Under the pieces are notes generated by a model. The model was not told the DNA's origin. It searched no databases and was given only the letters and a program-made list of their open reading frames with translations. Position numbers and translations under genes: made by a program. This document shows, piece after piece, positions 1 to 64,000 of a stretch of 64,000 nt of DNA (within the stretch, counting starts at the first letter, position 1; each line of letters starts with the position of its first letter). Source of the stretch: Dehalococcoidia bacterium (GTDB lineage: Bacteria; Chloroflexota; Dehalococcoidia; UBA2979); the NCBI GenBank assembly GCA_963667465.2, contig CAXXDN010000002.1:864001-928000 (forward strand), written 5' to 3'.

Positions 1-1
1 C

Positions 2-1081
2 TGCCTGGACCTCAAGTCTGAGGACGGCCAGGCGATCGTCGCGAAGCTGATCGAGGGCGCCGACGTGCTGATCCACAACTACCGCCCTGGCGTCCCCGAG
101 CGACTCGGGATTGGCTACGAGCTGGCGAACGCGCTCAACCCCGGCATCGTGCACGTCTCCGTCAACGGCTACGGGCCGCACGGTCCCAGCGCCGAACGTC
201 CCTCGGCGCATCCCGTGCCCGGGGCGGTGGTCGGCGGCGCGCTACAGCAGGCGGGCTCGGGGATGCCGCCCGCGCACTGCGAGGACATCGACGAGCTTCG
301 CGAGGCGGCCCGCTGGCTGTTTCGCTCCAACGAGGCCAACCCTGACCCGAACACCTCGATGGTGGTGGCGTCGGCGGCACTGCTCGGGCTCTACGCACGG
401 CGGCGCACGGGCCGCGGGCAGCAGATCTTCGTCAGCATGCTCGGTGCGAACGCCTACGCCAACGCCGACGCCTTCGTCGACTACGCGGGCGCGCGGCCGC
501 GCCAACCGCTGGATGCCGGGTTGCACGGCCCCGGCCCGCTCTACCGCCTCTACGAGGCGCGAACGGGCTGGGTCTTCCTCGCCGCCACCACCGACGAGGA
601 GTGGGCGCGGCTTTGCGGCGTCCTCGATGGCGCCGGGGGCTCGCTGGCGGCGGATCCGCGCTTCGCCTCGGCCGCGGCGCGTGAGGAGAATGCGGACGCG
701 CTGGCCGACGTGCTCGCCACGTGCTTCGCGGAGCGCGGCGCCGACGACTGGGAGGACGCGCTGATCGCCGTGGATGTGGGCTGCGTGCGGGCGGACAGCT
801 GCGGCCCGGGAGAGTTCTTCCTCGACGACCCGCACATGAGCGAGAACGGCTTCACCACCACGGCGGACCACGCCGTCTGGGGCGAGTACCAGCGCTGGGG
901 GCCGCTCGTCTCCTGCACGGAGACGCCCGGCCGCTACGGCCCGGGCGTCCTCGCCGGACAGCACACAGACGAGATCCTCGAAGAACTCGGCTACGGCGCT
1001 CAGGAGATCGCGGACCTGCGCGAGCGCGGCATCGCCTGGTCCGCCGACGTGGCGCCGATCGAGACGCTGCTGCCGGACTAG
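2..1081 (+). CDS. CoA-transferase family III (CaiB/BaiF), 5'-truncated by the window edge
   Basis: Frame is open from base 2 (CLDLKSEDGQAIVAKLIEGADVLIHNYRPGVPERLGIGY, the typical LDLK...NxRPG motif); NPDPNT and GQHTDEILEELG C-terminal motif; close paralog of 9925-12396. Confidence 0.9.
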   Translation, partial: CLDLKSEDGQAIVAKLIEGADVLIHNYRPGVPERLGIGYELANALNPGIVHVSVNGYGPHGPSAERPSAHPVPGAVVGGALQQAGSGMPPAHCEDIDELREAARWLFRSNEANPDPNTSMVVASAALLGLYARRRTGRGQQIFVSMLGANAYANADAFVDYAGARPRQPLDAGLHGPGPLYRLYEARTGWVFLAATTDEEWARLCGVLDGAGGSLAADPRFASAAAREENADALADVLATCFAERGADDWEDALIAVDVGCVRADSCGPGEFFLDDPHMSENGFTTTADHAVWGEYQRWGPLVSCTETPGRYGPGVLAGQHTDEILEELGYGAQEIADLRERGIAWSADVAPIETLLPD

Positions 1082-1123
1082 GCTTCGCCGGAGATTGCCG
1101 CAACGCGGCGGGAGGAGCGATCG

Positions 1124-1924
1124 ATGACGGACTGGGGACCGTTCAGCCTCAACGGCAGGAACGCGATCGTGACCGGCGGGGCGCGCGGCATCGGCCGCGG
1201 CATCGTCGAGCGCTTCCTCGAGGCCGGCGCGAACGTGCTGATCGCCGACATCGACGGCGACTGGGCGGAGCGCACGGCGGGCGAGCTCGCCACCGGGGGC
1301 CCGGGTAGCGGCAAGGTCGTCGCGATGCGGCTGGACGTGACGGAGGACGCCGCCGGTGAGGAGCTCGCGAGCCGCGCTGTCGCCGAACTGGGCTCAATCG
1401 ACATCCTCGTCAACAACGCCGGGGTCTTTCCGGTGGCGCCGATGCTGGAGATGCCGCACGAGCAGTTCGACCTGATCTACCAGGTGAACTCGCGCGGGTT
1501 GGCCTACTGCTCGCAGGGTGTGGGGCGGCGGATGGTCGAGCAGGGCACCGGCGGGGCGATCATCAACCTCGCCTCGGTCGACGGGTTCCGGCCTTCGTTC
1601 GTCGGCCTCGCCGCGTACAACATGGCGAAGGGCGGCGTCGTGATGTTCACGAAGGCGCTCGCGCTCGAACTCGCGCCGCATCGGATCCGCGTCAACGCGA
1701 TCGCGCCCGGGGGCATCAGCACCGAGGGCACGGCCGAGTTGCGGGAGGGTCTGAGCGAGGCCGACAAGGACCGCATGGCTGCGGGACCGACGCGCACGAT
1801 CCCGCTCGGCAGCCGGTCCGGTCCGGACGAGATCGCGAAGGCCGCAGTCTTCCTCGCCTCGGACGGATCGAGCTTCGTGACCGGGGAGACGCTCGTCGTC
1901 GACGGCGGCTTCCTGCTCGGCTGA
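1124..1924 (+). CDS. SDR family NAD(P)-dependent oxidoreductase
   Basis: TGGARGIG, NNAG, YNMAK (YxxxK), VDGG; GGAG upstream. Confidence 0.95.
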   Translation: MTDWGPFSLNGRNAIVTGGARGIGRGIVERFLEAGANVLIADIDGDWAERTAGELATGGPGSGKVVAMRLDVTEDAAGEELASRAVAELGSIDILVNNAGVFPVAPMLEMPHEQFDLIYQVNSRGLAYCSQGVGRRMVEQGTGGAIINLASVDGFRPSFVGLAAYNMAKGGVVMFTKALALELAPHRIRVNAIAPGGISTEGTAELREGLSEADKDRMAAGPTRTIPLGSRSGPDEIAKAAVFLASDGSSFVTGETLVVDGGFLLG

Positions 1925-1988
1925 TCACAAGGCGGGCAGCGGCTAGGCTCGGCTGGCTGACGGCGCCCGCGACTGAGAGGGACCGACA

Positions 1989-3293
1989 ATGAGATTCGGC
2001 ACGCTGCTGGAACTGCAATACCCGCGACCATGGCCCGAGGACGGCGAGCGCCAGTTCTTCCAGAACGTCCTCGAACAGGTCGAACTGACCGACCAGCTCG
2101 GCTACCACTCCGTGTGGGAGGTGGAGCACCACTTCCTCGAGGAGTACGCGCACTCCTCGTCTCCCGAGGTCTTCCTCGCAGCGATCTCGCAGCGCACCAG
2201 GAACCTGCGGCTCGGGCACGGCATCGTGCTGATGCCGCCCGGCTACAACCAGACGGCGCGTGTCGCCGAGCGCATCGCGACGCTCGACCTCGTCTCAAAC
2301 GGTCGCGTCGAGTTCGGGACGGGCGAGTCCTCCTCGCGCGCGGAGCTCGAGGGTTACGGCGTGCCGCTCGAGGAGAAGCGGCAGCAGTGGCTGGAGTGCA
2401 CCGAGCAGGTCGCGAACATGCTTGCGCTGGACCCCTACCCCGGCTACGAGGGCCGCTACCTCTCCATGCCGACGCGCAACGTGGTGCCGAAGACCGTCCA
2501 GAAGCCGCACCCGCCGATGTGGATGGCCTGCTCCAACCACGAGCAGATCAAGCTCGCGGCGCACCTCGGACTGGGCGCGCTCGGTTTCGCGCTCGTCGAC
2601 GCGAAGACGGCGAAGGGCTGGATCGACGAGTACTACGAGATCATCAAGACCGAGTGCGTGCCGATCGGACACACGGTCAACGCGAACATCGCGCTGACCT
2701 CGCCGCTCTCGCTGGACGCGGACGAGGAGGCGGCGCGCGAGCGCGGCTTCAAGGGCCGCTACTTCTTCACCTTCGCCAGCAACCACCACTACGTGGACGG
2801 GATCCACAAGCCCGGCCGCACCGACATCTGGGAGCAGTACGAGCAGGCCTGGCCGATCCTCCGCCAGTCGTTCGAGGGCTACGGCGCGCCCAGCACCGTC
2901 GGCACGCCCGACCAGGCGCGCAAGATGATGCAGATCTACGAGGACATGGGCTGCGACGAGGTCCTGTTCATGGCGCAGATGGGCAAGATCGCCCACGAGG
3001 ACATCTGCGCGTCGCTGCGCATCTTCGCCGACGAGGTCATGCCCGAGTTCCAGGAGCGCGAGGTAGAGAAGCAGCAGCGCAAGGAAGAAGAGCTCGCCCC
3101 GTACATCGAGGCCGCCCTCGCCCGCAAGGAGTGGATGCAGCCGCTCGCCGACGACGACATCCCGACCTACGAGGCGTACAAGCGCCACGTCGCCCGGGCC
3201 GGCGAGGCCGAGGCCGGCGAGGTGGACGAGGACCACTGGGTCGCCGCCATCGACCGCCTGATGCGGCGCTCCGGCGCAAAGCCGAACGTCTAG
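1989..3293 (+). CDS. LLM-class (luciferase-like) flavin-dependent oxidoreductase
   Basis: VWEVEHHF, PEVFLAAISQRT, RVAERIATLDLVSNGRVEFGTG, PHPPMW; the stop codon lies within the IS481 target duplication. Confidence 0.92.
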   Translation: MRFGTLLELQYPRPWPEDGERQFFQNVLEQVELTDQLGYHSVWEVEHHFLEEYAHSSSPEVFLAAISQRTRNLRLGHGIVLMPPGYNQTARVAERIATLDLVSNGRVEFGTGESSSRAELEGYGVPLEEKRQQWLECTEQVANMLALDPYPGYEGRYLSMPTRNVVPKTVQKPHPPMWMACSNHEQIKLAAHLGLGALGFALVDAKTAKGWIDEYYEIIKTECVPIGHTVNANIALTSPLSLDADEEAARERGFKGRYFFTFASNHHYVDGIHKPGRTDIWEQYEQAWPILRQSFEGYGAPSTVGTPDQARKMMQIYEDMGCDEVLFMAQMGKIAHEDICASLRIFADEVMPEFQEREVEKQQRKEEELAPYIEAALARKEWMQPLADDDIPTYEAYKRHVARAGEAEAGEVDEDHWVAAIDRLMRRSGAKPNV

Positions 3294-3294
3294 G

Positions 3295-4330
3295 TGTAGT
3301 TCCCACGTAGGTTGTTGCAGGTGAGGGGCCCCGCCTGCTGCTGTGTGTGTGTCTGAAGAACGCACCAGTAGCAGGAGAGGAGCCTCTCGTGGCACATCCT
3401 AACGCGCGTCTGACTCCGGCCACCCGGCTGGAGATGGTTCTGGAGGTCGAGGCCCGCTGGTCGCAGGCGGAGGTTGCGCGGCGCTTCCGGGTTTCTCGTG
3501 CGACGGTCGGCAAGTGGTGGCGCCGCTACCACGAGGAGGGCGCGGCCGGACTCGAGGACCGCACCTCCGCTCCGCGCTCGAATCCGCGCCGCACCTCGCC
3601 GCAGCTGGAGTCCCGCATCTGCGCGGTGCGCCGCAGCCAGGGGTTCGGGCCGCACCGCATCGCCTGGGCGCTCGGGATCGCCCGCTCCACCGCCTACGCC
3701 GTGCTCCGCCGCTTCGGTCTCAACCGTCTCGACCGCCTGCACCGCGTGAGCAGGCAGAAGCTGCGCTACGAGCACCCCGCCCCCGGCGACCTGCTGCACA
3801 TCGACGTGAAAAAGCTGGGCCGCATCCCCGATGGCGGCGGACACCGCGTCCGTGGCCGCTCCGCGGCGACCCCGCGCACGCGCGGCCTCGACTACCTCCA
3901 CGTCGCCGTCGACGACCACAGCCGCTACGCCTACGTCGCCGTGCTGCCCGACGAGCGCGGCGCGAGCTGCGCCGCCTTCCTCAAGCAGGCGCTCGCCGCG
4001 TTCGGCCGCCGCGGCGTGCGCGTGCGCGGCGTGCTCACCGACAACGCGCAGGCGTACACCGTCTCCGGCGACTTCCGCGGCGTGGCCGCCGCCGCAGGAG
4101 TGGAACTGCGTCACACCCGGCCCTACCGCCCGCAAACGAACGGGAAGGCCGAGCGCTTCATCCAGATCCTGCAGAACGAGTGGGCCTACGCCCGCCCCTA
4201 CCGCTCCAACGCCGAGCGGTTGCACCAGCTCCCGCGCTGGCTCTACCGCTACAATGCTCGCCGGCCACACGGCGGCATCGGCGGGGCTGTCCCCGCCTCA
4301 CGCCTGTAAACAACGCTCGTGGGAAGAACA
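3295..4330 (+). mobile_element. IS481-family insertion sequence (1036 bp) with 6-bp target-site duplication TCTAGG
   Basis: Left end TGTAGTTCCCACGTAGGTTGTTGCAGG; reverse complement of right end TGTTCTTCCCACGAGCGTTGTTTACAGG; TCTAGG at 3289-3294 and 4331-4336. Confidence 0.95.
3389..4309 (+). CDS. IS481-family DDE transposase
   Basis: GTG start giving MAHPNARLT (IS481-like N-terminus), HTH, LHIDVKKLG, VDDHSR, LTDN, PQTNGKAERF, YNARRPHGG. Confidence 0.95.
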   Translation: MAHPNARLTPATRLEMVLEVEARWSQAEVARRFRVSRATVGKWWRRYHEEGAAGLEDRTSAPRSNPRRTSPQLESRICAVRRSQGFGPHRIAWALGIARSTAYAVLRRFGLNRLDRLHRVSRQKLRYEHPAPGDLLHIDVKKLGRIPDGGGHRVRGRSAATPRTRGLDYLHVAVDDHSRYAYVAVLPDERGASCAAFLKQALAAFGRRGVRVRGVLTDNAQAYTVSGDFRGVAAAAGVELRHTRPYRPQTNGKAERFIQILQNEWAYARPYRSNAERLHQLPRWLYRYNARRPHGGIGGAVPASRL

Positions 4331-4357
4331 TCTAGGCGGGCGAACCGGGAGGATCCG

Positions 4358-5206
4358 ATGGGCGAGGTCTACCGACGCAACATCGGCGCCGTCGCGCTGA
4401 CCGCGCTGCAGGACGGGCACGCCCGCTGGGCGCCGGGCGACATCCTCCGCCCCGAGGTCGAAGCCGACTTCGCCCCCTACCAGCACCTGATCGACGAGGA
4501 CGGTACGACCCAGCTGAGCATGACTGTCTACCTGCTGGAATCGCAGGGTGTGCGCGTGCTCGCCGACAGCGGCATCGCGGACCAGCCCATGGGCCGCCAC
4601 GACATGGACGAGCACTCGCAGCTGCCCTTGCTGCTCGACCAGGAGGGGATCGACCCTGCCTCGGTTGACTTTGTCGTGCACACGCACCTGCACTTCGACC
4701 ACGTCGGCTGGAACACGCGGCCGGAGGGCGATGGCTGGATCCCGATGTTCCCGAACGCCAGGCACATCATCCAGCGGCCCGACTGGGAGCATTGGGTGGA
4801 CACGGATCGCGGCTTCCCCGGCCCAGTCCTCGAGCGCAGCATCCGCCCGCTCGAGGCGGCCTCGATGATCGAGTTGGTCGAGGGGTACCGGGCGCTGACG
4901 CCGGAGATCTCGGTGGCCGCCGCCTACGGCCACACGCCAGGCCACCAGGTGGTGCGGATCGCGAGCGCGGGCGAGGGGGCCTACATCCTCGGCGACTCTT
5001 GCCACATCGCCATGCAGGTCTGCGAGACCGAGTGGTCGGACCGCGCCGACGTCGACCACGAGCAGGGCAACCGCTCGCGCGCCGCGATCATGGAGCGCGT
5101 CGACGCGGAAGGCGCACTGGTGATCGGCGGCCACTTCCGCTTCCCCGGCCTCGGCCGCCGCGTCCCCCGCGACGGGCGCTGGATGTATGTCCCGCTCGAG
5201 GACTGA
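4358..5206 (+). CDS. MBL-fold metallo-hydrolase (AHL-lactonase/YtnP-like)
   Basis: HTHLHFDHVGWN (HxHxDH), GHTPGH, LGD, GGHF; GGAGG upstream of ATG 4358. Confidence 0.9.
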   Translation: MGEVYRRNIGAVALTALQDGHARWAPGDILRPEVEADFAPYQHLIDEDGTTQLSMTVYLLESQGVRVLADSGIADQPMGRHDMDEHSQLPLLLDQEGIDPASVDFVVHTHLHFDHVGWNTRPEGDGWIPMFPNARHIIQRPDWEHWVDTDRGFPGPVLERSIRPLEAASMIELVEGYRALTPEISVAAAYGHTPGHQVVRIASAGEGAYILGDSCHIAMQVCETEWSDRADVDHEQGNRSRAAIMERVDAEGALVIGGHFRFPGLGRRVPRDGRWMYVPLED

Positions 5207-5867
5207 CACTGCACCCGACTCCGCACCACGACCCACGCCGACACGACCGAGCGGCATCATCCTCGCCGGAGGTGGCTCGCGACGCATGGGGAGTGACAAG
5301 TGCGCGCTCGAGGTCGGCGGCCGAACGCTGATCCAGCGCGTCGTCGACGCCCTCGACGAGGTCGCGGGCGAGATCATCGTGGTGCACGCGCCGGGCGAGC
5401 TGCCACCGGACGTGCGCAGCCGCCTGCCGCTGCGCCTCGTCGCCGACCCGTTCGAGGACGCCGGACCGCTGGTCGCGATCGCCGAGGGCCTCGACGCCGC
5501 CTCGGCCCCCGTCGCGATCGCCGTGGGCTGCGACGCGCCGCAGCTCGAGCCGGCGCTGCTGCGCCTGCTCGGCGAGTGGGCGCAGGCCGGCAGCTCGCTT
5601 GTCGCGCCGCTGCACGAGGGCGTCCCGCAGTGGCTCTGCGCCGCCTGGCGTCGCGACGCCCTCCCCGCCCTGCGCGAGCGCATCACCGCGGGCGACCGCG
5701 CCCTGCACGATGCCGCAGAGGCGCTCGAGGCTGCCCTGCTGCCACCCGCGGCCTACGCTCACCTCGATCGAGCGGGAAACTCGTTCCTCAACGTGAACAC
5801 GCCGGAGCAACTCGCCGAGGCTCGCGAGGCGGTGCGTCAGTCGACGAGGCGGTCCGCGCCCACGTAG
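5187..5867 (+). CDS. mobA: Molybdenum cofactor guanylyltransferase
   Basis: IILAGGGSRRMGSDK, GPL, GCDAP, FLNVNTPE. Confidence 0.88.
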   Translation: MSRSRTDTAPDSAPRPTPTRPSGIILAGGGSRRMGSDKCALEVGGRTLIQRVVDALDEVAGEIIVVHAPGELPPDVRSRLPLRLVADPFEDAGPLVAIAEGLDAASAPVAIAVGCDAPQLEPALLRLLGEWAQAGSSLVAPLHEGVPQWLCAAWRRDALPALRERITAGDRALHDAAEALEAALLPPAAYAHLDRAGNSFLNVNTPEQLAEAREAVRQSTRRSAPT

Positions 5868-6664
5868 ACGTTGTAGTCGCCTTCGCGCGCGAAGCCGACG
5901 AGCAGCAGGCCCAGCTCCCGCGCGAGATCGACGGCGAGCGAGCTGGGCGCCGAGACGCCAACCACACCGGTCAGCCGCGCCATCGCGGCCTTCTGCACGA
6001 TCTCGAAGCTCTGTCGCCCCGAAACCACGAGGAGCGCAGGTGGCCTCGGACTCCTCGCCTCGGCGGCTTTCCGCGCAAATGCACCGATTGCCTTGTCGAC
6101 CGCGTTATGTCGCCCCACGTCCTCTCGCACCACCAACGCCACGCCGTCGAATCCGAAGACCCCGGCAGCATGCAGCCCGCCCGTCGCGTCGAACGCCGGC
6201 TGGTGCGTACGCAGCTCGCTGGTGAGTTGCGCGATCACCGCGGAGGGCACTTCGATCGGTTCGGCTGCGGGCGCGTGCAGCATCACCGCCTCGATTGAGG
6301 CCTTGCCACAGACGCCGCAGGAGCTGGACGTGAACATGCTGCGCCGGAACTGCTCGGGATCGATCGCCACACCGGCGGCAAGACGGGCGTCCGCCCGCCC
6401 CTCCCCGTCCAGCTCCACCGCGGCGATCTCCTCGATGCGTAGCACGATGCCCTCGCTGAGCAGGAAGCCGCGCACCAGGTCGTCGTCGTCGCCCGGCGTG
6501 CGCATCACCACCGCGATCGACTCGCCCTCGATGGCGATCTCGAGCGGCTCCTCGGCCGCGACCGCGTCGAGCGCGACCCGCGTCGCGCCGCCCTCGCGGC
6601 GCTCGACGGCAACCTCGACCGTGCGAGGATCGGCCGGGGCGCTGCCGGGCTCGGGCGTGGGCAT
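5837..6664 (-). CDS. fdhD: Formate dehydrogenase accessory sulfurtransferase
   Basis: EEPLEI, MRTPG, SSSCGVCGK, FDATGGLHAA, EDVGRHNAVDK, VSAPSSLA. Confidence 0.93.
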   Translation of the reverse strand: MPTPEPGSAPADPRTVEVAVERREGGATRVALDAVAAEEPLEIAIEGESIAVVMRTPGDDDDLVRGFLLSEGIVLRIEEIAAVELDGEGRADARLAAGVAIDPEQFRRSMFTSSSCGVCGKASIEAVMLHAPAAEPIEVPSAVIAQLTSELRTHQPAFDATGGLHAAGVFGFDGVALVVREDVGRHNAVDKAIGAFARKAAEARSPRPPALLVVSGRQSFEIVQKAAMARLTGVVGVSAPSSLAVDLARELGLLLVGFAREGDYNVYVGADRLVD

Positions 6665-6809
6665 CGCGGGCGCTCCTTCGCTGCTGCGGGGCGGCTCACG
6701 GCAGGGTATACCGGCGACGCTCGCGTGGTGCGTCGCGCGTTCGGGTGCGGCAGGCTAGCGTACGGCTGCACGGTTGCGCAGCGACGCGCCGAGTCGGCTC
6801 AGGTGGGCG

Positions 6810-8633
6810 ATGGAAACCGCAGCGATCTCGGCCCTCGGCGTCATCGGTTTCGCCGTCGCCGTCACGAATCAGCTCGCGCGACGGCTGCTGATCCCGCCGA
6901 TCCTGCTCTACCTCATCATCGGCGTCCTCGCAGGACCGTCCGTGTTGGGCGTGTTCAGCCCCGACGCGCTGCACGAGATCTTCCCGCTCGCGCTCGAGGT
7001 GCTCGTCGCCCTGCTGGTCTTCGAGGGCGCGTTCGCGATCGACGTCCAGTTCCTGCGGCGGGTCGGCGCGGTGGTGCGCAACCTGCTGACGGTTGGGCTG
7101 CTCGTCACGTTCCTCATGGGAACGCTGCTGGCGGGGCTGCTCGAGGTGCTGCCCTGGCGGACGGCGTTCCTGTTCGGCGCGCTGGTCTCCGTCACAGGGC
7201 CGACCGTGATCGGGCCGCTCGTGCGCTCGGTCCGGCTCAACGACCACGTGCGCGCGGTACTGCTCGGCGAGGGCGTGCTGATCGACCCGCTGGGGGCGAT
7301 CCTCGCGGTGGTCGTGCTCCAGTTCGTGCTCTCCGGCCTGCACGCCGAGCCGTTCCTCTGGGTGCCCTCGCGGCTGATCGGCGGCGTGGCCATCGGGCTG
7401 CTCGGCGTGCTGATCGTCCGAGGGGTCATCCGCATCAATCGCGACCCCTCGCCGACGGAGATGACGCTGCTGCTGCTCGGTGTGAGCGCCGGCATCCTCG
7501 CGCTCTCCGAGCGCCTGCTCCCGGACTCCGGCCTGACCGCGATGGCGACGATGGGCGTCGTGCTCGCCTCCGCCGACCTGCCCCACCGCGACGTGGTGCG
7601 GTCGTTCGAGGACGAGTTGTCGCGCATCCTGCTCGCCGCGGTCTACATCCTCGCGGCGGCGACGCTCGACCTCGGGCTGCTGCGTGCGCTCTGGCCGAAC
7701 GGCGTGTTGGTCGTGCTCGGGCTGATGGTGATCGTGCGCCCGCTCGCGGTCGCGCTCTGCTCGCTGCGCTCCGACCTGCGACTACGCGAGCGGCTCTACA
7801 TCGCCGCGATCGCGCCTCGTGGGGTCGTGGCGGTGGCGCTCGCCGCCTTCGCGGGCGAGGCGCTCGGCGAGGAGCTATTCGGGCCCGAACTGACGGCGCT
7901 CGTGTTCCTTACTGTCGCCCTCACCGTTGCCGTACAGTCGAGTTATGCCGCGCCGCTGGCGCGGCTGTTGGAGGTGCGTTCGATGCGTGCACTGATTGCC
8001 GGCGCCGGGAAGGTGTCGAGGCGGATCGCCCAGCAACTGCACGCCGGCGGCTTCGACGTCGTGCTGATCGACCCGAACAAGGACGCTGTCGCCCGCGCCC
8101 GCGAGGACGGCCTCGACGCCGAGCTTGGCGACGCCTCGAACGTGGCGCTCCTGCGCAAGCTTGGCGGCGGCGACGCGTCGCTTGCCGTCGGCGCCTCGAA
8201 CAGCGACGAGACGAACCTGCTGTTCTGCCAGTACGTGCGCGCCGAGAATCCGGAGGTGACCGCCTTCGCGCGCGTCGAGCAGTCGGACGCCGTCGAGGCG
8301 TTCCGCCGCTCCGGCATCGCGACCATCGGCGCGGACGAAGCGGTGGCGGACGCGCTGATGGCGGTGATCGGGCAGCCGGTGCTGCAGGAGGCGCTCGCCC
8401 CCGGCGGCGAGGACCGTCTGACGGTCGAGTTCGTCGTCGGCTCCGGCCTCGACGGCCGCCGCATCCGCGACCTGCAACTCCCGCAGCGCGTGCTTGTCCT
8501 CCTCGTGCGGCGCGCCAGCGAGGACGTCGTCCCGCACGGCGAGACAGTGCTGCAGCGCGGCAACCGGCTGCTGCTCTTCGGCGGCGCCGCCGCCGTCGCC
8601 GAGGCCCGCCAGCGCCTCGCGCTTATCGAGTAA
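6810..8633 (+). CDS. Cation:proton antiporter (NhaP/CPA1-like) with TrkA-N and TrkA-C domains
   Basis: About 12 TM segments with VTGPTVI, EGVLIDPLG and PRGVVA motifs, followed by a Rossmann RCK_N (IAGAGKV) and an RCK_C domain. Confidence 0.88.
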   Translation: METAAISALGVIGFAVAVTNQLARRLLIPPILLYLIIGVLAGPSVLGVFSPDALHEIFPLALEVLVALLVFEGAFAIDVQFLRRVGAVVRNLLTVGLLVTFLMGTLLAGLLEVLPWRTAFLFGALVSVTGPTVIGPLVRSVRLNDHVRAVLLGEGVLIDPLGAILAVVVLQFVLSGLHAEPFLWVPSRLIGGVAIGLLGVLIVRGVIRINRDPSPTEMTLLLLGVSAGILALSERLLPDSGLTAMATMGVVLASADLPHRDVVRSFEDELSRILLAAVYILAAATLDLGLLRALWPNGVLVVLGLMVIVRPLAVALCSLRSDLRLRERLYIAAIAPRGVVAVALAAFAGEALGEELFGPELTALVFLTVALTVAVQSSYAAPLARLLEVRSMRALIAGAGKVSRRIAQQLHAGGFDVVLIDPNKDAVARAREDGLDAELGDASNVALLRKLGGGDASLAVGASNSDETNLLFCQYVRAENPEVTAFARVEQSDAVEAFRRSGIATIGADEAVADALMAVIGQPVLQEALAPGGEDRLTVEFVVGSGLDGRRIRDLQLPQRVLVLLVRRASEDVVPHGETVLQRGNRLLLFGGAAAVAEARQRLALIE

Positions 8634-8661
8634 GGCGGGCGGCCTGGCGGGACGATGCCCG

Positions 8662-9816
8662 CTACTGCGCGACGAACGACGTCTTCTGCCCGTTCACCCG
8701 CACCTCGTACTCCGCGCCCGGCTCGAAGTCGGAGCCAAGGGGGGCGATCGTCTCTACCGAGGGGTAGTCGGCGGTGCAGATGACGAGTTGGTCGGCGACC
8801 TCGTGGTGCGTGACGAGGACCTCGATCCGGTTGGCTTCCTCGCGCCGGATCTCATAGCCGTTGAACCGGGAGCAGCCGCTACCCTTCGGCAGGCCCGAGA
8901 CGATGCGCAACTGGTACTGCGGCGGGTGGCTCTCGAGGATAGCGACCTCGACACGCTCGATCGGTGACTCGGCGATGATGCTGTACGGGAAGTCGGGTCG
9001 CGGGAGGGTGAAGCTGGTGACCAGCTGGTCGTTGACGATCACGCGGTAGCGCTCACCGGGCTCGAGCGGCTCCGCGAGGTGCAGCACGGTGTCCTGCACC
9101 ATCACCTCCGCGTCGCAGTCGATCGCCCACGGGGTGGGCGGCGGCTGCATCAGCGTCACGCGAGCGCGGATCACGCCGCCCTCGACCTCGATCGTCTCGT
9201 TGCCGAGCCCTGAGCAGCCCTCGACGAGCGTCCGCACGTACTCGACGCGCAGGTACGGCTCCGGCTCGTTCGGGATCAGGTTGGCGCGGACGACCGACAC
9301 CGGGGTCTCGACCCGGGTGCGCCAGTCCGTTCCTTCGTCGACGAGATTCGGGGGCGGCTGCACCAGCACGAGGAGCATGTCCACTTTGCTCGGCCTGCCG
9401 CGGGTGATGACGTCGTAGGCCGTGTCGTTGGTGAAGGCGAGGCGGCCATCCGACTCGATGATGCGGGCGCTTACGGAGTACGTGTTGCGGGACTCGATGT
9501 CCTCGCGGCTGTACTCGACCTTGAAGCGGATTGGGACCTGGCCCGGGTCGGAGATGGTCTGGCGCGCGATCAACTCTGCCGAGGTGTCCTGGTATGAGGT
9601 GTCCCGCAGTTCGACGACGAGCATCGCGCCGGGAGTGAGCGCGATCCGTTCGCGGTAGGTGACCGTGCCGCTAACCGAAGCGTTCGGCTCGCGGCCCGAG
9701 GGGATCTCGATCGTCGCGTTCTCCGGCTGCTGCTCGCTCTGACAGCCGACGACGGCCATGAGGCCGAGCCAGCCTCCGACCAGGTACAGCAGCGCAGTCT
9801 TAACTATCGCCGCCAT
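8662..9816 (-). CDS. YbaY-family lipoprotein with two additional C-terminal Cys-containing repeat domains
   Basis: Lipobox VVG-C; VSGTVTYRERIALTPGA...GQVPIRF YbaY motif; GGAGG upstream of ATG 9816. Confidence 0.8.
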   Translation of the reverse strand: MAAIVKTALLYLVGGWLGLMAVVGCQSEQQPENATIEIPSGREPNASVSGTVTYRERIALTPGAMLVVELRDTSYQDTSAELIARQTISDPGQVPIRFKVEYSREDIESRNTYSVSARIIESDGRLAFTNDTAYDVITRGRPSKVDMLLVLVQPPPNLVDEGTDWRTRVETPVSVVRANLIPNEPEPYLRVEYVRTLVEGCSGLGNETIEVEGGVIRARVTLMQPPPTPWAIDCDAEVMVQDTVLHLAEPLEPGERYRVIVNDQLVTSFTLPRPDFPYSIIAESPIERVEVAILESHPPQYQLRIVSGLPKGSGCSRFNGYEIRREEANRIEVLVTHHEVADQLVICTADYPSVETIAPLGSDFEPGAEYEVRVNGQKTSFVAQ

Positions 9817-9924
9817 TCGAGCGACCTCCGGGATGGCTCCAGATCCGAGCTTTGCCGTCAAGATCCAGACGCTGGCGGTCGCGCGTTTGTTCCCGCATCC
9901 GAGGCCAGGCGGGCAGGTCAGTGG

Positions 9925-12396
9925 CTACGGGTACCCCGTGCCCGGCGGGTCGTACTCCGCGGGGTCGAACAGCGGCTCGGAGGTGACGACGCGCTGCTCG
10001 CGCAGGCTCGCGATCTCGGCGGCGTCGTACCCGAACTCGGCGAGGAGGGCGTCGCCGTGCTCGCCGGCCAGCGCGCCGGCGCGGTACGAGCCGGGCGTGC
10101 GGCTCAGCGTCACCTGCGGGCCGTGCCGCCGGTAGTTGCCCCAGAGCGTGTGTTCGGCCTCGAGATCCCAGCCGTTCGCCTCGATCTGCGGGTCGTCGGC
10201 GAAGAACTCGCCGGGCGATCCGCCGTCCGCCTGCACGCAGCCCACGCCGAGCGGCGCGAGCAGCCCCTCCCACTCGAGGGCGGCGCGCTGCGCGAAGAGG
10301 CCGCGCAGCTCCTCGCAGAGCTCCGCGTCGTGCTCCCGGCGCGCCTCGCCCGTCGCGAAGCGGACATCCGAGGCGAGGTCGGAGCGGCCGCTGGCCTCGC
10401 AGAACGTCGCCCACTCGCCGTCCGTAACGACGCCGAGGAAGACCCAGCCCTCGGCGGCCCGGTAGAGGCGGTAGAGCGCGTTCAGGCCGTGCAGATCGGC
10501 GTCGACCGTCGGGCGTGACGCCTTGCCCTCGTAGGAGAGGAAGTCGTCGGAGTTCGCGTAGGCGTTCGCGCCGAGCATGCTCATCGAGACCAGCTGCCCG
10601 ATGCCGAAGCGCTGCTGCGCGTAGAGCCCGAGCAGCATCGCGTTCTGGACCACGGAGCCGGTATTCGGGTCCGGGTTGCCCTCGTTCGCTCGGTAGAGCC
10701 AACGTGCGGCCTCGCTCGCGTCGGGGATCGAGCCGACCGCGGTCGGCGGCATCGCCGCGCCGGCCTGGTAGAGCTGGCCGCCGGTGGCCGCGCCGGGGAT
10801 CGGGTGCGCCGAGGGCCGAGCCGCGCTCGGTCCCTTCGGGCCGTAGCCATTGACCTGCAGGTAGACGATGTCCGGGCGGATCTCACGCACCTGCTCGTAG
10901 CCGATGCCGAGCCGCTCCGGCACGCCGGGCCGGAAATTGTGCATCACCGCGTCCGCCTCCTCGATCAGGCGACGGACGATCGCGCGGCCTTCCTCGCGCT
11001 TGAGGTCGATGCAGATGCTCTCTTTGCCCGCCGAGGTCTTGGCGATGCCGCAGAAGGAGCCGAGCCCGTAGCCCATCCCCCGGTAGGGGTCGCCCTCGGG
11101 CGCCTCGACCTTGATCACGCGCGCGCCGAGGTCCGCGAGGAAGGTGATGCCGAGCGGTGCGGCGATGATCGTGCCGAACTCGATGATCGTGACGCCCTCG
11201 AGGGGTGGGCGGTCGCTGGGGGTGGCGTCGTTGGCAGGCTGCCAGGGTGCGCGCGGCGCCTCGGCGAGCACCTCCTGCGTGTGCTCGCCGGCCTCGGCGA
11301 ACCATTGCGGCGGCTCGCCCGGCGTCTCGCTGAGCTGCGCGATTGGCCCCAGCTGCCGCACGGGACCATGGCGCGGGTGGTCGAAGGCGACGACCTCGCT
11401 GTTTGCCTCGAGGTCGGGGTGGAGCAGGCCTTCCTGTGCCGACTGCACCGGCTCCGAGGCGATCTGGCCGTCCTCCTGGAAGAGCTCCATCCACTCGTCG
11501 AGGCTGCGGTCCTGCATCCGCTCCAGCATGAGGTCGCTCAGCGCGCGCCGTGTTTCCGGGGTGAGTCCCGTCGGTGCGTTCACGAAGCGGGGATCCGCGT
11601 AGATCCCGGAGAGGCCGATCGCGCTGATGTAGGCGTGGAAGTGATGCTCGAGGAGGTTTGCGAGCTGGATCCAGCGCCCGTCGCTGGCGACGACGGGGTG
11701 GTACTGGAGCGTCGGCATCGGCTCGAACTTCGCGTAGGGGTCCCCCTCGAAACCGCGCGGGTAGCGGCGGGCGAGCTGCGTGCGCACGAGGCCGAACAGG
11801 TCGGGCGGGAACATGCCCTGCAGCAGGCTCGTCTCGACGAGCTGGCCCTTGCCGTCGCGGTCGCGCGCGAGCAGCGCCCCGAGGATGCCGTTGACGGCCG
11901 ACTGCGAGGCGGCGTGACTGCCGACCTGCACTGCGGTGTACGCGGGGCCAGCGCGGCGCGGCTGCCCGGCGAACGACTGCATGCGCCCGGACTTGGCCGA
12001 CACGACGCCCTCGTACGGCGCGTAGTTGGCATACGGCCCGCGCGGCCCGAAGGCCGTGATCGAGCAGTAGACGAGACCGGGGTTGTCGATCGAGAGCGTC
12101 TCGTAGTCCGCGCCAAGCTGCTCTGCCTGCCCCGGCCGGTACGAGGCGACGACGACGTCGGCGCCGACGGCGAGTGCGTGCAGTCGCTCGCGCCCGGCCG
12201 CGGTCGTCAGGTCCAGCTCCACGCTGCGCTTGCCGCGCAGCCACATCGGCGAGGCCGGGAGGCGCCGCAGGGGGTCGCCGCCGGGGCGCTCGACCTTGAT
12301 CACGTCGGCGCCGAAATCGGCGAGGACCATCGTGGCGATGCCGCCGGCCGGTCCACTGCTGAGATCGATCACACGCAGGTCTTCGGCGAGCTGCAT
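9925..12396 (-). CDS. Tandem (double-domain) CoA-transferase family III
   Basis: Two CaiB units (VIDLSSGPAGG...GADVIKVERPGGD and IIEFGTIIAAP...GARVIKVEAPEGD). Confidence 0.92.
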   Translation of the reverse strand: MQLAEDLRVIDLSSGPAGGIATMVLADFGADVIKVERPGGDPLRRLPASPMWLRGKRSVELDLTTAAGRERLHALAVGADVVVASYRPGQAEQLGADYETLSIDNPGLVYCSITAFGPRGPYANYAPYEGVVSAKSGRMQSFAGQPRRAGPAYTAVQVGSHAASQSAVNGILGALLARDRDGKGQLVETSLLQGMFPPDLFGLVRTQLARRYPRGFEGDPYAKFEPMPTLQYHPVVASDGRWIQLANLLEHHFHAYISAIGLSGIYADPRFVNAPTGLTPETRRALSDLMLERMQDRSLDEWMELFQEDGQIASEPVQSAQEGLLHPDLEANSEVVAFDHPRHGPVRQLGPIAQLSETPGEPPQWFAEAGEHTQEVLAEAPRAPWQPANDATPSDRPPLEGVTIIEFGTIIAAPLGITFLADLGARVIKVEAPEGDPYRGMGYGLGSFCGIAKTSAGKESICIDLKREEGRAIVRRLIEEADAVMHNFRPGVPERLGIGYEQVREIRPDIVYLQVNGYGPKGPSAARPSAHPIPGAATGGQLYQAGAAMPPTAVGSIPDASEAARWLYRANEGNPDPNTGSVVQNAMLLGLYAQQRFGIGQLVSMSMLGANAYANSDDFLSYEGKASRPTVDADLHGLNALYRLYRAAEGWVFLGVVTDGEWATFCEASGRSDLASDVRFATGEARREHDAELCEELRGLFAQRAALEWEGLLAPLGVGCVQADGGSPGEFFADDPQIEANGWDLEAEHTLWGNYRRHGPQVTLSRTPGSYRAGALAGEHGDALLAEFGYDAAEIASLREQRVVTSEPLFDPAEYDPPGTGYP

Positions 12397-12462
12397 CCGT
12401 CCTCCGTGGCTCCTCGCGCCTGCCGCCGGGCGCTTCCGGCTCGCATCATAGCCGCGAGCCGC

Positions 12463-13248
12463 CTACCCCGCCGTTACGACCACCTCGCTACCGCGCACGA
12501 GGCCAAGCGTTGCGGTGGCGCTGCCGTTGCGCATGGCCACCTCCAGCAGATCGGCGCTGCCAATCAGCGCCAGCGGCTCGCCCTCCGCCACGTCGCCGTA
12601 TGTCCGCGCCAGCGCCAGCCGCCGCCCGCCGGCCTCGACGCTCGCCCCGCGCCCGCCGCCGGCTGTCTCAATGTCGGAGCGCCCGAGGTTGGTGATCGCG
12701 TTGCCGAAGCGGTCGACATGCAACACCTCGCCGACGAGCCGTCCGCCCTCCCCACGCGGGTGCGGCAGCAGTAGCTCGACAAGGTCCTTGACCGGCGGGC
12801 CGAGCTCCTGCAGCGCGCCGCCGCACGCGAGGAAGGCGGCGGCGGGCGCGAACAGGTCGCGGCCGTGGAAGGTGGCGCTCACCGGCTCGCGACGCAGCGA
12901 GGCGCGCTCGACCGAGCGGACCGCCTCGAGCGCCACGCTCCTCGCGAGCAGCGTGAGCAGGCCATTGTCCGGGCCGACGACGATCTGGCCGCCGAGGCTC
13001 GCCGCTATCGCGCGGCGGTCCGTGCCGACGCCGGGATCGACGACGGCGAGATGGACCGTGCCAGGCGGGAACGTGGGCACGGCAGCCGCGAGGAACAGCG
13101 CGCCCTCGAGCACGTCCTGCGGCGCGATCTCGTGCGTGAGTGCGAGGACGCGGACGCCCTCGCACTGCGTGAGCAGCACGCCCTTGAGCTGTGCGACGTA
13201 GGGATCGCGCGTCCCGAAGTCGGTGGTCAGCGTGAGAATTCCAGGCAC
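12463..13248 (-). CDS. SAM-dependent chlorinase/fluorinase (DUF62, SAM hydroxide adenosyltransferase) family
   Basis: LTTDFG, VVDPGVGT, GPDNG, SATFHGRDLFAP, VDRFGN. Confidence 0.92.
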   Translation of the reverse strand: MPGILTLTTDFGTRDPYVAQLKGVLLTQCEGVRVLALTHEIAPQDVLEGALFLAAAVPTFPPGTVHLAVVDPGVGTDRRAIAASLGGQIVVGPDNGLLTLLARSVALEAVRSVERASLRREPVSATFHGRDLFAPAAAFLACGGALQELGPPVKDLVELLLPHPRGEGGRLVGEVLHVDRFGNAITNLGRSDIETAGGGRGASVEAGGRRLALARTYGDVAEGEPLALIGSADLLEVAMRNGSATATLGLVRGSEVVVTAG

Positions 13249-13254
13249 GTCGCG

Positions 13255-13260
13255 AGGATA
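13255..13260 (-). promoter_or_regulatory. Putative -10 element (TATCCT) 6 nt before the GTG start, suggesting a leaderless mRNA
   Basis: TAnnnT hexamer 6 nt upstream of the start codon, with no Shine-Dalgarno in between. Confidence 0.5.
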
Positions 13261-13296
13261 GCGCGACGGGAGCGCGACGGGGCGCGCGCGGCTTGA

Positions 13297-13860
13297 TCAG
13301 CCTGGCGCGACCTCCGCGACCTCCGCGACCTCCGCGCCCTCGCGCGGACGGACCGCGGATGAGGGGCGCGCTCCGGCCTCCCCGGTCGCCTCGCTACGGC
13401 GGATGCGCATGGCGACGGCGATCAGCGCCGCGCCCGCCAGCTCCAGCAACTCCTCGATCACGACGACGCTCGCGAGGTTGTCGAGCAGCACGGCGACCGC
13501 GGCGATCCCGAATCCGAGCGTCAGCACGGCGAAGGCGCGAGAGCTGCGCCGGAGTTCGACGAGGTGCATGAGCGAGATCGCGGCGGCCAGCAGTACGTAC
13601 CCGGCGAGGACCACGTCGTCCCAGTGCGAGGTGTGCCACGGCGCGGGCGCGCCCAGCGAGGCGATCGCCCAGCCGATCGCCTCGTGCAGACCGAGCAGCT
13701 CGTCGAGGGCGAGGATGGTGAGGCCGACAGCCGCAAGCCGCCAATAGCCCGCGCGCAGGCTCCTCCAGCAGCGGAATGCCTCGGCCGCCGCGCAGATCAG
13801 CAGCGCCGCGACGGCGGCATCGATGAACGTGAAGACGGGCGTGACCACCATGGTGGTCAC
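13297..13860 (-). CDS. Hypothetical membrane protein
   Basis: About 5 hydrophobic segments; LDELLGLHE and IEELLEL motifs; start uncertain. Confidence 0.6.
   Translation of the reverse strand: MTTMVVTPVFTFIDAAVAALLICAAAEAFRCWRSLRAGYWRLAAVGLTILALDELLGLHEAIGWAIASLGAPAPWHTSHWDDVVLAGYVLLAAAISLMHLVELRRSSRAFAVLTLGFGIAAVAVLLDNLASVVVIEELLELAGAALIAVAMRIRRSEATGEAGARPSSAVRPREGAEVAEVAEVAPG
13306..13336. repeat. Tandem repeat CGCGACCTC x3.4 (AEVAEVAEV at the C-terminus of 13297-13860)
   Basis: Read directly; an 11-bp duplication AGCGCGACGGG x2 lies nearby at 13260-13281. Confidence 0.85.
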
Positions 13861-13948
13861 GCCCGCCCGCTGATCCGGTCGCGCATGCGCCGCCTCATCA
13901 TGGGGCGGCGCATGCGGTCCGGGTTAGTCCGCGCGTGCCTCGAAGCGC

Positions 13949-14977
13949 CTAGCCTTCTTCGGGCCAGCCGCCCGGGGTTTCGCCGTCGTCCAGCGCACTG
14001 CGGATGGCGTCGGCGGCATCGTCGGTCACCCAGGTGCTCCAGACGGCCTCGTTGCCGTTGAGCCACCAGAGGGCGGCGTCGTTGGCGTCGGCGTTCGGGT
14101 TGTCCTGGAGCCAGGCGGCAACGGTGCTGTACTGACCGATGTCGAAGGTCCAGTTACGCAGGAACGCGACGATGTCCGGGGCGTTGGTCACGACGTCCGG
14201 GTGCGCGGCGATCAGGATCGTCGCGTCCTCGTAGGCGCAGGCCTTGGTCGTGAACCAGCACTCATCGCTGTACTCGGGCTCGGTGAGTCGCACGAGGTCG
14301 AGGACCAGCGCGGGGTCATTGGTGCCCCACTGGTAGCCGAGCCAGGGCTCGCCCTTCTCGTACGCGCCGAGAATGTCGGCATTCGCCGCCGCGCCGTCGC
14401 CGGGGTTGACGACGTGAACGTGGTCGGAGAGACCGTAGCCCTCGATCTGCGCGGCGTTGACTTCCTCACAGGACCAGCCGATCACGCAGGAGACCAGCCG
14501 TGCCTTGCCGCCGCTTTCGGCGGACACGAACAGCTCCTTGAACTGCGGATCCTTGAGGTCCTCGACGCTGTCGAGGTCCGGGTACTGCTCTTGCAGGTAC
14601 GCCGGGATCACGAACGCGGACTGCCAGTCCTTGCCAAGGCTCTGGCCGAGCGAGACAACCTCGCCGTTGGCCTGCGCCTCCGCCCAGGCCTCGTCCTGGT
14701 TCGGGAGCCAGATCTCCATCGTGATGTGCGTGTCGCCGGCCCGCAGGCCCTGGAACAGGGGCAGCGTGGCTCCGAGCACCACGTCGGTCGGGTACTCGTA
14801 GCCCATTTCGACGACGTACTGGGCGATGCGGTTCTGGACCTGTGCGCTGGTCCAGTTCAGGTCGCTGAAGACGAGAGTCTGCTTGTCGCCATCACCATCG
14901 TCCTCGCAGGCCGCCGCGAGCGCGAGGACCAACATCGAGATCATGGTGAGAGCGAACAGCTTGTACCTTGTCAGCAA
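13949..14977 (-). CDS. proX: Glycine betaine/proline ABC transporter substrate-binding lipoprotein
   Basis: Lipobox AAAC; LNWTSA, MEIWLPN, CVIGWSC, WLGYQWG; last gene of a proV-proW-proX order. Confidence 0.85.
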   Translation of the reverse strand: MLTRYKLFALTMISMLVLALAAACEDDGDGDKQTLVFSDLNWTSAQVQNRIAQYVVEMGYEYPTDVVLGATLPLFQGLRAGDTHITMEIWLPNQDEAWAEAQANGEVVSLGQSLGKDWQSAFVIPAYLQEQYPDLDSVEDLKDPQFKELFVSAESGGKARLVSCVIGWSCEEVNAAQIEGYGLSDHVHVVNPGDGAAANADILGAYEKGEPWLGYQWGTNDPALVLDLVRLTEPEYSDECWFTTKACAYEDATILIAAHPDVVTNAPDIVAFLRNWTFDIGQYSTVAAWLQDNPNADANDAALWWLNGNEAVWSTWVTDDAADAIRSALDDGETPGGWPEEG

Positions 14978-15148
14978 ATCCCAACTCCTTTCATCGGGGA
15001 TTCATGCTTGAACGCCTCGGAGCGCGTCACGGCTGGTGGCGCCGACGAACGTACCAGCGACTGATCGCGCCGAAGGCGTCGCCTCCGCAGGTGCGGGGCG
15101 GCTCGCGGGTTTGACTGCGCTGGGGGTTGTTCATCACGGCCGGCCAGG

Positions 15149-16219
15149 TCAGCCGGCGCTCATGCGTCCCTTCTCGCCGGAGCCGATGGATTGTGTCAGA
15201 CGATCGATGATGATGGCGAGGAAGACGATCGCGAGTCCCGCGATCAGCCCGTTCCCCGACTGATTCTTCTGCAGCGCCCGCAGCACGTTGTCGCCGAGCC
15301 CCCCGGCGGCCACCATGCTGGCGATGGTCACCATCGCCAGCGCCATCAGCGTGGTCTGGTTGATGCCCGCCATGATCGTGGGCAGCGCCATCGGGATCTG
15401 GACCTTGGTGAGCACCTGCCACGGCGACGACCCGAACGCGAGCGCCGCCTCCACCACCTCCGGCGAGACCTGGCGGATCCCGAGGTTCGTCAGCCGGATC
15501 ACCGGCGGCACCGCATAGATCACCGTCGCAAAGATGCCGGCCGGCTTGCCGAGACCGAAGAAGAGGATGCCGGGGAGCAGGTAGACGAAGCTGGGCATCG
15601 TCTGCATCGCGTCGAGGATGGGACGCATCACGTTGTCGGCGATGCTGTTGCGTGCGCCGAGCACGCCCAGCGGCAGGCCGATCGCGAGCGAGATCGCTAC
15701 CGCTACCGTGATCAGTGCGATCGTATCGATCGCGTTCTCCCAGAGATCCATGAACCCGATGTAGAGCAGTGCGAGCGCCGTGAAGCCCATCAGGGTCCAG
15801 CGCCCCACCGCGAATGCGAGCAGCGAGAGGCCAACTATGATTACCGGCCACGGAACCCACTTCAGTACGTCCTCGATATTCACCAGCGCGTACGCGATCG
15901 CTTCGCTGATGCCGTCGAACAGCCAGTCGCCCTCGGTGGTCAGCCAATCGACCGCGCGGTCGATTGCATCGCCGGTCTCTCCCCGGATGGTGCTCTCAAG
16001 CGTGACCGTTCTCTCGCCTGCCGGAGTCTCGGACTCCGACAGCGTCGTGGGGAAGCCCATCCCCGGTCCCCAGACAAGCAGGCTCACCACGAGGACCACG
16101 AGCAATGCCCCGACCGCCCCCAGCAGCGGCAATCGGGAGTGGAGCCCTCTGACGAGGCGCCTGGCGGACAGCATGCTGGCGGCGCTTCGCTGCGCCCCCT
16201 CGGCGTCGGTGCCGGCCAT
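15149..16219 (-). CDS. proW: Glycine betaine/proline ABC transporter permease
   Basis: PILDAMQTMPSFVYL, RLTNLGIRQV, EAALAFG (EAA loop), IMAGINQT. Confidence 0.92.
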   Translation of the reverse strand: MAGTDAEGAQRSAASMLSARRLVRGLHSRLPLLGAVGALLVVLVVSLLVWGPGMGFPTTLSESETPAGERTVTLESTIRGETGDAIDRAVDWLTTEGDWLFDGISEAIAYALVNIEDVLKWVPWPVIIVGLSLLAFAVGRWTLMGFTALALLYIGFMDLWENAIDTIALITVAVAISLAIGLPLGVLGARNSIADNVMRPILDAMQTMPSFVYLLPGILFFGLGKPAGIFATVIYAVPPVIRLTNLGIRQVSPEVVEAALAFGSSPWQVLTKVQIPMALPTIMAGINQTTLMALAMVTIASMVAAGGLGDNVLRALQKNQSGNGLIAGLAIVFLAIIIDRLTQSIGSGEKGRMSAG

Positions 16220-17101
16220 CTACGCGGTCTCCCGGTTGTCCGCGGTGACGGACAACATCCCACCGGCCCGCAGCTCGGCGACACTCGAGACGTCCTGTAC
16301 GAAGTCCGCGACGTACTCGTCCGCCGGGCGCGTGACGATCTCTTCCGGCGGGCCTTCCTGGACGATCTCGCCGTCACGCATGATCGCGATCCGATCGCCC
16401 AGCTTGATGGCCTCGTTGAGGTCGTGCGTGATGAAGACGATGGTCTTGTGCAGCTGGTCCTGGAGCGCCTTCAGTTCGTCCTGCATCCTCCTGCGGATCA
16501 GCGGATCGAGGCCGCTGAACGGCTCGTCCATGATCAGCACCTCCGGCTCCACCGCGAGCGCCCTCGCGATGCCGACGCGCTGCTGCATCCCGCCGCTCAT
16601 CTCGTGCGGGTAGTAGTCCTCCCAGCCATCGAGGCCAACCGTCTCGATCGCCTCCCGTGCGGCCCTGTACCGCTCATCCTCGTTCATGCCCTGGATTTCG
16701 AGGCCGTAGGCGACGTTGTCGAGGACGCAGCGGTTGGGCAGCAGCCCGTAGTGCTGGAAGACCATTGCGATCTGCTTGCGGCGGAAATCGGTGAGCTCCC
16801 CGGCGCCGTAGTCGAGGATGTCTTCGCCGTCGAAGCGGATTGCGCCACGGGTCGCCTCGATCAGCCGGATCAGGCAGCGAGCAAGCGTGGACTTGCCGCT
16901 TCCCGAGAGGCCCATGACCACGAACGTCTCGCCCGGCTTGACACCAAAGGACACGTTCCGAAGACCAATTACAGCGCCGAGTTCATCCTGGATCTCAGAT
17001 CGGGTTTTATCGATATATTCGGGCTCGAAAACCAGATCGGCGTTATCGCCGAATATCTTCCACAGCCCTTCGACCTGTATCAGTTGTTCGTTTTGGACCA
17101 T
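16220..17101 (-). CDS. proV: Glycine betaine/proline ABC transporter ATP-binding protein
   Basis: [38 protein letters not shown]; no CBS tail. Confidence 0.92.
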
Positions 17102-17324
17102 ACCATGATTGTTGGTCTGCACCAACAATCTACAGGTACCCCCGATCTTTCCTCGACAATGGGCGTGCGAGAAACCCCTGCCCGGGAAGCGGACTATAGC
17201 ACGATCGCCTGTGGCCGTCACAGCGATCCCGACCCTTCCGGCCGCCCGCGACGCCCGCGCGAGCCGGGTCCGCTATCCTCCGCGCGCGCCCCGGCCAGCG
17301 CGCCGGGGCAGGATGGAGGACCAG

Positions 17325-18221
17325 ATGCGCCACTCGACCGCCTTGCGGGCCCGGCTCGACGGGCCCGAGATCATCGTGCTGCCCGGCGCCTACGACGCCC
17401 TTTCGGCGCGGCTCGCGCAGCAGGCCGGCTTCGATGCCGTCTTCACGACCGGCTTCGGCTTCTCCGCCGCCGCCCTCGGGGCCCCCGACTATGGCCTGCT
17501 CACCGCCTCCGAGGTGCTGGACCGCGTGCGCCTGATCGTCGCCGCCGTCGACGTGCCGCTGGTCGCCGACATGGACACGGGCTACGGCAACCCGCTCAAC
17601 GTGGTCCGCACGGTGCGCGAGTGCGTGAGCGCAGGCGTCGCCGGCATCATCCTCGAGGATCAGGAGTGGCCGAAGAAGTGCGGCCACTTCGAGGGCAAGC
17701 GCGTCATTCCCGCCGAGGAGCAGGTGCAGAAACTGCACGCCGCCGTCGACGCCCGGGACGACGACGACCTCGTGATCATCGGGCGCACGGATGCGCGCGC
17801 TCCGCTTGGCCTGGAGGAGGCGATCCGCCGCGGGCGGCTCTATCACGAGGCCGGCGCCGACGTCGTGTTCGTCGAGGCGCCGCAGTCGATCGACGAGCTG
17901 AAGGCGGTGCGCGAGGCGATCCCGGACGCGCCGCTCTTCGCGAACATGATCGAGGGCGGCAAGACGCCGCTGCTCTCGACGAGCGAGCTGCAGGAGCTGG
18001 GTTACGGGATGGTGGTCTTCCCCCTCGCGGCGCTGTTCAGCGCTGCCAGGGCGGTCGCCGCGACCTTCCGCGCCCTCCACGACGAAAAGACCACGGCGAG
18101 CCGCGTCGACGCCCTCACCGGCTTCCACGAGTTCGAGCAGATCGTCGGCGCCCCCGACTGGCACGAGCTGGAGGTGCGCTACGGCGTCACGGAGGGCGCT
18201 GCGCAAGGAGCGAGGCGGTGA
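17325..18221 (+). CDS. Isocitrate lyase/PEP mutase family protein (methylisocitrate lyase / carboxyPEP mutase-like)
   Basis: PGAYDALSA, ADMDTGYG, LEDQEWPKKCGH, RTDAR, ANMIEGGKTP; GGAGG upstream. Confidence 0.9.
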   Translation: MRHSTALRARLDGPEIIVLPGAYDALSARLAQQAGFDAVFTTGFGFSAAALGAPDYGLLTASEVLDRVRLIVAAVDVPLVADMDTGYGNPLNVVRTVRECVSAGVAGIILEDQEWPKKCGHFEGKRVIPAEEQVQKLHAAVDARDDDDLVIIGRTDARAPLGLEEAIRRGRLYHEAGADVVFVEAPQSIDELKAVREAIPDAPLFANMIEGGKTPLLSTSELQELGYGMVVFPLAALFSAARAVAATFRALHDEKTTASRVDALTGFHEFEQIVGAPDWHELEVRYGVTEGAAQGARR

Positions 18222-18370
18222 GCATCAACAAGACTCGAGGGTTCCTCTACTGGCTGGCGAAGCTGCTCGGCGACATCAACGCCGTACGGCGCGGGCGCGT
18301 CGGACGCCGCGTCGCGCGGCGCGCCGTCGGCAAGGCGACGGGACGGGGGCTGGGCAAACTCTTCAAGTAG
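18218..18370 (+). CDS. Small basic 50-aa protein (MSINKTRGFLYWLAKLLGDINAVRRGRVGRRVARRAVGKATGRGLGKLFK)
   Basis: GTGA start/stop overlap with the upstream gene, AAGGAG upstream, codon usage like neighbours; appears in the ORF track only as the tail of a spurious 1059-aa ORF. Confidence 0.7.
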   Translation: MSINKTRGFLYWLAKLLGDINAVRRGRVGRRVARRAVGKATGRGLGKLFK

Positions 18371-18380
18371 CCGCGGCGCC

Positions 18381-18728
18381 TCAGAGCGCGAGGTGCAGGC
18401 GGATCGCATCGTCGATCGCGGCCATCACGTCGCTTGGTGCGCGGCCGATCGGTCCGCGGACGCGATCCATCGAGATCGCCCGGATTTGTTCCACCTGCGC
18501 CTTGGAGAGCGTGCGGAGGCCCGTCCCGCGCGCGCCGATCAGCACCTGGAACGGTAACAGCGGCTCGGTGCGACTCGTGATTGGAACCACCGTCACGGCG
18601 CCCCGGCCCAACTCCCGAACGGCCCGATTGGCGCGCTCGTTCGTGACGATCACCGCTGGCCGAACCTTGTCTGCCTCGCTCGCCCGGGCGGGCTCGAAAT
18701 CGGCCCACACGATGTCGCCGCGGAACAT
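18381..18728 (-). CDS. mazF: PemK/MazF-family type II toxin (endoribonuclease)
   Basis: RGDIVWADFEPARASEADKVRPAVIV, VVPITS, SKAQVEQIRAI. Confidence 0.92.
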   Translation of the reverse strand: MFRGDIVWADFEPARASEADKVRPAVIVTNERANRAVRELGRGAVTVVPITSRTEPLLPFQVLIGARGTGLRTLSKAQVEQIRAISMDRVRGPIGRAPSDVMAAIDDAIRLHLAL

Positions 18729-18994
18729 CAGTCCTCGCGCGCGGGCTCAGCGGCCCACTCCGCCGACCAGTCTTCGGGCTCCAGACCGTCGCCGACCGTC
18801 ATGTCCCACAGCGCGGCGTCACCGGAGGATGCCCAGTCCTCCCAGGCAGTCTTGTACGCCTCGACGAGCTCGTCGTCGCGCAGTCGCTCCAGCGCCTTCC
18901 TCAAGACTGCCGAACGCGACGCCTCGCCGTGTTCGGCGATGTACCGATCGACGAACTCGACATCCTGTTCGGGCAGGCTCACGCTCAGCTTCAT
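18728..18994 (-). CDS. Ribbon-helix-helix antitoxin (MazE-like)
   Basis: MKLSVSLPEQDVEFVD...SRSAVL, acidic C-terminus WDMTVGDGL; 1-bp overlap with the toxin gene. Confidence 0.88.
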   Translation of the reverse strand: MKLSVSLPEQDVEFVDRYIAEHGEASRSAVLRKALERLRDDELVEAYKTAWEDWASSGDAALWDMTVGDGLEPEDWSAEWAAEPARED

Positions 18995-19000
18995 AGAACG

Positions 19001-19058
19001 ATGCTACCCGAATGTACCTTGCCTTGCTACCCGGAGTACTACCCACGGCTGCTACTCG
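19001..19058 (-). promoter_or_regulatory. TA promoter/operator: -10 TAGCAT 6 nt before ATG, plus four TRCTACYC direct repeats
   Basis: + strand TGCTACCCG at 19002 and 19025, TACTACCCA at 19037, TGCTACTCG at 19050. Confidence 0.55.
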
Positions 19059-19072
19059 CCCTGCCGTGCGAT

Positions 19073-19966
19073 TCAGCCTGCGGCCGCCAGCCCGCGCCGC
19101 GCGAGGAAGGCGCGCGTCTCGCGGATCGCGGTCTCGGGCGCGTCGTGGTGGAGCCAGTGGCCCGCGTCCGGAACGATGACCCAGCGTGCCTCGCGGAACG
19201 CCGCCCGGTCCTCCTCCAGCGGCGGGGTCGTCGACCACGTCGAGGCGCCGCCGAGGAGGTGCAGCACCGGGCACTCGATCGCCGACCAGAAGCTGCGCAC
19301 CGTCTCCACGTCTACCTCGTCGCTGGTGCGGCCGCGCGCGAACGGGTCGAACTTCCAGATGTAGCCGCCCTCGACGGGCCGCAGCGCGTGCCGGGCCAAC
19401 TCGAGGGCGAACGCGTCGTCGAGACGGCTGTCGACAAGCTGGATGCGATCTCGCGCTTCCTCGAGCGAGGTGTAGACGCGTGGCTGCATTTCGGCGTAGC
19501 CCTCGTGGCGGGCGACCCAGCGGCGCAGCGCCTCGGGCTCGCTCAGCGGACGGCGCGAGAGTCCGCGGAACGCGAAGTTGACCGTCGCCTCGATCGCGAC
19601 AACCGAGTTCACGCGCTCCGGGAACGCACCCGCCGCGTAGAGGGCGATGCGCGATCCAAACGAGTGCCCAACGATGTCGACCGGCCCGCCGAGCAGGTCG
19701 ATCAGCGCGAGCAGGTCGGCGATGTGCTCGGACATGCCGTAGTAGCCGCCGACGGCCCAGCCCGAATCGCCGTGCCCTCGCAGATCCGGGGCGATCACGC
19801 GGTAGTCGTCGCGGAATGCGGCGGCGAGGCGATCAAGCGAGCGCGCGTGGTCGCGCTTGCCGTGCAGCAGCACGAGCGGCGGCGCATCGGCCTCGCCCCA
19901 CTCCCAGTAGGCCAGGCGCAGACGCTGCGACTCGAAGTGGTGCTGTACGGGTCCGGCCTGTGCCAT
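19073..19966 (-). CDS. Alpha/beta-fold hydrolase
   Basis: LLHG, PDLRGHGDS, GHSFG nucleophile elbow, AGHWLHHD. Confidence 0.92.
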   Translation of the reverse strand: MAQAGPVQHHFESQRLRLAYWEWGEADAPPLVLLHGKRDHARSLDRLAAAFRDDYRVIAPDLRGHGDSGWAVGGYYGMSEHIADLLALIDLLGGPVDIVGHSFGSRIALYAAGAFPERVNSVVAIEATVNFAFRGLSRRPLSEPEALRRWVARHEGYAEMQPRVYTSLEEARDRIQLVDSRLDDAFALELARHALRPVEGGYIWKFDPFARGRTSDEVDVETVRSFWSAIECPVLHLLGGASTWSTTPPLEEDRAAFREARWVIVPDAGHWLHHDAPETAIRETRAFLARRGLAAAG

Positions 19967-19979
19967 CGCGGTCTGCCGG

Positions 19980-20912
19980 CTACTCGCCGTGGACGACGGG
20001 CAGCACCTCGTCCGCGAGGCGCCGCGTCTGCTCCAGGAGATCGTCGTCGTCCTCGGCGATCGGGCGCATCACGAACTTCGAGACGCCCACGGCCGCGTAC
20101 TCCTCGATGCGTTCGAGGATGGCGGTCGCGTCGCCGACGGCGAAGTAGGCCGTCGGGTCGGCGCGGTCGGTGAGGCCGGGGCGGCGACTGATCGCGGCAG
20201 CGGCGCGCTCGACGATCGGGTCGTCCCAGCCGCCGAAGCGGAAGGGGAAGCTCGCACCGTAATGGTCCTCGGGCACGGGCCGGCCTGCCTCGCGAGACAC
20301 CTTGCGGATCGAATCAACCACGGGGGCGACCTGCGCCGGCGACTGCAGCCCGCCCAGCCAGCCGTTCCCGAAGCGCGCGATGCGGCGCACGGCCGCCGGG
20401 CTGGATCCGCCGATCCAGAGCGGCAGCGGCTGTTGCACGGGCAGCGGGGCGATCGACGCGTCCTTGTAGCGGTAGTACTCGCCCTCGAAGTTCACGGTCT
20501 CGCCGCGCCAGAGGCGGGTGATGATCTCCAGCATCTCGTCGGACTTCGGTCCGCGCCCGCGCGGCTCGCGGCCGGTCGCGACCCACTCGGGTGCGACCTC
20601 CGGCCCGACGCCGAAGGCTGGCAACATCCGGCCGTCGCTGAGGAAATCGATTGTCGCGCACTGCATCGCGAGCACGAGTGGATCGCGCAACGGCAGGACG
20701 ACGACGCTCATCCCGAACTTGAGCCGGTCGGTCGCACCGGCCAGCGCCGCCATGACGCTCATCGCCTCGAGCTGTGGTTGCGGCGAGATCAGCCGGTCGG
20801 ACTGCCAGATCGAGTCGATGTCGCTCTCCTCGCAGAGCTCGACCCACTCGCGGAAGACCCGCGTCGAGGCGAACGGGAACGCCGCCAGCCCCAGCCCGAT
20901 ACGTGCGCTCAT
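19980..20912 (-). CDS. LLM-class (possibly F420-dependent) oxidoreductase
   Basis: DSIWQSDR, ATIDFLSDGR, PLPVQQPLPLWIGGSS, GNGW. Confidence 0.88.
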   Translation of the reverse strand: MSARIGLGLAAFPFASTRVFREWVELCEESDIDSIWQSDRLISPQPQLEAMSVMAALAGATDRLKFGMSVVVLPLRDPLVLAMQCATIDFLSDGRMLPAFGVGPEVAPEWVATGREPRGRGPKSDEMLEIITRLWRGETVNFEGEYYRYKDASIAPLPVQQPLPLWIGGSSPAAVRRIARFGNGWLGGLQSPAQVAPVVDSIRKVSREAGRPVPEDHYGASFPFRFGGWDDPIVERAAAAISRRPGLTDRADPTAYFAVGDATAILERIEEYAAVGVSKFVMRPIAEDDDDLLEQTRRLADEVLPVVHGE

Positions 20913-20978
20913 CGTCGCTCCCTCGTGTTCTTGCAGCAGGGTACCGGACGCTGGTGTTTGCGTGCGCGGGAAGACTCT

Positions 20979-21320
20979 TCAGCCAGCCTCGATAAGGTCA
21001 GCTACCTCACGAGCAAGGGTCGGGAGACTGGTCTCGACTACGTTCCATACCAGGCGGTCGTCGACATCGGCGTATCCATGTATGAGTACGTTTCGGAAGG
21101 CGATGATGCGCTGGTAGTCGCTGATCCGCGCGGCCGCGGCTTCGTCGACTCTCGCCAGCCGCGCCACTGCCTCGCCGATGATCTCGAACTCCCGCTCCAC
21201 TGCAGCCCGCAGCATCGCGTCGTGCTCATAGTCGGCGAAGGTCTTGGCGTTGGTGAACTCTCGAAGCAGCGCGGCGGCGCGCTGCACATCGTAGAGGTAC
21301 TTCCGAACCTCAAGCTTCAT
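20979..21320 (-). CDS. HepT-like (DUF86/HEPN) RNase toxin
   Basis: YLYDV, AAVEREFEIIGEA, FRNVLIHGY (Rx4H), LVWNVV. Confidence 0.9.
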   Translation of the reverse strand: MKLEVRKYLYDVQRAAALLREFTNAKTFADYEHDAMLRAAVEREFEIIGEAVARLARVDEAAAARISDYQRIIAFRNVLIHGYADVDDRLVWNVVETSLPTLAREVADLIEAG

Positions 21321-21618
21321 AGAGGGGCGTCTTCGTCTGTTCGACAGCCTGCAGAAAGTACGGGTTCCTGATCGCCGGACCGATGACGAGATCGACTGGC
21401 CTTCCGAACAGCTGCTCAAGGGACTCCATCAGACCGAAGTAGGCGTCCGCGTAGCTGGCGAGCACGGCCGGCTCGAACTCAACGAGGAAATCGAGATCAC
21501 CGCCCGCGCGGAGCTGCGTGCCAGTTGCCGCAGACCCGAACAGGCTCAGCCGGCGGACGCCGTGGCGGGCGCAGAGACGCTCAAGCTCGTCGGCGCGCTG
21601 TGCAATCTCAGGAATCAT
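21310..21618 (-). CDS. MntA-type minimal nucleotidyltransferase antitoxin
   Basis: LFGSAA...DLDFLVEF, GRPVDLV, IRNPYF; overlaps the HEPN gene. Confidence 0.9.
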   Translation of the reverse strand: MIPEIAQRADELERLCARHGVRRLSLFGSAATGTQLRAGGDLDFLVEFEPAVLASYADAYFGLMESLEQLFGRPVDLVIGPAIRNPYFLQAVEQTKTPLYEA

Positions 21619-21762
21619 CGTCGCGCTCCGGTCCGCTGAGCCTGCCTCTCACCCTACCCCAACCGGCCTGGATTCGCCGCGCTTCCGCTGTATTGTGCGG
21701 GGGGTTGCGAAGCAACGCTCGCGTCGCGATCATGGCGACGCGACAGGGAGACAGGACTCGCC

Positions 21763-22533
21763 ATGCCCGATCTGCTGTACGACAAGCGCGACCACTACGC
21801 CATCTTCACGATGAACCGCCCCGAGCGGCTCAACGCCCTCGGCGGCGCGATGCAGGAGGACCTCAAGCGCGCCGTCGCCGACTTCGAGGCGGACCCGGAG
21901 ATGCGCGCCGGCATCGTGACCGGCGCGGGCCGCGCCTTCTGCGCGGGCGCGGACCTCAAAGAGAGCAACGAGCAGTTCTCCGCCGGTCAGACCAAGCCGA
22001 CCGTGCGCTTCAACGACTCGGCGCCCTACTCCCTGGCGCAGAAACCGTACATCGCCGCAATCAACGGCCTGGCCGTCGGCGGCGGCCTCGAGCGCGCGCT
22101 GGACTGCGACATCCGGATCTGCTCGACGAATGCCTGGTTCGCGCTCTTCGAGCCTAAGCGCGGGCGCATGGCGGGCTACGCCATCCACGCCCTGCCGAGG
22201 ATGATCAACCTCGCGGCGGCCAGCTACATGCTGCTTACCGGCGACCGCGTCGAGCCCGAGAAGGCGAAAGAGTGGGGCATCGTCGCCGAGGTGCTCGAGC
22301 CTGACGAGTTGCTGCCTCGGGCGATCGAGATCGCGGAGCTGATCGCGGGAAACGCCCCGCTGGCTGTCAAGGGCACGAAGGCTGCGTTCCGCGCCTGGCG
22401 ACACGAGAACATGGACTACTCGTACCGCCTCAGCGAGTGGGTCTACCGGGCGAACATCGACAGCTCGGAGGACATCCGGGAGGGCGCCCGCGCCTTCGCC
22501 GAGAAGCGTCCGCCCGTCTGGCAGGGTCGCTAG
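21763..22533 (+). CDS. Enoyl-CoA hydratase/isomerase
   Basis: MNRPERLNA, GRAFCAGADL, AINGLAVGGG, AFAEKRPPVWQGR. Confidence 0.93.
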   Translation: MPDLLYDKRDHYAIFTMNRPERLNALGGAMQEDLKRAVADFEADPEMRAGIVTGAGRAFCAGADLKESNEQFSAGQTKPTVRFNDSAPYSLAQKPYIAAINGLAVGGGLERALDCDIRICSTNAWFALFEPKRGRMAGYAIHALPRMINLAAASYMLLTGDRVEPEKAKEWGIVAEVLEPDELLPRAIEIAELIAGNAPLAVKGTKAAFRAWRHENMDYSYRLSEWVYRANIDSSEDIREGARAFAEKRPPVWQGR

Positions 22534-22567
22534 CTGTAGCCCCGCGGACCGAGGCCCCGGCAGCCCG

Positions 22568-24769
22568 CTACCACGCCACCTCGCGCGCCTCGAGGGCGGC
22601 GATCTCGTCCGGCGGCCGGCCGGCGAGGTCGCGGAGCACGGCAGCGGTGTGCTCGCCGAGCCGCGGAGCGCGGCGGTTCGAGTCGTAGCGCTCGCCGTCG
22701 AGCACCCAGGGACTCGCGGCATGCATGTGATGCTCGCCCGGCGCGACGCGGTAGAGACCGCTCGAGGAGTGCGCGGCCCCGGTTAGCCCCGCCTCTCGCA
22801 CGAGCTGCCGCAGATCCAGCACGCGCTGCGCGGCAAGTCCCCGGTCGCGTAGCAGCGTCTCCAGTTGCTGCGCCTCGCGTTGGAGACTCACGGCGCCCAG
22901 CCGCCTCGCCAGCTCGCGTGGCGTCTCTCCGGCCTCCGGGCCGTCCGCTCCGAGGGCGCTCGCGAGGCGATCGACCTCCTCGGGTGACTCGCAGACGACG
23001 GCAACCCACTCCTCGTGGAGGCAGGGCAGGCACTCGCTGAAGGCGGGCACGGGCAGCTCGAAGCCGCGCGTGGCTTCGAGCTGCCCGGGAGCACCCTCGC
23101 GCGGCGGATAGTTGCTCCCGAGGTAGCGGTGCAGTGCCGCCGAGGGGCCGAACAGGTCTACCTCGATCAGCGCGCCGCGCCCGCTGCGCGCACGCCGCTG
23201 GAGCGCATCGATCATCGCGAAGGCGAGCACGAAGCCTGCCTGCGGGTCGGGGTAGGCGATGCTGCGGTCGATCCACGGCTCCCCCTCGCCCTGGTAGCCG
23301 AAGCCACAGGCGAGCAGCATCGCGTAACCGAATCCCACGAGACGCGACAGCCGGCTGTCCGGGTGGTAGGCGGAGAGCCGCCCGATGATCAACCCCGGAT
23401 TCGCCTCCCACAGCGCCTCCGCCGAGAGCCCGAGGCGCTCCGCGACGCCGGGAGTGAAGTTGGAGACGACAATGTCCGCCTGTGCAGCCAGCTCGCGGAA
23501 CAGCTGCTGCCCCTCGGCGGTTCCGAGGTTGACCGTGGCGCTCTCCTTGCCCTGGTTCGTCTCGCGAAACGAGCCCTTGCGGTCCCACTCGGGCAGGTCG
23601 ATGTCGGGCAGCGAGAGCTCGCCGATGCGCGAGCGCGTGTGGTCGAGGCGGTTCCGCGACTCGACCTTGATCACGCGCGCGCCGAGATGCGCGAGCTGCG
23701 CGGTGCTGAGCGGTGTCGCCCAGACCGTGCTGAGATCGAGCACCGTGACGCCCTCGAGCGGCAGCGCCAGGTCGATCGCGCCCGCGCCCTGCGAGGGCGG
23801 GGTGGACGCCGGGGAGGGCGTCGAACGGTAGAGCCAGTCGCGCACGTCGGAGCTGCCGGACAGCTCCTCTTCGTACTCCTCGACGCCGGGCGGAGCGAGG
23901 GCGAACGCAAAGGGCAGCCGCTCGCGCAGCGCGAGGTCCATCAGCTCGTCGCAGCTGCGGGTGGCGAACCACGGGGCGAGCCGCGGTTCGAGGACGTCCC
24001 AGTTCTCGCCTCGCAGGCCGCGGTGGGCGAAGATCTCCCAGCTCGCCCATTCCGGGTCGTCCATCTCGTGCATGAGGCGCTGCCACTGCTCCTCGCTGGT
24101 GCAGAGCACGAAGAGGTCGCCGTCCGAGGCGCTCATCACCTCCATCGGCTGGAACAGCGCCGATCCGAGCCGCGTCGGCGAAAGGCCGGCGTAGGTCCAC
24201 TTCACCACCTCGCCGGCCGAGCAAATCGAGAAGCACTCGTGCTTGGTCAGCTCGATCAGCTGACCCGCGCGACCGTGCGCCGAGGCGAGCAACAGCGCCA
24301 TCGCGGCGTAGGAACCGGCAATCGTCTCCGTCTGGTGCTCGTGAAGCACCAGCGGGCGCCCCTCGGGGTCACCCGAGGCTCCGGTGAGGTGGAGCACGCC
24401 CGAGGCAGCCGAGATCGTCAGGGCGCCTCCTCGCGGTGCGTCCGGTGCACGCCCGAACGCGGAGATCACGACCGCGGGAGAGGGCAGCCCGTCCGGCAGC
24501 GCGCCATCCGGCCAGCCCGCGCGATCGTCGAAGTCGATGAACAGCGCCGAGGCGTCGAGGTCCGCGAGCGCATCCGCGACCGAGGCGAAGGAGGCGGTGG
24601 CGCCCTTGCCGTCCTCGCTCCAGGCGGCGCGCACTGTGACGCCCTCGGCGGCTCGTTCGAGCAGCCGGACCTCACGTCCGGCGCGGCGCAGCAGCAGCGA
24701 GGCCCACTCGGTCGTCGCGGTGCGCCCGGCGAGGAGGATCGGGCGGTCCGGTCCGGGCGCTGCGCTCAT
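22568..24769 (-). CDS. CoA-transferase family III, double-domain with a divergent N-terminal unit
   Basis: PLEGVTVLDLSTVWATP, GARVIKVES, NFTPGV, AYPDP, APRLGEHT; GGAGG before ATG 24769. Confidence 0.85.
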   Translation of the reverse strand: MSAAPGPDRPILLAGRTATTEWASLLLRRAGREVRLLERAAEGVTVRAAWSEDGKGATASFASVADALADLDASALFIDFDDRAGWPDGALPDGLPSPAVVISAFGRAPDAPRGGALTISAASGVLHLTGASGDPEGRPLVLHEHQTETIAGSYAAMALLLASAHGRAGQLIELTKHECFSICSAGEVVKWTYAGLSPTRLGSALFQPMEVMSASDGDLFVLCTSEEQWQRLMHEMDDPEWASWEIFAHRGLRGENWDVLEPRLAPWFATRSCDELMDLALRERLPFAFALAPPGVEEYEEELSGSSDVRDWLYRSTPSPASTPPSQGAGAIDLALPLEGVTVLDLSTVWATPLSTAQLAHLGARVIKVESRNRLDHTRSRIGELSLPDIDLPEWDRKGSFRETNQGKESATVNLGTAEGQQLFRELAAQADIVVSNFTPGVAERLGLSAEALWEANPGLIIGRLSAYHPDSRLSRLVGFGYAMLLACGFGYQGEGEPWIDRSIAYPDPQAGFVLAFAMIDALQRRARSGRGALIEVDLFGPSAALHRYLGSNYPPREGAPGQLEATRGFELPVPAFSECLPCLHEEWVAVVCESPEEVDRLASALGADGPEAGETPRELARRLGAVSLQREAQQLETLLRDRGLAAQRVLDLRQLVREAGLTGAAHSSSGLYRVAPGEHHMHAASPWVLDGERYDSNRRAPRLGEHTAAVLRDLAGRPPDEIAALEAREVAW

Positions 24770-24877
24770 CGTGCTCCTCCGCCTGACGGCCGCACGGTCC
24801 AACGCCGCCGCCTCGCGGTCAAGGCGGCCCCGCGCCGCGGCCGCTACCATGAAGCCCGCCGCGCCCGAGGAGACGCC

Positions 24878-26857
24878 GTGCCACAGGCAGCACCGCAGCC
24901 CCGCCCCGTCGACAGCAGCTTCGTGCTCGACATGCCCGTCGCCGGCTCGCCCGCGATTCGGCCCGGCGACGGGGCGGTCGCCTACGTCGTCACGCGCGTC
25001 GACCGCGAGACGCTGGCGACCGAATCGCACATCGAGCGTGTGCCGTTCGGCGGCGGCACGGCACGGCGGCTCACCGAGGGGCCGCACGACGCGTCGCCGC
25101 GCTGGTCGCCGAACGGCGGCACGCTCGCCTTCGTGCGCCGCGAGGAGGAGGGACCACCGCAGCTCTGGCTCCAGCCCGCGGGCCACGGCGAGGCGGATCA
25201 ACTGACCTCGCTGCGCGGCGGCGTCGCCGAGTTCGTCTGGTCGCCCGACGGCGCGACGCTCTACTGCACGAGCGACGTCGACCCCGATGCCCTGCCTGCC
25301 TCGGACGAACGGGATCCGCCCGTGCCGCGCGTGCGCGAGGTGCACGAGATCTACTACCGGGGCGACACCATCGGCTGGCGGGGCCGGACGAGCCGGCAGA
25401 TCTACGCGGCGCCGGCGGCGGGCGGGCGCGCCCGGCGGCTCACTCGCGGCGACTTCCAGCACCGGGCGCTCGCCGTCTCGCCCGACGGCGCGATCATCGC
25501 CTTCGCCTCGGACCGCTCACGCAGGCGGCACGAGCGGGCGCCGTGGGGCGCGGAGCTGTGCGTGATGCCCGCCGAGGGCGGTCGAGTGCAGCGGTTCGCG
25601 CGCGACGTGGTCGCCGTCGGCGGCATCGCCTGGCGGCCGGGGCGCGCGCCTGGCGAAGAGCAGATCGCCTTCGTCGGCGCGCCCGAGGACAACACCTGGC
25701 AGCGTTACGTCTACCTGCTCGACCTCGCCTCGGGCGAGTGCCGCCGCCTCACCGACGACTCGATCGACCCGCAGACCGGGTTCTTCCCCATTGCCCCCGC
25801 TCCCCCGCTGGTCTGGCGCGACGAGCGCGTGCTGTTCCTCGCCGACGCGGCGGGCGCGTCCGGCATCTACGCGGTGGCGCCCTCGGGCGAGCTCGAGGCC
25901 GTGCGCGCGCGGCGCGAGCTCATCGGTGGCCTCGATGCGACCGCGGGTGGCGACCGGCTCGCCTTCTCCTCATCGAGCGCCACCGCCGCGCCGCAGGTAA
26001 GAACGCTCGACCTGCGCGCGGGGCGCGGTCGCGCGGTCACCCGGGTCGGCGCGGACTACCTCGCGGCGCACCCACCGGGGCATACCGAGCGCTTCCGCGT
26101 GCGTCGCGCCGGCGAATCGATCGAGGCGCGGTTGGTGCATCCGCCGGACTTCGACGCCTCGCGGCGCTACCCGCTGGTCCTCGAGATTCACGGCGGGCCG
26201 AATGCGTTCCACGGCGACGGCTTCAGTACGCTGCACCAGGTGATCGCGGGCGCAGGCTTCCTCGTGCTCGCGGTCAACCCTCGAGGCTCCAGCAGCTACG
26301 GGGCGGAATTCACGGCGCAGGTCTTCGAGGACTGGGGTGGCGAGGACTACCTCGATCTGCTCGCCGCCGTCGACGTCGCCTGCCGCCGCCCCTACGTCGA
26401 TGAGGATCGGCTGGGCCTGCACGGCTACTCCTACGGCGGCTATATGAGCAGTTGGATCGTCGGGCACAGCGAGCGCTTCCGCGCGGCGGTGATTGGTGCG
26501 CCGGTCACGAACCTCATCTCGATGTACGGGCAGACCGACATTGCCGTATCGTTCGGCGAGCGTCAGTGGGGCGGGCTGCCGCAGGAGAACTGCGACCATT
26601 ATGTCGAGCGCTCCCCGCTCAGCTACGCCGACCGCGTGACGACGCCGGTGCTGCTGCTCCACGGAGAGGACGACATTCGCGTGCCGATCTCGCAGTCCGA
26701 GGAGTTCTACGTGGCGCTTAAGCGGCGCGGCAAGACGGTGGAGTTCGCGCGCTTCCCCGGCTGCTCGCACCTCTTCCTGCGCAGCGGCCACGCCACGCTA
26801 CGCAAGGAGTACTACGACCGCTCCGTCGCCTGGCTCCAGCGCTGGTTGGCGTCGTGA
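24878..26857 (+). CDS. S9-family (prolyl oligopeptidase/acylaminoacyl peptidase) peptidase
   Basis: PD40-like WSPNG/WSPDG repeats, IHGGP, NPRGSSSYG, GYSYGG, HGEDDIRV, SH; GAGGAG before GTG 24878. Confidence 0.92.
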   Translation: MPQAAPQPRPVDSSFVLDMPVAGSPAIRPGDGAVAYVVTRVDRETLATESHIERVPFGGGTARRLTEGPHDASPRWSPNGGTLAFVRREEEGPPQLWLQPAGHGEADQLTSLRGGVAEFVWSPDGATLYCTSDVDPDALPASDERDPPVPRVREVHEIYYRGDTIGWRGRTSRQIYAAPAAGGRARRLTRGDFQHRALAVSPDGAIIAFASDRSRRRHERAPWGAELCVMPAEGGRVQRFARDVVAVGGIAWRPGRAPGEEQIAFVGAPEDNTWQRYVYLLDLASGECRRLTDDSIDPQTGFFPIAPAPPLVWRDERVLFLADAAGASGIYAVAPSGELEAVRARRELIGGLDATAGGDRLAFSSSSATAAPQVRTLDLRAGRGRAVTRVGADYLAAHPPGHTERFRVRRAGESIEARLVHPPDFDASRRYPLVLEIHGGPNAFHGDGFSTLHQVIAGAGFLVLAVNPRGSSSYGAEFTAQVFEDWGGEDYLDLLAAVDVACRRPYVDEDRLGLHGYSYGGYMSSWIVGHSERFRAAVIGAPVTNLISMYGQTDIAVSFGERQWGGLPQENCDHYVERSPLSYADRVTTPVLLLHGEDDIRVPISQSEEFYVALKRRGKTVEFARFPGCSHLFLRSGHATLRKEYYDRSVAWLQRWLAS

Positions 26858-27363
26858 GCCTCGCCGACGAGACCGCCGCCGCCGCGCGAGAGGTCGTCGA
26901 GCGCATGGCCGCGCGCGGCCTGCGCCTCGCGACGGCCGAGTCGACGGTCGGCGGGCTGATCGGGCACGCGCTCACCGACGTGCATGGCGCCTCGCGCGTT
27001 TTCCCCGGCGGCATCACGGCCTACGCGAATCCGCCGAAGCAGACCCTCCTCGGCGTCCCCGCCGATGTCATCGAGGCGCACGGCTCCGTCTCCGCCGAGA
27101 CCGCGCTGGCGATGGCGCAAGGGGCGCGGACGGCGTTCGGCGCCGACCTCGCAGTGTCGGAGACCGGCATGGCGAGTGCGTTGCCGCCGGAGCGCGCCAA
27201 CCCCGAGCGACCGGCCGGCCTCTACTTCATCGCCATCGTAGCCGAGGACTTTGAGCGCGCCGAGCGGAACGTCTTCCCCGGCGATCGCGAGGAGACGAAG
27301 CAGCGCGCTGCCGCCGCCGCGCTGCGCCTGGTCCTCGGCTACCTCGACTCCACCGAGGGGTAG
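26854..27363 (+). CDS. CinA C-terminal / PncC nicotinamide-nucleotide amidohydrolase family
   Basis: LATAESTVGG, GAS, YAN..K, HGSVS, ETG, GDRE. Confidence 0.85.
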   Translation: MSLADETAAAAREVVERMAARGLRLATAESTVGGLIGHALTDVHGASRVFPGGITAYANPPKQTLLGVPADVIEAHGSVSAETALAMAQGARTAFGADLAVSETGMASALPPERANPERPAGLYFIAIVAEDFERAERNVFPGDREETKQRAAAAALRLVLGYLDSTEG

Positions 27364-27370
27364 GCGGCGG

Positions 27371-28468
27371 CTACCGGGGGTAGACCAGCGTGCGCGCGAC
27401 CTCGCCGCGCTCCATCAGGTCGAAGGCGTCGTTGATCTGCTCCAGCGGGAGCCGCTCCGTGATCAGTTCGTCGAGCTTCAGCTTGCCCGCCATGTAGAGG
27501 TCGACGATGCGCGGGATGTCGGCGCGCGGGTTGGCGGCGCCGAAGCCGCTGAACTGCAGCCCCTGGCGGCCCGCCATCAGCTGCCACCACGGGATCTCGA
27601 GGACCGCGTCCGCCGGCAGTACGCCGAGCACCCACATGTTGCCGCCCGGCTTGAGCGACGCCATCCCCTGCAACACCACCGCGGGGATGCCGATCACCTC
27701 GAACGCGTGATCGACGCCGATGCGCGTCAGCTCCCGAATCTGCGCGACCGGGTCGCCCTCGGAGGCGTTGACGGTGTGGGTCGCGCCGAACTCCTTCGCG
27801 AGCGCGAGCTTGGAGTCGAGCAGATCGACGCCGATCACCATCTCCGCCCCGGCGAGCGCCGCCGCCTGCACGGCGTTGAGGCCGACGCCGCCGCAGCCGA
27901 AGACGGCGACGCGATCGCCGGGCGCGACCCGCGCGTCGTTGAAGACGGCCGCAACGCCCGTCGTCACGCCGCAGCCGACGAGCGCGATCGTGTCGAGCGG
28001 CGCGTCCTTGCGCACCGGAATCGCGCCGGTCGCGGGGACGACGGTGTACTCGGCGAACGAGGAGACGAAGGACTGGTTGCTGATCCGCTCCGCGCCTTTG
28101 CTGAGACGGCTGGTGCCGTCGAAGAGCGCGCCGAGCGGGCGCATCGCGGCGATCCTGGGGCAGTCGCTGAAGCGGCCGGCGCCGCAGGCGAGGCACTCGC
28201 CGCAGTAGGGCCCGATGCTGAGCACGACGTGGTCGCCGACCTGCGGGCTGCCGACGCCGGGCCCGACCGCCTCGACGACGCCGGAGCCCTCGTGGCCCAT
28301 CACCATCGGCAGCGGCGAGGGGAAGTCGCCGTGGATGCGGTGCAGGTCGCTGTGGCAGACGCCGCTCGCCTCGATGCGGACGAGCACCTCGCCGGTCTTC
28401 GGCTCGGCGATCTCGATCTCCTCGATGGTCAGCGGCTCATGGATCGCTCGCAGCAGTGCTGCCTTCAT
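27371..28468 (-). CDS. Zn-dependent alcohol dehydrogenase (class III-like MDR)
   Basis: GVCHSD, GHEG, CGECLAC...C, GCGVTTG, GCGGVG. Confidence 0.93.
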   Translation of the reverse strand: MKAALLRAIHEPLTIEEIEIAEPKTGEVLVRIEASGVCHSDLHRIHGDFPSPLPMVMGHEGSGVVEAVGPGVGSPQVGDHVVLSIGPYCGECLACGAGRFSDCPRIAAMRPLGALFDGTSRLSKGAERISNQSFVSSFAEYTVVPATGAIPVRKDAPLDTIALVGCGVTTGVAAVFNDARVAPGDRVAVFGCGGVGLNAVQAAALAGAEMVIGVDLLDSKLALAKEFGATHTVNASEGDPVAQIRELTRIGVDHAFEVIGIPAVVLQGMASLKPGGNMWVLGVLPADAVLEIPWWQLMAGRQGLQFSGFGAANPRADIPRIVDLYMAGKLKLDELITERLPLEQINDAFDLMERGEVARTLVYPR

Positions 28469-28617
28469 GCTCGCTCCCTTCGTCGGGTTGTACGCGGCGA
28501 ACACGGTACACCGGAGCGGCTGTGGCGAGGGCGCGCGGGCGTGTATGATGGCGCCGCCGGGGAGCAGTTTCCCGGCAGTCGAAACACGCCACGTGAACAC
28601 CTTGTGGGGGAGAGCCG

Positions 28618-29436
28618 ATGGCCGAGGAAGCATACGAAGAGATTCTGGTCGAGAAGAAGGGCCATGTTGAGGTGATCACCCTCAACGTCCCGGAGAAGCT
28701 GAACCCGATCACGTTCCGCTCGCTCTACGAGATCATCGTCGAGATCGAGCGCGCTGAGCTGGACGACGAGGTCCGCTGCATCGTCTTCACCGGCGCTGGC
28801 CGTGGCTTCTCCTCCGGCGCGGACCTGAGCCGGGCCGCCGTGGATGGCCCGATCTACCGCGCGAAGCTGGGCGAGCGTGCGATGACCGAGTACCCCGGCG
28901 GGGTCCTCAGCTACGCGATCCAGAAGGTCGGCGAATGCCGTAAGCCCACCATTGCCGCCGTCAACGGCGTCGCAGTGGCCGCGGGTCTCGCGCTCATCCT
29001 CGCCTGCGACATCCGGATGGCCGCCGAGAAGGCGCGCTTCTCCACGATCTTCACGAAGCGCGCGATGGTCGTGCACGCCGGCATGTCTTTCTACCTGCCG
29101 CGTGTGGTCGGCGTCTCGCGGGCCCTCGAGTTGCTGTGGACCGACCGCTTCGTGATGTCCGACGAGGCGCTGGAGATCGGTCTCGTCAGCGCCGTCCACG
29201 AGGCGGATGATCTGATGCCGAAGGCGATGGAGCTGGCCGAGCAGATCGCCGCCGGCCCGACGATTACCCTCGAGCTGGACAAGAAGCTGATCTGGAACGC
29301 GATCGAGGCGCCGACGCTCCTCGAGGCGATGCAGGTCGAGGCCTGGGGCGGCTCCGTCGCGCACCAGACCGAGGACTCCAAGGAGGGCATGAAGTCCTTC
29401 ATGGAGCGCCGCGAGCCCGTCTTCCAGGGCAGATAG
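28618..29436 (+). CDS. Enoyl-CoA hydratase/isomerase
   Basis: GRGFSSGADL, KPTIAAVNGVAVAAG, EDSKEG..SF.ERREPVFQGR. Confidence 0.92.
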   Translation: MAEEAYEEILVEKKGHVEVITLNVPEKLNPITFRSLYEIIVEIERAELDDEVRCIVFTGAGRGFSSGADLSRAAVDGPIYRAKLGERAMTEYPGGVLSYAIQKVGECRKPTIAAVNGVAVAAGLALILACDIRMAAEKARFSTIFTKRAMVVHAGMSFYLPRVVGVSRALELLWTDRFVMSDEALEIGLVSAVHEADDLMPKAMELAEQIAAGPTITLELDKKLIWNAIEAPTLLEAMQVEAWGGSVAHQTEDSKEGMKSFMERREPVFQGR

Positions 29437-29457
29437 TCCGGGGCAGATAGTCCGGGG
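29427..29457. repeat. 14-bp tandem duplication GGGCAGATAGTCCG spanning the stop codon
   Basis: Copies at 29427-29440 and 29441-29454. Confidence 0.9.
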
Positions 29458-29502
29458 TCGGTAGCCCCGAGCCACCCGCCCGGAAACCGGACAGGCAAAC
29501 AC

Positions 29503-29530
29503 AGAGGCCGCCCTTCGCGGGGCGGCCTCT
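29503..29530. terminator. Stem-loop between convergent genes (probable intrinsic terminator)
   Basis: AGAGGCCGCCC-ttcgcg-GGGCGGCCTCT, 11-bp perfect stem; U-tract weak. Confidence 0.65.
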
Positions 29531-29562
29531 TCGTGCCTGGCGCCGCTCCGAGGACAGCGCCG

Positions 29563-32307
29563 CTACGGCGCGCCGAGCAGCGCTGCCAGGTCGTGCTTGT
29601 GCGAGAGGATGTCTGCCCAGGGGTCGCCAACCGCGGCGATGCGGGCGGGCGCGGTGAGGATCGTGAAGTCCCTCGGGTAGACCTCGTCGAGCTCGCCCCA
29701 GCGCAGCGGCATCGAGACGGGCGCGCCCGGCTTCGGGCGAGGTGAGAACGCCGCCGCGAGGTTCTTGATCCGCGCGTTCTGGTTCACGTCGAGGAAGATC
29801 TTCCCGCCTCGCTTTTCCACCGCCCACTCGAGCGTCACGTCGCGCGGGTGCGCGCGCTGCAGGAAGCCGCCGAACGTCTCCGCCACCGATCGCACCGCCG
29901 CGTAGTCGAACTGCCGCAGCACCGGCACCAGGATGTGCAGCCCCGTCGCGCCCGAGGTCTTCACGAACGAGGACAGCGAGGCGGCGTCGAGCAGCTCCTT
30001 CAGCCCTCGCGCGACCTCGACGGTCTTCGTGAAGGCGCGACGGTTCAGCTCCGGCTCGTCGCCCGCCTGCTCGGTACCGGCGTAGATGTACGGGTCGAGG
30101 TCGAAGAGTACGAAGTCGGGGTAGTTGAGCAGCGACCCCTCCACGTGCACCTTCGAGCCACTGAAGCTCGTGCCGAGGTGGCCCGCGTCCGGCTGCGGGC
30201 TGACGCGGGCGAGCGAGATGTGCAGCTCGAGGTCCGCGAGCTGCCCGAGCCAGAGCAGTGTCGGCAGGTTGTTGCAGAGGATCGCCTGCTGATCGCCGCC
30301 CGCCGAGTCGGTGTAGACCGTCACCGTCTCGACGAAGGCCGGCGGGTTCTCGTAGTGCTTCTGGTAGAACGAACCGCCCTCGATGCCGTTCGGGTAGCGG
30401 GTGAGGGTCAGCGGACGGTCGCGCAGGTGCGGCAGCAGCGAGGGCGAGACCTCGGCGAGGTAGCGCAGCAAGTCGCGCTTGGTGAGCGCGCGCTGCTCCG
30501 CCGTCTCCGGCCACAGCACCTTGTCGAGGTTGGTCACGGCGACTTCGGCGCTCGTGAGTTCGAGGTGCATCCGCTCGCCCTCGCGCGCGAGCTGGTCGAG
30601 CACGTCGCGGCTGTCGCCGCCCGGACCTACCGCCTCGCGCGCCTCGGTCGTCGGAGGCGGCGCGCTCGCGACGGCGTCCGAGCGCAGGACCTCCGAAGGC
30701 GGCTTGTCGTCGCGCAGGCGCACGAAGACGGGCGCGCGCAGCCGCTCGTCGTTGGTCCAGTTCGCGAACTCGACCTCGGCGACCAGCTCCGGGCGGACGA
30801 AGCGCACGCGGCCCGGCTCCGGTGGCGCGTCGGCGAACGGGTCATCCTCGGAGGCCAGCGCGTCGAGGCGTGCGCGCAGCTCGCCGAGCGCGCGATCGCT
30901 GAAGCCGGAGCCGACGCGGCCTGCGTAGCGCAGCGCGCCAGCCTGGTCGTAGCTGCCGAGCAGCAGCGCGCCGAAGCTGCCACGCCCCCCCTCGCCCTCG
31001 CGCCAGCCGCCGACGACGAAGTCGGCGGTGCGCCGCGCCTTCACCTTGAGCCACTGCGGCGAGCGCCGGCCGTCGAGGTAGGCGCCCTCCCGGCGCTTGG
31101 CGATCACGCCCTCGAAGCCGAGCGCGACCGCGGCGTCGTAGGCGGCGACGCCGTCCGCCTCGAAGCTCTGCACGGGCTGCAACAGCGGCCCCGGCCGCAG
31201 CGCCCGCGCCAGCACCTCGATGCGGTCGGCGAGCGGCACGCGGCGCAGGTCGAAGCCGTCGAGGTAGAGCAGGTCGAAGGGCAGGAACAGCACGGGCAGC
31301 TCGGCATCGGCGAGCGCGACATCCGCCTCACCGCCCAGATTCATGCGCTGCTGCAACCGCTCGAACGAGGGCGCGCCGTGCGCGTCGAGGGCGATGATCT
31401 CGCCATCGAAGATTGCGCTCGATACCGGCTGTGCTGCGATCGCCTGTGCGAGCGCGGGGTACTGCGCGGTCACGTCGAGGCCGCGCCGCGAGCGCAGCGT
31501 GGCCTTGCCGTCCTCGATGAAGGCGAGGGCGCGCATGCCGTCGAGCTTCGGCTCGAAGAGCCAGTCCGGGTTATCGAATGGCTCGTCCGCGAGGGCGGCC
31601 TGCATCGGCGCAAGCGCTCGCGGCAGCTCGCCACGCTCGACGCGGAGCAGCCCCGCGAGGTCGGGCGGCGTGCCGTGGCGCGCCGGATCGGGCAGGCGGC
31701 CCGCTTGCAGGTCGGCGATGGTGAGCCCGGAGATGACGGAAGCGTCCTCGGCGATGAGTTCGCGGGATGGATCGGCGGCCTCGTCGCGGTGCTTGATCAG
31801 CAGCCAGCTGCGCTGCTCCTCGCTGGTCCGCACGAGCGCCCACGAGCCCTTCAGCTTGCGCCCGCGGAAGGTGACGGACAGCTTGCCGGCCTCGATGCCC
31901 TCGAGGACGCGCGACTCCGCCTCGGCGCGGTCGTGGAAGAGCGTGCCGCCCTCATCGGGGGAGTAGGCGCCGTTGTCCCAGACGATCACCTCGCCGGCGC
32001 CGTACTCGCCCTTCGGGATCACTCCCTCGAAGGAGGCGTAGCCGAGCGGGTGGTCCTCGGTCTGGATCGCCAGCCGCCGCTCGCTCGGGTCGAGCGAGGG
32101 CCCGCGCGGCACCGGCCACGAGGGCATCGCGCCGCCGACTTCGAGGCGCAGGTCGTAATGCATACGCGTCGCGCGGTGCTGCTGCACGACGAAGGTGAGC
32201 GGGCCGCCCGCCGAGGGCCGCTGCTCCGGAGGCGGCTCGGGCGTCTTCTCGAAGTCGCGCTTCGCCTCGTACTCATCGAGGGAGCGCGTGGGCTTGCGAG
32301 TTGGCAT
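29563..32307 (-). CDS. ligD: NHEJ DNA ligase D (phosphoesterase-ligase-polymerase)
   Basis: PE domain (KRDFEKTPEP, QQHRATRMHYDLRLE, TEDHP); ligase domain (EPKLDG, EGVIAKR, WLKVK); primase-polymerase domain (RYPNG, FDLDP, KTSG.TGLH). Confidence 0.96.
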   Translation of the reverse strand: MPTRKPTRSLDEYEAKRDFEKTPEPPPEQRPSAGGPLTFVVQQHRATRMHYDLRLEVGGAMPSWPVPRGPSLDPSERRLAIQTEDHPLGYASFEGVIPKGEYGAGEVIVWDNGAYSPDEGGTLFHDRAEAESRVLEGIEAGKLSVTFRGRKLKGSWALVRTSEEQRSWLLIKHRDEAADPSRELIAEDASVISGLTIADLQAGRLPDPARHGTPPDLAGLLRVERGELPRALAPMQAALADEPFDNPDWLFEPKLDGMRALAFIEDGKATLRSRRGLDVTAQYPALAQAIAAQPVSSAIFDGEIIALDAHGAPSFERLQQRMNLGGEADVALADAELPVLFLPFDLLYLDGFDLRRVPLADRIEVLARALRPGPLLQPVQSFEADGVAAYDAAVALGFEGVIAKRREGAYLDGRRSPQWLKVKARRTADFVVGGWREGEGGRGSFGALLLGSYDQAGALRYAGRVGSGFSDRALGELRARLDALASEDDPFADAPPEPGRVRFVRPELVAEVEFANWTNDERLRAPVFVRLRDDKPPSEVLRSDAVASAPPPTTEAREAVGPGGDSRDVLDQLAREGERMHLELTSAEVAVTNLDKVLWPETAEQRALTKRDLLRYLAEVSPSLLPHLRDRPLTLTRYPNGIEGGSFYQKHYENPPAFVETVTVYTDSAGGDQQAILCNNLPTLLWLGQLADLELHISLARVSPQPDAGHLGTSFSGSKVHVEGSLLNYPDFVLFDLDPYIYAGTEQAGDEPELNRRAFTKTVEVARGLKELLDAASLSSFVKTSGATGLHILVPVLRQFDYAAVRSVAETFGGFLQRAHPRDVTLEWAVEKRGGKIFLDVNQNARIKNLAAAFSPRPKPGAPVSMPLRWGELDEVYPRDFTILTAPARIAAVGDPWADILSHKHDLAALLGAP

Positions 32308-32349
32308 GGTTGCGGGCCGCTGCTGCTCGCGCCCGGCGGCGGGCGCGGG

Positions 32350-33177
32350 CTAGCTCGCCTTCGCCTGGGCGGCCGGGGCTGCGGCGGACTCATCGCGCCC
32401 GGCAGCGCGCTTCCCGGCGGCCTCGACGCTTGCCCGGAGCGCGGCCATCAGGTCGACGACCTTCGCGGTCTCGGGCGCCTCGGCCTCGACGAGCTCCTGG
32501 CCCTCAAGCTTGGCCTCGATGAGCTGCATCAGCGCGTCGCGGTACTCGTCGCGGTAGTCCTCGGGCGCGAACGGGGCCTCGAGCATCTCGATCAGCGTGA
32601 GCGCCATCTGCAATTCGTCCTCGGAGACAGCGGTCTCCTCGAACGGCTCGAGCGCGGCGGTGCGGATCTCATCCGGGTAGTAGAGCGTCTCGAGCAGGAC
32701 GCGGCCTTCGGCGCCAGGTCGCAGCGCGCAGAGCCGCTCCTTGTTGCGAATCGCGATTTGCGCGACTGCGGTGAGCCCCTTGGCCTCGAGCGCCTTGAGC
32801 AGCAGCGCGAACGGCTTTGCGCCGGCCTCGTCGGGTTCGAGGTAGTAGGCACGCTCGTAGAAGACGGGGTCGATCTCATCGAGCTTGACGAACGCCTTGA
32901 TCGCGATCGTCTGCTTCGTCGGAAGCGGCAGCTTGTCGAAGTCCTCGTTGTCGAGAATGACGTAGCGGTCCTTGGCGTATTCGTAGCCGCGCACGATCTC
33001 GTCGTAGGGCACCTCACGGTCGAGGTTGGGGTTCCAGCGCAGTTGCTTCACGCGCGAGTGGTCCTCGCGGTGCAGCTGGCGGAAGGAGACGTCCTTACTC
33101 TCGGTGGCGGTGAAGAGGCGCACGGGAATGGCGACCATTCCGAAACTGATCGCGCCTCGCCAGATCGGTCGCGGCAC
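32350..33177 (-). CDS. ku: NHEJ protein Ku
   Basis: MPRPIWRGAISFGMVAIPV, IVRGYEY, YYLEP, VVDLMAALRASV. Confidence 0.96.
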   Translation of the reverse strand: MPRPIWRGAISFGMVAIPVRLFTATESKDVSFRQLHREDHSRVKQLRWNPNLDREVPYDEIVRGYEYAKDRYVILDNEDFDKLPLPTKQTIAIKAFVKLDEIDPVFYERAYYLEPDEAGAKPFALLLKALEAKGLTAVAQIAIRNKERLCALRPGAEGRVLLETLYYPDEIRTAALEPFEETAVSEDELQMALTLIEMLEAPFAPEDYRDEYRDALMQLIEAKLEGQELVEAEAPETAKVVDLMAALRASVEAAGKRAAGRDESAAAPAAQAKAS

Positions 33178-33248
33178 TGGGGAACTCCGCTCCTCGCTGC
33201 GGCGCTCCGGCGTGCACCGCCCATGCTACTACCTTAGCGCGTTTGTGC

Positions 33249-33290
33249 TCAGCGCGAGGAGCGCGGGATGGCGCGGCGCGGGGTGGGCGC
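33249..33290. repeat. 42-bp direct repeat: second copy of the lhr 3' end (other copy 34829-34870)
   Basis: TCAGCGCGAGGAGCGCGGGATGGCGCGGCGCGGG(G/C)TGGGCGC, one mismatch, offset exactly 1580 bp. Confidence 0.92.
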
Positions 33291-33533
33291 CGCCGGATGC
33301 AACTACAGGCCGCGGCAGGTGTGCTCGTCACGTCTCGCGACGCGGAGCACCATCAACCGCTGCTCGTCTTCCTGCACCTCGCAGACGACCTGAAACCGGC
33401 CTGTCCTGACGCGCCATACGGCAGCGAACCCCGCGAGCTTCGCGCTGCCCGCGGGGGAGGCCCGATGGCCGGTTCACGGAGCGTATCCCTGCTACGCCGA
33501 GCGTCGTCCGGCGGCAGCCTACCGTCGCGCCTC

Positions 33534-33800
33534 ATGGATTGGGTGTTGGCCGACTGGCTCCCCTACCTCGGGAGTGCGGTGATCATTGTGGCGGGCATCA
33601 TCGCCGCGACGCTCGGAGTTCCCTGCATCGGCATCGTCGGCGCCGCGCTCGTCGTGTCCATACTGCTGAGTCTGTGGTCGCGCAGGCAGAGGCTCAAGTG
33701 GCAAGAGGAGCACCTCAGCGGGCTGGTGCGCGGTGAGGGGGTGCGACGCATTGTCGCACTAACAGAGGAGGACTACCAAGCCCCTCAGCGATCGGGATAG
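33534..33800 (+). CDS. Small hypothetical membrane protein (2 TM)
   Basis: Hydrophobic hairpin followed by basic RRQRLK; start uncertain; inside the islet. Confidence 0.45.
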   Translation: MDWVLADWLPYLGSAVIIVAGIIAATLGVPCIGIVGAALVVSILLSLWSRRQRLKWQEEHLSGLVRGEGVRRIVALTEEDYQAPQRSG

Positions 33801-33983
33801 CGAAACCTTGTACCTCGCTGGTGAAGCCGAGCGCCGCGGTTCGACAGGCGAGGGGAGCGCCACCTAGAATGCGGCGGCTCTGGGCAAGAGCGACACATCG
33901 GCACAACTCGCAGGCTGGGGCTCCGTGCCTCCTTGCGGCGTGCTGGTGTGTGCCCTTCTTGCCCAGAGCGGTAGACCCCGCCT

Positions 33984-34631
33984 GTGCCGCAAGGAGGCTC
34001 CAGCATCGCCAGCATCACCGCGCTACTCCAGGGATCGAGGATTGCCGGCAAGCAGTGGATCTGGATCGGGGTGTCCCTCGTCGTGGGGTGCACGCTCGGC
34101 GCGGGCCTGGCGTCGAGCGACGAGGCACCGGCGACAGTGACGCCAGCCGTCGCTACGGCGACCGTGGCGGCGACAGCGACGCCAACGGCTACCCCGGAGC
34201 CGACACCTACCGCCACGCCGACAGAGACGCCCACAGCGCCGCCTGCGGCCGCCCCGGCGACTACGCCAACCCCGAGGACGACGACCACGTCCAGCCCAAC
34301 GCCCACGCCGCCGCCAGCGACGCCCACAGCGACACCGGAGCCCACGCCTGCGGCCACGGCCGAACAGCTGACAGCGGATCAACTCTTCCGCGCGTACTTC
34401 GGGTTGTACCCCCTGGACGGCGTGACGTACGACGAGATGGCGAATGCGGCGCGCGCGATCTGCTCAGACCTCGACAATGGGGCAACCGTTGTGGACGTGC
34501 TGCTTCTGGCCGTCACGCGCTTTATCGATCGGTCCGAGGAATGGATCGGGCGGCTGAGCCTGCTTATCGGCGCGGGCGTCCAGGCGTTCTGCCCGGAGCA
34601 TTCGCCGCAGTTCGAGGCGCTAGGCGACTAG
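33984..34631 (+). CDS. Membrane-anchored Pro/Thr-rich protein with a DUF732-like C-terminal domain
   Basis: TM segment, (ATPT)n linker, ARAICSDLDNG...AGVQAFCPEH two-Cys pattern. Confidence 0.65.
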   Translation: MPQGGSSIASITALLQGSRIAGKQWIWIGVSLVVGCTLGAGLASSDEAPATVTPAVATATVAATATPTATPEPTPTATPTETPTAPPAAAPATTPTPRTTTTSSPTPTPPPATPTATPEPTPAATAEQLTADQLFRAYFGLYPLDGVTYDEMANAARAICSDLDNGATVVDVLLLAVTRFIDRSEEWIGRLSLLIGAGVQAFCPEHSPQFEALGD

Positions 34632-34642
34632 GCGACTAGGCG
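34620..34642. repeat. 8-bp tandem repeat CTAGGCGA x2.9 spanning the stop codon
   Basis: Read directly. Confidence 0.85.
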
Positions 34643-34828
34643 GCCTCTTCGGCGGTGAACTCGCGATAGATCGAGTCCCTGTTCGGCAAGAGAGCCGCTG
34701 CGGAGCTCGAACGGTTGGCCGGTGTGTGTCTCCATGAAGACAGTTCATAAGGGTGGGCGCGGTGTGCCAAGTGTGCAATCACCGACCTGATGGGTGACGA
34801 CCTCCCGAAAGCCGGCGCCCCCGCGCCA

Positions 34829-37800
34829 TCAGCGCGAGGAGCGCGGGATGGCGCGGCGCGGGCTGGGCGCGCCCTGCGAGGGGGATCGGGTGGCCTCGGT
34901 GATCGAGGCGAGATCGGCGTCGGGGGCGAGCAGGCCCTCGGCGGGTGGCTCGGCGAGCGCGCCGTCGACGAGCTCGAAGCTGCGGTCCTGCACGGCGGGG
35001 ATGCGCGGGCCGGGGAGGATCACGCCGGTCAGGTTGAGCGGGTCGGCGGCGCTGAGGCGCACGCGCTCGCCCTCGCGTGGGCTGCGGCGCACCGCGCGCA
35101 GCGCCTCCAGGGCCTCCGGGAGCGAGAACTGCTCGCCGGCGAAGCCGCTCACGAAGCGGCCGCCGCGCACGATGCCGCGCGCCTCGAGGCGGCGCAGCGC
35201 GCGCAGCAGGTCGCGCCACGGCACAGTGAAGCTTTCGGCGGCGACCACGTCGCGGAAGACGACGCCGTAGCGACGTAGCAGGAGCTGCGCCAGCTCCTCG
35301 GCGAACTCCTCGCGCTCGGCCGGGTCCGCCTCGGACGCGCGGAGCAGCGCCCAGCGGCCGGCGGGGCCGCCGCCGGCGTAGCGTCCGCTGCCGAGGTAGC
35401 GCCCGCGCCGGGCGCGCCGCGCCGAGCGGCGGGTGAGGTCGCGCAGCCCACGGAAGCCGTCGGAGGCGACGAGGCCAGCGGCGATCAGCTCGCGCAGGCC
35501 CTCCTCGATGTCGCTCGCGAGGCGGCGCGTGCCGCTTGCCAGTTCGTCGAAGAAGAGTGCGCCGCGCTCGCGCAGCAGCGCGAGGACCTCGGCGGCTGCC
35601 CCGGCGGCGGGCTCGCGCGGCAGGCGTCCGTCCGCCCGCGCTGCCGCGAGCAGCATCGCGAGGTCCGCGCGCGAGGCGAGCGTAACCGGCGTCACCTTCG
35701 TCGCGCGGGAGAGGCGTGCGGCCTCGCTGCCGTTCTGCCCGTTCGTTGCCGAGCGCGGCGGGGCGAGGCGTCCCCATGCGATCTCGCCCGCGAGGCACAG
35801 CTCGTCGAGCCACGCCGGTCCGAAATCCTCGACGCGTGCGCGCAGCAGATCGCGCTCCCAGCTCGCGGCGGGCGCCTCGAAACCGCCGATCTGGGCGACG
35901 GCCTGGCGCACACCGCGGCGGCCGGCGAGCTGCGTGCCGGGCGCGACGTGCTGCCAGCGCAGCAGGAAGCGCATGAAGTCCTGCGCGCTGACCGGATCGA
36001 TCTCGCGTCGTAGCCGGTCGAGCGTCTCGCGGTGGATGCGGGCGAGCAGGCGGCGGTCGCAGAACTCGTCCTCGTCGCCCTCGCGGCCGGGCGTGAAGCG
36101 CCCGCGCAACACGAAGCCGCTTGCCTCAACCTGCTGCAGGCCGCGCCCGACGTCCTTCGCCTCCAGCCCGGTGCGCAGCGCAAGCCCGGAGGGCGTGAAC
36201 GGGCCGCGCACCTCGCTGTGCCCGCGCAGCAAGCGCCTGCGCGCCCCCTCGCGGTCCTCGCAGGGCTCGGCGACGCCCTCGGGCAGCGCGGCGGCGGCGG
36301 ACGCGACCGTGGCCGCGGCGTCCGGGTAGAGCAGCGCGACTGCCGGGTGCTGCTCGGCGGCAAACCAGAGCCGCGCGCCGTTCGCCTCGAGGGCCCCCGC
36401 ACGCCCCCGCGCGGCGAGGTCGAGCAGCCAACCCTCCCACTCGGCGGCATCCTGCTCGTGGACGGCAACGAGGCTCATCAGTGCCTCGTGCGTCTCGTCG
36501 GCGTTGCGCGGCTGTGGCCAGGCCTGTGCGGCGACGCGCTCGATCGCGTCGGCGTCGAGCGCGCCGAGGTCGCGCGCCTCGCGTGGCAGCGAGCGGCGCA
36601 GCATCACGGCGCGCGTGCGGCGCTCTTCGAGCGGTGCGTCGTCGAGGAAGGTGTAGGGCTTGCCGTTGATGATCTCGTGCGCCATCGGCGAGGGCTCGGT
36701 GGTGTCGCGCGCGTGCAGCCGGATCTCGCCGTCCTCGATGCGGCGCAGCACCGCCTCGAGGCTGCCGACATCCATCGCCTCGTGGAGGCAGTCGTCCATC
36801 GTCTGGCGCAGCAGCACGTGGTCGGGCATCTCGAGCGGGCCGGTGACGTTCTCCTGGCAGCCGACCTGCTCGGGGAAGGTCGCCGCGAGCAGGTCGTCGG
36901 CGATCATGCGCTGCAGGTAGGGCTGCACCTTCTTGCCGCCGCGCTGCCGAGGCACCGCGAGCGCCCGCGTCGTGTTCCAGCGCCAGCGCGTGGGGAAGAG
37001 CGGGATGTAGAAGCAGGACTGGCGCACGGCCTCCTCGACGTTCCTCGATGTGACGTAGGCAAACGATTCCTCGAGGGGAAAACTGTGCTGCGGTCCGAGC
37101 GAGAGGATCATCCCGTCGTCGTTGGCCGCGGCCTGCAGCTCGAAGTCGAAGCGGACGCAGAAGCGCTTCCGCAGCGCGAGTCCCCAGGCGCGGTTGATCC
37201 TCGATCCGAACGGGGCGTGCACCACGAGCTGCATGCCGCCCGACTCGTCGAAGAAGCGCTCGAAGACGACGTCCGTGTCGGTCGGCACGATGCCGAGGCC
37301 GTCGCGCGTCGCCCGCACGTAGTCGACGAGCTGCTGCGCGCCGGAGCGGTCGACACCGGCCTCCTCGATCAGCGTGTTCAGCAGTGGCTCGACATCGTCG
37401 AGGCCGGCATCGATCTCGCGGCGCAGGCGGCCGACCTCCTCACTCAGCTCGATCGTGCGGCCGGGGCCCTCGCCAAGCCAGAACGGGATCGTCGGTGGCG
37501 CGCCGCGCGCGTCCTCGACGCGCACGGTGCCGTTCTCGATGCGGCGGATGCGCCACGAGGTACTGCCGAGGAGGAAGACGTCCCCCGCCATGCTCTCGAT
37601 CGCCCAGTCCTCGTTGACCGTACCGACGACTGTCTCGTCCGGCTCGGCGACGACACGGTAGTCGCCCAGCTCGGGGATCGTGCCGCCGTTCTGGATGGCG
37701 ACCATCCTCGAGGCGCGGCGGGCGCGCAGCACACCGGCCACGCGGTCGCGGTGCAACAGCGGCCTCGATCCGCCCGCGCCCTCGCCGACGCCGCTCGCGA

Positions 37801-39208
37801 GCATCGCGAGCACCGCGTCGTAGTCCGTGCGGGCGAGTTCCCGGTACGGTGCAGCGCGGCGCACGAGCTCGAACAGCTCGTCCTCGCGCCACTCGCGCGC
37901 GGCGCACTCGGCGACGATCTGCTGCGCCAGCACGTCAAGCGGTGCGACCGGCTGCACGATCTTGTCGAGGCGTCCCGCGCGCACCGCCCTCGTGAGCGCT
38001 GCGCTCTCCACCAGTTCGTCACGCGTGCCGGGGAAGATGCGGCCCCTGGGTTGCACGCCGAGCGCGTGCCCGGAGCGCCCGACGCGCTGCAGGAACGTCG
38101 CGATACTGCGCGGCGAGCCGATCTGACAGACGAGGTCGATCGAGCCGATGTCGATGCCGAGTTCGAGCGAGGCGGTCGCCACCAGCGCGCGCAACTCGCC
38201 GTCCTTGAGCCGCTGCTCCAGCCGCAGCCGCCGCTCCTTGGAGAGGCTGCCGTGGTGGCTCGCGACGTGCTCCTCGCCGACGCGCTGGGCGAGCTGGTGC
38301 GCGACGCGCTCCGAGAGCCGCCGCGTGTTGACGAAGACGAGTGTCGTGCGGTGCTCCGCGATCAGTTCGGCGATGCGCTCGTAGATCTCGCCCCACTGCT
38401 CCGCCGGTGCGATCGCCTCAAGGTCGCTCGGCGGCAACTCGACGGCGAGGTCGAGGTCGCGCTGATGGCCAAGGTCGACGATCGCGCAGTCCGGCTCGCC
38501 GTCGGCGTCGAGCTGGTCCGCGCCCACGAGGAAGCGCGCGATCTCCTCGATCGGCCGCTGCGTCGCGGAGAGCCCGATGCGTGCCGGGCGCTCGCCGCCG
38601 GACTCGGCGACGAGCTGGTCGAGGCGCGCCAGCGTGAGCGCGAGGTGGCTGCCCCGGCGGTCGCGAGCGAGCGCGTGGATCTCGTCGACGATCACGGTGC
38701 GGACGCGCCGCAGGTTCTCGCGGCTGCGCTCGGCGGTGATCATCAGGTAGAGCGACTCGGGCGTGGTGATCAGGATGTGCGGCGGCTTGCGCACCATCGC
38801 CTGCCGCTCGCTCTGCGGCGTGTCGCCGCTGCGCACCGCCGTGCGAATCGGCGGCGGCTCGAGTCCGAGTTCCGAGGCGACCTCGCGGATCTCCTCGAGC
38901 GGGGTCTCGAGGTTGCGCTGGATGTCGTTGCCGAGCGCCTTCAGCGGCGTGACATAGACGATCTCGGTCACGTCCTCGAGCGTGTCGGCCTCTGCCTTAC
39001 GGACGAGGCCGTCGATGCCGGCAAGGAAGGCGGCGAGTGTCTTGCCGGAGCCGGTCGGCGCGCTGATCAGCGTGTCGCGCCCGCTCGCGATGCGCGGCCA
39101 GCCCACCGTCTGCGCGTCGGTCGGCGCCTCGAAGCGCCCTCGGAACCAGGCCGCGACGGCGGGATGGAAGTCGATGCCGCTCGCGATTGGCCTCTCGGCG
39201 GTGGTCAT
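34829..39208 (-). CDS. lhr: Lhr-family DEAD/H helicase, long form
   Basis: APTGSGKT, TTPESL, VDEIH, GLSAT, HHGSLS, SLELGIDIG, QRVGRSGH; C-terminal RGGRFVSGFAGEQF and SAADPLNL. Confidence 0.95.
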   Translation of the reverse strand: MTTAERPIASGIDFHPAVAAWFRGRFEAPTDAQTVGWPRIASGRDTLISAPTGSGKTLAAFLAGIDGLVRKAEADTLEDVTEIVYVTPLKALGNDIQRNLETPLEEIREVASELGLEPPPIRTAVRSGDTPQSERQAMVRKPPHILITTPESLYLMITAERSRENLRRVRTVIVDEIHALARDRRGSHLALTLARLDQLVAESGGERPARIGLSATQRPIEEIARFLVGADQLDADGEPDCAIVDLGHQRDLDLAVELPPSDLEAIAPAEQWGEIYERIAELIAEHRTTLVFVNTRRLSERVAHQLAQRVGEEHVASHHGSLSKERRLRLEQRLKDGELRALVATASLELGIDIGSIDLVCQIGSPRSIATFLQRVGRSGHALGVQPRGRIFPGTRDELVESAALTRAVRAGRLDKIVQPVAPLDVLAQQIVAECAAREWREDELFELVRRAAPYRELARTDYDAVLAMLASGVGEGAGGSRPLLHRDRVAGVLRARRASRMVAIQNGGTIPELGDYRVVAEPDETVVGTVNEDWAIESMAGDVFLLGSTSWRIRRIENGTVRVEDARGAPPTIPFWLGEGPGRTIELSEEVGRLRREIDAGLDDVEPLLNTLIEEAGVDRSGAQQLVDYVRATRDGLGIVPTDTDVVFERFFDESGGMQLVVHAPFGSRINRAWGLALRKRFCVRFDFELQAAANDDGMILSLGPQHSFPLEESFAYVTSRNVEEAVRQSCFYIPLFPTRWRWNTTRALAVPRQRGGKKVQPYLQRMIADDLLAATFPEQVGCQENVTGPLEMPDHVLLRQTMDDCLHEAMDVGSLEAVLRRIEDGEIRLHARDTTEPSPMAHEIINGKPYTFLDDAPLEERRTRAVMLRRSLPREARDLGALDADAIERVAAQAWPQPRNADETHEALMSLVAVHEQDAAEWEGWLLDLAARGRAGALEANGARLWFAAEQHPAVALLYPDAAATVASAAAALPEGVAEPCEDREGARRRLLRGHSEVRGPFTPSGLALRTGLEAKDVGRGLQQVEASGFVLRGRFTPGREGDEDEFCDRRLLARIHRETLDRLRREIDPVSAQDFMRFLLRWQHVAPGTQLAGRRGVRQAVAQIGGFEAPAASWERDLLRARVEDFGPAWLDELCLAGEIAWGRLAPPRSATNGQNGSEAARLSRATKVTPVTLASRADLAMLLAAARADGRLPREPAAGAAAEVLALLRERGALFFDELASGTRRLASDIEEGLRELIAAGLVASDGFRGLRDLTRRSARRARRGRYLGSGRYAGGGPAGRWALLRASEADPAEREEFAEELAQLLLRRYGVVFRDVVAAESFTVPWRDLLRALRRLEARGIVRGGRFVSGFAGEQFSLPEALEALRAVRRSPREGERVRLSAADPLNLTGVILPGPRIPAVQDRSFELVDGALAEPPAEGLLAPDADLASITEATRSPSQGAPSPRRAIPRSSR

Positions 39209-39216
39209 CGGCACTC

Positions 39217-39249
39217 CGTCAGCGGTGCTGCGTCAGCGGTGCTGCGTCA
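39217..39249. repeat. 14-bp tandem repeat CGTCAGCGGTGCTG x2.4 just upstream of lhr
   Basis: Read directly. Confidence 0.85.
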
Positions 39250-39447
39250 CTGGCACGACGGCGAACAAACGTGCGGTGCGCGTCGGTCCAGCCTACGCCT
39301 TGCCTCGCCGCGCCTCAAGCGCCGTACCGATCCGCACGGAGTCCACTCAGTCCCGTGCGAACCTCGAGGTCACGCACCGCCTCATCGTACTCGTGCCGGC
39401 GGCGGCGTTGCCCGCGCTCGCGCGCTGGCCGTACCATGGCGAGGCCA

Positions 39448-39522
39448 GCGGAAGTAGCTCAGTGGTAGAGCGCCTCCTTGCCAAGGAGGAGGTCGCGGGT
39501 TCGACCCCCGTCTTCCGCTCCA
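39448..39522 (+). tRNA. tRNA-Gly (GCC)
   Basis: GCGGAAG/CTTCCGC acceptor stem, anticodon arm CCTCC-TT-GCC-AA-GGAGG, GGTTCGA T-loop, encoded CCA. Confidence 0.96.
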
Positions 39523-39601
39523 CTCTCACCACCTCGTGCGCACCTGCCGCCGCGCCGCTTGTCGCGTCGCCGTCCTCGCGCGATGCTGGAAGCACGACGC
39601 G

Positions 39602-39689
<88 letters not shown>

Positions 39690-39846
39690 GCAGGCTTCGA
39701 GGAAGCTCTGAGCAGGCGAGTGCGGCGCGCGGCGGCCCTCCGGCCGCTCGCCTCGGTACGGTCCAGTTCCCCTAGAATCGCCCGGTTGCTCTGCAGACCT
39801 GCGCCTGTTGGCAGGCTCGCCGACGAGGGGACACGTAGCGTTGGAG

Positions 39847-41475
39847 ATGCACGAAGCGCTCCTCTCGTTGGGGCTCCTGATAGTGTTCGCCAAGCTGCTC
39901 GAGGGCATCTTCAAGCGCTTCGGCCTCAGTGCAATCATCGCCTACGCGACCAGTGGCGTGGTGCTCGGCCCCGTCACGGGGCTGGTGGAGGCGGGGGCCG
40001 AGGTCGAGCTCGTCCTGGGCATCGGGATCTTCATCTTCTTCTTCCTGATCGGCCTCGATGAGCTCGACGTCCGGGGCTTCCTCGCCGCGATCCGCGGTCG
40101 CCTCTTCCTCGCCTCGGTGCTGTCCGTGCTGATCTCGCTCGCCGTCTCGCTCGCGGTGACGACGGAGGCGTTCTTCGATGTGCAGCTGGGACTCGGCTTC
40201 AGTGAGGCGCTGGCGCTGGCCGGCGTGCTGTCGCTCTCCAGTCTCGGGGTGGTCGCGAAGGTGCTGATCGACGAGGGGCGGCTGAAGGATCCCGTCGCCG
40301 TTCAGATCTTCACTGCGGTGGTCATCGCCGAGCTGATCGCGTTGTTCGTCGTCGGGTTCGCGATCAGCGAACACGCGACAGCGGACCACGGACACGAACT
40401 GGGCTGGGCCTCCGCGGCCACCATCGTGGGGCAGGTGCTCGGGTTTGCCGTGGTCACCTGGGTGGTCTCCACGCGGGTGCTTCCGAGGGTGATCGTGCTC
40501 ATGCACCACGTCTTGCAGGTCCCGCAGCTCTCGTTCGGGTTGCTGCTCGGCGGGCTGTTCCTGGTCGTCGTGGGGGCCGAGCACGCGGGTCTCCACGGCT
40601 CGCTCGGAGCGCTGCTCTTCGGCGCAGCGCTCTCCACTCTGCCGTACCAGGTGCGTCGCGACATCATGCCCGGCATGCGAGGGACCGCGGAGGGGTTCTT
40701 CGTTCCGCTGTTCTTTGCATCGGCGGGGCTGCATCTGAGCCTCGACTTCACCCGGCTCGCTCCCGAGACCGTGATCGCGCTGGCGCTGGTGCCGCTGGCG
40801 GGGAAGTTCGCGGGAGCGTTCATCAGTTCCTACATCACCCGGCTCCAGGCGCCGTTCGCAACGGCAACCGGCCTGATGGCGAAGGGCGTGGCCGAGATCG
40901 CGCTGCTGATCCTGCTGTTCCAGTCCGGTGCGATCGACCGGGGCGTGTTCTCCCTGCTCGTGGTGGTGATGCTCGGCTACATCCTGCTCACGCCGCTCGG
41001 GATCAGCTTCGCGTTCAGGCGGCTCGGCGATCCTGGTCCCGACGTTCCCGAGGAGGGAATGCCGCCGTCCCTCGATCACTTCGCCCTCGACGGGCTCCGG
41101 GTGCGGGCGATCCTGGACAGGTCCCGCATGCATCCGGAGCAGGCGCTGACCGTGAAGGCGTTCGCCGCCACCTGGCTGCTGCCCGAGCAACATGACTACG
41201 TGGTCGTCGACGGGGACGAACTTGCGGGAATCGTCTCGCTCAGCCTGCTGCGCTACCTCCCGCGTGGCGAGTGGGAGCGGACTCCCCTCAAGCAGGTGCT
41301 CCGCCACGACACGCCATACGCCTACACCGACGAGCTTGTGGAAGATGCGCTGCAACGGATGGTGGAGCGCGCCCTCACCGTGCTCCCGGTCGCCGACCGC
41401 GAGACGGGCGCATTCGTCGGCTCCATCTCCAGCCACGAGGTGATCGAGCTGATCACCGTCTCTGCGCATGGATAG
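39847..41475 (+). CDS. Cation:proton antiporter (CPA2/Kef-like) with a C-terminal CBS pair
   Basis: About 12 TM segments, FFVPLFFASAG, MAKGVAE; CBS motifs VVDGDELAGIVS and LPVADRETGAFVGSIS. Confidence 0.87.
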   Translation: MHEALLSLGLLIVFAKLLEGIFKRFGLSAIIAYATSGVVLGPVTGLVEAGAEVELVLGIGIFIFFFLIGLDELDVRGFLAAIRGRLFLASVLSVLISLAVSLAVTTEAFFDVQLGLGFSEALALAGVLSLSSLGVVAKVLIDEGRLKDPVAVQIFTAVVIAELIALFVVGFAISEHATADHGHELGWASAATIVGQVLGFAVVTWVVSTRVLPRVIVLMHHVLQVPQLSFGLLLGGLFLVVVGAEHAGLHGSLGALLFGAALSTLPYQVRRDIMPGMRGTAEGFFVPLFFASAGLHLSLDFTRLAPETVIALALVPLAGKFAGAFISSYITRLQAPFATATGLMAKGVAEIALLILLFQSGAIDRGVFSLLVVVMLGYILLTPLGISFAFRRLGDPGPDVPEEGMPPSLDHFALDGLRVRAILDRSRMHPEQALTVKAFAATWLLPEQHDYVVVDGDELAGIVSLSLLRYLPRGEWERTPLKQVLRHDTPYAYTDELVEDALQRMVERALTVLPVADRETGAFVGSISSHEVIELITVSAHG

Positions 41476-41507
41476 CGGGCGCGCGCCCCGCGAGCGGTAC
41501 ACCCGCC

Positions 41508-42476
41508 TCAGTTGACCGTGTTGACCGGCTCACCCTCGACGAAGGCGCTGAGGTTGGCGACGGCGATGTCCATCAGCCGCTGCCGCGCCGCCCGCGCGTA
41601 CCAGGCGACGTGCGGCGTGATGATGCAGTTCGGAGCGCGCAGCAGCGGGTGATCCTCGGGCGGCGGCTCCGCTTCGAGCACGTCGAGGCCCGCACCGGCG
41701 ATCGTCCCCGCCTCGAGCGCCACGGCGAGGGCGGCGCTGTCCACCAGCGGGCCACGGCCGGTGTTGATCAACAGCGCCTCCGGCTTCATCAGCGCCAGCC
41801 GCCGCGCGTCGACGAGCCGCTCGGTGTCCGGCGTCAGTGGGCAGTGCAGGCTCAGTACGTCGGACCGCCGGAACAGATCGTCGATGCCGGTGAACTCCAC
41901 CTCGAGACCCTCGAGGCTCGCCGCATCCGGCCGGTGCGTGTTGCTGGCGAGGATCGCCATGCCCATCGCCGCGCCGATGCGTGCGACGGCGCGCCCGATC
42001 CGGCCCATGCCGACGATGCCGAGGTTGCGGCCGGAGAGCTCCATCATCGGCGCGACGGAGAAGCACCACTCGCCCTCGCCGCTCCAGGCGCCCTCGCGCA
42101 CGGCCTGGGCGTGCGGCGCGGTGCGCCGTGCGAGCTCGAGCATCAGCGCAGCCGCGTGCTGCGCGACCGAATCGGTGCCGTAGGCCGGCACGTTGGTCAC
42201 GACGATGCCCCGGCGTCCCGCCTCGGCCACGTCGACCACGTCGTAGCCGGTGGCGAGCACGCCGATGTAGGCGAGGTCGGGCAGCTGCCGGAGCGTCTCG
42301 GCGCGGAGCCGCGTCTTGTTGGTGAAGACGTAGCGGCAGCCCGCGGCGCGCTCCACGACCATGTCGGGCGGGGTGAGCTCGTGGACGGTCAGCTCGCCGA
42401 AGGCCGCGAGGCCGTCCCAGCTCAGGTCACCCGGATTGAGCTTGCTCCCGTCGAGGACCACGATCCTGTCGGCCAC
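41508..42476 (-). CDS. D-2-hydroxyacid dehydrogenase (glycerate dehydrogenase/HprA-like)
   Basis: IVVLDG..LNPGDLSW, LATGYDVVD, GMGRIG, SLHCPLT, INTGRG, ITPHVAW. Confidence 0.92.
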   Translation of the reverse strand: MADRIVVLDGSKLNPGDLSWDGLAAFGELTVHELTPPDMVVERAAGCRYVFTNKTRLRAETLRQLPDLAYIGVLATGYDVVDVAEAGRRGIVVTNVPAYGTDSVAQHAAALMLELARRTAPHAQAVREGAWSGEGEWCFSVAPMMELSGRNLGIVGMGRIGRAVARIGAAMGMAILASNTHRPDAASLEGLEVEFTGIDDLFRRSDVLSLHCPLTPDTERLVDARRLALMKPEALLINTGRGPLVDSAALAVALEAGTIAGAGLDVLEAEPPPEDHPLLRAPNCIITPHVAWYARAARQRLMDIAVANLSAFVEGEPVNTVN

Positions 42477-42535
42477 CTCGCAACTCCCGTCCTCCGTGCC
42501 TCGGCGCCGCTGTGCGATCGTAGCCGCGCGCGACG

Positions 42536-43732
42536 TTAGACGCGGAAGCGGCGCGCGACGCCGCTGCGGCGGTGCGCCAGCTGCTTGCGACGCCCGGCGG
42601 CGTCCATGCGCAGTGCGTCGTCCGGTAGCAACGCGTCGAGCTCGGCGAGCTTGACAAGGCGCGTCTCGGGGAAGGGCGGCTCGTCCGTTTCGCACTGCAT
42701 CCAGCGCAGACCGATGTGCCCCTCGTTCATGTGGCCCGTCGAGAGCCAGTTGGGGACGCCGGGATCCTCGTGCGAGACGACGACGCGCGCCGAGCCGTCG
42801 CGCTCGGTTGGCGACTGGCGGCAGTTCACGCCGGCCATGTGGTAGCGGTAGTCGATCGAGGTCATCCAGTAGTCGTTCAGCTCAAGCTCCCAGTAGTCGC
42901 AGACCGGAGGCGTGAACTCGATCAGCAGCGCCTCGCCGGGCTGCACCAGCCAGTACATGTGGTAGATGATCCCGCCCGGCGCGGCCCCCACCGCGCCCTG
43001 CGTCGCCGAGCTGCGGAAGGTGTTCGGTTGCTCGCGGTAGCGTTCCTGCCAGTGACGCCAGTAGCTCGCCGTTCCCCCGACCCAGTCCGCGGCCCCCGCG
43101 AGGCCTCCCGCGATCCGCTCCGGCGACATCGGCTCCGGGGGTCCGTGATCGCCGACCCGCTCGATCAGCACGCTGATCGGCTCCTCGGCGGCCCAGTCGC
43201 CGAAGAACTGGCGGACCGTGAGCCGGTCCACCTCCGGCACGGTGCGCAGCCAGTTCCCCGGGTGCTCGTCCGGGCCGACGATGATCTCGAAGCTGCCGTC
43301 CCACTCGGTTTGCAGATCCTTGCCCATGATCCGCCCGACCTCGGCGGACTCGCCCGGCGGCGTCGCCTCGGCCGGCCGGTAGGCGCCGAAGACGAGGTAG
43401 TGGACGCCCCCGCGGTTTCCGGTGATGCGGTACGTCTCGGAGCCGTCGATGAAGGTGCGCAGGTAGATACAGTCAGGGTTATCCCCGCCGTACTTGCGCA
43501 CGGGCGTCATCGGGCGAAAGAAGTCGGGGTAGAGCGGATCGGAGTGCTCGACGTTGATCTCGAGGCCAAGCGAGATGTTCTGCGTGAGGTACTGGAAGCC
43601 GCGCGCGCGATCGAGCGCCGTCGCCGGCGCGGGGTCGTCGAAGATGTACGAGCTCGCCGCCTTGAGGTCGTCGCAGAACTGCTCCCAGGCCTCCTTCAGC
43701 ATCGCGTCGTGCGGTGTGTCGCCGTAAGCCAT
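42536..43732 (-). CDS. DUF1214-type hypothetical protein
   Basis: KYGGDNPDCIY, YRITGNRG, DGSFEI, DPGVPNWLST, GLRW motifs resembling actinobacterial DUF1214 proteins. Confidence 0.7.
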   Translation of the reverse strand: MAYGDTPHDAMLKEAWEQFCDDLKAASSYIFDDPAPATALDRARGFQYLTQNISLGLEINVEHSDPLYPDFFRPMTPVRKYGGDNPDCIYLRTFIDGSETYRITGNRGGVHYLVFGAYRPAEATPPGESAEVGRIMGKDLQTEWDGSFEIIVGPDEHPGNWLRTVPEVDRLTVRQFFGDWAAEEPISVLIERVGDHGPPEPMSPERIAGGLAGAADWVGGTASYWRHWQERYREQPNTFRSSATQGAVGAAPGGIIYHMYWLVQPGEALLIEFTPPVCDYWELELNDYWMTSIDYRYHMAGVNCRQSPTERDGSARVVVSHEDPGVPNWLSTGHMNEGHIGLRWMQCETDEPPFPETRLVKLAELDALLPDDALRMDAAGRRKQLAHRRSGVARRFRV

Positions 43733-43838
43733 TGTGTACCCCCATCGCGCACCGCGAGCATAGCGAGGCGGGAGCGGCGAGGCTGACGGCAGCGGACAGC
43801 GCGACCTTCACGCGCGCGACGGGTAGACTCCGCCCTCG

Positions 43839-44621
43839 ATGGCACTTGAGGGCAAGGTCGCAGTCATTACCGGAGCAAGTCGGGGGATCGGCGCGGACAT
43901 CGCGCGCCACCTCGGCGGGCTCGGCGTGGCCGTCGCCGTCGCGGCGCGCAGCGAGCAGGAGCCCGACCCGCGCCTGCCCGGCACGATCCACTCCGTCGTC
44001 CGCGAGATCGAGGATACCGGCGGCCGCGCGCTCGCCGTCCGCACCAACGTGCGCTACATCGAGGACACGCAGGCGCTGGTGGAGGCGACCGTCGCTGAGT
44101 TTGGGCGCCTCGACATCCTCGTCAACAACGCCGGGATCACCTTCCAGGGGGATGTCGAGGAGATTCCGCTGGAGCGGCTGGAGCTGATCTGGCAGATCGA
44201 CCTGCGCGCGCCGATCGTGCTCTGCCGTCAGGCGATCCCGCACATGCGGGCGAGCGGCGGCGGACACATCATCAACGTCTCCTCGAACGCGGCGCGGCCG
44301 ATCGGGCCCGCCCCCTACGAACGCCCTCGAACCGGAAGCTTCATCTACTCCGCCTTCAAGGCCGGGCTGAACCGCTTCAACGAGCAACTGGCGCGCGACC
44401 TGCAGTACGACGGCTCGCGCATCTCCTGCAACGTGCTCTCGCCAATGGGCCGGCTGAAGACGCCCGGCAACCTCTACGCCGGCCGTGACCACGGCGATCC
44501 GCTGGAGTTCGAGGTGGCCGAGGCGATGGCCAAGGCGACGGCCTGGATCTGCGAGCAGCCGCCTGAGTTCAGCGGCCACGTCCTCTGGGACCAGAGCCTG
44601 TGCGAGGAGCAGGGGCTCTGA
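43839..44621 (+). CDS. SDR family oxidoreductase
   Basis: TGASRGIG, NNAG, YSAFK. Confidence 0.92.
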   Translation: MALEGKVAVITGASRGIGADIARHLGGLGVAVAVAARSEQEPDPRLPGTIHSVVREIEDTGGRALAVRTNVRYIEDTQALVEATVAEFGRLDILVNNAGITFQGDVEEIPLERLELIWQIDLRAPIVLCRQAIPHMRASGGGHIINVSSNAARPIGPAPYERPRTGSFIYSAFKAGLNRFNEQLARDLQYDGSRISCNVLSPMGRLKTPGNLYAGRDHGDPLEFEVAEAMAKATAWICEQPPEFSGHVLWDQSLCEEQGL

Positions 44622-44670
44622 GCGCGCCGCGTGATAGGCTCCGATCGGCGACCGGACGAGAGGCGCTGAC

Positions 44671-45849
44671 ATGACCTCCACCCACACGAACGGGCACGAA
44701 CACGAGGGCGAGATCGTCTCGGTCCCCGAGGCGATCGAGGAGTTCCGCAACGGCCGCCCCGTGATCATCGCTGACGACGAGGGCCGCGAGAATGAGGGCG
44801 ACCTCTGCATCCCCGCCGAGTTCATCAGCGCCGAGCTGATCGCCTTCATGGCGCGCGAGACGCGCGGGCTGATCTGCGTCGCCATGGCGGGCGAGCGCCT
44901 CGACGAGCTGGCAATCCCGCTGATGACCGGGCGCAATACCTCCCCGCTCGCCAAGGGCTTCACCGTCACCGTCGAGGCCCGCGACGGCGTCACCACCGGG
45001 GCCTCGGCGCAGGACAAGGCGCACACCATCCGCCTGCTGGTGGACCCCGCCACCATGCCGGAGCAGCTGACCCGGCCCGGGCACATCTTCCCGTTGCGCG
45101 CCCGCGAGGGCGGCGTGCTGGAGCGCGCGGGCCACACGGAGGCCTCGGTGGACCTCGCGCGGCTGGCCGGCTGCAGCCCGGCCGCCGTGATCTGCGAGAT
45201 GATGCGCAACGACGGGACGATGGCGCGGATGCCGGACCTCGTCGCCTTCGGCCGCAAGCACGGCTTCAAGATCGTCACCGTCAACGACCTGATCGCCCAC
45301 CGCCTGCGCACCGACTCGCTGATCGAGCGGGTCGCGTCAGCCGATCTGCCGAGTCGCTACGGCGACTTCAGCGCGGTCGCCTACCGCACGTTGATCGACA
45401 CGCGCGAGCACATCGCCTTCGTGACGGGCGACCTCGAAGGCGACGACCCGGTGCTGGTGCGCGTGCACGACCAGTGTGTCACCGGGGACGTCCTGCGCTC
45501 CATTGGCTGCGACTGCGGCCAGCAACTCCAGACGGCGATGCGGCTCGTCGGCGAGGAGGGGCGCGGCGTGATCGTCTACCTCTACCAGCAGGGCCGCGGA
45601 GTCGGCGTGCACCAGAAGGCAGGCAGCGGCGGCCAGCCGCCGGTCAGCGTCGCCGGCGTGACGGCCACCGAGGCGCTCGGCCTCCCGGACTACGGCATCG
45701 CCATGCAGATCCTCGTTGACCTCGGTGTGAGCAAGATGCGCCTGATCACGGACAACCCCGTGAAGCGCTCCGGCCTGGACGGCTACGGGCTGGAGATCGT
45801 CGAGTTCGTCCACTTCGACGGCACCGCCGGGAGCGTCGCGGCCTCGTAG
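44671..45849 (+). CDS. ribB: 3,4-dihydroxy-2-butanone-4-phosphate synthase fused to a degenerate GTP cyclohydrolase II (RibBA/RibBX-like)
   Basis: DDEGRENEGDL, RPGH, GHTE in the RibB half; the RibA half keeps C-x10-CDC but lacks other catalytic motifs. Confidence 0.85.
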   Translation: MTSTHTNGHEHEGEIVSVPEAIEEFRNGRPVIIADDEGRENEGDLCIPAEFISAELIAFMARETRGLICVAMAGERLDELAIPLMTGRNTSPLAKGFTVTVEARDGVTTGASAQDKAHTIRLLVDPATMPEQLTRPGHIFPLRAREGGVLERAGHTEASVDLARLAGCSPAAVICEMMRNDGTMARMPDLVAFGRKHGFKIVTVNDLIAHRLRTDSLIERVASADLPSRYGDFSAVAYRTLIDTREHIAFVTGDLEGDDPVLVRVHDQCVTGDVLRSIGCDCGQQLQTAMRLVGEEGRGVIVYLYQQGRGVGVHQKAGSGGQPPVSVAGVTATEALGLPDYGIAMQILVDLGVSKMRLITDNPVKRSGLDGYGLEIVEFVHFDGTAGSVAAS

Positions 45850-45869
45850 CCGCTCGCCCGCTTCCCCAT

Positions 45870-45931
45870 GCTCAGGACGTGCTGGCTCAGGACGTGCTGG
45901 CTCAGGACGTGCTGGCTCAGGACGTGCTGGC
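45870..45931. repeat. 15-bp tandem repeat GCTCAGGACGTGCTG x4 spanning the SDR stop codon
   Basis: Four perfect copies starting at 45870, 45885, 45900 and 45915. Confidence 0.95.
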
Positions 45932-46687
45932 GCCGCCGTCCACGGCGAGCACCTGGCCGGTGATGTGCCCCGCCAGGTCCGAGGCGAGGAAGACCGCCGC
46001 TCCGGCGATGTCCTCGGGCTGGGCGATACGACCCAGCGGGTTGCCTGCCGAACGGTCCCACGGGTCGCCGTGCATGTTGCGTGTCCGTCCGGCCGTGTCG
46101 ACGGCGCCCGGCGCGACCGAGTTGACGCGGATGCCGTGCTCGCCCCACTCGGCCGCGAGGGCGCGCGTCATGCCCATGATGCCCGCCTTCGAGGCCGCAT
46201 AGACGGCGGTCTGGTTGCCGCCCGAGCGCAGCCCGGCCACCGAGGACGTGCTCACGATGCTGCCGCCATGGCCCTCGGACAGCATCGTGCGAGCCGCCGC
46301 CTGACTGCCAAGGAACATCGACCTCAGATTCATCCGTACGATCGCGTCGAACCCGTTGGGGGACATGTCGATCGCGGGCAGTTGGAAGTTGCCGCCGGCG
46401 TTGTTGAACATCGAGTCGATCCGGCCGAAGTGCTCCTGCGCGGCCGCGACCAGCGCGATGATGTCCTCGTGCTTGCGCACGTCGGTGAGGAGCCAGAGCG
46501 CCTCGCCGCCGAGTCCCTCGATCTCCGCGGCGGTGCGCGGTCCGGTCTCCTCGTTGATCTCGCCGATCACCACGCGCGCCCCGGCATCCGCCATGCCGAG
46601 CGCGATCGCGCGGCCGACGCCCTGCCCGCCGCCGGTCACGACGGCGACACGGCCGTCCATGCTCATCCGCTCGCGTACGAAGGACAT
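45917..46687 (-). CDS. SDR family oxidoreductase
   Basis: TGGGQGVG, NNAGG, YAASK, VDGG; GGAG upstream of ATG 46687. Confidence 0.92.
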   Translation of the reverse strand: MSFVRERMSMDGRVAVVTGGGQGVGRAIALGMADAGARVVIGEINEETGPRTAAEIEGLGGEALWLLTDVRKHEDIIALVAAAQEHFGRIDSMFNNAGGNFQLPAIDMSPNGFDAIVRMNLRSMFLGSQAAARTMLSEGHGGSIVSTSSVAGLRSGGNQTAVYAASKAGIMGMTRALAAEWGEHGIRVNSVAPGAVDTAGRTRNMHGDPWDRSAGNPLGRIAQPEDIAGAAVFLASDLAGHITGQVLAVDGGASTS

Positions 46688-46722
46688 CGTGTTGCTCTCC
46701 TGCAGCGCTCGTGCCGGAACGC

Positions 46723-47913
46723 CTACTCGATCGGCGGCTTCGGGTCCGGCGAGCGGTCGTGGAAGTGCGGGATCACGGTCTCGCCCATCAGCTTGAGAGA
46801 CTGCAGGATCTTCTCCTGCGGCAGGTCCGGGCCGCCCATGACCATGCACATCATGCGGTCCAGGCCGATGCCCTCGTAGGCCTCGAGCTTGCGGATCACC
46901 TCGTCCGGCGTGCCGACGACGATCTGGTTCTCGGCGTTCATCGCCTCGTAGAACTCGAGGCGGGAGACAGGCACGTCGTCGAGGAGCTTGAGCATGACCT
47001 GGCGGCCCGGTGAGTCGCCAGACTTCTCGATCGCCTCGATCTGCGCGGCGCGGTCGCGGGCGAAGTGGTAGCCAGCCTCACCTTCGCGCACGGGGATCGA
47101 GCCATAGAGCGCGTAAACCTTGCTCATGTACCAGGCCGCGGCCTCCGAGGCGCCGTCGTTGATCGCCTCGTCGAGCGTGGGCGCGCAGTAGACGAAGGTG
47201 AACGCGCCGGCCTGGTTGTTGACCAGGTCCGGGGAGACCGGGTTCTGCACCTGCTGCGCCTCGCGGTAGATCTTGAGCGTGTTCTCGAGCTCCGAGAATG
47301 GGCGAAGCAGGGTGAGGCTGAGCACGCCGACGCCGAGGTTTCCGGCCATTCGCAGCGACTCGTCGCTGCCGGCGGCGATCCACATCCGCGGGTGCGGCTT
47401 CTGCAGCATCCGGGGCACCATCGTAATCGGAGCGATCTGGAAGTACTCGCCGTCGTACTGGAAGCTGTCCTGCGTCCAGATCTGTGGCATCAGGTGCAGG
47501 ACCTCGTCGAGTACCGGCCGCGTCTCGTCGCCGTCGATGTGGAAGATTGCCCACTCGCGCGGCGTCGATCGCCCGAACCCCATCTCGAGGCGCCCGCCGC
47601 TCAGGTTGTCGAGCACGGAGGCGCGCTCGGCGACGCGCACGGGGTGGTTGAAGAGCGGGTGCGTGAGCACGACGGAGTGGCCGACGCGCAGCTGCTTCGT
47701 GCGCATCGCGACGGCGGTCAGGAACTGCTCCGGCGCGGGCATGTGCGTGACCTCGACGGAGCCGTGGTGCTCCACCGACCAGAACACGTCGAAGCCCGCC
47801 CCGTCGGCGACCTCGGCCTGCTCAAGGATCTCCTCGAACAGCTGGCGGTCCGCCCCGTGCGGGATCGGATAGCCGGCGCCCTGACAGAACTCGTAGAACA
47901 GATCGAGCCGCAC
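46723..47913 (-). CDS. LLM-class flavin-dependent oxidoreductase
   Basis: FWSVEHH, HPVRVAERASVLDNLSGGRLEMGFGR, KPHPRMW. Confidence 0.92.
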   Translation of the reverse strand: MRLDLFYEFCQGAGYPIPHGADRQLFEEILEQAEVADGAGFDVFWSVEHHGSVEVTHMPAPEQFLTAVAMRTKQLRVGHSVVLTHPLFNHPVRVAERASVLDNLSGGRLEMGFGRSTPREWAIFHIDGDETRPVLDEVLHLMPQIWTQDSFQYDGEYFQIAPITMVPRMLQKPHPRMWIAAGSDESLRMAGNLGVGVLSLTLLRPFSELENTLKIYREAQQVQNPVSPDLVNNQAGAFTFVYCAPTLDEAINDGASEAAAWYMSKVYALYGSIPVREGEAGYHFARDRAAQIEAIEKSGDSPGRQVMLKLLDDVPVSRLEFYEAMNAENQIVVGTPDEVIRKLEAYEGIGLDRMMCMVMGGPDLPQEKILQSLKLMGETVIPHFHDRSPDPKPPIE

Positions 47914-48011
47914 GATGTCCTCCTCCGCCCCTCCGGCGGAGGGGTCATGCCCGCGCCACTATACGCGCGGCCCCACGTACTCGCGCCCGCCGGACGGGCG
48001 CGTTGCGGCGC

Positions 48012-48530
48012 TCAGTCGACCAGCGCCGCAATCAGTTGATCGAGCGCCTCGTCCGCCTTCGCGCGCATCTCCGCGTCGTTCGCATCCTGGATGGGGTGCG
48101 GGACGAAGACACGCGAGAGATCCGGAAGGCCGAGCGACTGCGCCTGTGCTTCCGCGGCATTGACGAACTCCGTCGAGGCGATCATCACCGAGGGCTTGCC
48201 CTGAATCTCGAACCAGACCGTGTCGTGCACACTGCACGTCGTACACGACCCTCAGTCGGCAAGTCCTTCGATGACGAAGTCCACCTCCCCGGCCATCTTG
48301 CGCAACAGCTCGTCCGGGGCCGGCTTCGTGAAGGTCGGCTTCATGTAGCGCCGCACCTGCACTTCCGGCAGCCGCTCGTGGATCAGCTCCTCGAGGCGGT
48401 CCAGCAGGACGTTGCCCCGAGGCTTGCTGATGTCGAGCAGGCCGACAGTGCCGGAGATCTGCTCCGGGCGTCGCGAGCGCTGCCGTCCTACGGGCTCACG
48501 CTCGTCCGTGGGGTCCAGAATCGTCGTCAT
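48012..48530 (-). CDS. UGSC-family selenoprotein (172 aa, Sec at codon 93, TGA at 48252-48254)
   Basis: Track ORFs 48252-48854 and 48012-48230 are in the same frame; readthrough gives EGLAD-U-GSCTTCSVHD; hairpin immediately after UGA; ATGA coupling to the upstream gene. Confidence 0.88.
48222..48249 (-). promoter_or_regulatory. Putative bacterial SECIS hairpin
   Basis: mRNA GUCGUGUAC-GACGUGCAGU-GUGCACGAC, 9-bp stem starting 2 nt after UGA. Confidence 0.65.
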
Positions 48531-50137
48531 GTGGCCTCCCTGTCCTGCGCCGTCCGCGGCTTCGCCTGGGCGACGTCCTCGATCACCCGGCTCTCTACGA
48601 GACTGCCCCAGCCGGGGAAGATCGCGGTGATCTTTCCGGCCTCGCTGCCTGCCACGACGATGTGCAGGCGCTGGGGGGAGTCGAACTTCGGGATCAGCTC
48701 GTCCAGCTGCGCCTCCGCCGGGCCGTTCGGGCCGAACTCCTCGAGGGGCCGTCCGACGCCGCTGCGCTCGTCCGCGATCAGCTCGCGCAGCGGCCGGTGC
48801 GTCAGCTCCCAGAGCCGCTCGGCCAGTCGCTGTTTCGTCCAGCCGTCGCGCCACAGCGTATCAACATGCTCCGGCGTGACCACCAGCAGCGTGTCGCGGC
48901 CCCCGGCCTTCGGATGCATCATCGCCTGCAGCGACATCGCGAGGCTGCCCGCGAGCGGCTCCGCGCTGCGCGAGGTCTGGTCCATGCTGATCAGCGGTCC
49001 GGGCACGGCGGGGAACAGCGTGACGACGCTCTGCTCGGCGGCGTAGCCGCGATCGACGTGGAGCGGCGTCCAGGGGCTGCGTTCCTCCCACTCGGCGAAC
49101 GTGAACGTGAACTTCGCGGGCGACCCCAGCGTCGAGCGCTCCGTCTCGCCCGGCTTCGCGCCGCCGACGTTGCGGAGCACCAGGCGCAGCGCGCGCCCGA
49201 TCGTCGCGTTCGCCCGGTTGCCCTGCCCGAGCGCCCCAAGGCCGGAGTTCATCCCGATGCGGTCGCGGATCGGGCCGTTCACGATCATCGCGGGCGAAGC
49301 GCCCATCGTCGTCGCCCACACGCCGTGCGCGTTGAAGGTGTCCGTACAGGCCGCCTCGAGGCTTGCGATCACGATGGGCAGGTACTCGGGGCGGCAGCCG
49401 GCGAGGACGGCGTTGATCGCGACCTTCTCGACGGTCGCGGGCGCCATGTTCGGCGGCACGACTGCCACCACCTCCTGCGCGTCGCGGCGCGTGCCGCCGA
49501 GCATGCGAAGCACGCGCTCCGGCGTCGGCGCGACCACTGGCAGGCCATCGCTGAAACCCTGGTCGAACATGAACTCGTCGGGATCGTCCGCCGAGCCGAC
49601 CTCGATCCGCCTCGCGAGCAGCGGGCTGCCCTCGGCGAGCGCGGTCAGGCGTTCGGCGATGCCCGGCTCGACGTTGCGCGCGCCGCAGCCCGGCTCGCTC
49701 TCCGGGTAGTCGCCCCACTCGACGGCGGGAGCCGCCGCGCCGCTGAGCTCGGCGAGCTGCGCGTACAGCGAGCGCCAGTCGTCGCGGCCGAAGCCGACGA
49801 AGCGCCCGAGCTCCTCGCCGTCCGCGCCGGCGAGCAGCACCGTCGGCACCGTATCGAGGTCGTAGCGGAACGAGACACCGAGCTCGGAGTCGTCGAGCAG
49901 CGGCAGGGTCAGGCCGTAGCGCTCGACAAGCGCCGCGTTGCCCGCGGCCTCCTGCCCGACCGCCCAGACATCGACGCTCTCGCCGAAGGCGCGGTGCGCG
50001 CCCTCGATCAGCGGCATCGAGGTGCGGCAGGTGGGGCAGTCCTCCTTGACGAAGGCGAGCAGCACCGGGCGGCCGCTCGGGAAGCTCCGCTCCCCGGCGG
50101 ATTGGTCGTGCAGCGAGAAGGCCGGTAGGGACGCCAT
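48527..50137 (-). CDS. Redoxin (CxxC) domain fused to a UGSC-associated domain
   Basis: N-terminal KEDCPTC thioredoxin fold, PGCG linker, then SDGLPVVAPT, ATVEKVAINAVLAGC, NRANATIGRA motifs; -10-like TAGAAT 8 nt before ATG. Confidence 0.82.
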   Translation of the reverse strand: MASLPAFSLHDQSAGERSFPSGRPVLLAFVKEDCPTCRTSMPLIEGAHRAFGESVDVWAVGQEAAGNAALVERYGLTLPLLDDSELGVSFRYDLDTVPTVLLAGADGEELGRFVGFGRDDWRSLYAQLAELSGAAAPAVEWGDYPESEPGCGARNVEPGIAERLTALAEGSPLLARRIEVGSADDPDEFMFDQGFSDGLPVVAPTPERVLRMLGGTRRDAQEVVAVVPPNMAPATVEKVAINAVLAGCRPEYLPIVIASLEAACTDTFNAHGVWATTMGASPAMIVNGPIRDRIGMNSGLGALGQGNRANATIGRALRLVLRNVGGAKPGETERSTLGSPAKFTFTFAEWEERSPWTPLHVDRGYAAEQSVVTLFPAVPGPLISMDQTSRSAEPLAGSLAMSLQAMMHPKAGGRDTLLVVTPEHVDTLWRDGWTKQRLAERLWELTHRPLRELIADERSGVGRPLEEFGPNGPAEAQLDELIPKFDSPQRLHIVVAGSEAGKITAIFPGWGSLVESRVIEDVAQAKPRTAQDREAT

Positions 50138-50207
50138 CGCGCCCCATTCTAGCGGCTGCGCACCCTGGCGAGGGCGCGACGTGTCGGCTGCCGCGGGGTG
50201 TGCGACC

Positions 50208-51911
50208 ATGGCTATGGCGGCGGGGGGAGAAGCACCGGAGGATACAGGCCCCGTGCACACGCGTCGCCGTCTCCCCAGGCGGCACTTCCTGACCGCCTTC
50301 GCCGGAACCGCCGCAGCACTCGCGCTTGCGCCGTCACGCGTCCTCGCCCGGAGCGCAGCCACGCCGCCAATTCGGGAGCTGCTGCCGCCCGCGGCCAGCA
50401 TCGTCAACAACCCCGCACTCGACGGCGAGTTGAGGCACTTCGCGTGGGTCTGGAGCCTCGACTCAGACGGCAGCCCGGAAGAGATCCGCGAGCTCCTCGC
50501 CGCGCACGACCTCGGCGTCGTCGTCAAGACCCACGACGGCGCCGACTGGATGTCCGATTTCGATACTTCCCCGGACGCGGTGAGCGGGCCCGAGCAGGTC
50601 TCGAAGCTGGCCGCGTTCTTCGAGGACGGCGGCGTGCCGTTCCATGCCTGGTACAACACTCACGGCCTCGACCCGAGAGCGGAGGCGGAGATGGCCGCCG
50701 ACGTTCTCAGCGCCGGGGCGCGCAGCCTGTTCATCGACCTGGAGGCGCACAGCGGGTTCTGGGAGGGCACGCCGCGCGCTGCGCTTCAGATCGGCGAGCT
50801 GCTGCGCGCCCGCCATCCCGACGCGTGGCTGTCGCTCTCGATCGATCCCCGGCCCTGGGAGATCGGGCGCATCCCGCTGGCCGAGTTCTCCAGCTTCGCC
50901 AACGAGATCGCCCCGCAGGTCTACTGGGGCCAGTTCCGTGACCCGGCCAACCTTGCGCGCTTCAGAGACGAGGGCTACGACCCGGGCAGTGTCGAGGGCA
51001 TCACGCCGGGCTTTATCCTCGGCGCCGCGATGCCGCAGTTGCGCGAGTTCGGGCTCCCGATCCATCCGATCGGCGACGGCACCGCCGGCAGCAACGACGG
51101 CTGGCCGGACTTCCTCGACGAGTCGTTCGCGCTGCTCGCGGAATCGGTCTCCGTCTGGCGCGTCGGCGTGGTCGCGCCGGGTGTCCTGCACCGGCTACGC
51201 GACACGCCGCCGCGGCGGGGGAGCTACGTCGTGCGGCCCGGCGACGCGCTGAGCGTCCTCGCGGACGGCTGGGGCATCGACCTGCGCGAGTTGATGGCGG
51301 CGAACGGTATCACGGACGCGAACCGCATCCAGATCGGCCAACGGCTCTCGGTGCTGCTCCCCTCGAGCCGGGGCGCGCACATCGCCGCGTGGCGATCGGG
51401 GGGAGGCAGCCACACGATCGCGCCGGGCGACACGCTTTCCCGTCTCGCGGAACGCTGGGGCACGACAGTCGGGGAGATTGCCCGCCTCAACGGCATCGCG
51501 GACCCGAGCCACGTCTGGGTCGGTCAGGAGATCGTGATCCCCGGCGGCGGCAGCCCGGCGGCCGCTACGCCTGTCCCGACGCGTCCCGACAGCTACACGA
51601 TCGCGCCGGGCGACACGCTTGCGGAGCTCGCGGAGCGCTGGGGCGTCAGCGTCGAGAAGATCGTCCGTCTCAACGGCATCACGGACCCGGACCAGATCTG
51701 GGTCGGCCTGCAGATCGCTGTCCCCGCCGACGGCGATGCGGCTGCTACACTGCCCGCCGCCCCGCCACCCGTCAGCTACACGATCGCGCCGGGCGACAAC
51801 CTCTGGAGCCTCGCCCGGCTCTGGGACACCACCGTCGAGGAGATCCTGCGGGTCAACCAGATCATCGATGGCGACTCAATCCGTGTCGGCGAGACGCTGA
51901 CCATCCCGTAG
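50208..51911 (+). CDS. Tat-exported protein with a putative glycoside-hydrolase-like domain and four LysM repeats
   Basis: RRHFL twin-arginine signal; four (Y/H)xxxPGDxLxxLAxxWxxxxxExxxxN LysM units; alternative start GTG 50253. Confidence 0.85.
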   Translation: MAMAAGGEAPEDTGPVHTRRRLPRRHFLTAFAGTAAALALAPSRVLARSAATPPIRELLPPAASIVNNPALDGELRHFAWVWSLDSDGSPEEIRELLAAHDLGVVVKTHDGADWMSDFDTSPDAVSGPEQVSKLAAFFEDGGVPFHAWYNTHGLDPRAEAEMAADVLSAGARSLFIDLEAHSGFWEGTPRAALQIGELLRARHPDAWLSLSIDPRPWEIGRIPLAEFSSFANEIAPQVYWGQFRDPANLARFRDEGYDPGSVEGITPGFILGAAMPQLREFGLPIHPIGDGTAGSNDGWPDFLDESFALLAESVSVWRVGVVAPGVLHRLRDTPPRRGSYVVRPGDALSVLADGWGIDLRELMAANGITDANRIQIGQRLSVLLPSSRGAHIAAWRSGGGSHTIAPGDTLSRLAERWGTTVGEIARLNGIADPSHVWVGQEIVIPGGGSPAAATPVPTRPDSYTIAPGDTLAELAERWGVSVEKIVRLNGITDPDQIWVGLQIAVPADGDAAATLPAAPPPVSYTIAPGDNLWSLARLWDTTVEEILRVNQIIDGDSIRVGETLTIP

Positions 51912-52047
51912 GATCGCCGCATGGACTTCGGCACCCTCCGGGAACACAGCGGTGAAGACTGGATCGCCGCCGCGCCGATTGCGGCCGGCATCTTCGTCGG
52001 CCTGCTGGGTATCGGCCCGCAACCCGGTCACCGCGAGGCTCTCTCGC

Positions 52048-52074
52048 GCAGGGTGGAGCGGCAGGGTGGAGCGG
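52048..52074. repeat. 13-bp tandem duplication GCAGGGTGGAGCG
   Basis: Read directly, upstream of tRNA-Gln. Confidence 0.8.
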
Positions 52075-52137
52075 GTGTGCCCCTCCCAATCAGGCTATCG
52101 TCGCCGGGGTCGTTTGCCTAGACTGGATCGTCGCCGC

Positions 52138-52211
52138 TGCCGGGTGGTGTAACGGTAGCACAGGGGACTTTGGATCCCTTGATGGAGGTTCGATTCCTCC
52201 CCCGGCAGCCA
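52138..52211 (+). tRNA. tRNA-Gln (TTG)
   Basis: TGCCGGG/CCCGGCA acceptor stem, GGGGA-CT-TTG-GA-TCCCT, GGTTCGA T-loop, encoded CCA. Confidence 0.95.
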
Positions 52212-52362
52212 TAACTGACTGTACTGCGAACTGCCTCCGGCAACTCGACCTCCGCAGCATCCCGCCCGCCGCGTGGGCTGTTCGGCGGCACCATCCTCGG
52301 GCGGCTCTCCCGGGTTCTATACTCGATTGACTCGATCGCCCTCCACGACCGTGGGGTGAGCC

Positions 52363-52696
52363 ATGACAACCAGCGAGCCCGGTAGCGAGCACAGCGGCGC
52401 GAACGTCCTCGTGGGACCGCTCGCCGGCCTCGAGGGTGGCGGGCCCCGCGTCGTCTCGGCCGCTGGACGCACGATCGTCGTCTTCGTCGTGGACGGCGAG
52501 GCGTACGCACTCGATAACCGCTGCCCGCATCTGGGCTTCCCGCTCAGCCAGGGCACCATCCGGCGGGCATATGCTGATTGGCGCGGCCCGCTTCCTGACT
52601 GCGCACTCGCCCACGGCGCGCGCCGCCGAGCAGACGTACGGCACCGCCTCCCGCCTGCACCGTGGTGAGCTGATCTACGAAGAGCCGCTGCCGTAG
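52363..52696 (+). pseudogene. Rieske [2Fe-2S] protein remnant with an internal deletion and frameshift
   Basis: ALDNRCPHLGFPL (first Rieske motif) but no second CxxH; a protein-like C-terminus continues in another frame after about 52560. Confidence 0.7.
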
Positions 52697-52776
52697 CCGG
52701 CGACTCCCGCCGATTCGGCCGCTCACCAGGTGTCGACGGCGGACGGGTCGCGCGGCGCGGGCGCTATCCTCCCGCC

Positions 52777-54123
52777 ATGAGTCGCGAGCCGACCGCGCCC
52801 GTGGACGAAGACGAGCCGCGCTCGAGGGCACTACCCGCCACGAGGCCGCGCCGCGTCTTCTGGGGCTGGTACATCGTTGCCGGCGCGGTCGTCGCGCAGT
52901 TCGCGGCGATGGGCGCCGGTGGCGCCATCGCGGGAGTCTTCCTCCGCCCGATGACCGAGGATCTCGGCTGGACCGCAGCCGAGTACGCCTTCGGCGGTTC
53001 AGCCGCCTTTCTGCTCGCCGGCATCGCCGGCTTCGTGATCGGGCCGTTCATCGATCGCTGCGGCGCTCGGCCGTTGATGCTCGTCGGCGCCTGTGTCTAT
53101 GCGGTCGCGCTCTTCGCCATGTCACGCGTCGAGGAGCTGTGGCAGTTCATCGCGCTCTCGATGATCGTGGGCGGCGCCGGCTTCTCGATGGTCGGGCCGC
53201 TGGTCGTCAATGCGACGCTCTCGAAGTGGTTCGTCGTGCGGCGCGGCTGGGCAATCGCGCTCGGCTCGTCGGGCATCTCCCTCTCGGGGCTGATCATGCC
53301 GCTGACGATGACGTACATCGTCGACTCGGCCGGGTGGCGCGAGGCCTACGCGATCCTCGCGATGGTCATCTTCGTGATCGTCGTACCGGTGGCGTTCGTG
53401 ATGCGCCGCCGCCCGGAGGACTATGGGCTGCTGCCGGACGGCCTCGAGCCCGGCTCGAATGCAGGCGTCGACCGCAGCGCAGCCGAGGCGCAGGAGCGCG
53501 ACGCCGCGAACTCCTACACGCGCGGCGAGGCGCTCCGCACGCCCGCGATCTGGCTGTTGATCGCCGGCTACGGCCTGAACACCATGGCGCTCACGGCGGT
53601 GCTGGTGCACGCCATTCCATTCATGACAGATAACGGCTTCACGCGCACCGAGGCGGCACTGGCGATTGCGGTGAACGGCGGCGCGAACCTCAGCTCGAAG
53701 TTCGTGTGGGGCTACTTCCTGCAGCGAGTGCATGTCCGCAACCTCGGGGCGACGGCGCTGTCGATCTCGGCGACGGGCGTGGTGACCATGCTCGTCGCGG
53801 CGCAGTTGGGCGCGCTGCCACTGATGTTTCTCGGGTTCTTCTTCTGGGGTTTCGGATTCGGCGGGACGGTGCCGCTCAGCGAGTTCATCTGGGCGAAGTA
53901 CTTCGGTCGCGTCCACATCGGGGCGGTGCGAGGCGTCGCGGCGCCGTTCACGATTGCCTTCGGTGCGCTGGGGCCGGTCCTCGGAGGGCTCTACTTCGAC
54001 GCGCTCGGATCGTACGAGGGCGTCTTCGCGGCGTTCGTCGTCGCCTACCTCAGCGGCGCCGTCGCGATCCTCGCCTCACGCGAGCCAGCGCCGAAGCGGG
54101 CGCCGCTCGAGGCCTCCGGCTAG
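52777..54123 (+). CDS. MFS transporter (OFA/MCT-like)
   Basis: 12 TM segments, GPFIDRCGAR motif A, KWFVVRRG, RRPEDYGLLPDG; TATCCT 6 nt before ATG. Confidence 0.92.
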   Translation: MSREPTAPVDEDEPRSRALPATRPRRVFWGWYIVAGAVVAQFAAMGAGGAIAGVFLRPMTEDLGWTAAEYAFGGSAAFLLAGIAGFVIGPFIDRCGARPLMLVGACVYAVALFAMSRVEELWQFIALSMIVGGAGFSMVGPLVVNATLSKWFVVRRGWAIALGSSGISLSGLIMPLTMTYIVDSAGWREAYAILAMVIFVIVVPVAFVMRRRPEDYGLLPDGLEPGSNAGVDRSAAEAQERDAANSYTRGEALRTPAIWLLIAGYGLNTMALTAVLVHAIPFMTDNGFTRTEAALAIAVNGGANLSSKFVWGYFLQRVHVRNLGATALSISATGVVTMLVAAQLGALPLMFLGFFFWGFGFGGTVPLSEFIWAKYFGRVHIGAVRGVAAPFTIAFGALGPVLGGLYFDALGSYEGVFAAFVVAYLSGAVAILASREPAPKRAPLEASG

Positions 54124-54269
54124 CCGCGCAGCGAGGCAGCTGTGGCCCTCTGGACATCCTGGGGGCGGAGTGAACACGGTAGAGATCCAGGATACGAGGG
54201 CCACCCGCTCGTCGCACCCGCAACAGGCGCGCGCGGCTGTATGTGCCGGACCTCCGCGGGTATATAGAG

Positions 54270-54821
54270 CACGTTCGTCGCCATGAGGAAGTTGACGAAC
54301 ATCGGCTTCAGGATCTTGTAGCGGAAGTCGCCCGAAAACCCACCGAGATTCAAAACCGTTCCCATGCTGACATAGTTGAACGGGTTGAGGGCATTCAGCA
54401 ATTTCGACTGCGATCGAGTGAGAGCGCCAAACCAGTGGAGGCGCCTCAGGAGTCGTTGGAACTTCGCAATCTCGGATTGCAGTTCTTCCCTGATTTCAGA
54501 GTCGAAATCGTGGGCATAGATGCGGCCACGGCATTTCACACTGTAGCTGAACCTGGTGTCGATCAGTTCGATACCGAACGCTTCCATCAGCAAGACGATG
54601 TGGTGATAGACGGACGGGATACAGGCGGACGGGATACAGGCGGTGACGGAAATGTCGAAGGGGATCGAACTGCCGTCAACTTGCGGCATGTCGGCAGTGA
54701 TCGCGTTCCCGCCAACCTGGTCCCGGGCCTCGAACAGCCGGAAGTCGAAGCGGTCTGGTTACTGGTGCAGCACCCAGGCTGCGCCGAGGCCGGAACTCCC
54801 CCCGCCGGCAATGGCAATTTA
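54270..54821 (-). pseudogene. FAD/NAD-binding oxidoreductase N-terminal fragment
   Basis: IAIAGGGSSGLGAAW...FEARDQVGGNA Rossmann motif; in-frame TAA at 54819-54821 and 54759-54761; 15-bp duplication (ACIPS x2) at 54611-54643; truncated after NFLMATNV. Confidence 0.75.
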
Positions 54822-55025
54822 CCGCGCCGCTGTCCCCGTCTCGCCGGTTGCCATCGCCCGCCGTCCCGCCAGCGCCGTCCCGCCATCGTCAATCGCCGCG
54901 CGCATGCAGGATACGAGAGTGCCTCGTTCATCGCACGGTCCGGCAGGCACCCGCAGCGAGGTCACCTTGCGGGGCGGAGACCACCTGACCTAGACTAATT
55001 TGAGGGCGGACGGCAAGGAAGCCTG

Positions 55026-57053
55026 ATGACTCTCTCCACGAGCCCGGTCGCGACGAATACTCTCACGCTGCCCGAAGAACTCGTGCTCATGCTGCTCAAC
55101 GAAGAGAGCGGCTACTTTCACCAGGTACCCGGCTGGAGTTTGAACTGCGCCGTCGCCGGTGCTGCGCTTGCCGAACTGTCACTGATTTCTCGTATTGATA
55201 CGGACATGGAGTCCCTGATCATTCTGGATGATACGGAGACGGGTGATCCCGTCCTGGACCTGGTCCTGGAGCAAATCGCAGCCGAGCCGGCCCAGCGGAA
55301 CGCCCAATACTGGGTGGAGCGACTTGCGCCCCGCGCGGAAGCGATCATTGATATGGCGCTCGAGCGGCTGGTTGACCTGAAGATCCTGGAACATCACGAC
55401 GGCGACTTCTGGACGCTGGCCCACACTGCATGGCAGACGGCGATGTTCAGCAGTGACGGAGACGGAACTGCCGCTGAGTTCGTCAGGACTCGTATCAACA
55501 AGGTCATCTTCAGCAACGAGATTCCCGCGCCCCGGGACATCATCATTGTCGCCCTTATTGATACGTGCGATGTATTCCGCTTCATGTTCCACCTTGAGGA
55601 GGAATCAGAGGAGCGTATCGAGCTCATCTGCAGGATGGATTTGATTGCCCGCGCCATCGCGGAAGCGGTCACTCAGAACATCAACGTTCCGCTACTGGGA
55701 CGCGCCGGGCTGACCAAGACGATACCGACTGTCCCGCTGCGCAAGTTCGTGCTCCATCGGCATCTCCGCGATGGCAACCTGCCTGCGCTGTTTGCGGATC
55801 TCGCGGAGCAATACGGCCCGGTGTACAAGCTCAATCCGCCGTTCCAGCAGCCGATGATCATTCTGGCGGGGCCCGAAACGAACTACTGGGTGCACCGCCA
55901 GGGGCGCATGTACCTGAGGGCCCGGGACTATCTCCAGGACTTCGAGAAGATCTACGGCGCATCCGGGATCCTGCCCGCGCTGGATGGCGCCGATCACTTC
56001 CGGTTCCGCAAGTCGCTGGCGTCGGGCTATTCGCGCGCGAGACTTGAAGGGCAACTGGAGGATCTCCACAACCACACCCGGTCACACATGGCGACCTGGG
56101 AGGTTGGAGACACCATCCCCGCAGTGACGATGTGCCGACAGTTGATCAACGCCCAGATCTCGCCCCTGATGATCAGCGTCGATTCGCAGGATGTCCTGGA
56201 CGATCTGGTCAAGTACAAGACACGTGCCCTGTCCACGCATGTTTTGGGTGTCATGCCCAAGTTCATGCTCAAGACCCCGGGAATGCGGCGCCGAGCGAGG
56301 AGCATCCAGGTGCTGCTGGAGCGCGTCCAGAGCGTCCACACGGCCGCCCAACGGGCGGGCTGCCCTCGCGATCTCGCGGACGACCTGCTCAGCCTGCACT
56401 CGAGCGACCCGTCGTTCCTCCCGGAGTCGAACCTGCGCTTCGCCCTCTCGGCGCCGCTGATTGCCAGCGTTTACCTCGGCGATGGGCTGAGCTTCGCGCT
56501 CTACTCGATGGCGTCGCAGCCCGAGCTCTACGCCAGGATCAGGGAGGAAGCCGACGCCCTGTTCGATGGCGGCGATCCGGGACGCGAGGACTTCACCGAA
56601 GAGTCGGTGGATGTCACGCGCCGCTTCATCATGGAGTCCATGCGGATGCACTCGATCGTTCCGATGTCCGTCCGGAACATGATGAACACGTGCGTGGTCG
56701 AGGGCTACGAGATTCCCGAGGGGGCGCGAATCTTCATCGCACAGACAGCGTCGCACTACATGAGCGACGTCTTCCCGGAGCCGTGGTCATTCGACATCGA
56801 CCGCTATCTGCCCGATCGCAACGAGCACCTCAGTCCGGGCTACGCTCCGTTCGGGCTGGGTACGCACACGTGCCTCGGGAACAGGTGGATGGAGTTGCAG
56901 CTGGCCGTCAACCTGCTGCTGCTGGCCCACCACTTCACGATCGAGGTGTCACCCGCGAACTACAAGCTCAAGATCGACCCGTTCCCGTCGCTCTCGGTGA
57001 GCAAGAAGCTGAAGTTCCACATCGCCGAGCAGCGGCGCGAGTTCCCCGCCTGA
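55026..57053 (+). CDS. GPP34/GOLPH3-like domain fused to cytochrome P450
   Basis: N-terminal LTLPEELVLMLL...AGAALAEL...TGDPVLD (GPP34-like); C-terminal ESMR (ExxR), FDIDRY and FGLGTHTCLG heme-Cys motif. Confidence 0.85.
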   Translation: MTLSTSPVATNTLTLPEELVLMLLNEESGYFHQVPGWSLNCAVAGAALAELSLISRIDTDMESLIILDDTETGDPVLDLVLEQIAAEPAQRNAQYWVERLAPRAEAIIDMALERLVDLKILEHHDGDFWTLAHTAWQTAMFSSDGDGTAAEFVRTRINKVIFSNEIPAPRDIIIVALIDTCDVFRFMFHLEEESEERIELICRMDLIARAIAEAVTQNINVPLLGRAGLTKTIPTVPLRKFVLHRHLRDGNLPALFADLAEQYGPVYKLNPPFQQPMIILAGPETNYWVHRQGRMYLRARDYLQDFEKIYGASGILPALDGADHFRFRKSLASGYSRARLEGQLEDLHNHTRSHMATWEVGDTIPAVTMCRQLINAQISPLMISVDSQDVLDDLVKYKTRALSTHVLGVMPKFMLKTPGMRRRARSIQVLLERVQSVHTAAQRAGCPRDLADDLLSLHSSDPSFLPESNLRFALSAPLIASVYLGDGLSFALYSMASQPELYARIREEADALFDGGDPGREDFTEESVDVTRRFIMESMRMHSIVPMSVRNMMNTCVVEGYEIPEGARIFIAQTASHYMSDVFPEPWSFDIDRYLPDRNEHLSPGYAPFGLGTHTCLGNRWMELQLAVNLLLLAHHFTIEVSPANYKLKIDPFPSLSVSKKLKFHIAEQRREFPA

Positions 57054-57095
57054 CCCGCGTGACCCGCCTGACCCGCCTGAACCGTCTGAACCGCC
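57045..57095. repeat. Degenerate 9-bp tandem repeat CCCGCCTGA x5.6 starting at the P450 stop codon
   Basis: CCCGCCTGA CCCGCGTGA CCCGCCTGA CCCGCCTGA ACCGTCTGA ACCGCC. Confidence 0.88.
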
Positions 57096-57191
57096 GGAGC
57101 CATTGAGGCCGCCTGATGGGCCTCCTCGCGTTCGACCGCGCGAGACGATGATGGGCGCGGCCGCCGGCCCGCACGCCCCGGGCGATCGCGC

Positions 57192-58220
57192 CTACAGGGG
57201 CTTACGAGCGAGGAAGCAGTAGAGCGGGGTGAATATCCCCGTCTTGCCGCCCGCGACGTAGGCGTCCGCCGTGCGATCGAGGAGGCGGACGACTTCCGCG
57301 GAGCCTTTCGGGAACAGCCGCACCACCTCGGCCAGCCTCGCGCCCGCGATCATCGCCTTGCGACCCCACGGCAGCCTGCGCAAGGCCCCCCCAGCGCCCG
57401 TGCGGCGCTCCATCGGTTGATACCAGGGGATGGACGTCCCTTCTTCGGACGCCCTGTCCAGCCCTTCGATGACCTCGAATCCCACCGCTTCGAGCGCGCG
57501 GTTCACTTCCCCGAACGTCGCGATGTCGTTCAGCGCGATACCGTGCATGAGCTCCTGCTTGATGGCCGGATGGCGGAGGTCGTTCGGATCGAACGTGTCC
57601 GTCAGGCACATTTCCTGGCCCCAGAACAGGGCTCCGGGCTTCAGCACACGGAAGATCTCCGCGAACGCGCCTTGCTTGTCCGGGGCATGGCATGTCGACT
57701 CGATGGCATAACCGCAGTCGAACGTGTCGTCTTCGAAGGCGCTCATATCCATGAAGCTGCACGCCTTGTAATCGAGCAGGTGGCCGATCCCGCTCTCGGC
57801 GCTGCGCCTTCGCGCCATCTCCAACTGGACCTCGTTGATGTTGATGCCGACGACGTGCACGCCGGCCTCACGGGCGACGCGGCGCATCGGGCCGCCGACG
57901 CCACAGCCGACATCGATCGCCGTCATGCCCTCCTGCATCTCGAGCTTGGAGATCATCAACCGCTGGTGCCGGACCTGGCTTTCCTCGAGGCTCTCATGGG
58001 GCGCGAGGGGCGCGAAGTGCAGGGATTCGCTCCAGCCCCAGACCATGAACCCGCTGCTTAGGTCGTAGTAGTCCTTCACCGTCTGGGTGTGGTCGTACCG
58101 CGCGGAATCAGCATCGCGCGCCGCCCGCTCGCTCCAGCCGCCAAAATCTCGCACGCGACGCGAGACATCCGAGCCCCGGTACGCATCCCGCAACTCTCTT
58201 GACAGGTTGCGGAGCTGCAT
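57192..58220 (-). CDS. Sterol C24-methyltransferase (ERG6/SMT-like)
   Basis: Region I YYDL...WGWSESLHFAP, II DVGCGVGGP, III YAIESTCHAP, IV IFRVLKPG, and C-terminal GGKTGIFTPLYCFLARKP. Confidence 0.9.
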   Translation of the reverse strand: MQLRNLSRELRDAYRGSDVSRRVRDFGGWSERAARDADSARYDHTQTVKDYYDLSSGFMVWGWSESLHFAPLAPHESLEESQVRHQRLMISKLEMQEGMTAIDVGCGVGGPMRRVAREAGVHVVGININEVQLEMARRRSAESGIGHLLDYKACSFMDMSAFEDDTFDCGYAIESTCHAPDKQGAFAEIFRVLKPGALFWGQEMCLTDTFDPNDLRHPAIKQELMHGIALNDIATFGEVNRALEAVGFEVIEGLDRASEEGTSIPWYQPMERRTGAGGALRRLPWGRKAMIAGARLAEVVRLFPKGSAEVVRLLDRTADAYVAGGKTGIFTPLYCFLARKPL

Positions 58221-58463
58221 CACGGGGCCAACTCCAACCCTTGGCCGAAGGTTCCTGGGCGCGGTCGAGTGGCCTGACCGGACATCAAGAGCCGCCGTCC
58301 GTTCATCACAACCGCCCGCCGACGTGGAGATCGTGCACGCCAACCCGCGCCTGCGACCACGGCGAGGCCCAGAATGCTGTCACCAAGTGTACGCCCGTGG
58401 GGTAAGGGCTCGCACCACGAAGCGCGGTAGCCGGGCGGCTCGTGCGTTGCCGGGAATGCGCGG

Positions 58464-60947
58464 CTACGGTGCTCCCGGCTCCTGCTCGTGGCGCCGGTGC
58501 ACCGCCTCGATCGCCAGGTCCAGCTCCTCCGTCATGCGGTCCACCATCGAGCGAAGCCGCATGTTCTGGTACGCGCCCCAGACCGTCATGGCGGGCGGCA
58601 CCACGAGGATGGAAACGATCAGCGAGTAGGCAATCGTGATCGCCGCGGTGAGGCCGAACTGCTGGGACGCAAGGAGCGGCGAGGCCACCAGCACTCCAAG
58701 CCCGAGCGCCGTCGTCAGCGCAGAGCCGAGCAGTGCCGATCCGGTAGTCGCGAGTGTCCGGATCGCCGCCTGCTCCGGGTTGCGCACGCGGGTGAATTCC
58801 TCGCGGTAGCGATGGATCAGGTGGATCGTGTAGTCCACCCCGATGCCGATGGAGAGCGCCGTGATGATCGAGGTGACCAGGGTGTAGGGAATGTCCAGCA
58901 GCGCCATCGTGCCAAGCACCCAGATGAGGACGAGCACGATCGGCCCCACCGCGATCACCGCCAGCAGTGGTTGGCGCTGCGTCACCCAGAAAAAGACGGC
59001 GAGGATCCCGAGGGCTACCGCGATGGTCGTGCTGATCGCCTGGGTCTGCCGGCCCGTGATCTCGTCGGTGACCGCGACCGCAACGATGTCGAGCGAGGTC
59101 GCCGTCACTGCGCCGTCGTCGCCGAACCAGAGGGCCTCGATATCCTCCTGCAGCGCCCTCGTGACCGCGGGATCGCCGGAGTAGGCCGGGAACTGGACCA
59201 GCAGCGCGTCGACGCCCTCCGGATCGTTCACGAGCGAGCGCACGAGGGTGGGATCTCGCGCGCTGAGCTTGTCGAGGAGCTCCTGCATGATGACCGGGTC
59301 GAGTTGCACCCCGGCGGTGGCTTGCTCGAAGAGCGCCGCGAGCTCCGGGTCGTACTTGTCACCGGGCGCGCCGCTGTCCTCGGTCCAGTCGTTGACGAGC
59401 AATTCGTAGGAGACCTGGATCGGTCCCGCGGCCGCCGGCGGGCGACGTGTCTCGTCTTCGAAGGCGGTCCTGAGATCATGCAAGTTCAGCAGGGTCCGGG
59501 TCTCGGTCGCCTCGGCGGTGACGAGCACGCTCGCCATCTCCGTCGAGCCACCGACGGTTGCGTCGAGGGTTTCCATATCCTTGAGCACGGCACCGCCACG
59601 GGGGAGGATCTCGCGGATGTTGAATCCGGATTCGAGTCCCGTCGCCGCGTACCCGAGCCCGATCGTCACCGCAATCACGACGATGAAGTAGGGCGCCGGC
59701 GTGCGCGCAACCGACGTACCGAGCAGCTCTGCCAGCCGTCCGATGCCGGGCAGGGCGTTCGCGACCGGGCGAGGCTGCGTCAACGTGCCGCGAGACTCGC
59801 GCCGCCGGTCGATGATCATCCGGCCGGCCGGGATCAGCGTCAGCATCACGATCAAGCTCAGGCCCACGCCCAGCCCCGCAACGATGCCAAAGTCGCCCAT
59901 CACGCCGATCGGGGAGAGCAGGTTGACGAGCAGGCTCGCGATCGTCGTGACGGCGGCCAGGGTCAGCGGGACGGTGACGTGTTGCAGTCCGATCCGCACC
60001 GCCGCCAGGACCGGCTCGCCCTCGGCGCGCTGCTCGCGGTAGTGCGAGACGCCCTGGATCGCGTAGTCCACGGTGAGGCTGATCACGATGATCGGCACCA
60101 GCGCGGTGAGCGAGCTCGGTGGGCCGATCAGCCCCAGCGCGTTCGGTCCGAGCCAGCCCTCTGCCCCGATCACCCAGATCAATGAGAGCAGCAGCCCGAG
60201 CAGTGTGAGCAGCAGATCCGAGAGCGTGCGAAGGAAGACCAGGATCAGCGCCGCGATCAGCAGCAGCGCCAGTCCGATCAGGGGCGCCATCCCTTCCTCG
60301 GTGGCTTTGCGGTACTCATCCTCGACCACGATCGGTGAGACGCTGCTCACGCGCAGTGGGCCCTCGTCCGCTATCGCCAGCTCGTTGATCCGCCGTTCAG
60401 CCTCCTTCACCCGCTCGTCCCCGGTGTTGATCAGGCGGATGGTGGCGATCGCGACCGGCGTACCGTCCGTATCGCTTCCGGTCATCGCAGCGAGCCCCTC
60501 GCCGATCTCGGGGACGCCGCGGACAGCGTCGATCTCGGCCTGCGTGACCGCACCGAAGCCATCCACCTGGAGCACGGCGCTGATCAGCAGCGTGGGCGCG
60601 GTGACCGGGTTTCCGTGCGCCAGCAGCTCCCCCACGCCGGGATCGCCGGTGATGCGACCGATCAGGCCGTCCATCTGCGAAAGCCCCTCGGGAGTCAGCG
60701 CCTCCCCGCGAAAGATCAGCGTGACGACGCCGACATCGCTCGACTCCCCGAAGTGCTTGTCGATCCCCTCGATCGCGTTGGCGACGGCGTTCCCGGGCGG
60801 AAGGAAGGCCAGGGCAGCGCCCTCCACCACCGGCGCGCGCCGCCCCGCACCCGCGGCCAGCACGACGGTGACGATCAAGAGCACGAGGATCGTGAGGTAC
60901 GGGCGCGCCGTGACCAGCCAGCTCAGCCTGGCGAGAACTCTACTCAT
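58464..60947 (-). CDS. MMPL/RND-superfamily transporter
   Basis: Two repeats of 1+5 TM with large extracytoplasmic loops; SLTVDYAIQ and GIGVDYTIH motifs. Confidence 0.9.
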   Translation of the reverse strand: MSRVLARLSWLVTARPYLTILVLLIVTVVLAAGAGRRAPVVEGAALAFLPPGNAVANAIEGIDKHFGESSDVGVVTLIFRGEALTPEGLSQMDGLIGRITGDPGVGELLAHGNPVTAPTLLISAVLQVDGFGAVTQAEIDAVRGVPEIGEGLAAMTGSDTDGTPVAIATIRLINTGDERVKEAERRINELAIADEGPLRVSSVSPIVVEDEYRKATEEGMAPLIGLALLLIAALILVFLRTLSDLLLTLLGLLLSLIWVIGAEGWLGPNALGLIGPPSSLTALVPIIVISLTVDYAIQGVSHYREQRAEGEPVLAAVRIGLQHVTVPLTLAAVTTIASLLVNLLSPIGVMGDFGIVAGLGVGLSLIVMLTLIPAGRMIIDRRRESRGTLTQPRPVANALPGIGRLAELLGTSVARTPAPYFIVVIAVTIGLGYAATGLESGFNIREILPRGGAVLKDMETLDATVGGSTEMASVLVTAEATETRTLLNLHDLRTAFEDETRRPPAAAGPIQVSYELLVNDWTEDSGAPGDKYDPELAALFEQATAGVQLDPVIMQELLDKLSARDPTLVRSLVNDPEGVDALLVQFPAYSGDPAVTRALQEDIEALWFGDDGAVTATSLDIVAVAVTDEITGRQTQAISTTIAVALGILAVFFWVTQRQPLLAVIAVGPIVLVLIWVLGTMALLDIPYTLVTSIITALSIGIGVDYTIHLIHRYREEFTRVRNPEQAAIRTLATTGSALLGSALTTALGLGVLVASPLLASQQFGLTAAITIAYSLIVSILVVPPAMTVWGAYQNMRLRSMVDRMTEELDLAIEAVHRRHEQEPGAP

Positions 60948-61015
60948 GGCGCGCCCTTCTCCCGGAGCATCCCACGCCTAAGGCGCTGGCGCACCGCGCG
61001 GGCGTCTCGACGCGA

Positions 61016-61708
61016 CTACAGAATCCCGAGGCGAATCGCCGTGACGACGGCATCCAGCTTGGTCGTCGCGTTGAGCTTCCCGCGGAAGTGGCGGACGTGG
61101 TTGCGCACCGTGTGCGGGCTGATGCTCAACGCCTCGGCGATCCGCTGCGTGCCCCAGCCCGCCGCTACCAGGCGCAGGACTTCCACCTCTCGCGCGGTGA
61201 GCCGTCCCAGCTCAGGCGACGGCGAGACCCTCACCGGCTGGTCGGACAGGATGTCGGCACCCTGCTCGAGCAACTCGCTGCGCAGCGAGTCGGCCGCCCG
61301 CTCGGACCCTGCCTCCTCGGCAGGCTCGGCGAACAGGTGAACCAGGAACGGGGCGTCCTCGCCCGGGGCCGCGATGACCATCGGAGTGAGCGAGACGGAC
61401 TTGCGTTCGCCGGACTCGCAGAGCATCAGCATCGTGCATGCACGCGGGATCTCGCCGCCTCGCAAGGTACGGAGCGACGGGCAACCGAGCAGGCACTCGG
61501 GCGTGAAGCCCCCGGGCGTCAACCCGGTCACCACCTCGTAGCAGCGGCGGCCGATCACCTGGCCGCGCGAAAAGCCGAGAATCCGTTCCGCAGCCTGATT
61601 CCAGGACACAATGGTCTGATCGATTGACATTACGTAGGCGCCGAACGGCGCCGTTGCGAGGAACTGAACGACGGCATCCAATCTCACAGGGCCCTCATCC
61701 TTACTCAA
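61016..61708 (-). CDS. PAS-domain LuxR-family transcriptional regulator
   Basis: IVSWNQAAERILGFS..QVIGRRC (PAS); LTAREVEVLRLVAAG...ISPHTVRNHV (LuxR HTH). Confidence 0.92.
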   Translation of the reverse strand: MSKDEGPVRLDAVVQFLATAPFGAYVMSIDQTIVSWNQAAERILGFSRGQVIGRRCYEVVTGLTPGGFTPECLLGCPSLRTLRGGEIPRACTMLMLCESGERKSVSLTPMVIAAPGEDAPFLVHLFAEPAEEAGSERAADSLRSELLEQGADILSDQPVRVSPSPELGRLTAREVEVLRLVAAGWGTQRIAEALSISPHTVRNHVRHFRGKLNATTKLDAVVTAIRLGIL

Positions 61709-62128
61709 GCATCGACCATTAGGGGTACGTCTACAGTTTGCCGTTTACCCTCGTTCAATGGCCTCGTTTTTCTTCCCGCGAACATACCACCAATGCGGCA
61801 CGGACAAGTCAAGCATCCAGCGTTGCGCGTGATCCATAACACTTTCGTGCCATGCCAACCCTTTACGAGTGCCGCTCACTCTCGAATCGGTGCTGCCAGA
61901 TGCTGCACCGCCTCTCCGAGACTATACGCGCTCATACGCGTTTATGCGGAATCCCGCCCGCGTTATGCCCGCATGCGCAGCGCGGCGCCATCACACGGCC
62001 GACGCCACATGCGCGGTGGCTGCCGCACGGGATCCGCGCGTTACGTGCTTTGACATCGCGGACGGAAGCGCACACGATCCGGGCGCTCGTCGGCAACAGG
62101 ACGGGCGCGGAGCGGAAGGGGCGCCCCA

Positions 62129-63310
62129 ATGCGAGGCACCTCGGCGATCGTCGGCATCGGCGAATCGACCTACTACCGGCCGGGCGGCTCCCCGGACAGC
62201 GAACTGCAGCTCGCGGTCACGGCGATCACCAATGCCGCCGCCGACGCGGGCATCGACGTCGAGGAGATCGACGGCTTCGTCTCGTACGGCAACGACCGAA
62301 GCACGCCCTCGAAGCTCTCGACGGTGCTCGGCGTCAACGAGACGAAGTTCGCCGCACTGTCGTGGGATGGTGGCGGCAACAACGTCGCCGGCACGCTCGC
62401 CATCGCGGACGCGGCGGTCACCGCGGGCTACGCCGACTACGTGGTCTGCTACCGCAGCCTCGCCCAGGGCGAGTACGGGCGCTTCGGGCAGGCGCGGGTC
62501 ACGGGCCGCGTGCGCGTGCCCGAGGAGGGCGCGTTCCGGGTCCCCTACGGCGTGATGGTCCCGGCCCACTGGTACGCGATGATCGCGCAGCGCTTCATGT
62601 ACGAGCACGGCATCACCGAGCACGCCCTCGCCGAAATCTCGCTCGCCGCCTACGCGCACGCGCAGCGCAATCCTCGCGCGATCCGCCACGGCCGCGAGCT
62701 GACGAAGGACGACTACCTCAACTCGCGCTGGATCGTCGAGCCGTTCCGGCTCTTCGACTGCTGCCAGGAGAACGACTGCTCCGCCGCCGTGATCGTGACC
62801 AGCGCCGAGCGCGCACGCGAGCTCGACAAGCAGCCGGTCTACATCCGCTCCGCCGCGCAGGGCATCGACTACCGCGGCGCGGCCGGCGGCGCAGTCGGCG
62901 CGGGCTACAACGACCCCGACTTCCCGACGGCGCACTACAAGAACATCGCCGACATGATCTGGTCCCGCGCGGGCGTCGGCCCCAAGGACGTCCAGGTCGC
63001 GCAGTTCTACGAGAACTTCACCGGCCTCGCGCTGATGGCGATCTCCGAGATGGGCTTCTCGCCACCCGAGGAGATCGAGGACTGGGTGCGCGCCGGCAAC
63101 CTGCGCTGGCCGGACGGCGAGCTGCCGATCAACACCAGCGGCGGCAACCTCGCCGAGGCCTACGTCCACGGCTTCGAGCTTGTCAACGAGGCGGCCCGCC
63201 AGGTCCGCGGCGAGTCCACCTGCCAGGTCGACAATGTCGAGTTCAGCCTCGTTGTCGCGGGACCGGGAGCGCTGCCGGCGAGCGCCGCGCTGCTCTCGGT
63301 CGAGCCGTAG
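62129..63310 (+). CDS. SCP-x-type thiolase-like / lipid-transfer protein (Ltp-like)
   Basis: AIVGIGES, HAQRNPRA, FDCCQEND, QFYENF, INTSGGNLAEAYVHG. Confidence 0.88.
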   Translation: MRGTSAIVGIGESTYYRPGGSPDSELQLAVTAITNAAADAGIDVEEIDGFVSYGNDRSTPSKLSTVLGVNETKFAALSWDGGGNNVAGTLAIADAAVTAGYADYVVCYRSLAQGEYGRFGQARVTGRVRVPEEGAFRVPYGVMVPAHWYAMIAQRFMYEHGITEHALAEISLAAYAHAQRNPRAIRHGRELTKDDYLNSRWIVEPFRLFDCCQENDCSAAVIVTSAERARELDKQPVYIRSAAQGIDYRGAAGGAVGAGYNDPDFPTAHYKNIADMIWSRAGVGPKDVQVAQFYENFTGLALMAISEMGFSPPEEIEDWVRAGNLRWPDGELPINTSGGNLAEAYVHGFELVNEAARQVRGESTCQVDNVEFSLVVAGPGALPASAALLSVEP

Positions 63311-63366
63311 CCGACGCCGCGAGCGCCGCATTCCGGGCCCCGCGCGGGCCCTGCGAGGAGAGCACC

Positions 63367-63789
63367 ATGACCCGATTCATGCCCGAAGACTGGCCCATTC
63401 CCGAGCTTGACCGCTTCAACCGCGACTTCTTCACCGCGGGCAAGCTCGTCGTGCAGCAGTGCGTGGCCTGCGGGACGGTCCAGCACCCGCCGGACGCCGC
63501 CTGCAACGCTTGCAGGGCGATGGACTTTCGCTCGCTGGAGACGAACGGTGAGGGGACGGTCTACTCGTACATCGTCGTCCACAACCCGCCCGCGCCCGCG
63601 CTGGCCGAGGCCGTGCCGTACGCCGTCGCGCTCGTCAGCCTCGACGAGCATCCGCACGTCCGCATCCTCGGCAACGTGCTCAACTGCGAGCCCGGCGAGG
63701 TAGCGATCGGCCAGAAGGTGCGCGCCGTCTTCGAGGAGATCGTCGACGAGGACGAGACACTGCTCGTACCGCAGTGGGAGCGCGTCTAA
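63367..63789 (+). CDS. DUF35 Zn-ribbon/OB-fold protein (thiolase partner)
   Basis: QQCVACG..HPP..ACNAC, GTVYSY, PYAVALVSLDE, IGQKVRAVFE. Confidence 0.9.
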   Translation: MTRFMPEDWPIPELDRFNRDFFTAGKLVVQQCVACGTVQHPPDAACNACRAMDFRSLETNGEGTVYSYIVVHNPPAPALAEAVPYAVALVSLDEHPHVRILGNVLNCEPGEVAIGQKVRAVFEEIVDEDETLLVPQWERV

Positions 63790-63809
63790 CCTCGCGCCAC
63801 CGGCAGGCC

Positions 63810-64000
63810 ATGGACACGAACCACGACGCCAGCGACGCCGCGGAGGAGAGCGCGCCGGCGCGCCTCGCGCCGATCCGTCCCGACGACCGTGCGGCGATCG
63901 AAGATCTCGAGGTAGTCGCGGCGCACCGTAACGAGTCGCACTGGTGGAATCACGCCTCGTTCGTGTTGCCGCTGCTCGGCGCGATCGTCTTCCTCGCGAT
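63810..64000 (+). CDS. Hypothetical membrane protein, 3'-truncated by the window edge
   Basis: Open frame MDTNHD... ending in hydrophobic FVLPLLGAIVFLA. Confidence 0.4.
   Translation, partial: MDTNHDASDAAEESAPARLAPIRPDDRAAIEDLEVVAAHRNESHWWNHASFVLPLLGAIVFLA

Follow-up and report, generated by a model that had tools for sequence, protein, structure and literature searches.

A partly eroded, horizontally spread cassette of sponge-symbiont bacteria, probably for tailoring sterols or closely related cyclic triterpenoids

The window, a 64,000-nucleotide stretch of a Dehalococcoidia genome, carries toward its downstream end a group of genes that an earlier note had read as a four-gene sterol module. 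The features of this region are as follows:

52777..54123, plus strand: MFS transporter, the upstream flank (Pfam MFS_1)
54175..54830, minus strand: remnant (pseudogene) of an FAD amine-oxidase-like gene, with 83 bases of the former Rieske-FAD spacer (tblastn)
55026..57053, plus strand: GPP34-cytochrome P450 fusion ("GPP34_L"), 675 aa, intact (Pfam GPP34 and p450)
57192..58220, minus strand: SMT-family methyltransferase, 342 aa, of a clade with a variant Region I (Methyltransf_11 and Sterol_MT_C)
58464..60947, minus strand: MMPL/RND (HAE3-like) transporter, 827 aa, with sterol-sensing-domain matches (Pfam MMPL, twice)
61016..61708, minus strand: PAS-LuxR (GerE) regulator, a lineage-specific neighbour outside the cassette core (Pfam PAS and GerE)
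62129..63789, plus strand: downstream pair of a thiolase-like gene (62129-63310, plus strand, Thiolase_C_1) and a DUF35 OB-fold/zinc-ribbon gene (about 63379-63789, plus strand, OB_ChsH2_C and zf-ChsH2)

The four genes of the earlier observation, from the P450 fusion to the PAS-LuxR regulator, are confirmed in position and strand, and Pfam recovers the domains assigned to them. The methyltransferase reading frame extends to 58343 (57192-58343), and its homologues begin at a Met 41 codons downstream, so that the gene is about 57192-58220 and encodes 342 aa. The shift in base composition described for the region is real but uneven: GC is lowest over the FAD-gene remnant and the P450 (0.60-0.63 over 54000-56500), with values of 0.66-0.69 across the SMT and MMPL genes and about 0.70 in the flanks. 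The MFS gene is kept beside the cassette in the closest relatives only, with an orthologue of at least 50% identity in 3 of the 64 Chloroflexota loci among the best 80 of 502 relatives. Downstream, a 645-aa open reading frame at 61852-63789 is a frame artefact, as Thiolase_C_1 lies in another frame; OB_ChsH2_C and zf-ChsH2 are confined to its last 136 codons. DUF35 paralogues are numerous in this genome.

The fusion combines a GPP34 domain (residues 15-216, 108 bits) with a p450 domain (residues 247-660, 134 bits), and its orthologues are full length and 66-88% identical in the 80 loci that are the best of 502 relatives. The heme-thiolate motif FxxGxxxCxG is present as FGLGTHTCLG and ExxR as E-S-M-R, and a Cys-ligand motif of this type is kept together with ExxR in at least 95% of 82 orthologues. 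Alignment to CYP51 and CYP725A4 found no I-helix acid-alcohol pair (A/G-G-x-D/E-T-T/S) in the fusion; its I-helix reads A-S-V-Y-L-G-D, and at least 95% of the 82 orthologues share its Y-L-G-D. The top Foldseek match of the AF2 model (pLDDT 75) is the lanosterol-bound Methylococcus capsulatus CYP51 (TMt 0.81, 21% identity), almost equalled by matches to BM3, CYP184, and CYP97. This CYP51 is among the top matches in solved structures by both sequence and fold, but its aligned I-helix is A-G-x-H-T-S where the fusion has A-S-V-Y-L-G. An assignment of the fusion as CYP51 is ruled out by a score of 76 bits, 21% identity, and the missing acid-alcohol pair, and a separate CYP51-like P450 coexists with the cassette in a Nitrospirales cluster. 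No ferredoxin or reductase partner lies within the cassette. With GPP34 at its N-terminus, P450 at its C-terminus, and a sponge-associated bacterium as its source, the fusion corresponds to the published GPP34_L (PMC11706023, Microbiome 2025), which has the identical two-domain architecture and length class and also comes, as here, from Dehalococcoidia, Nitrospirota, Latescibacterota, and other symbiont phyla. That paper proposes a secreted, PI4P-binding anti-phagocytosis effector, whereas the gene context found here points to lipid or sterol tailoring.

The adjacent methyltransferase matches Methyltransf_11 (70.9 bits) and Sterol_MT_C (62.7 bits, cut-off 21.7), and its homologues are 342-344 aa long and 75-91% identical. 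Bacterial and symbiont SMTs have been described before (Brown et al. 2023, PMC10070321; PMC9531527). With the known bacterial enzymes (PMC10070321; Brown & Welander 2025 preprint) the window protein shares both domains, Regions II-IV, Trp286, and the C-terminal Gly/Phe/Pro residues. The residue list of the preprint includes Region II DxGxGxxGP, Glu195 of Region III, Gly217 of Region IV, Trp286, and G352/F357/P359; the window protein has DVGCGVGGP, YAIESTCHAP, LKPG, PWYQP, and GGKTGIFTP, and retains 22 of 25 "functional SMT" residues when yeast numbering is transferred by our own alignment. Region I is the exception. The motif 84-GWGxxFHF-91 is conserved in every functional SMT assayed (Brown & Welander 2025 preprint), and the window protein has GWSESLHF in its place, with the substitutions T78S, G86S, and F89L. 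Cassette SMTs invariably have Leu89 and Met81 (57 of 57), whereas Phe89 is kept in 8 of 8 SMT paralogues (SMT2) of biosynthetic clusters. Functional SMTs carry Y/F-E-Y/F-G-W-G-x-x-F-H-F where cassette SMTs carry F-M-V-[FWY]-G-W-[GS]-E-S-L-H-F. Similarly, position 249 is Ile in the window protein and Gly in functional SMTs, and G249I mutants make C28 products only (Brown & Welander 2025 preprint). Given the deviation in Region I, the cassette SMT may fail on desmosterol and 24-methylenecholesterol, or may take another substrate. Its setting differs as well, with P450 and MMPL neighbours in cyclase-free genomes rather than the sdmAB/erg neighbours of known bacterial SMTs.

The transporter matches Pfam MMPL in two stretches (136.6 bits), the Sterol-sensing family (43.4), and the Patched SSD (37.4). 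Its best NCBIfam match is HAE3 (TIGR00921, 183 against a cut-off of 351.9), and equivalence to HpnN (TIGR03480, 90 against 751.85) or BstA (NF045600, 42.3 against 1400) is rejected. It has in common with the HpnN, BstA, and MmpL lipid exporters a two-repeat MMPL fold, similarity to sterol-sensing domains, and clustering with genes for the synthesis or modification of the presumed cargo. It differs from the Bst system in its host, a Chloroflexota bacterium, where no BstB- or BstC-like partners of the window gene were seen. The PAS-LuxR protein (PAS 30.6, GerE/LuxR HTH 58) had been proposed as the sensor of the module. Its gene occurs in 3 of the 64 Chloroflexota loci and 0 of the 16 other-phylum loci among the best 80 of 502 relatives, and is at most a local regulator gained by this lineage. 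A role as a sterol sensor is not supported either: the PAS part has four invariant Cys residues, which we read as hinting at a cofactor, redox-active or metal, and not at a pocket for sterols.

Conserved gene order defines a different unit. In the best 80 of the 502 relatives found (64 Chloroflexota loci and 16 from other phyla, all closest relatives and mutually non-independent), the fusion repeatedly occurs with a KshA-like Rieske oxygenase, an FAD amine-oxidase-like enzyme, the SMT, and the MMPL transporter. Within this set, the 64 Chloroflexota loci have the Rieske gene in 58 cases, MMPL in 56, where it adjoins the P450 and SMT genes, SMT in 52, and the FAD enzyme in 41; all four partners are present in 30 of the 53 loci having at least 5 kb on each side. 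The 16 other loci have the Rieske gene in 11 cases, the FAD enzyme in 8, SMT in 5, and MMPL in 0, making MMPL a partner within Chloroflexota only. The togetherness of P450, SMT, and MMPL, seen in most of the 64 Chloroflexota loci, exceeds chance by far. A search of other genomes for co-occurrence, as the earlier note had suggested, thus bears out these three genes as a conserved functional neighbourhood, although PAS-LuxR is rare in it and MMPL is confined to one phylum. The four-gene unit itself is not supported, as the cassette also includes the Rieske and FAD enzymes, which this genome has lost. Among solved structures, KshA steroid hydroxylases come closest to the Rieske enzyme. In the P450 tree, Nitrospirales, Latescibacterota, Binatia, Opitutales, and Rhodothermaceae sit on short branches nested within Chloroflexota, a pattern pointing to inter-phylum transfer, and 70-99% of the sampled words of the stretch are contained in runs labelled "sponge metagenome". 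The novelty claimed for the combination was overstated, since the fusion (PMC11706023) and bacterial SMTs (PMC10070321, PMC9531527) are already published, but no published description of the five-gene cassette was found.

The link to sterols comes from genomic context. The earlier note had seen no oxidosqualene cyclase or squalene epoxidase (SE) in the window, and this extends to the full genome (2.97 Mb, 2 contigs, 93.6% complete), in which SE and SQHop_cyclase_C have no match. Any sterol substrate must therefore come from outside, in support of the external origin first suggested; a cyclase match is likewise absent in 11 of 14 searched genomes with a cassette-type SMT. The genome carries an ERG4/ERG24 homologue (114 bits, cut-off 27). 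Two SQS_PSY genes in tandem, with an amine-oxidase gene after them, also form an HpnC/HpnD/HpnE-like triad in it, which makes squalene available as an endogenous substrate. Loci of relatives strengthen the sterol link. In three Nitrospirales loci (L047, L065, and L102) the cassette lies beside a second SMT gene and SdmB-like (293 bits, NF052578), SdmA-like (407 bits, NF052579), and ERG4/ERG24 (245 bits) genes. Directly past the SMT2/Sdm/ERG4-24 genes, G061 has an SE-OSC fusion and a CYP51-like P450 (204 bits), the latter placed between OSC and ERG4/24. In the genus-mate G016, a GPP34-P450 (55% identical) and an MMPL gene (61% identical) abut SE and a cyclase (OSC) on one strand. The steroid clusters of Ircinia symbionts (ERG24-CYP51-LSS, SMT-flanked; Kelly et al. 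2022, PMC9531527), for which horizontal transfer and purifying selection have been reported, come from the same ecological setting and phyla. The Nitrospirales loci have an Ircinia-type core adjoining the cassette, whereas the window has 0 of the 3 core genes; the cassette stands apart from that core as a module for tailoring and transport, and is also present by itself in some loci.

On balance we favour, without strong commitment, the reading that 54.2-61 kb is a partly eroded, horizontally spread sponge-symbiont cassette, most likely tailoring sterols or closely related cyclic triterpenoids. The substrate would be supplied by the host, its diet, or neighbouring symbionts. Changes to the nucleus or side chain would be made by the oxygenases and by the flavoenzyme, probably a desaturase or an isomerase; the SMT would use SAM to methylate the side chain at a double bond; and the MMPL protein would extract the hydrophobic substrate or product from the cytoplasmic membrane, an order of steps and a direction of transport that we infer. 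The GPP34 domain probably docks the fusion to a lipid surface and may substitute for the membrane anchor of eukaryote-type P450s. A module that senses, transports, methylates, and oxidises sterols, as originally envisaged, is thereby supported in its conserved neighbourhood and external sterol, but loses its sensing part with PAS-LuxR.

Erosion of the cassette in this genome, which the earlier note missed along with the broken fifth gene, raises the question of whether the module still functions. A tblastn search with a 452-aa FAD-enzyme homologue (L042:7507-8865) matches residues 19-187 only (77% identity, 54255-54776), directly upstream of the P450, and direct reading upstream of this match shows the Rossmann GxGxxG stretch ended by an in-frame stop. 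Relative to a sister genome (blastn), two deletions with junctions at ~54164/54175 and ~54254-54257 have eliminated the Rieske gene along with most of the FAD gene; KshA_C has no match anywhere in the genome, and the FAD remnant is all that is left of the two genes beside the fusion. Contigs from two other runs bridge the junctions, and a ~97%-identical strain (in a run of another organism) keeps the same arrangement. In genus-mates G004, G011, G014, and G017 the P450 is truncated or frameshifted and the SMT absent, and G006 and G015 have neither gene. The losses here and the broken P450s of genus-mates show that the module is dispensable. They would also fit a non-functional relic, whose three leftover genes are useless and heading to decay after the Rieske and FAD losses. 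However, the P450, SMT, and MMPL genes retain their full length and every motif tested, and their dN/dS values (0.11-0.16 for the fusion, about 0.2 for the SMT, 0.11-0.23 overall) are comparable to those of flanking genes, although such pairwise values are blind to recent relaxation. [quoted passage not shown]

Other proposals accept a working cassette or fusion and change what it acts on. The substrate could be squalene or another acyclic isoprenoid made by the cell itself, methylated by the SMT-like enzyme, desaturated or oxygenated by the flavoenzyme, the Rieske enzyme, and the P450, and exported to the envelope by the MMPL protein. HpnC/HpnD/HpnE-like genes in a genome with no cyclase or epoxidase to use squalene, the altered sterol-binding motif of Region I throughout the cassette SMT clade, and placement of the FAD enzyme in the amine-oxidase superfamily with HpnE and phytoene desaturases (weak N-terminal NCBIfam matches) are consistent with such a role, and SMT-like squalene and botryococcene methyltransferases of Botryococcus provide a precedent. 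The proposal is nonetheless rather improbable, as the Nitrospirales cassette sits within a full sterol cluster downstream of SE-OSC, the paralogous P450/MMPL pair of G016 lies directly beside SE and OSC, the Rieske enzyme resembles KshA, the MMPL protein has sterol-sensing-domain matches, and this genome has kept an ERG4/ERG24 sterol-reductase homologue. Nor would an endogenous housekeeping lipid explain why the fusion is reported in sponge symbionts only (PMC11706023). That restriction, the enrichment of GPP34 in sponge symbionts of 16 further phyla, and PI4P binding by eukaryotic GOLPH3 speak for the published view of the fusion as an effector which, once secreted, would bind PI4P of the host and keep phagosomes from maturing (PMC11706023), its neighbours being functionally unrelated. 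The flanking-gene analysis of that paper covers the short form only, and its main text has 0 mentions of a sterol link or of methyltransferase (SMT), Rieske, FAD-enzyme, or MMPL neighbours. Synteny of the fusion with four lipid-handling genes across several phyla, and with sterol biosynthesis genes, argues against an effector, as do an N-terminus (MTLSTSPVATNTLTLPEE...) that on direct reading has no hydrophobic signal-peptide core and the redox partner required by a heme P450. In human GOLPH3, the basic PI4P pocket comprises Trp81, Arg90, Arg171, and Arg174. The pairwise match between GOLPH3 and the fusion is weak (E 0.07, second half unaligned); in it the nearly invariant Trp37 aligns with the Trp of GOLPH3 "SFWND", as an effector would predict, but an Ala lies opposite the Arg of "GLRGC", which we take to be a PI4P ligand. 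Overall, an effector role is very unlikely.

The favoured reading of a sterol-tailoring cassette can be sharpened to a possible but doubtful form, in which sponge symbionts alone would possess a mobile "sterol side-chain workshop". Bacteria free of sterol synthesis would take in host or community sterols; the flavoenzyme, the Rieske enzyme, and the unusual P450 would desaturate or oxygenate the side chain; the Region I-variant SMT would then alkylate a position or substrate unused by canonical SMTs; and the RND pump would return the product. GPP34 would here be the lipid-surface docking module of the P450 rather than part of a secreted effector. If true, these bacteria would be one source of the unconventional demosponge sterols and of sterane biomarkers.

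If the cassette does tailor sterols or related lipids, the GPP34-P450 fusion gains a testable biochemical context that competes with the published effector hypothesis. Symbionts that lack SE and cyclase and carry SMT-family, P450, sterol-reductase-like, and RND genes suggest that within sponges the remodelling of sterols could be a trait of the whole community, and tallies of "sterol-producing" bacteria based on OSC would overlook such modifiers. The cassette SMTs form a clade with a Region I unlike that of every SMT shown to be active, which bears on the prediction of side-chain alkylation from sequence and hence on the sources of 24-alkyl steranes. Finally, repeated erosion of the cassette inside one genus indicates that symbiosis modules of this kind are dispensable.

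The locus is real and has more structure than the earlier note described when it read 55026-61708 as a four-gene sterol module: it is one degraded copy of a cassette that is conserved, mobile and specific to symbionts. The four ORFs lie at the coordinates and on the strands proposed, and Pfam bears out their domains:

55026-57053, plus strand: GPP34-P450 fusion (GPP34 and p450)
57192-58343, minus strand: sterol-methyltransferase-family (SMT) ORF (Methyltransf_11 and Sterol_MT_C)
58464-60947, minus strand: MMPL gene (MMPL, with Sterol-sensing and Patched-SSD matches)
61016-61708, minus strand: PAS-LuxR gene (PAS and GerE)

SMT homologues are 342-344 aa long and start at a Met 41 codons inside the window's ORF, placing the gene at about 57192-58220. 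The claimed difference in base composition also holds, with GC at 0.60-0.63 over 54000-56500 and 0.66-0.69 across SMT and MMPL against about 0.70 in the flanks. NCBIfam has no equivalog for the SMT, P450, MMPL or FAD enzyme, and the MMPL is neither an HpnN nor a BstA equivalog. Scans of 54000-62000 returned one promoter-like site (0.9 expected) and one terminator-like site (3.0 expected), and no RNA run was found to contain this stretch.

The cassette is seen by comparing loci. The fusion protein has 502 relatives in species-representative genomes, and the best 80 were retained with 10-kb flanks; these come from MAGs of Dehalococcoidia/Chloroflexota, Nitrospirales, Latescibacterota, Binatia, Opitutales and Rhodothermaceae. 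When window proteins were compared with these loci by tblastn, an ORF upstream of the P450 (54120-54689, minus strand) was conserved above the P450 itself. In other loci it corresponds to the N-terminal third of a 452-aa flavoprotein (Amino_oxidase/NAD_binding_8), whose gene adjoins that of a 357-aa Rieske/KshA_C oxygenase.

Table. Genes beside the fusion in the loci of the best 80 of 502 relatives (Chloroflexota; other phyla). SMT2 is a second SMT type, from biosynthetic clusters.
Rieske/KshA_C: 58/64; 11/16
MMPL: 56/64; 0/16
SMT: 52/64; 5/16
FAD enzyme: 41/64; 8/16
PAS-LuxR: 3/64; 0/16
DUF35 ORF: 3/64; 0/16
MFS: 3/64; 0/16
SMT2: 1/64; 6/16
ERG4/ERG24: 0/64; 6/16
Rieske/VanA_C: 0/64; 6/16

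The proposed unit therefore stands in part: fusion, SMT and MMPL recur, but PAS-LuxR (3/64 Chloroflexota and 0/16 other-phyla loci) does not. Of the 53 Chloroflexota loci whose flanks reach 5 kb or more on each side, 30 have Rieske, MMPL, SMT and FAD enzyme together; 14 of the 80 loci end less than 5 kb from the P450. Because the 80 loci are closest relatives, and hence kin, the counts describe a pattern and do not amount to a statistical test. The Rieske protein, used as a Protein Atlas query, returned only generic Rieske/KshA_C clusters. In three Nitrospirales loci (L047, L065, L102), an OMP_b-brl outer-membrane beta-barrel gene lies between the Rieske and FAD genes at about 14290-15350, filling the slot of the Chloroflexota MMPL.

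The window's copy of the cassette is eroded. A full-length flavoprotein query matches the window's own genome only over residues 19-187 (77% identity, window 54255-54776; tblastn), and the Rieske protein finds no match anywhere in that genome by tblastn. Read directly, the sequence upstream of the FAD remnant has a Rossmann GxGxxG stretch split off by an in-frame stop. Alignment to the sister-genome locus L046, which has all five cassette genes, is broken (window 52562-54164 to L046 5647-7239, 54175-54257 to 8353-8435, and 54254-57200 to 9260-12147), indicating that two deletions took the Rieske gene and, from the flavoprotein gene, the C-terminal 60%. A contig from sequencing run X2 spans window 53697-54299 with 0 differences, and one from run X8, from another organism, spans 52503-54306 with 50 differences; both bridge the deletion region, so the arrangement is no assembly artefact and is common to related strains. 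The remaining cassette genes are all full length, and their dN/dS, 0.11-0.23, equals that of flanking MFS and regulator genes. Relative to the sister genome, P450 dS is 0.41 versus 0.06-0.16 for neighboring genes. SMT identity is 97% to the sister genome's copy but only 71-78% to the copies in other close relatives, which have the gene inverted. The P450 dS excess and the SMT pattern show that the locus is a recombination mosaic, which fits the GC shift. Among genus-mates, the P450 is truncated or split and SMT is absent in G004, G011, G014 and G017, and G006 and G015 have neither gene.

Several loci link the cassette to sterol genes. In L047, L065 and L102, it runs on into genes for a second SMT, for an SDR that matches the SdmB model at 293 bits, for a Rieske protein that matches the SdmA model at 407 bits and for an ERG4/ERG24 homologue (245 bits). 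Just past these sterol genes, the Nitrospirales genome G061 encodes a 1269-aa squalene-epoxidase-cyclase fusion, with a 204-bit P450 between cyclase and ERG4/24. This arrangement corresponds to the “clusters of steroid genes” (ERG24-CYP51-LSS) described in Ircinia symbionts (PMC9531527). The genus-mate G016 has a co-oriented four-gene block of MMPL, GPP34-P450, squalene epoxidase and a 646-aa cyclase (L119, G016:C4, 7706-15864), its fusion and MMPL being 55% and 61% identical to the window's; no CYP51-like P450 was found in G016 at 190 bits or more. Among solved structures, the Rieske enzyme is closest to KshA proteins and the flavoprotein to LkcE (108 bits).

Most carriers have no cyclase match. 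With SMT as query against 61 related genomes, 11 of the 14 with a cassette-type SMT lack one, the exceptions being G016, G056 and G058. The check for a cyclase that the earlier note suggested gave the same result in the window's own genome (G000; 2.97 Mb, 2 contigs, 93.6% complete), where no SQHop_cyclase_C match, squalene epoxidase or KshA_C domain was found. Steroid catabolism was set aside for this genome, given the missing KshA_C match. Squalene is a conceivable alternative substrate, because a tandem pair of SQS_PSY genes with an amine-oxidase gene behind it (G000:C2:1860025-1863412; L117 7025-10412) resembles the HpnC/HpnD/HpnE squalene route; searches of this genome found neither a cyclase nor an epoxidase that would consume squalene. 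The same genome encodes an ERG4/ERG24-family sterol-reductase homologue (G000:C2:1138093-1139154; L116 9091-10230; 114 bits) that has no match in any of 14 control genomes. Three SDRs (short-chain dehydrogenases) and two MFS transporters surround it, and this region may be a second sterol-handling locus in a cyclase-free genome. Elsewhere, a paralogue of the window's MMPL (63-74% identity; G000:C2:1100969-1103438) gives two partial matches whose ends overlap and may be frameshifted; several more MMPL paralogues show about 50% identity.

Features of the SMT, P450 and MMPL, the missing redox partner and the possible squalene route call for caution about a sterol role. A 2025 preprint by Brown & Welander lists 25 residues common to all SMTs that alkylated desmosterol or 24-methylenecholesterol, among them the Region I motif 84-GWGxxFHF-91. 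With yeast numbering transferred through our own alignment, the window SMT keeps 22 of these 25, the changes being T78S, G86S and F89L. Met81 and Leu89 occur in 57/57 cassette SMTs and Ser86 in 20/57; SMT2 paralogues of biosynthetic clusters have F/Y81 and Phe89 in 8/8. Position 249 is Ile, and a G249I mutant made C28 products only (Brown & Welander 2025 preprint), so single methylation would be predicted if Delta24 sterols are the substrate.

In the P450, ExxR and the loop with the Cys ligand are kept, but the I-helix is A-S-V-Y-L-G-D, aligned with A-G-H-H-T-S in CYP51 and A-S-Y-D-T-T in CYP725A4, and this state is shared by at least 95% of 82 orthologues; chemistry other than ordinary hydroxylation may be involved. 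An AF2 model of the fusion (pLDDT 75) has lanosterol-bound CYP51 of M. capsulatus as its best Foldseek match (TMt 0.81, 21% identity), with P450 BM3, CYP184A1 and CYP97C1 scoring nearly as high. A role as CYP51 replacement was rejected, since G061 has a separate CYP51-like P450 between cyclase and ERG4/24 and the I-helix differs. No redox-partner gene is encoded in the cassette. At the GPP34 end, the fusion has an Ala aligned to a GOLPH3 Arg that we take to be a PI4P ligand, and its N-terminus, read directly, shows no signal-peptide-like hydrophobic core. Together with the conserved enzymatic neighborhood, these features favor an intracellular membrane-associated enzyme. GPP34-P450 fusions were described as exclusive to sponge symbionts, with a secreted PI4P-binding effector proposed (PMC11706023); the main text of that paper analyzes flanks for the short form only and mentions no sterol, methyltransferase or MMPL. 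The window's genome also has a lone GPP34 gene and, about 2 kb downstream of it, a separate P450 in a 454-aa frame (G000:C2:1174938-1178660; L118); this is the “short form plus nearby P450” arrangement of those symbionts (PMC11706023). A second, deeply divergent GPP34-P450 subfamily (L032 499-5101, L085 4993-6996; 28-29% identical) has yet another I-helix; in L032 its partner is another MMPL (71% identity to that of the window), and in L085 an SMT2-type gene is close by.

A gap of 68 bases separates PAS-LuxR from the co-oriented MMPL gene downstream of it; PAS-LuxR occupies this position only in the window's own sublineage among the best 80 of 502 relatives. Its PAS domain carries C-x15-C-x3-C-x20-C, with all four Cys invariant in four orthologues. 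By analogy with Cys-ligated PAS sensors, to which we liken this pattern, it suggests a redox or oxygen sensor, which could be Fe-S or metal-based. Next to it, a 645-aa ORF (61852-63789) is a high-GC frame artefact over two genes:

62129-63310: thiolase-like gene (Thiolase_C_1)
about 63379-63789: DUF35 OB-fold/zinc-ribbon gene

We rejected this “ChsH2-like” ORF as a cassette-linked steroid side-chain gene, as it is an artefact and the two underlying genes are part of a family with many paralogues here (DUF35 alone has over a dozen in this genome). The pair also adjoins the cassette in only 3/80 loci (best 80 of 502). Farther upstream are unrelated genes for riboflavin synthesis, a luciferase-like monooxygenase, an SDR and a Na/H exchanger.

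The cassette appears to have moved between phyla. A quick ML tree of 84 fusion proteins places five non-Chloroflexota groups within the Chloroflexota sequences, with internal branch lengths of 0.01-0.05, and Nitrospirales fusions make up a single clade (SH-aLRT 100). Cross-phylum fusion identity, 66-69% among the best 80 of 502 relatives, far exceeds what would be expected under vertical descent. Horizontal transfer of steroid genes in sponge symbionts has been reported (PMC9531527), and the nested tree and high identity agree with it.

The earlier claim of novelty for the combination is too strong, as the parts are already published, each separately; in the literature searched we found no description of the cassette, although supplements may list flanking genes. 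Nor did we find its occurrence without a cyclase, the atypical I-helix or the Region-I-variant SMT clade described there, although supplements may list tested SMTs of this clade. Taken together, the genomic context ties the cassette to sterol metabolism, in a genome unable to make sterols.
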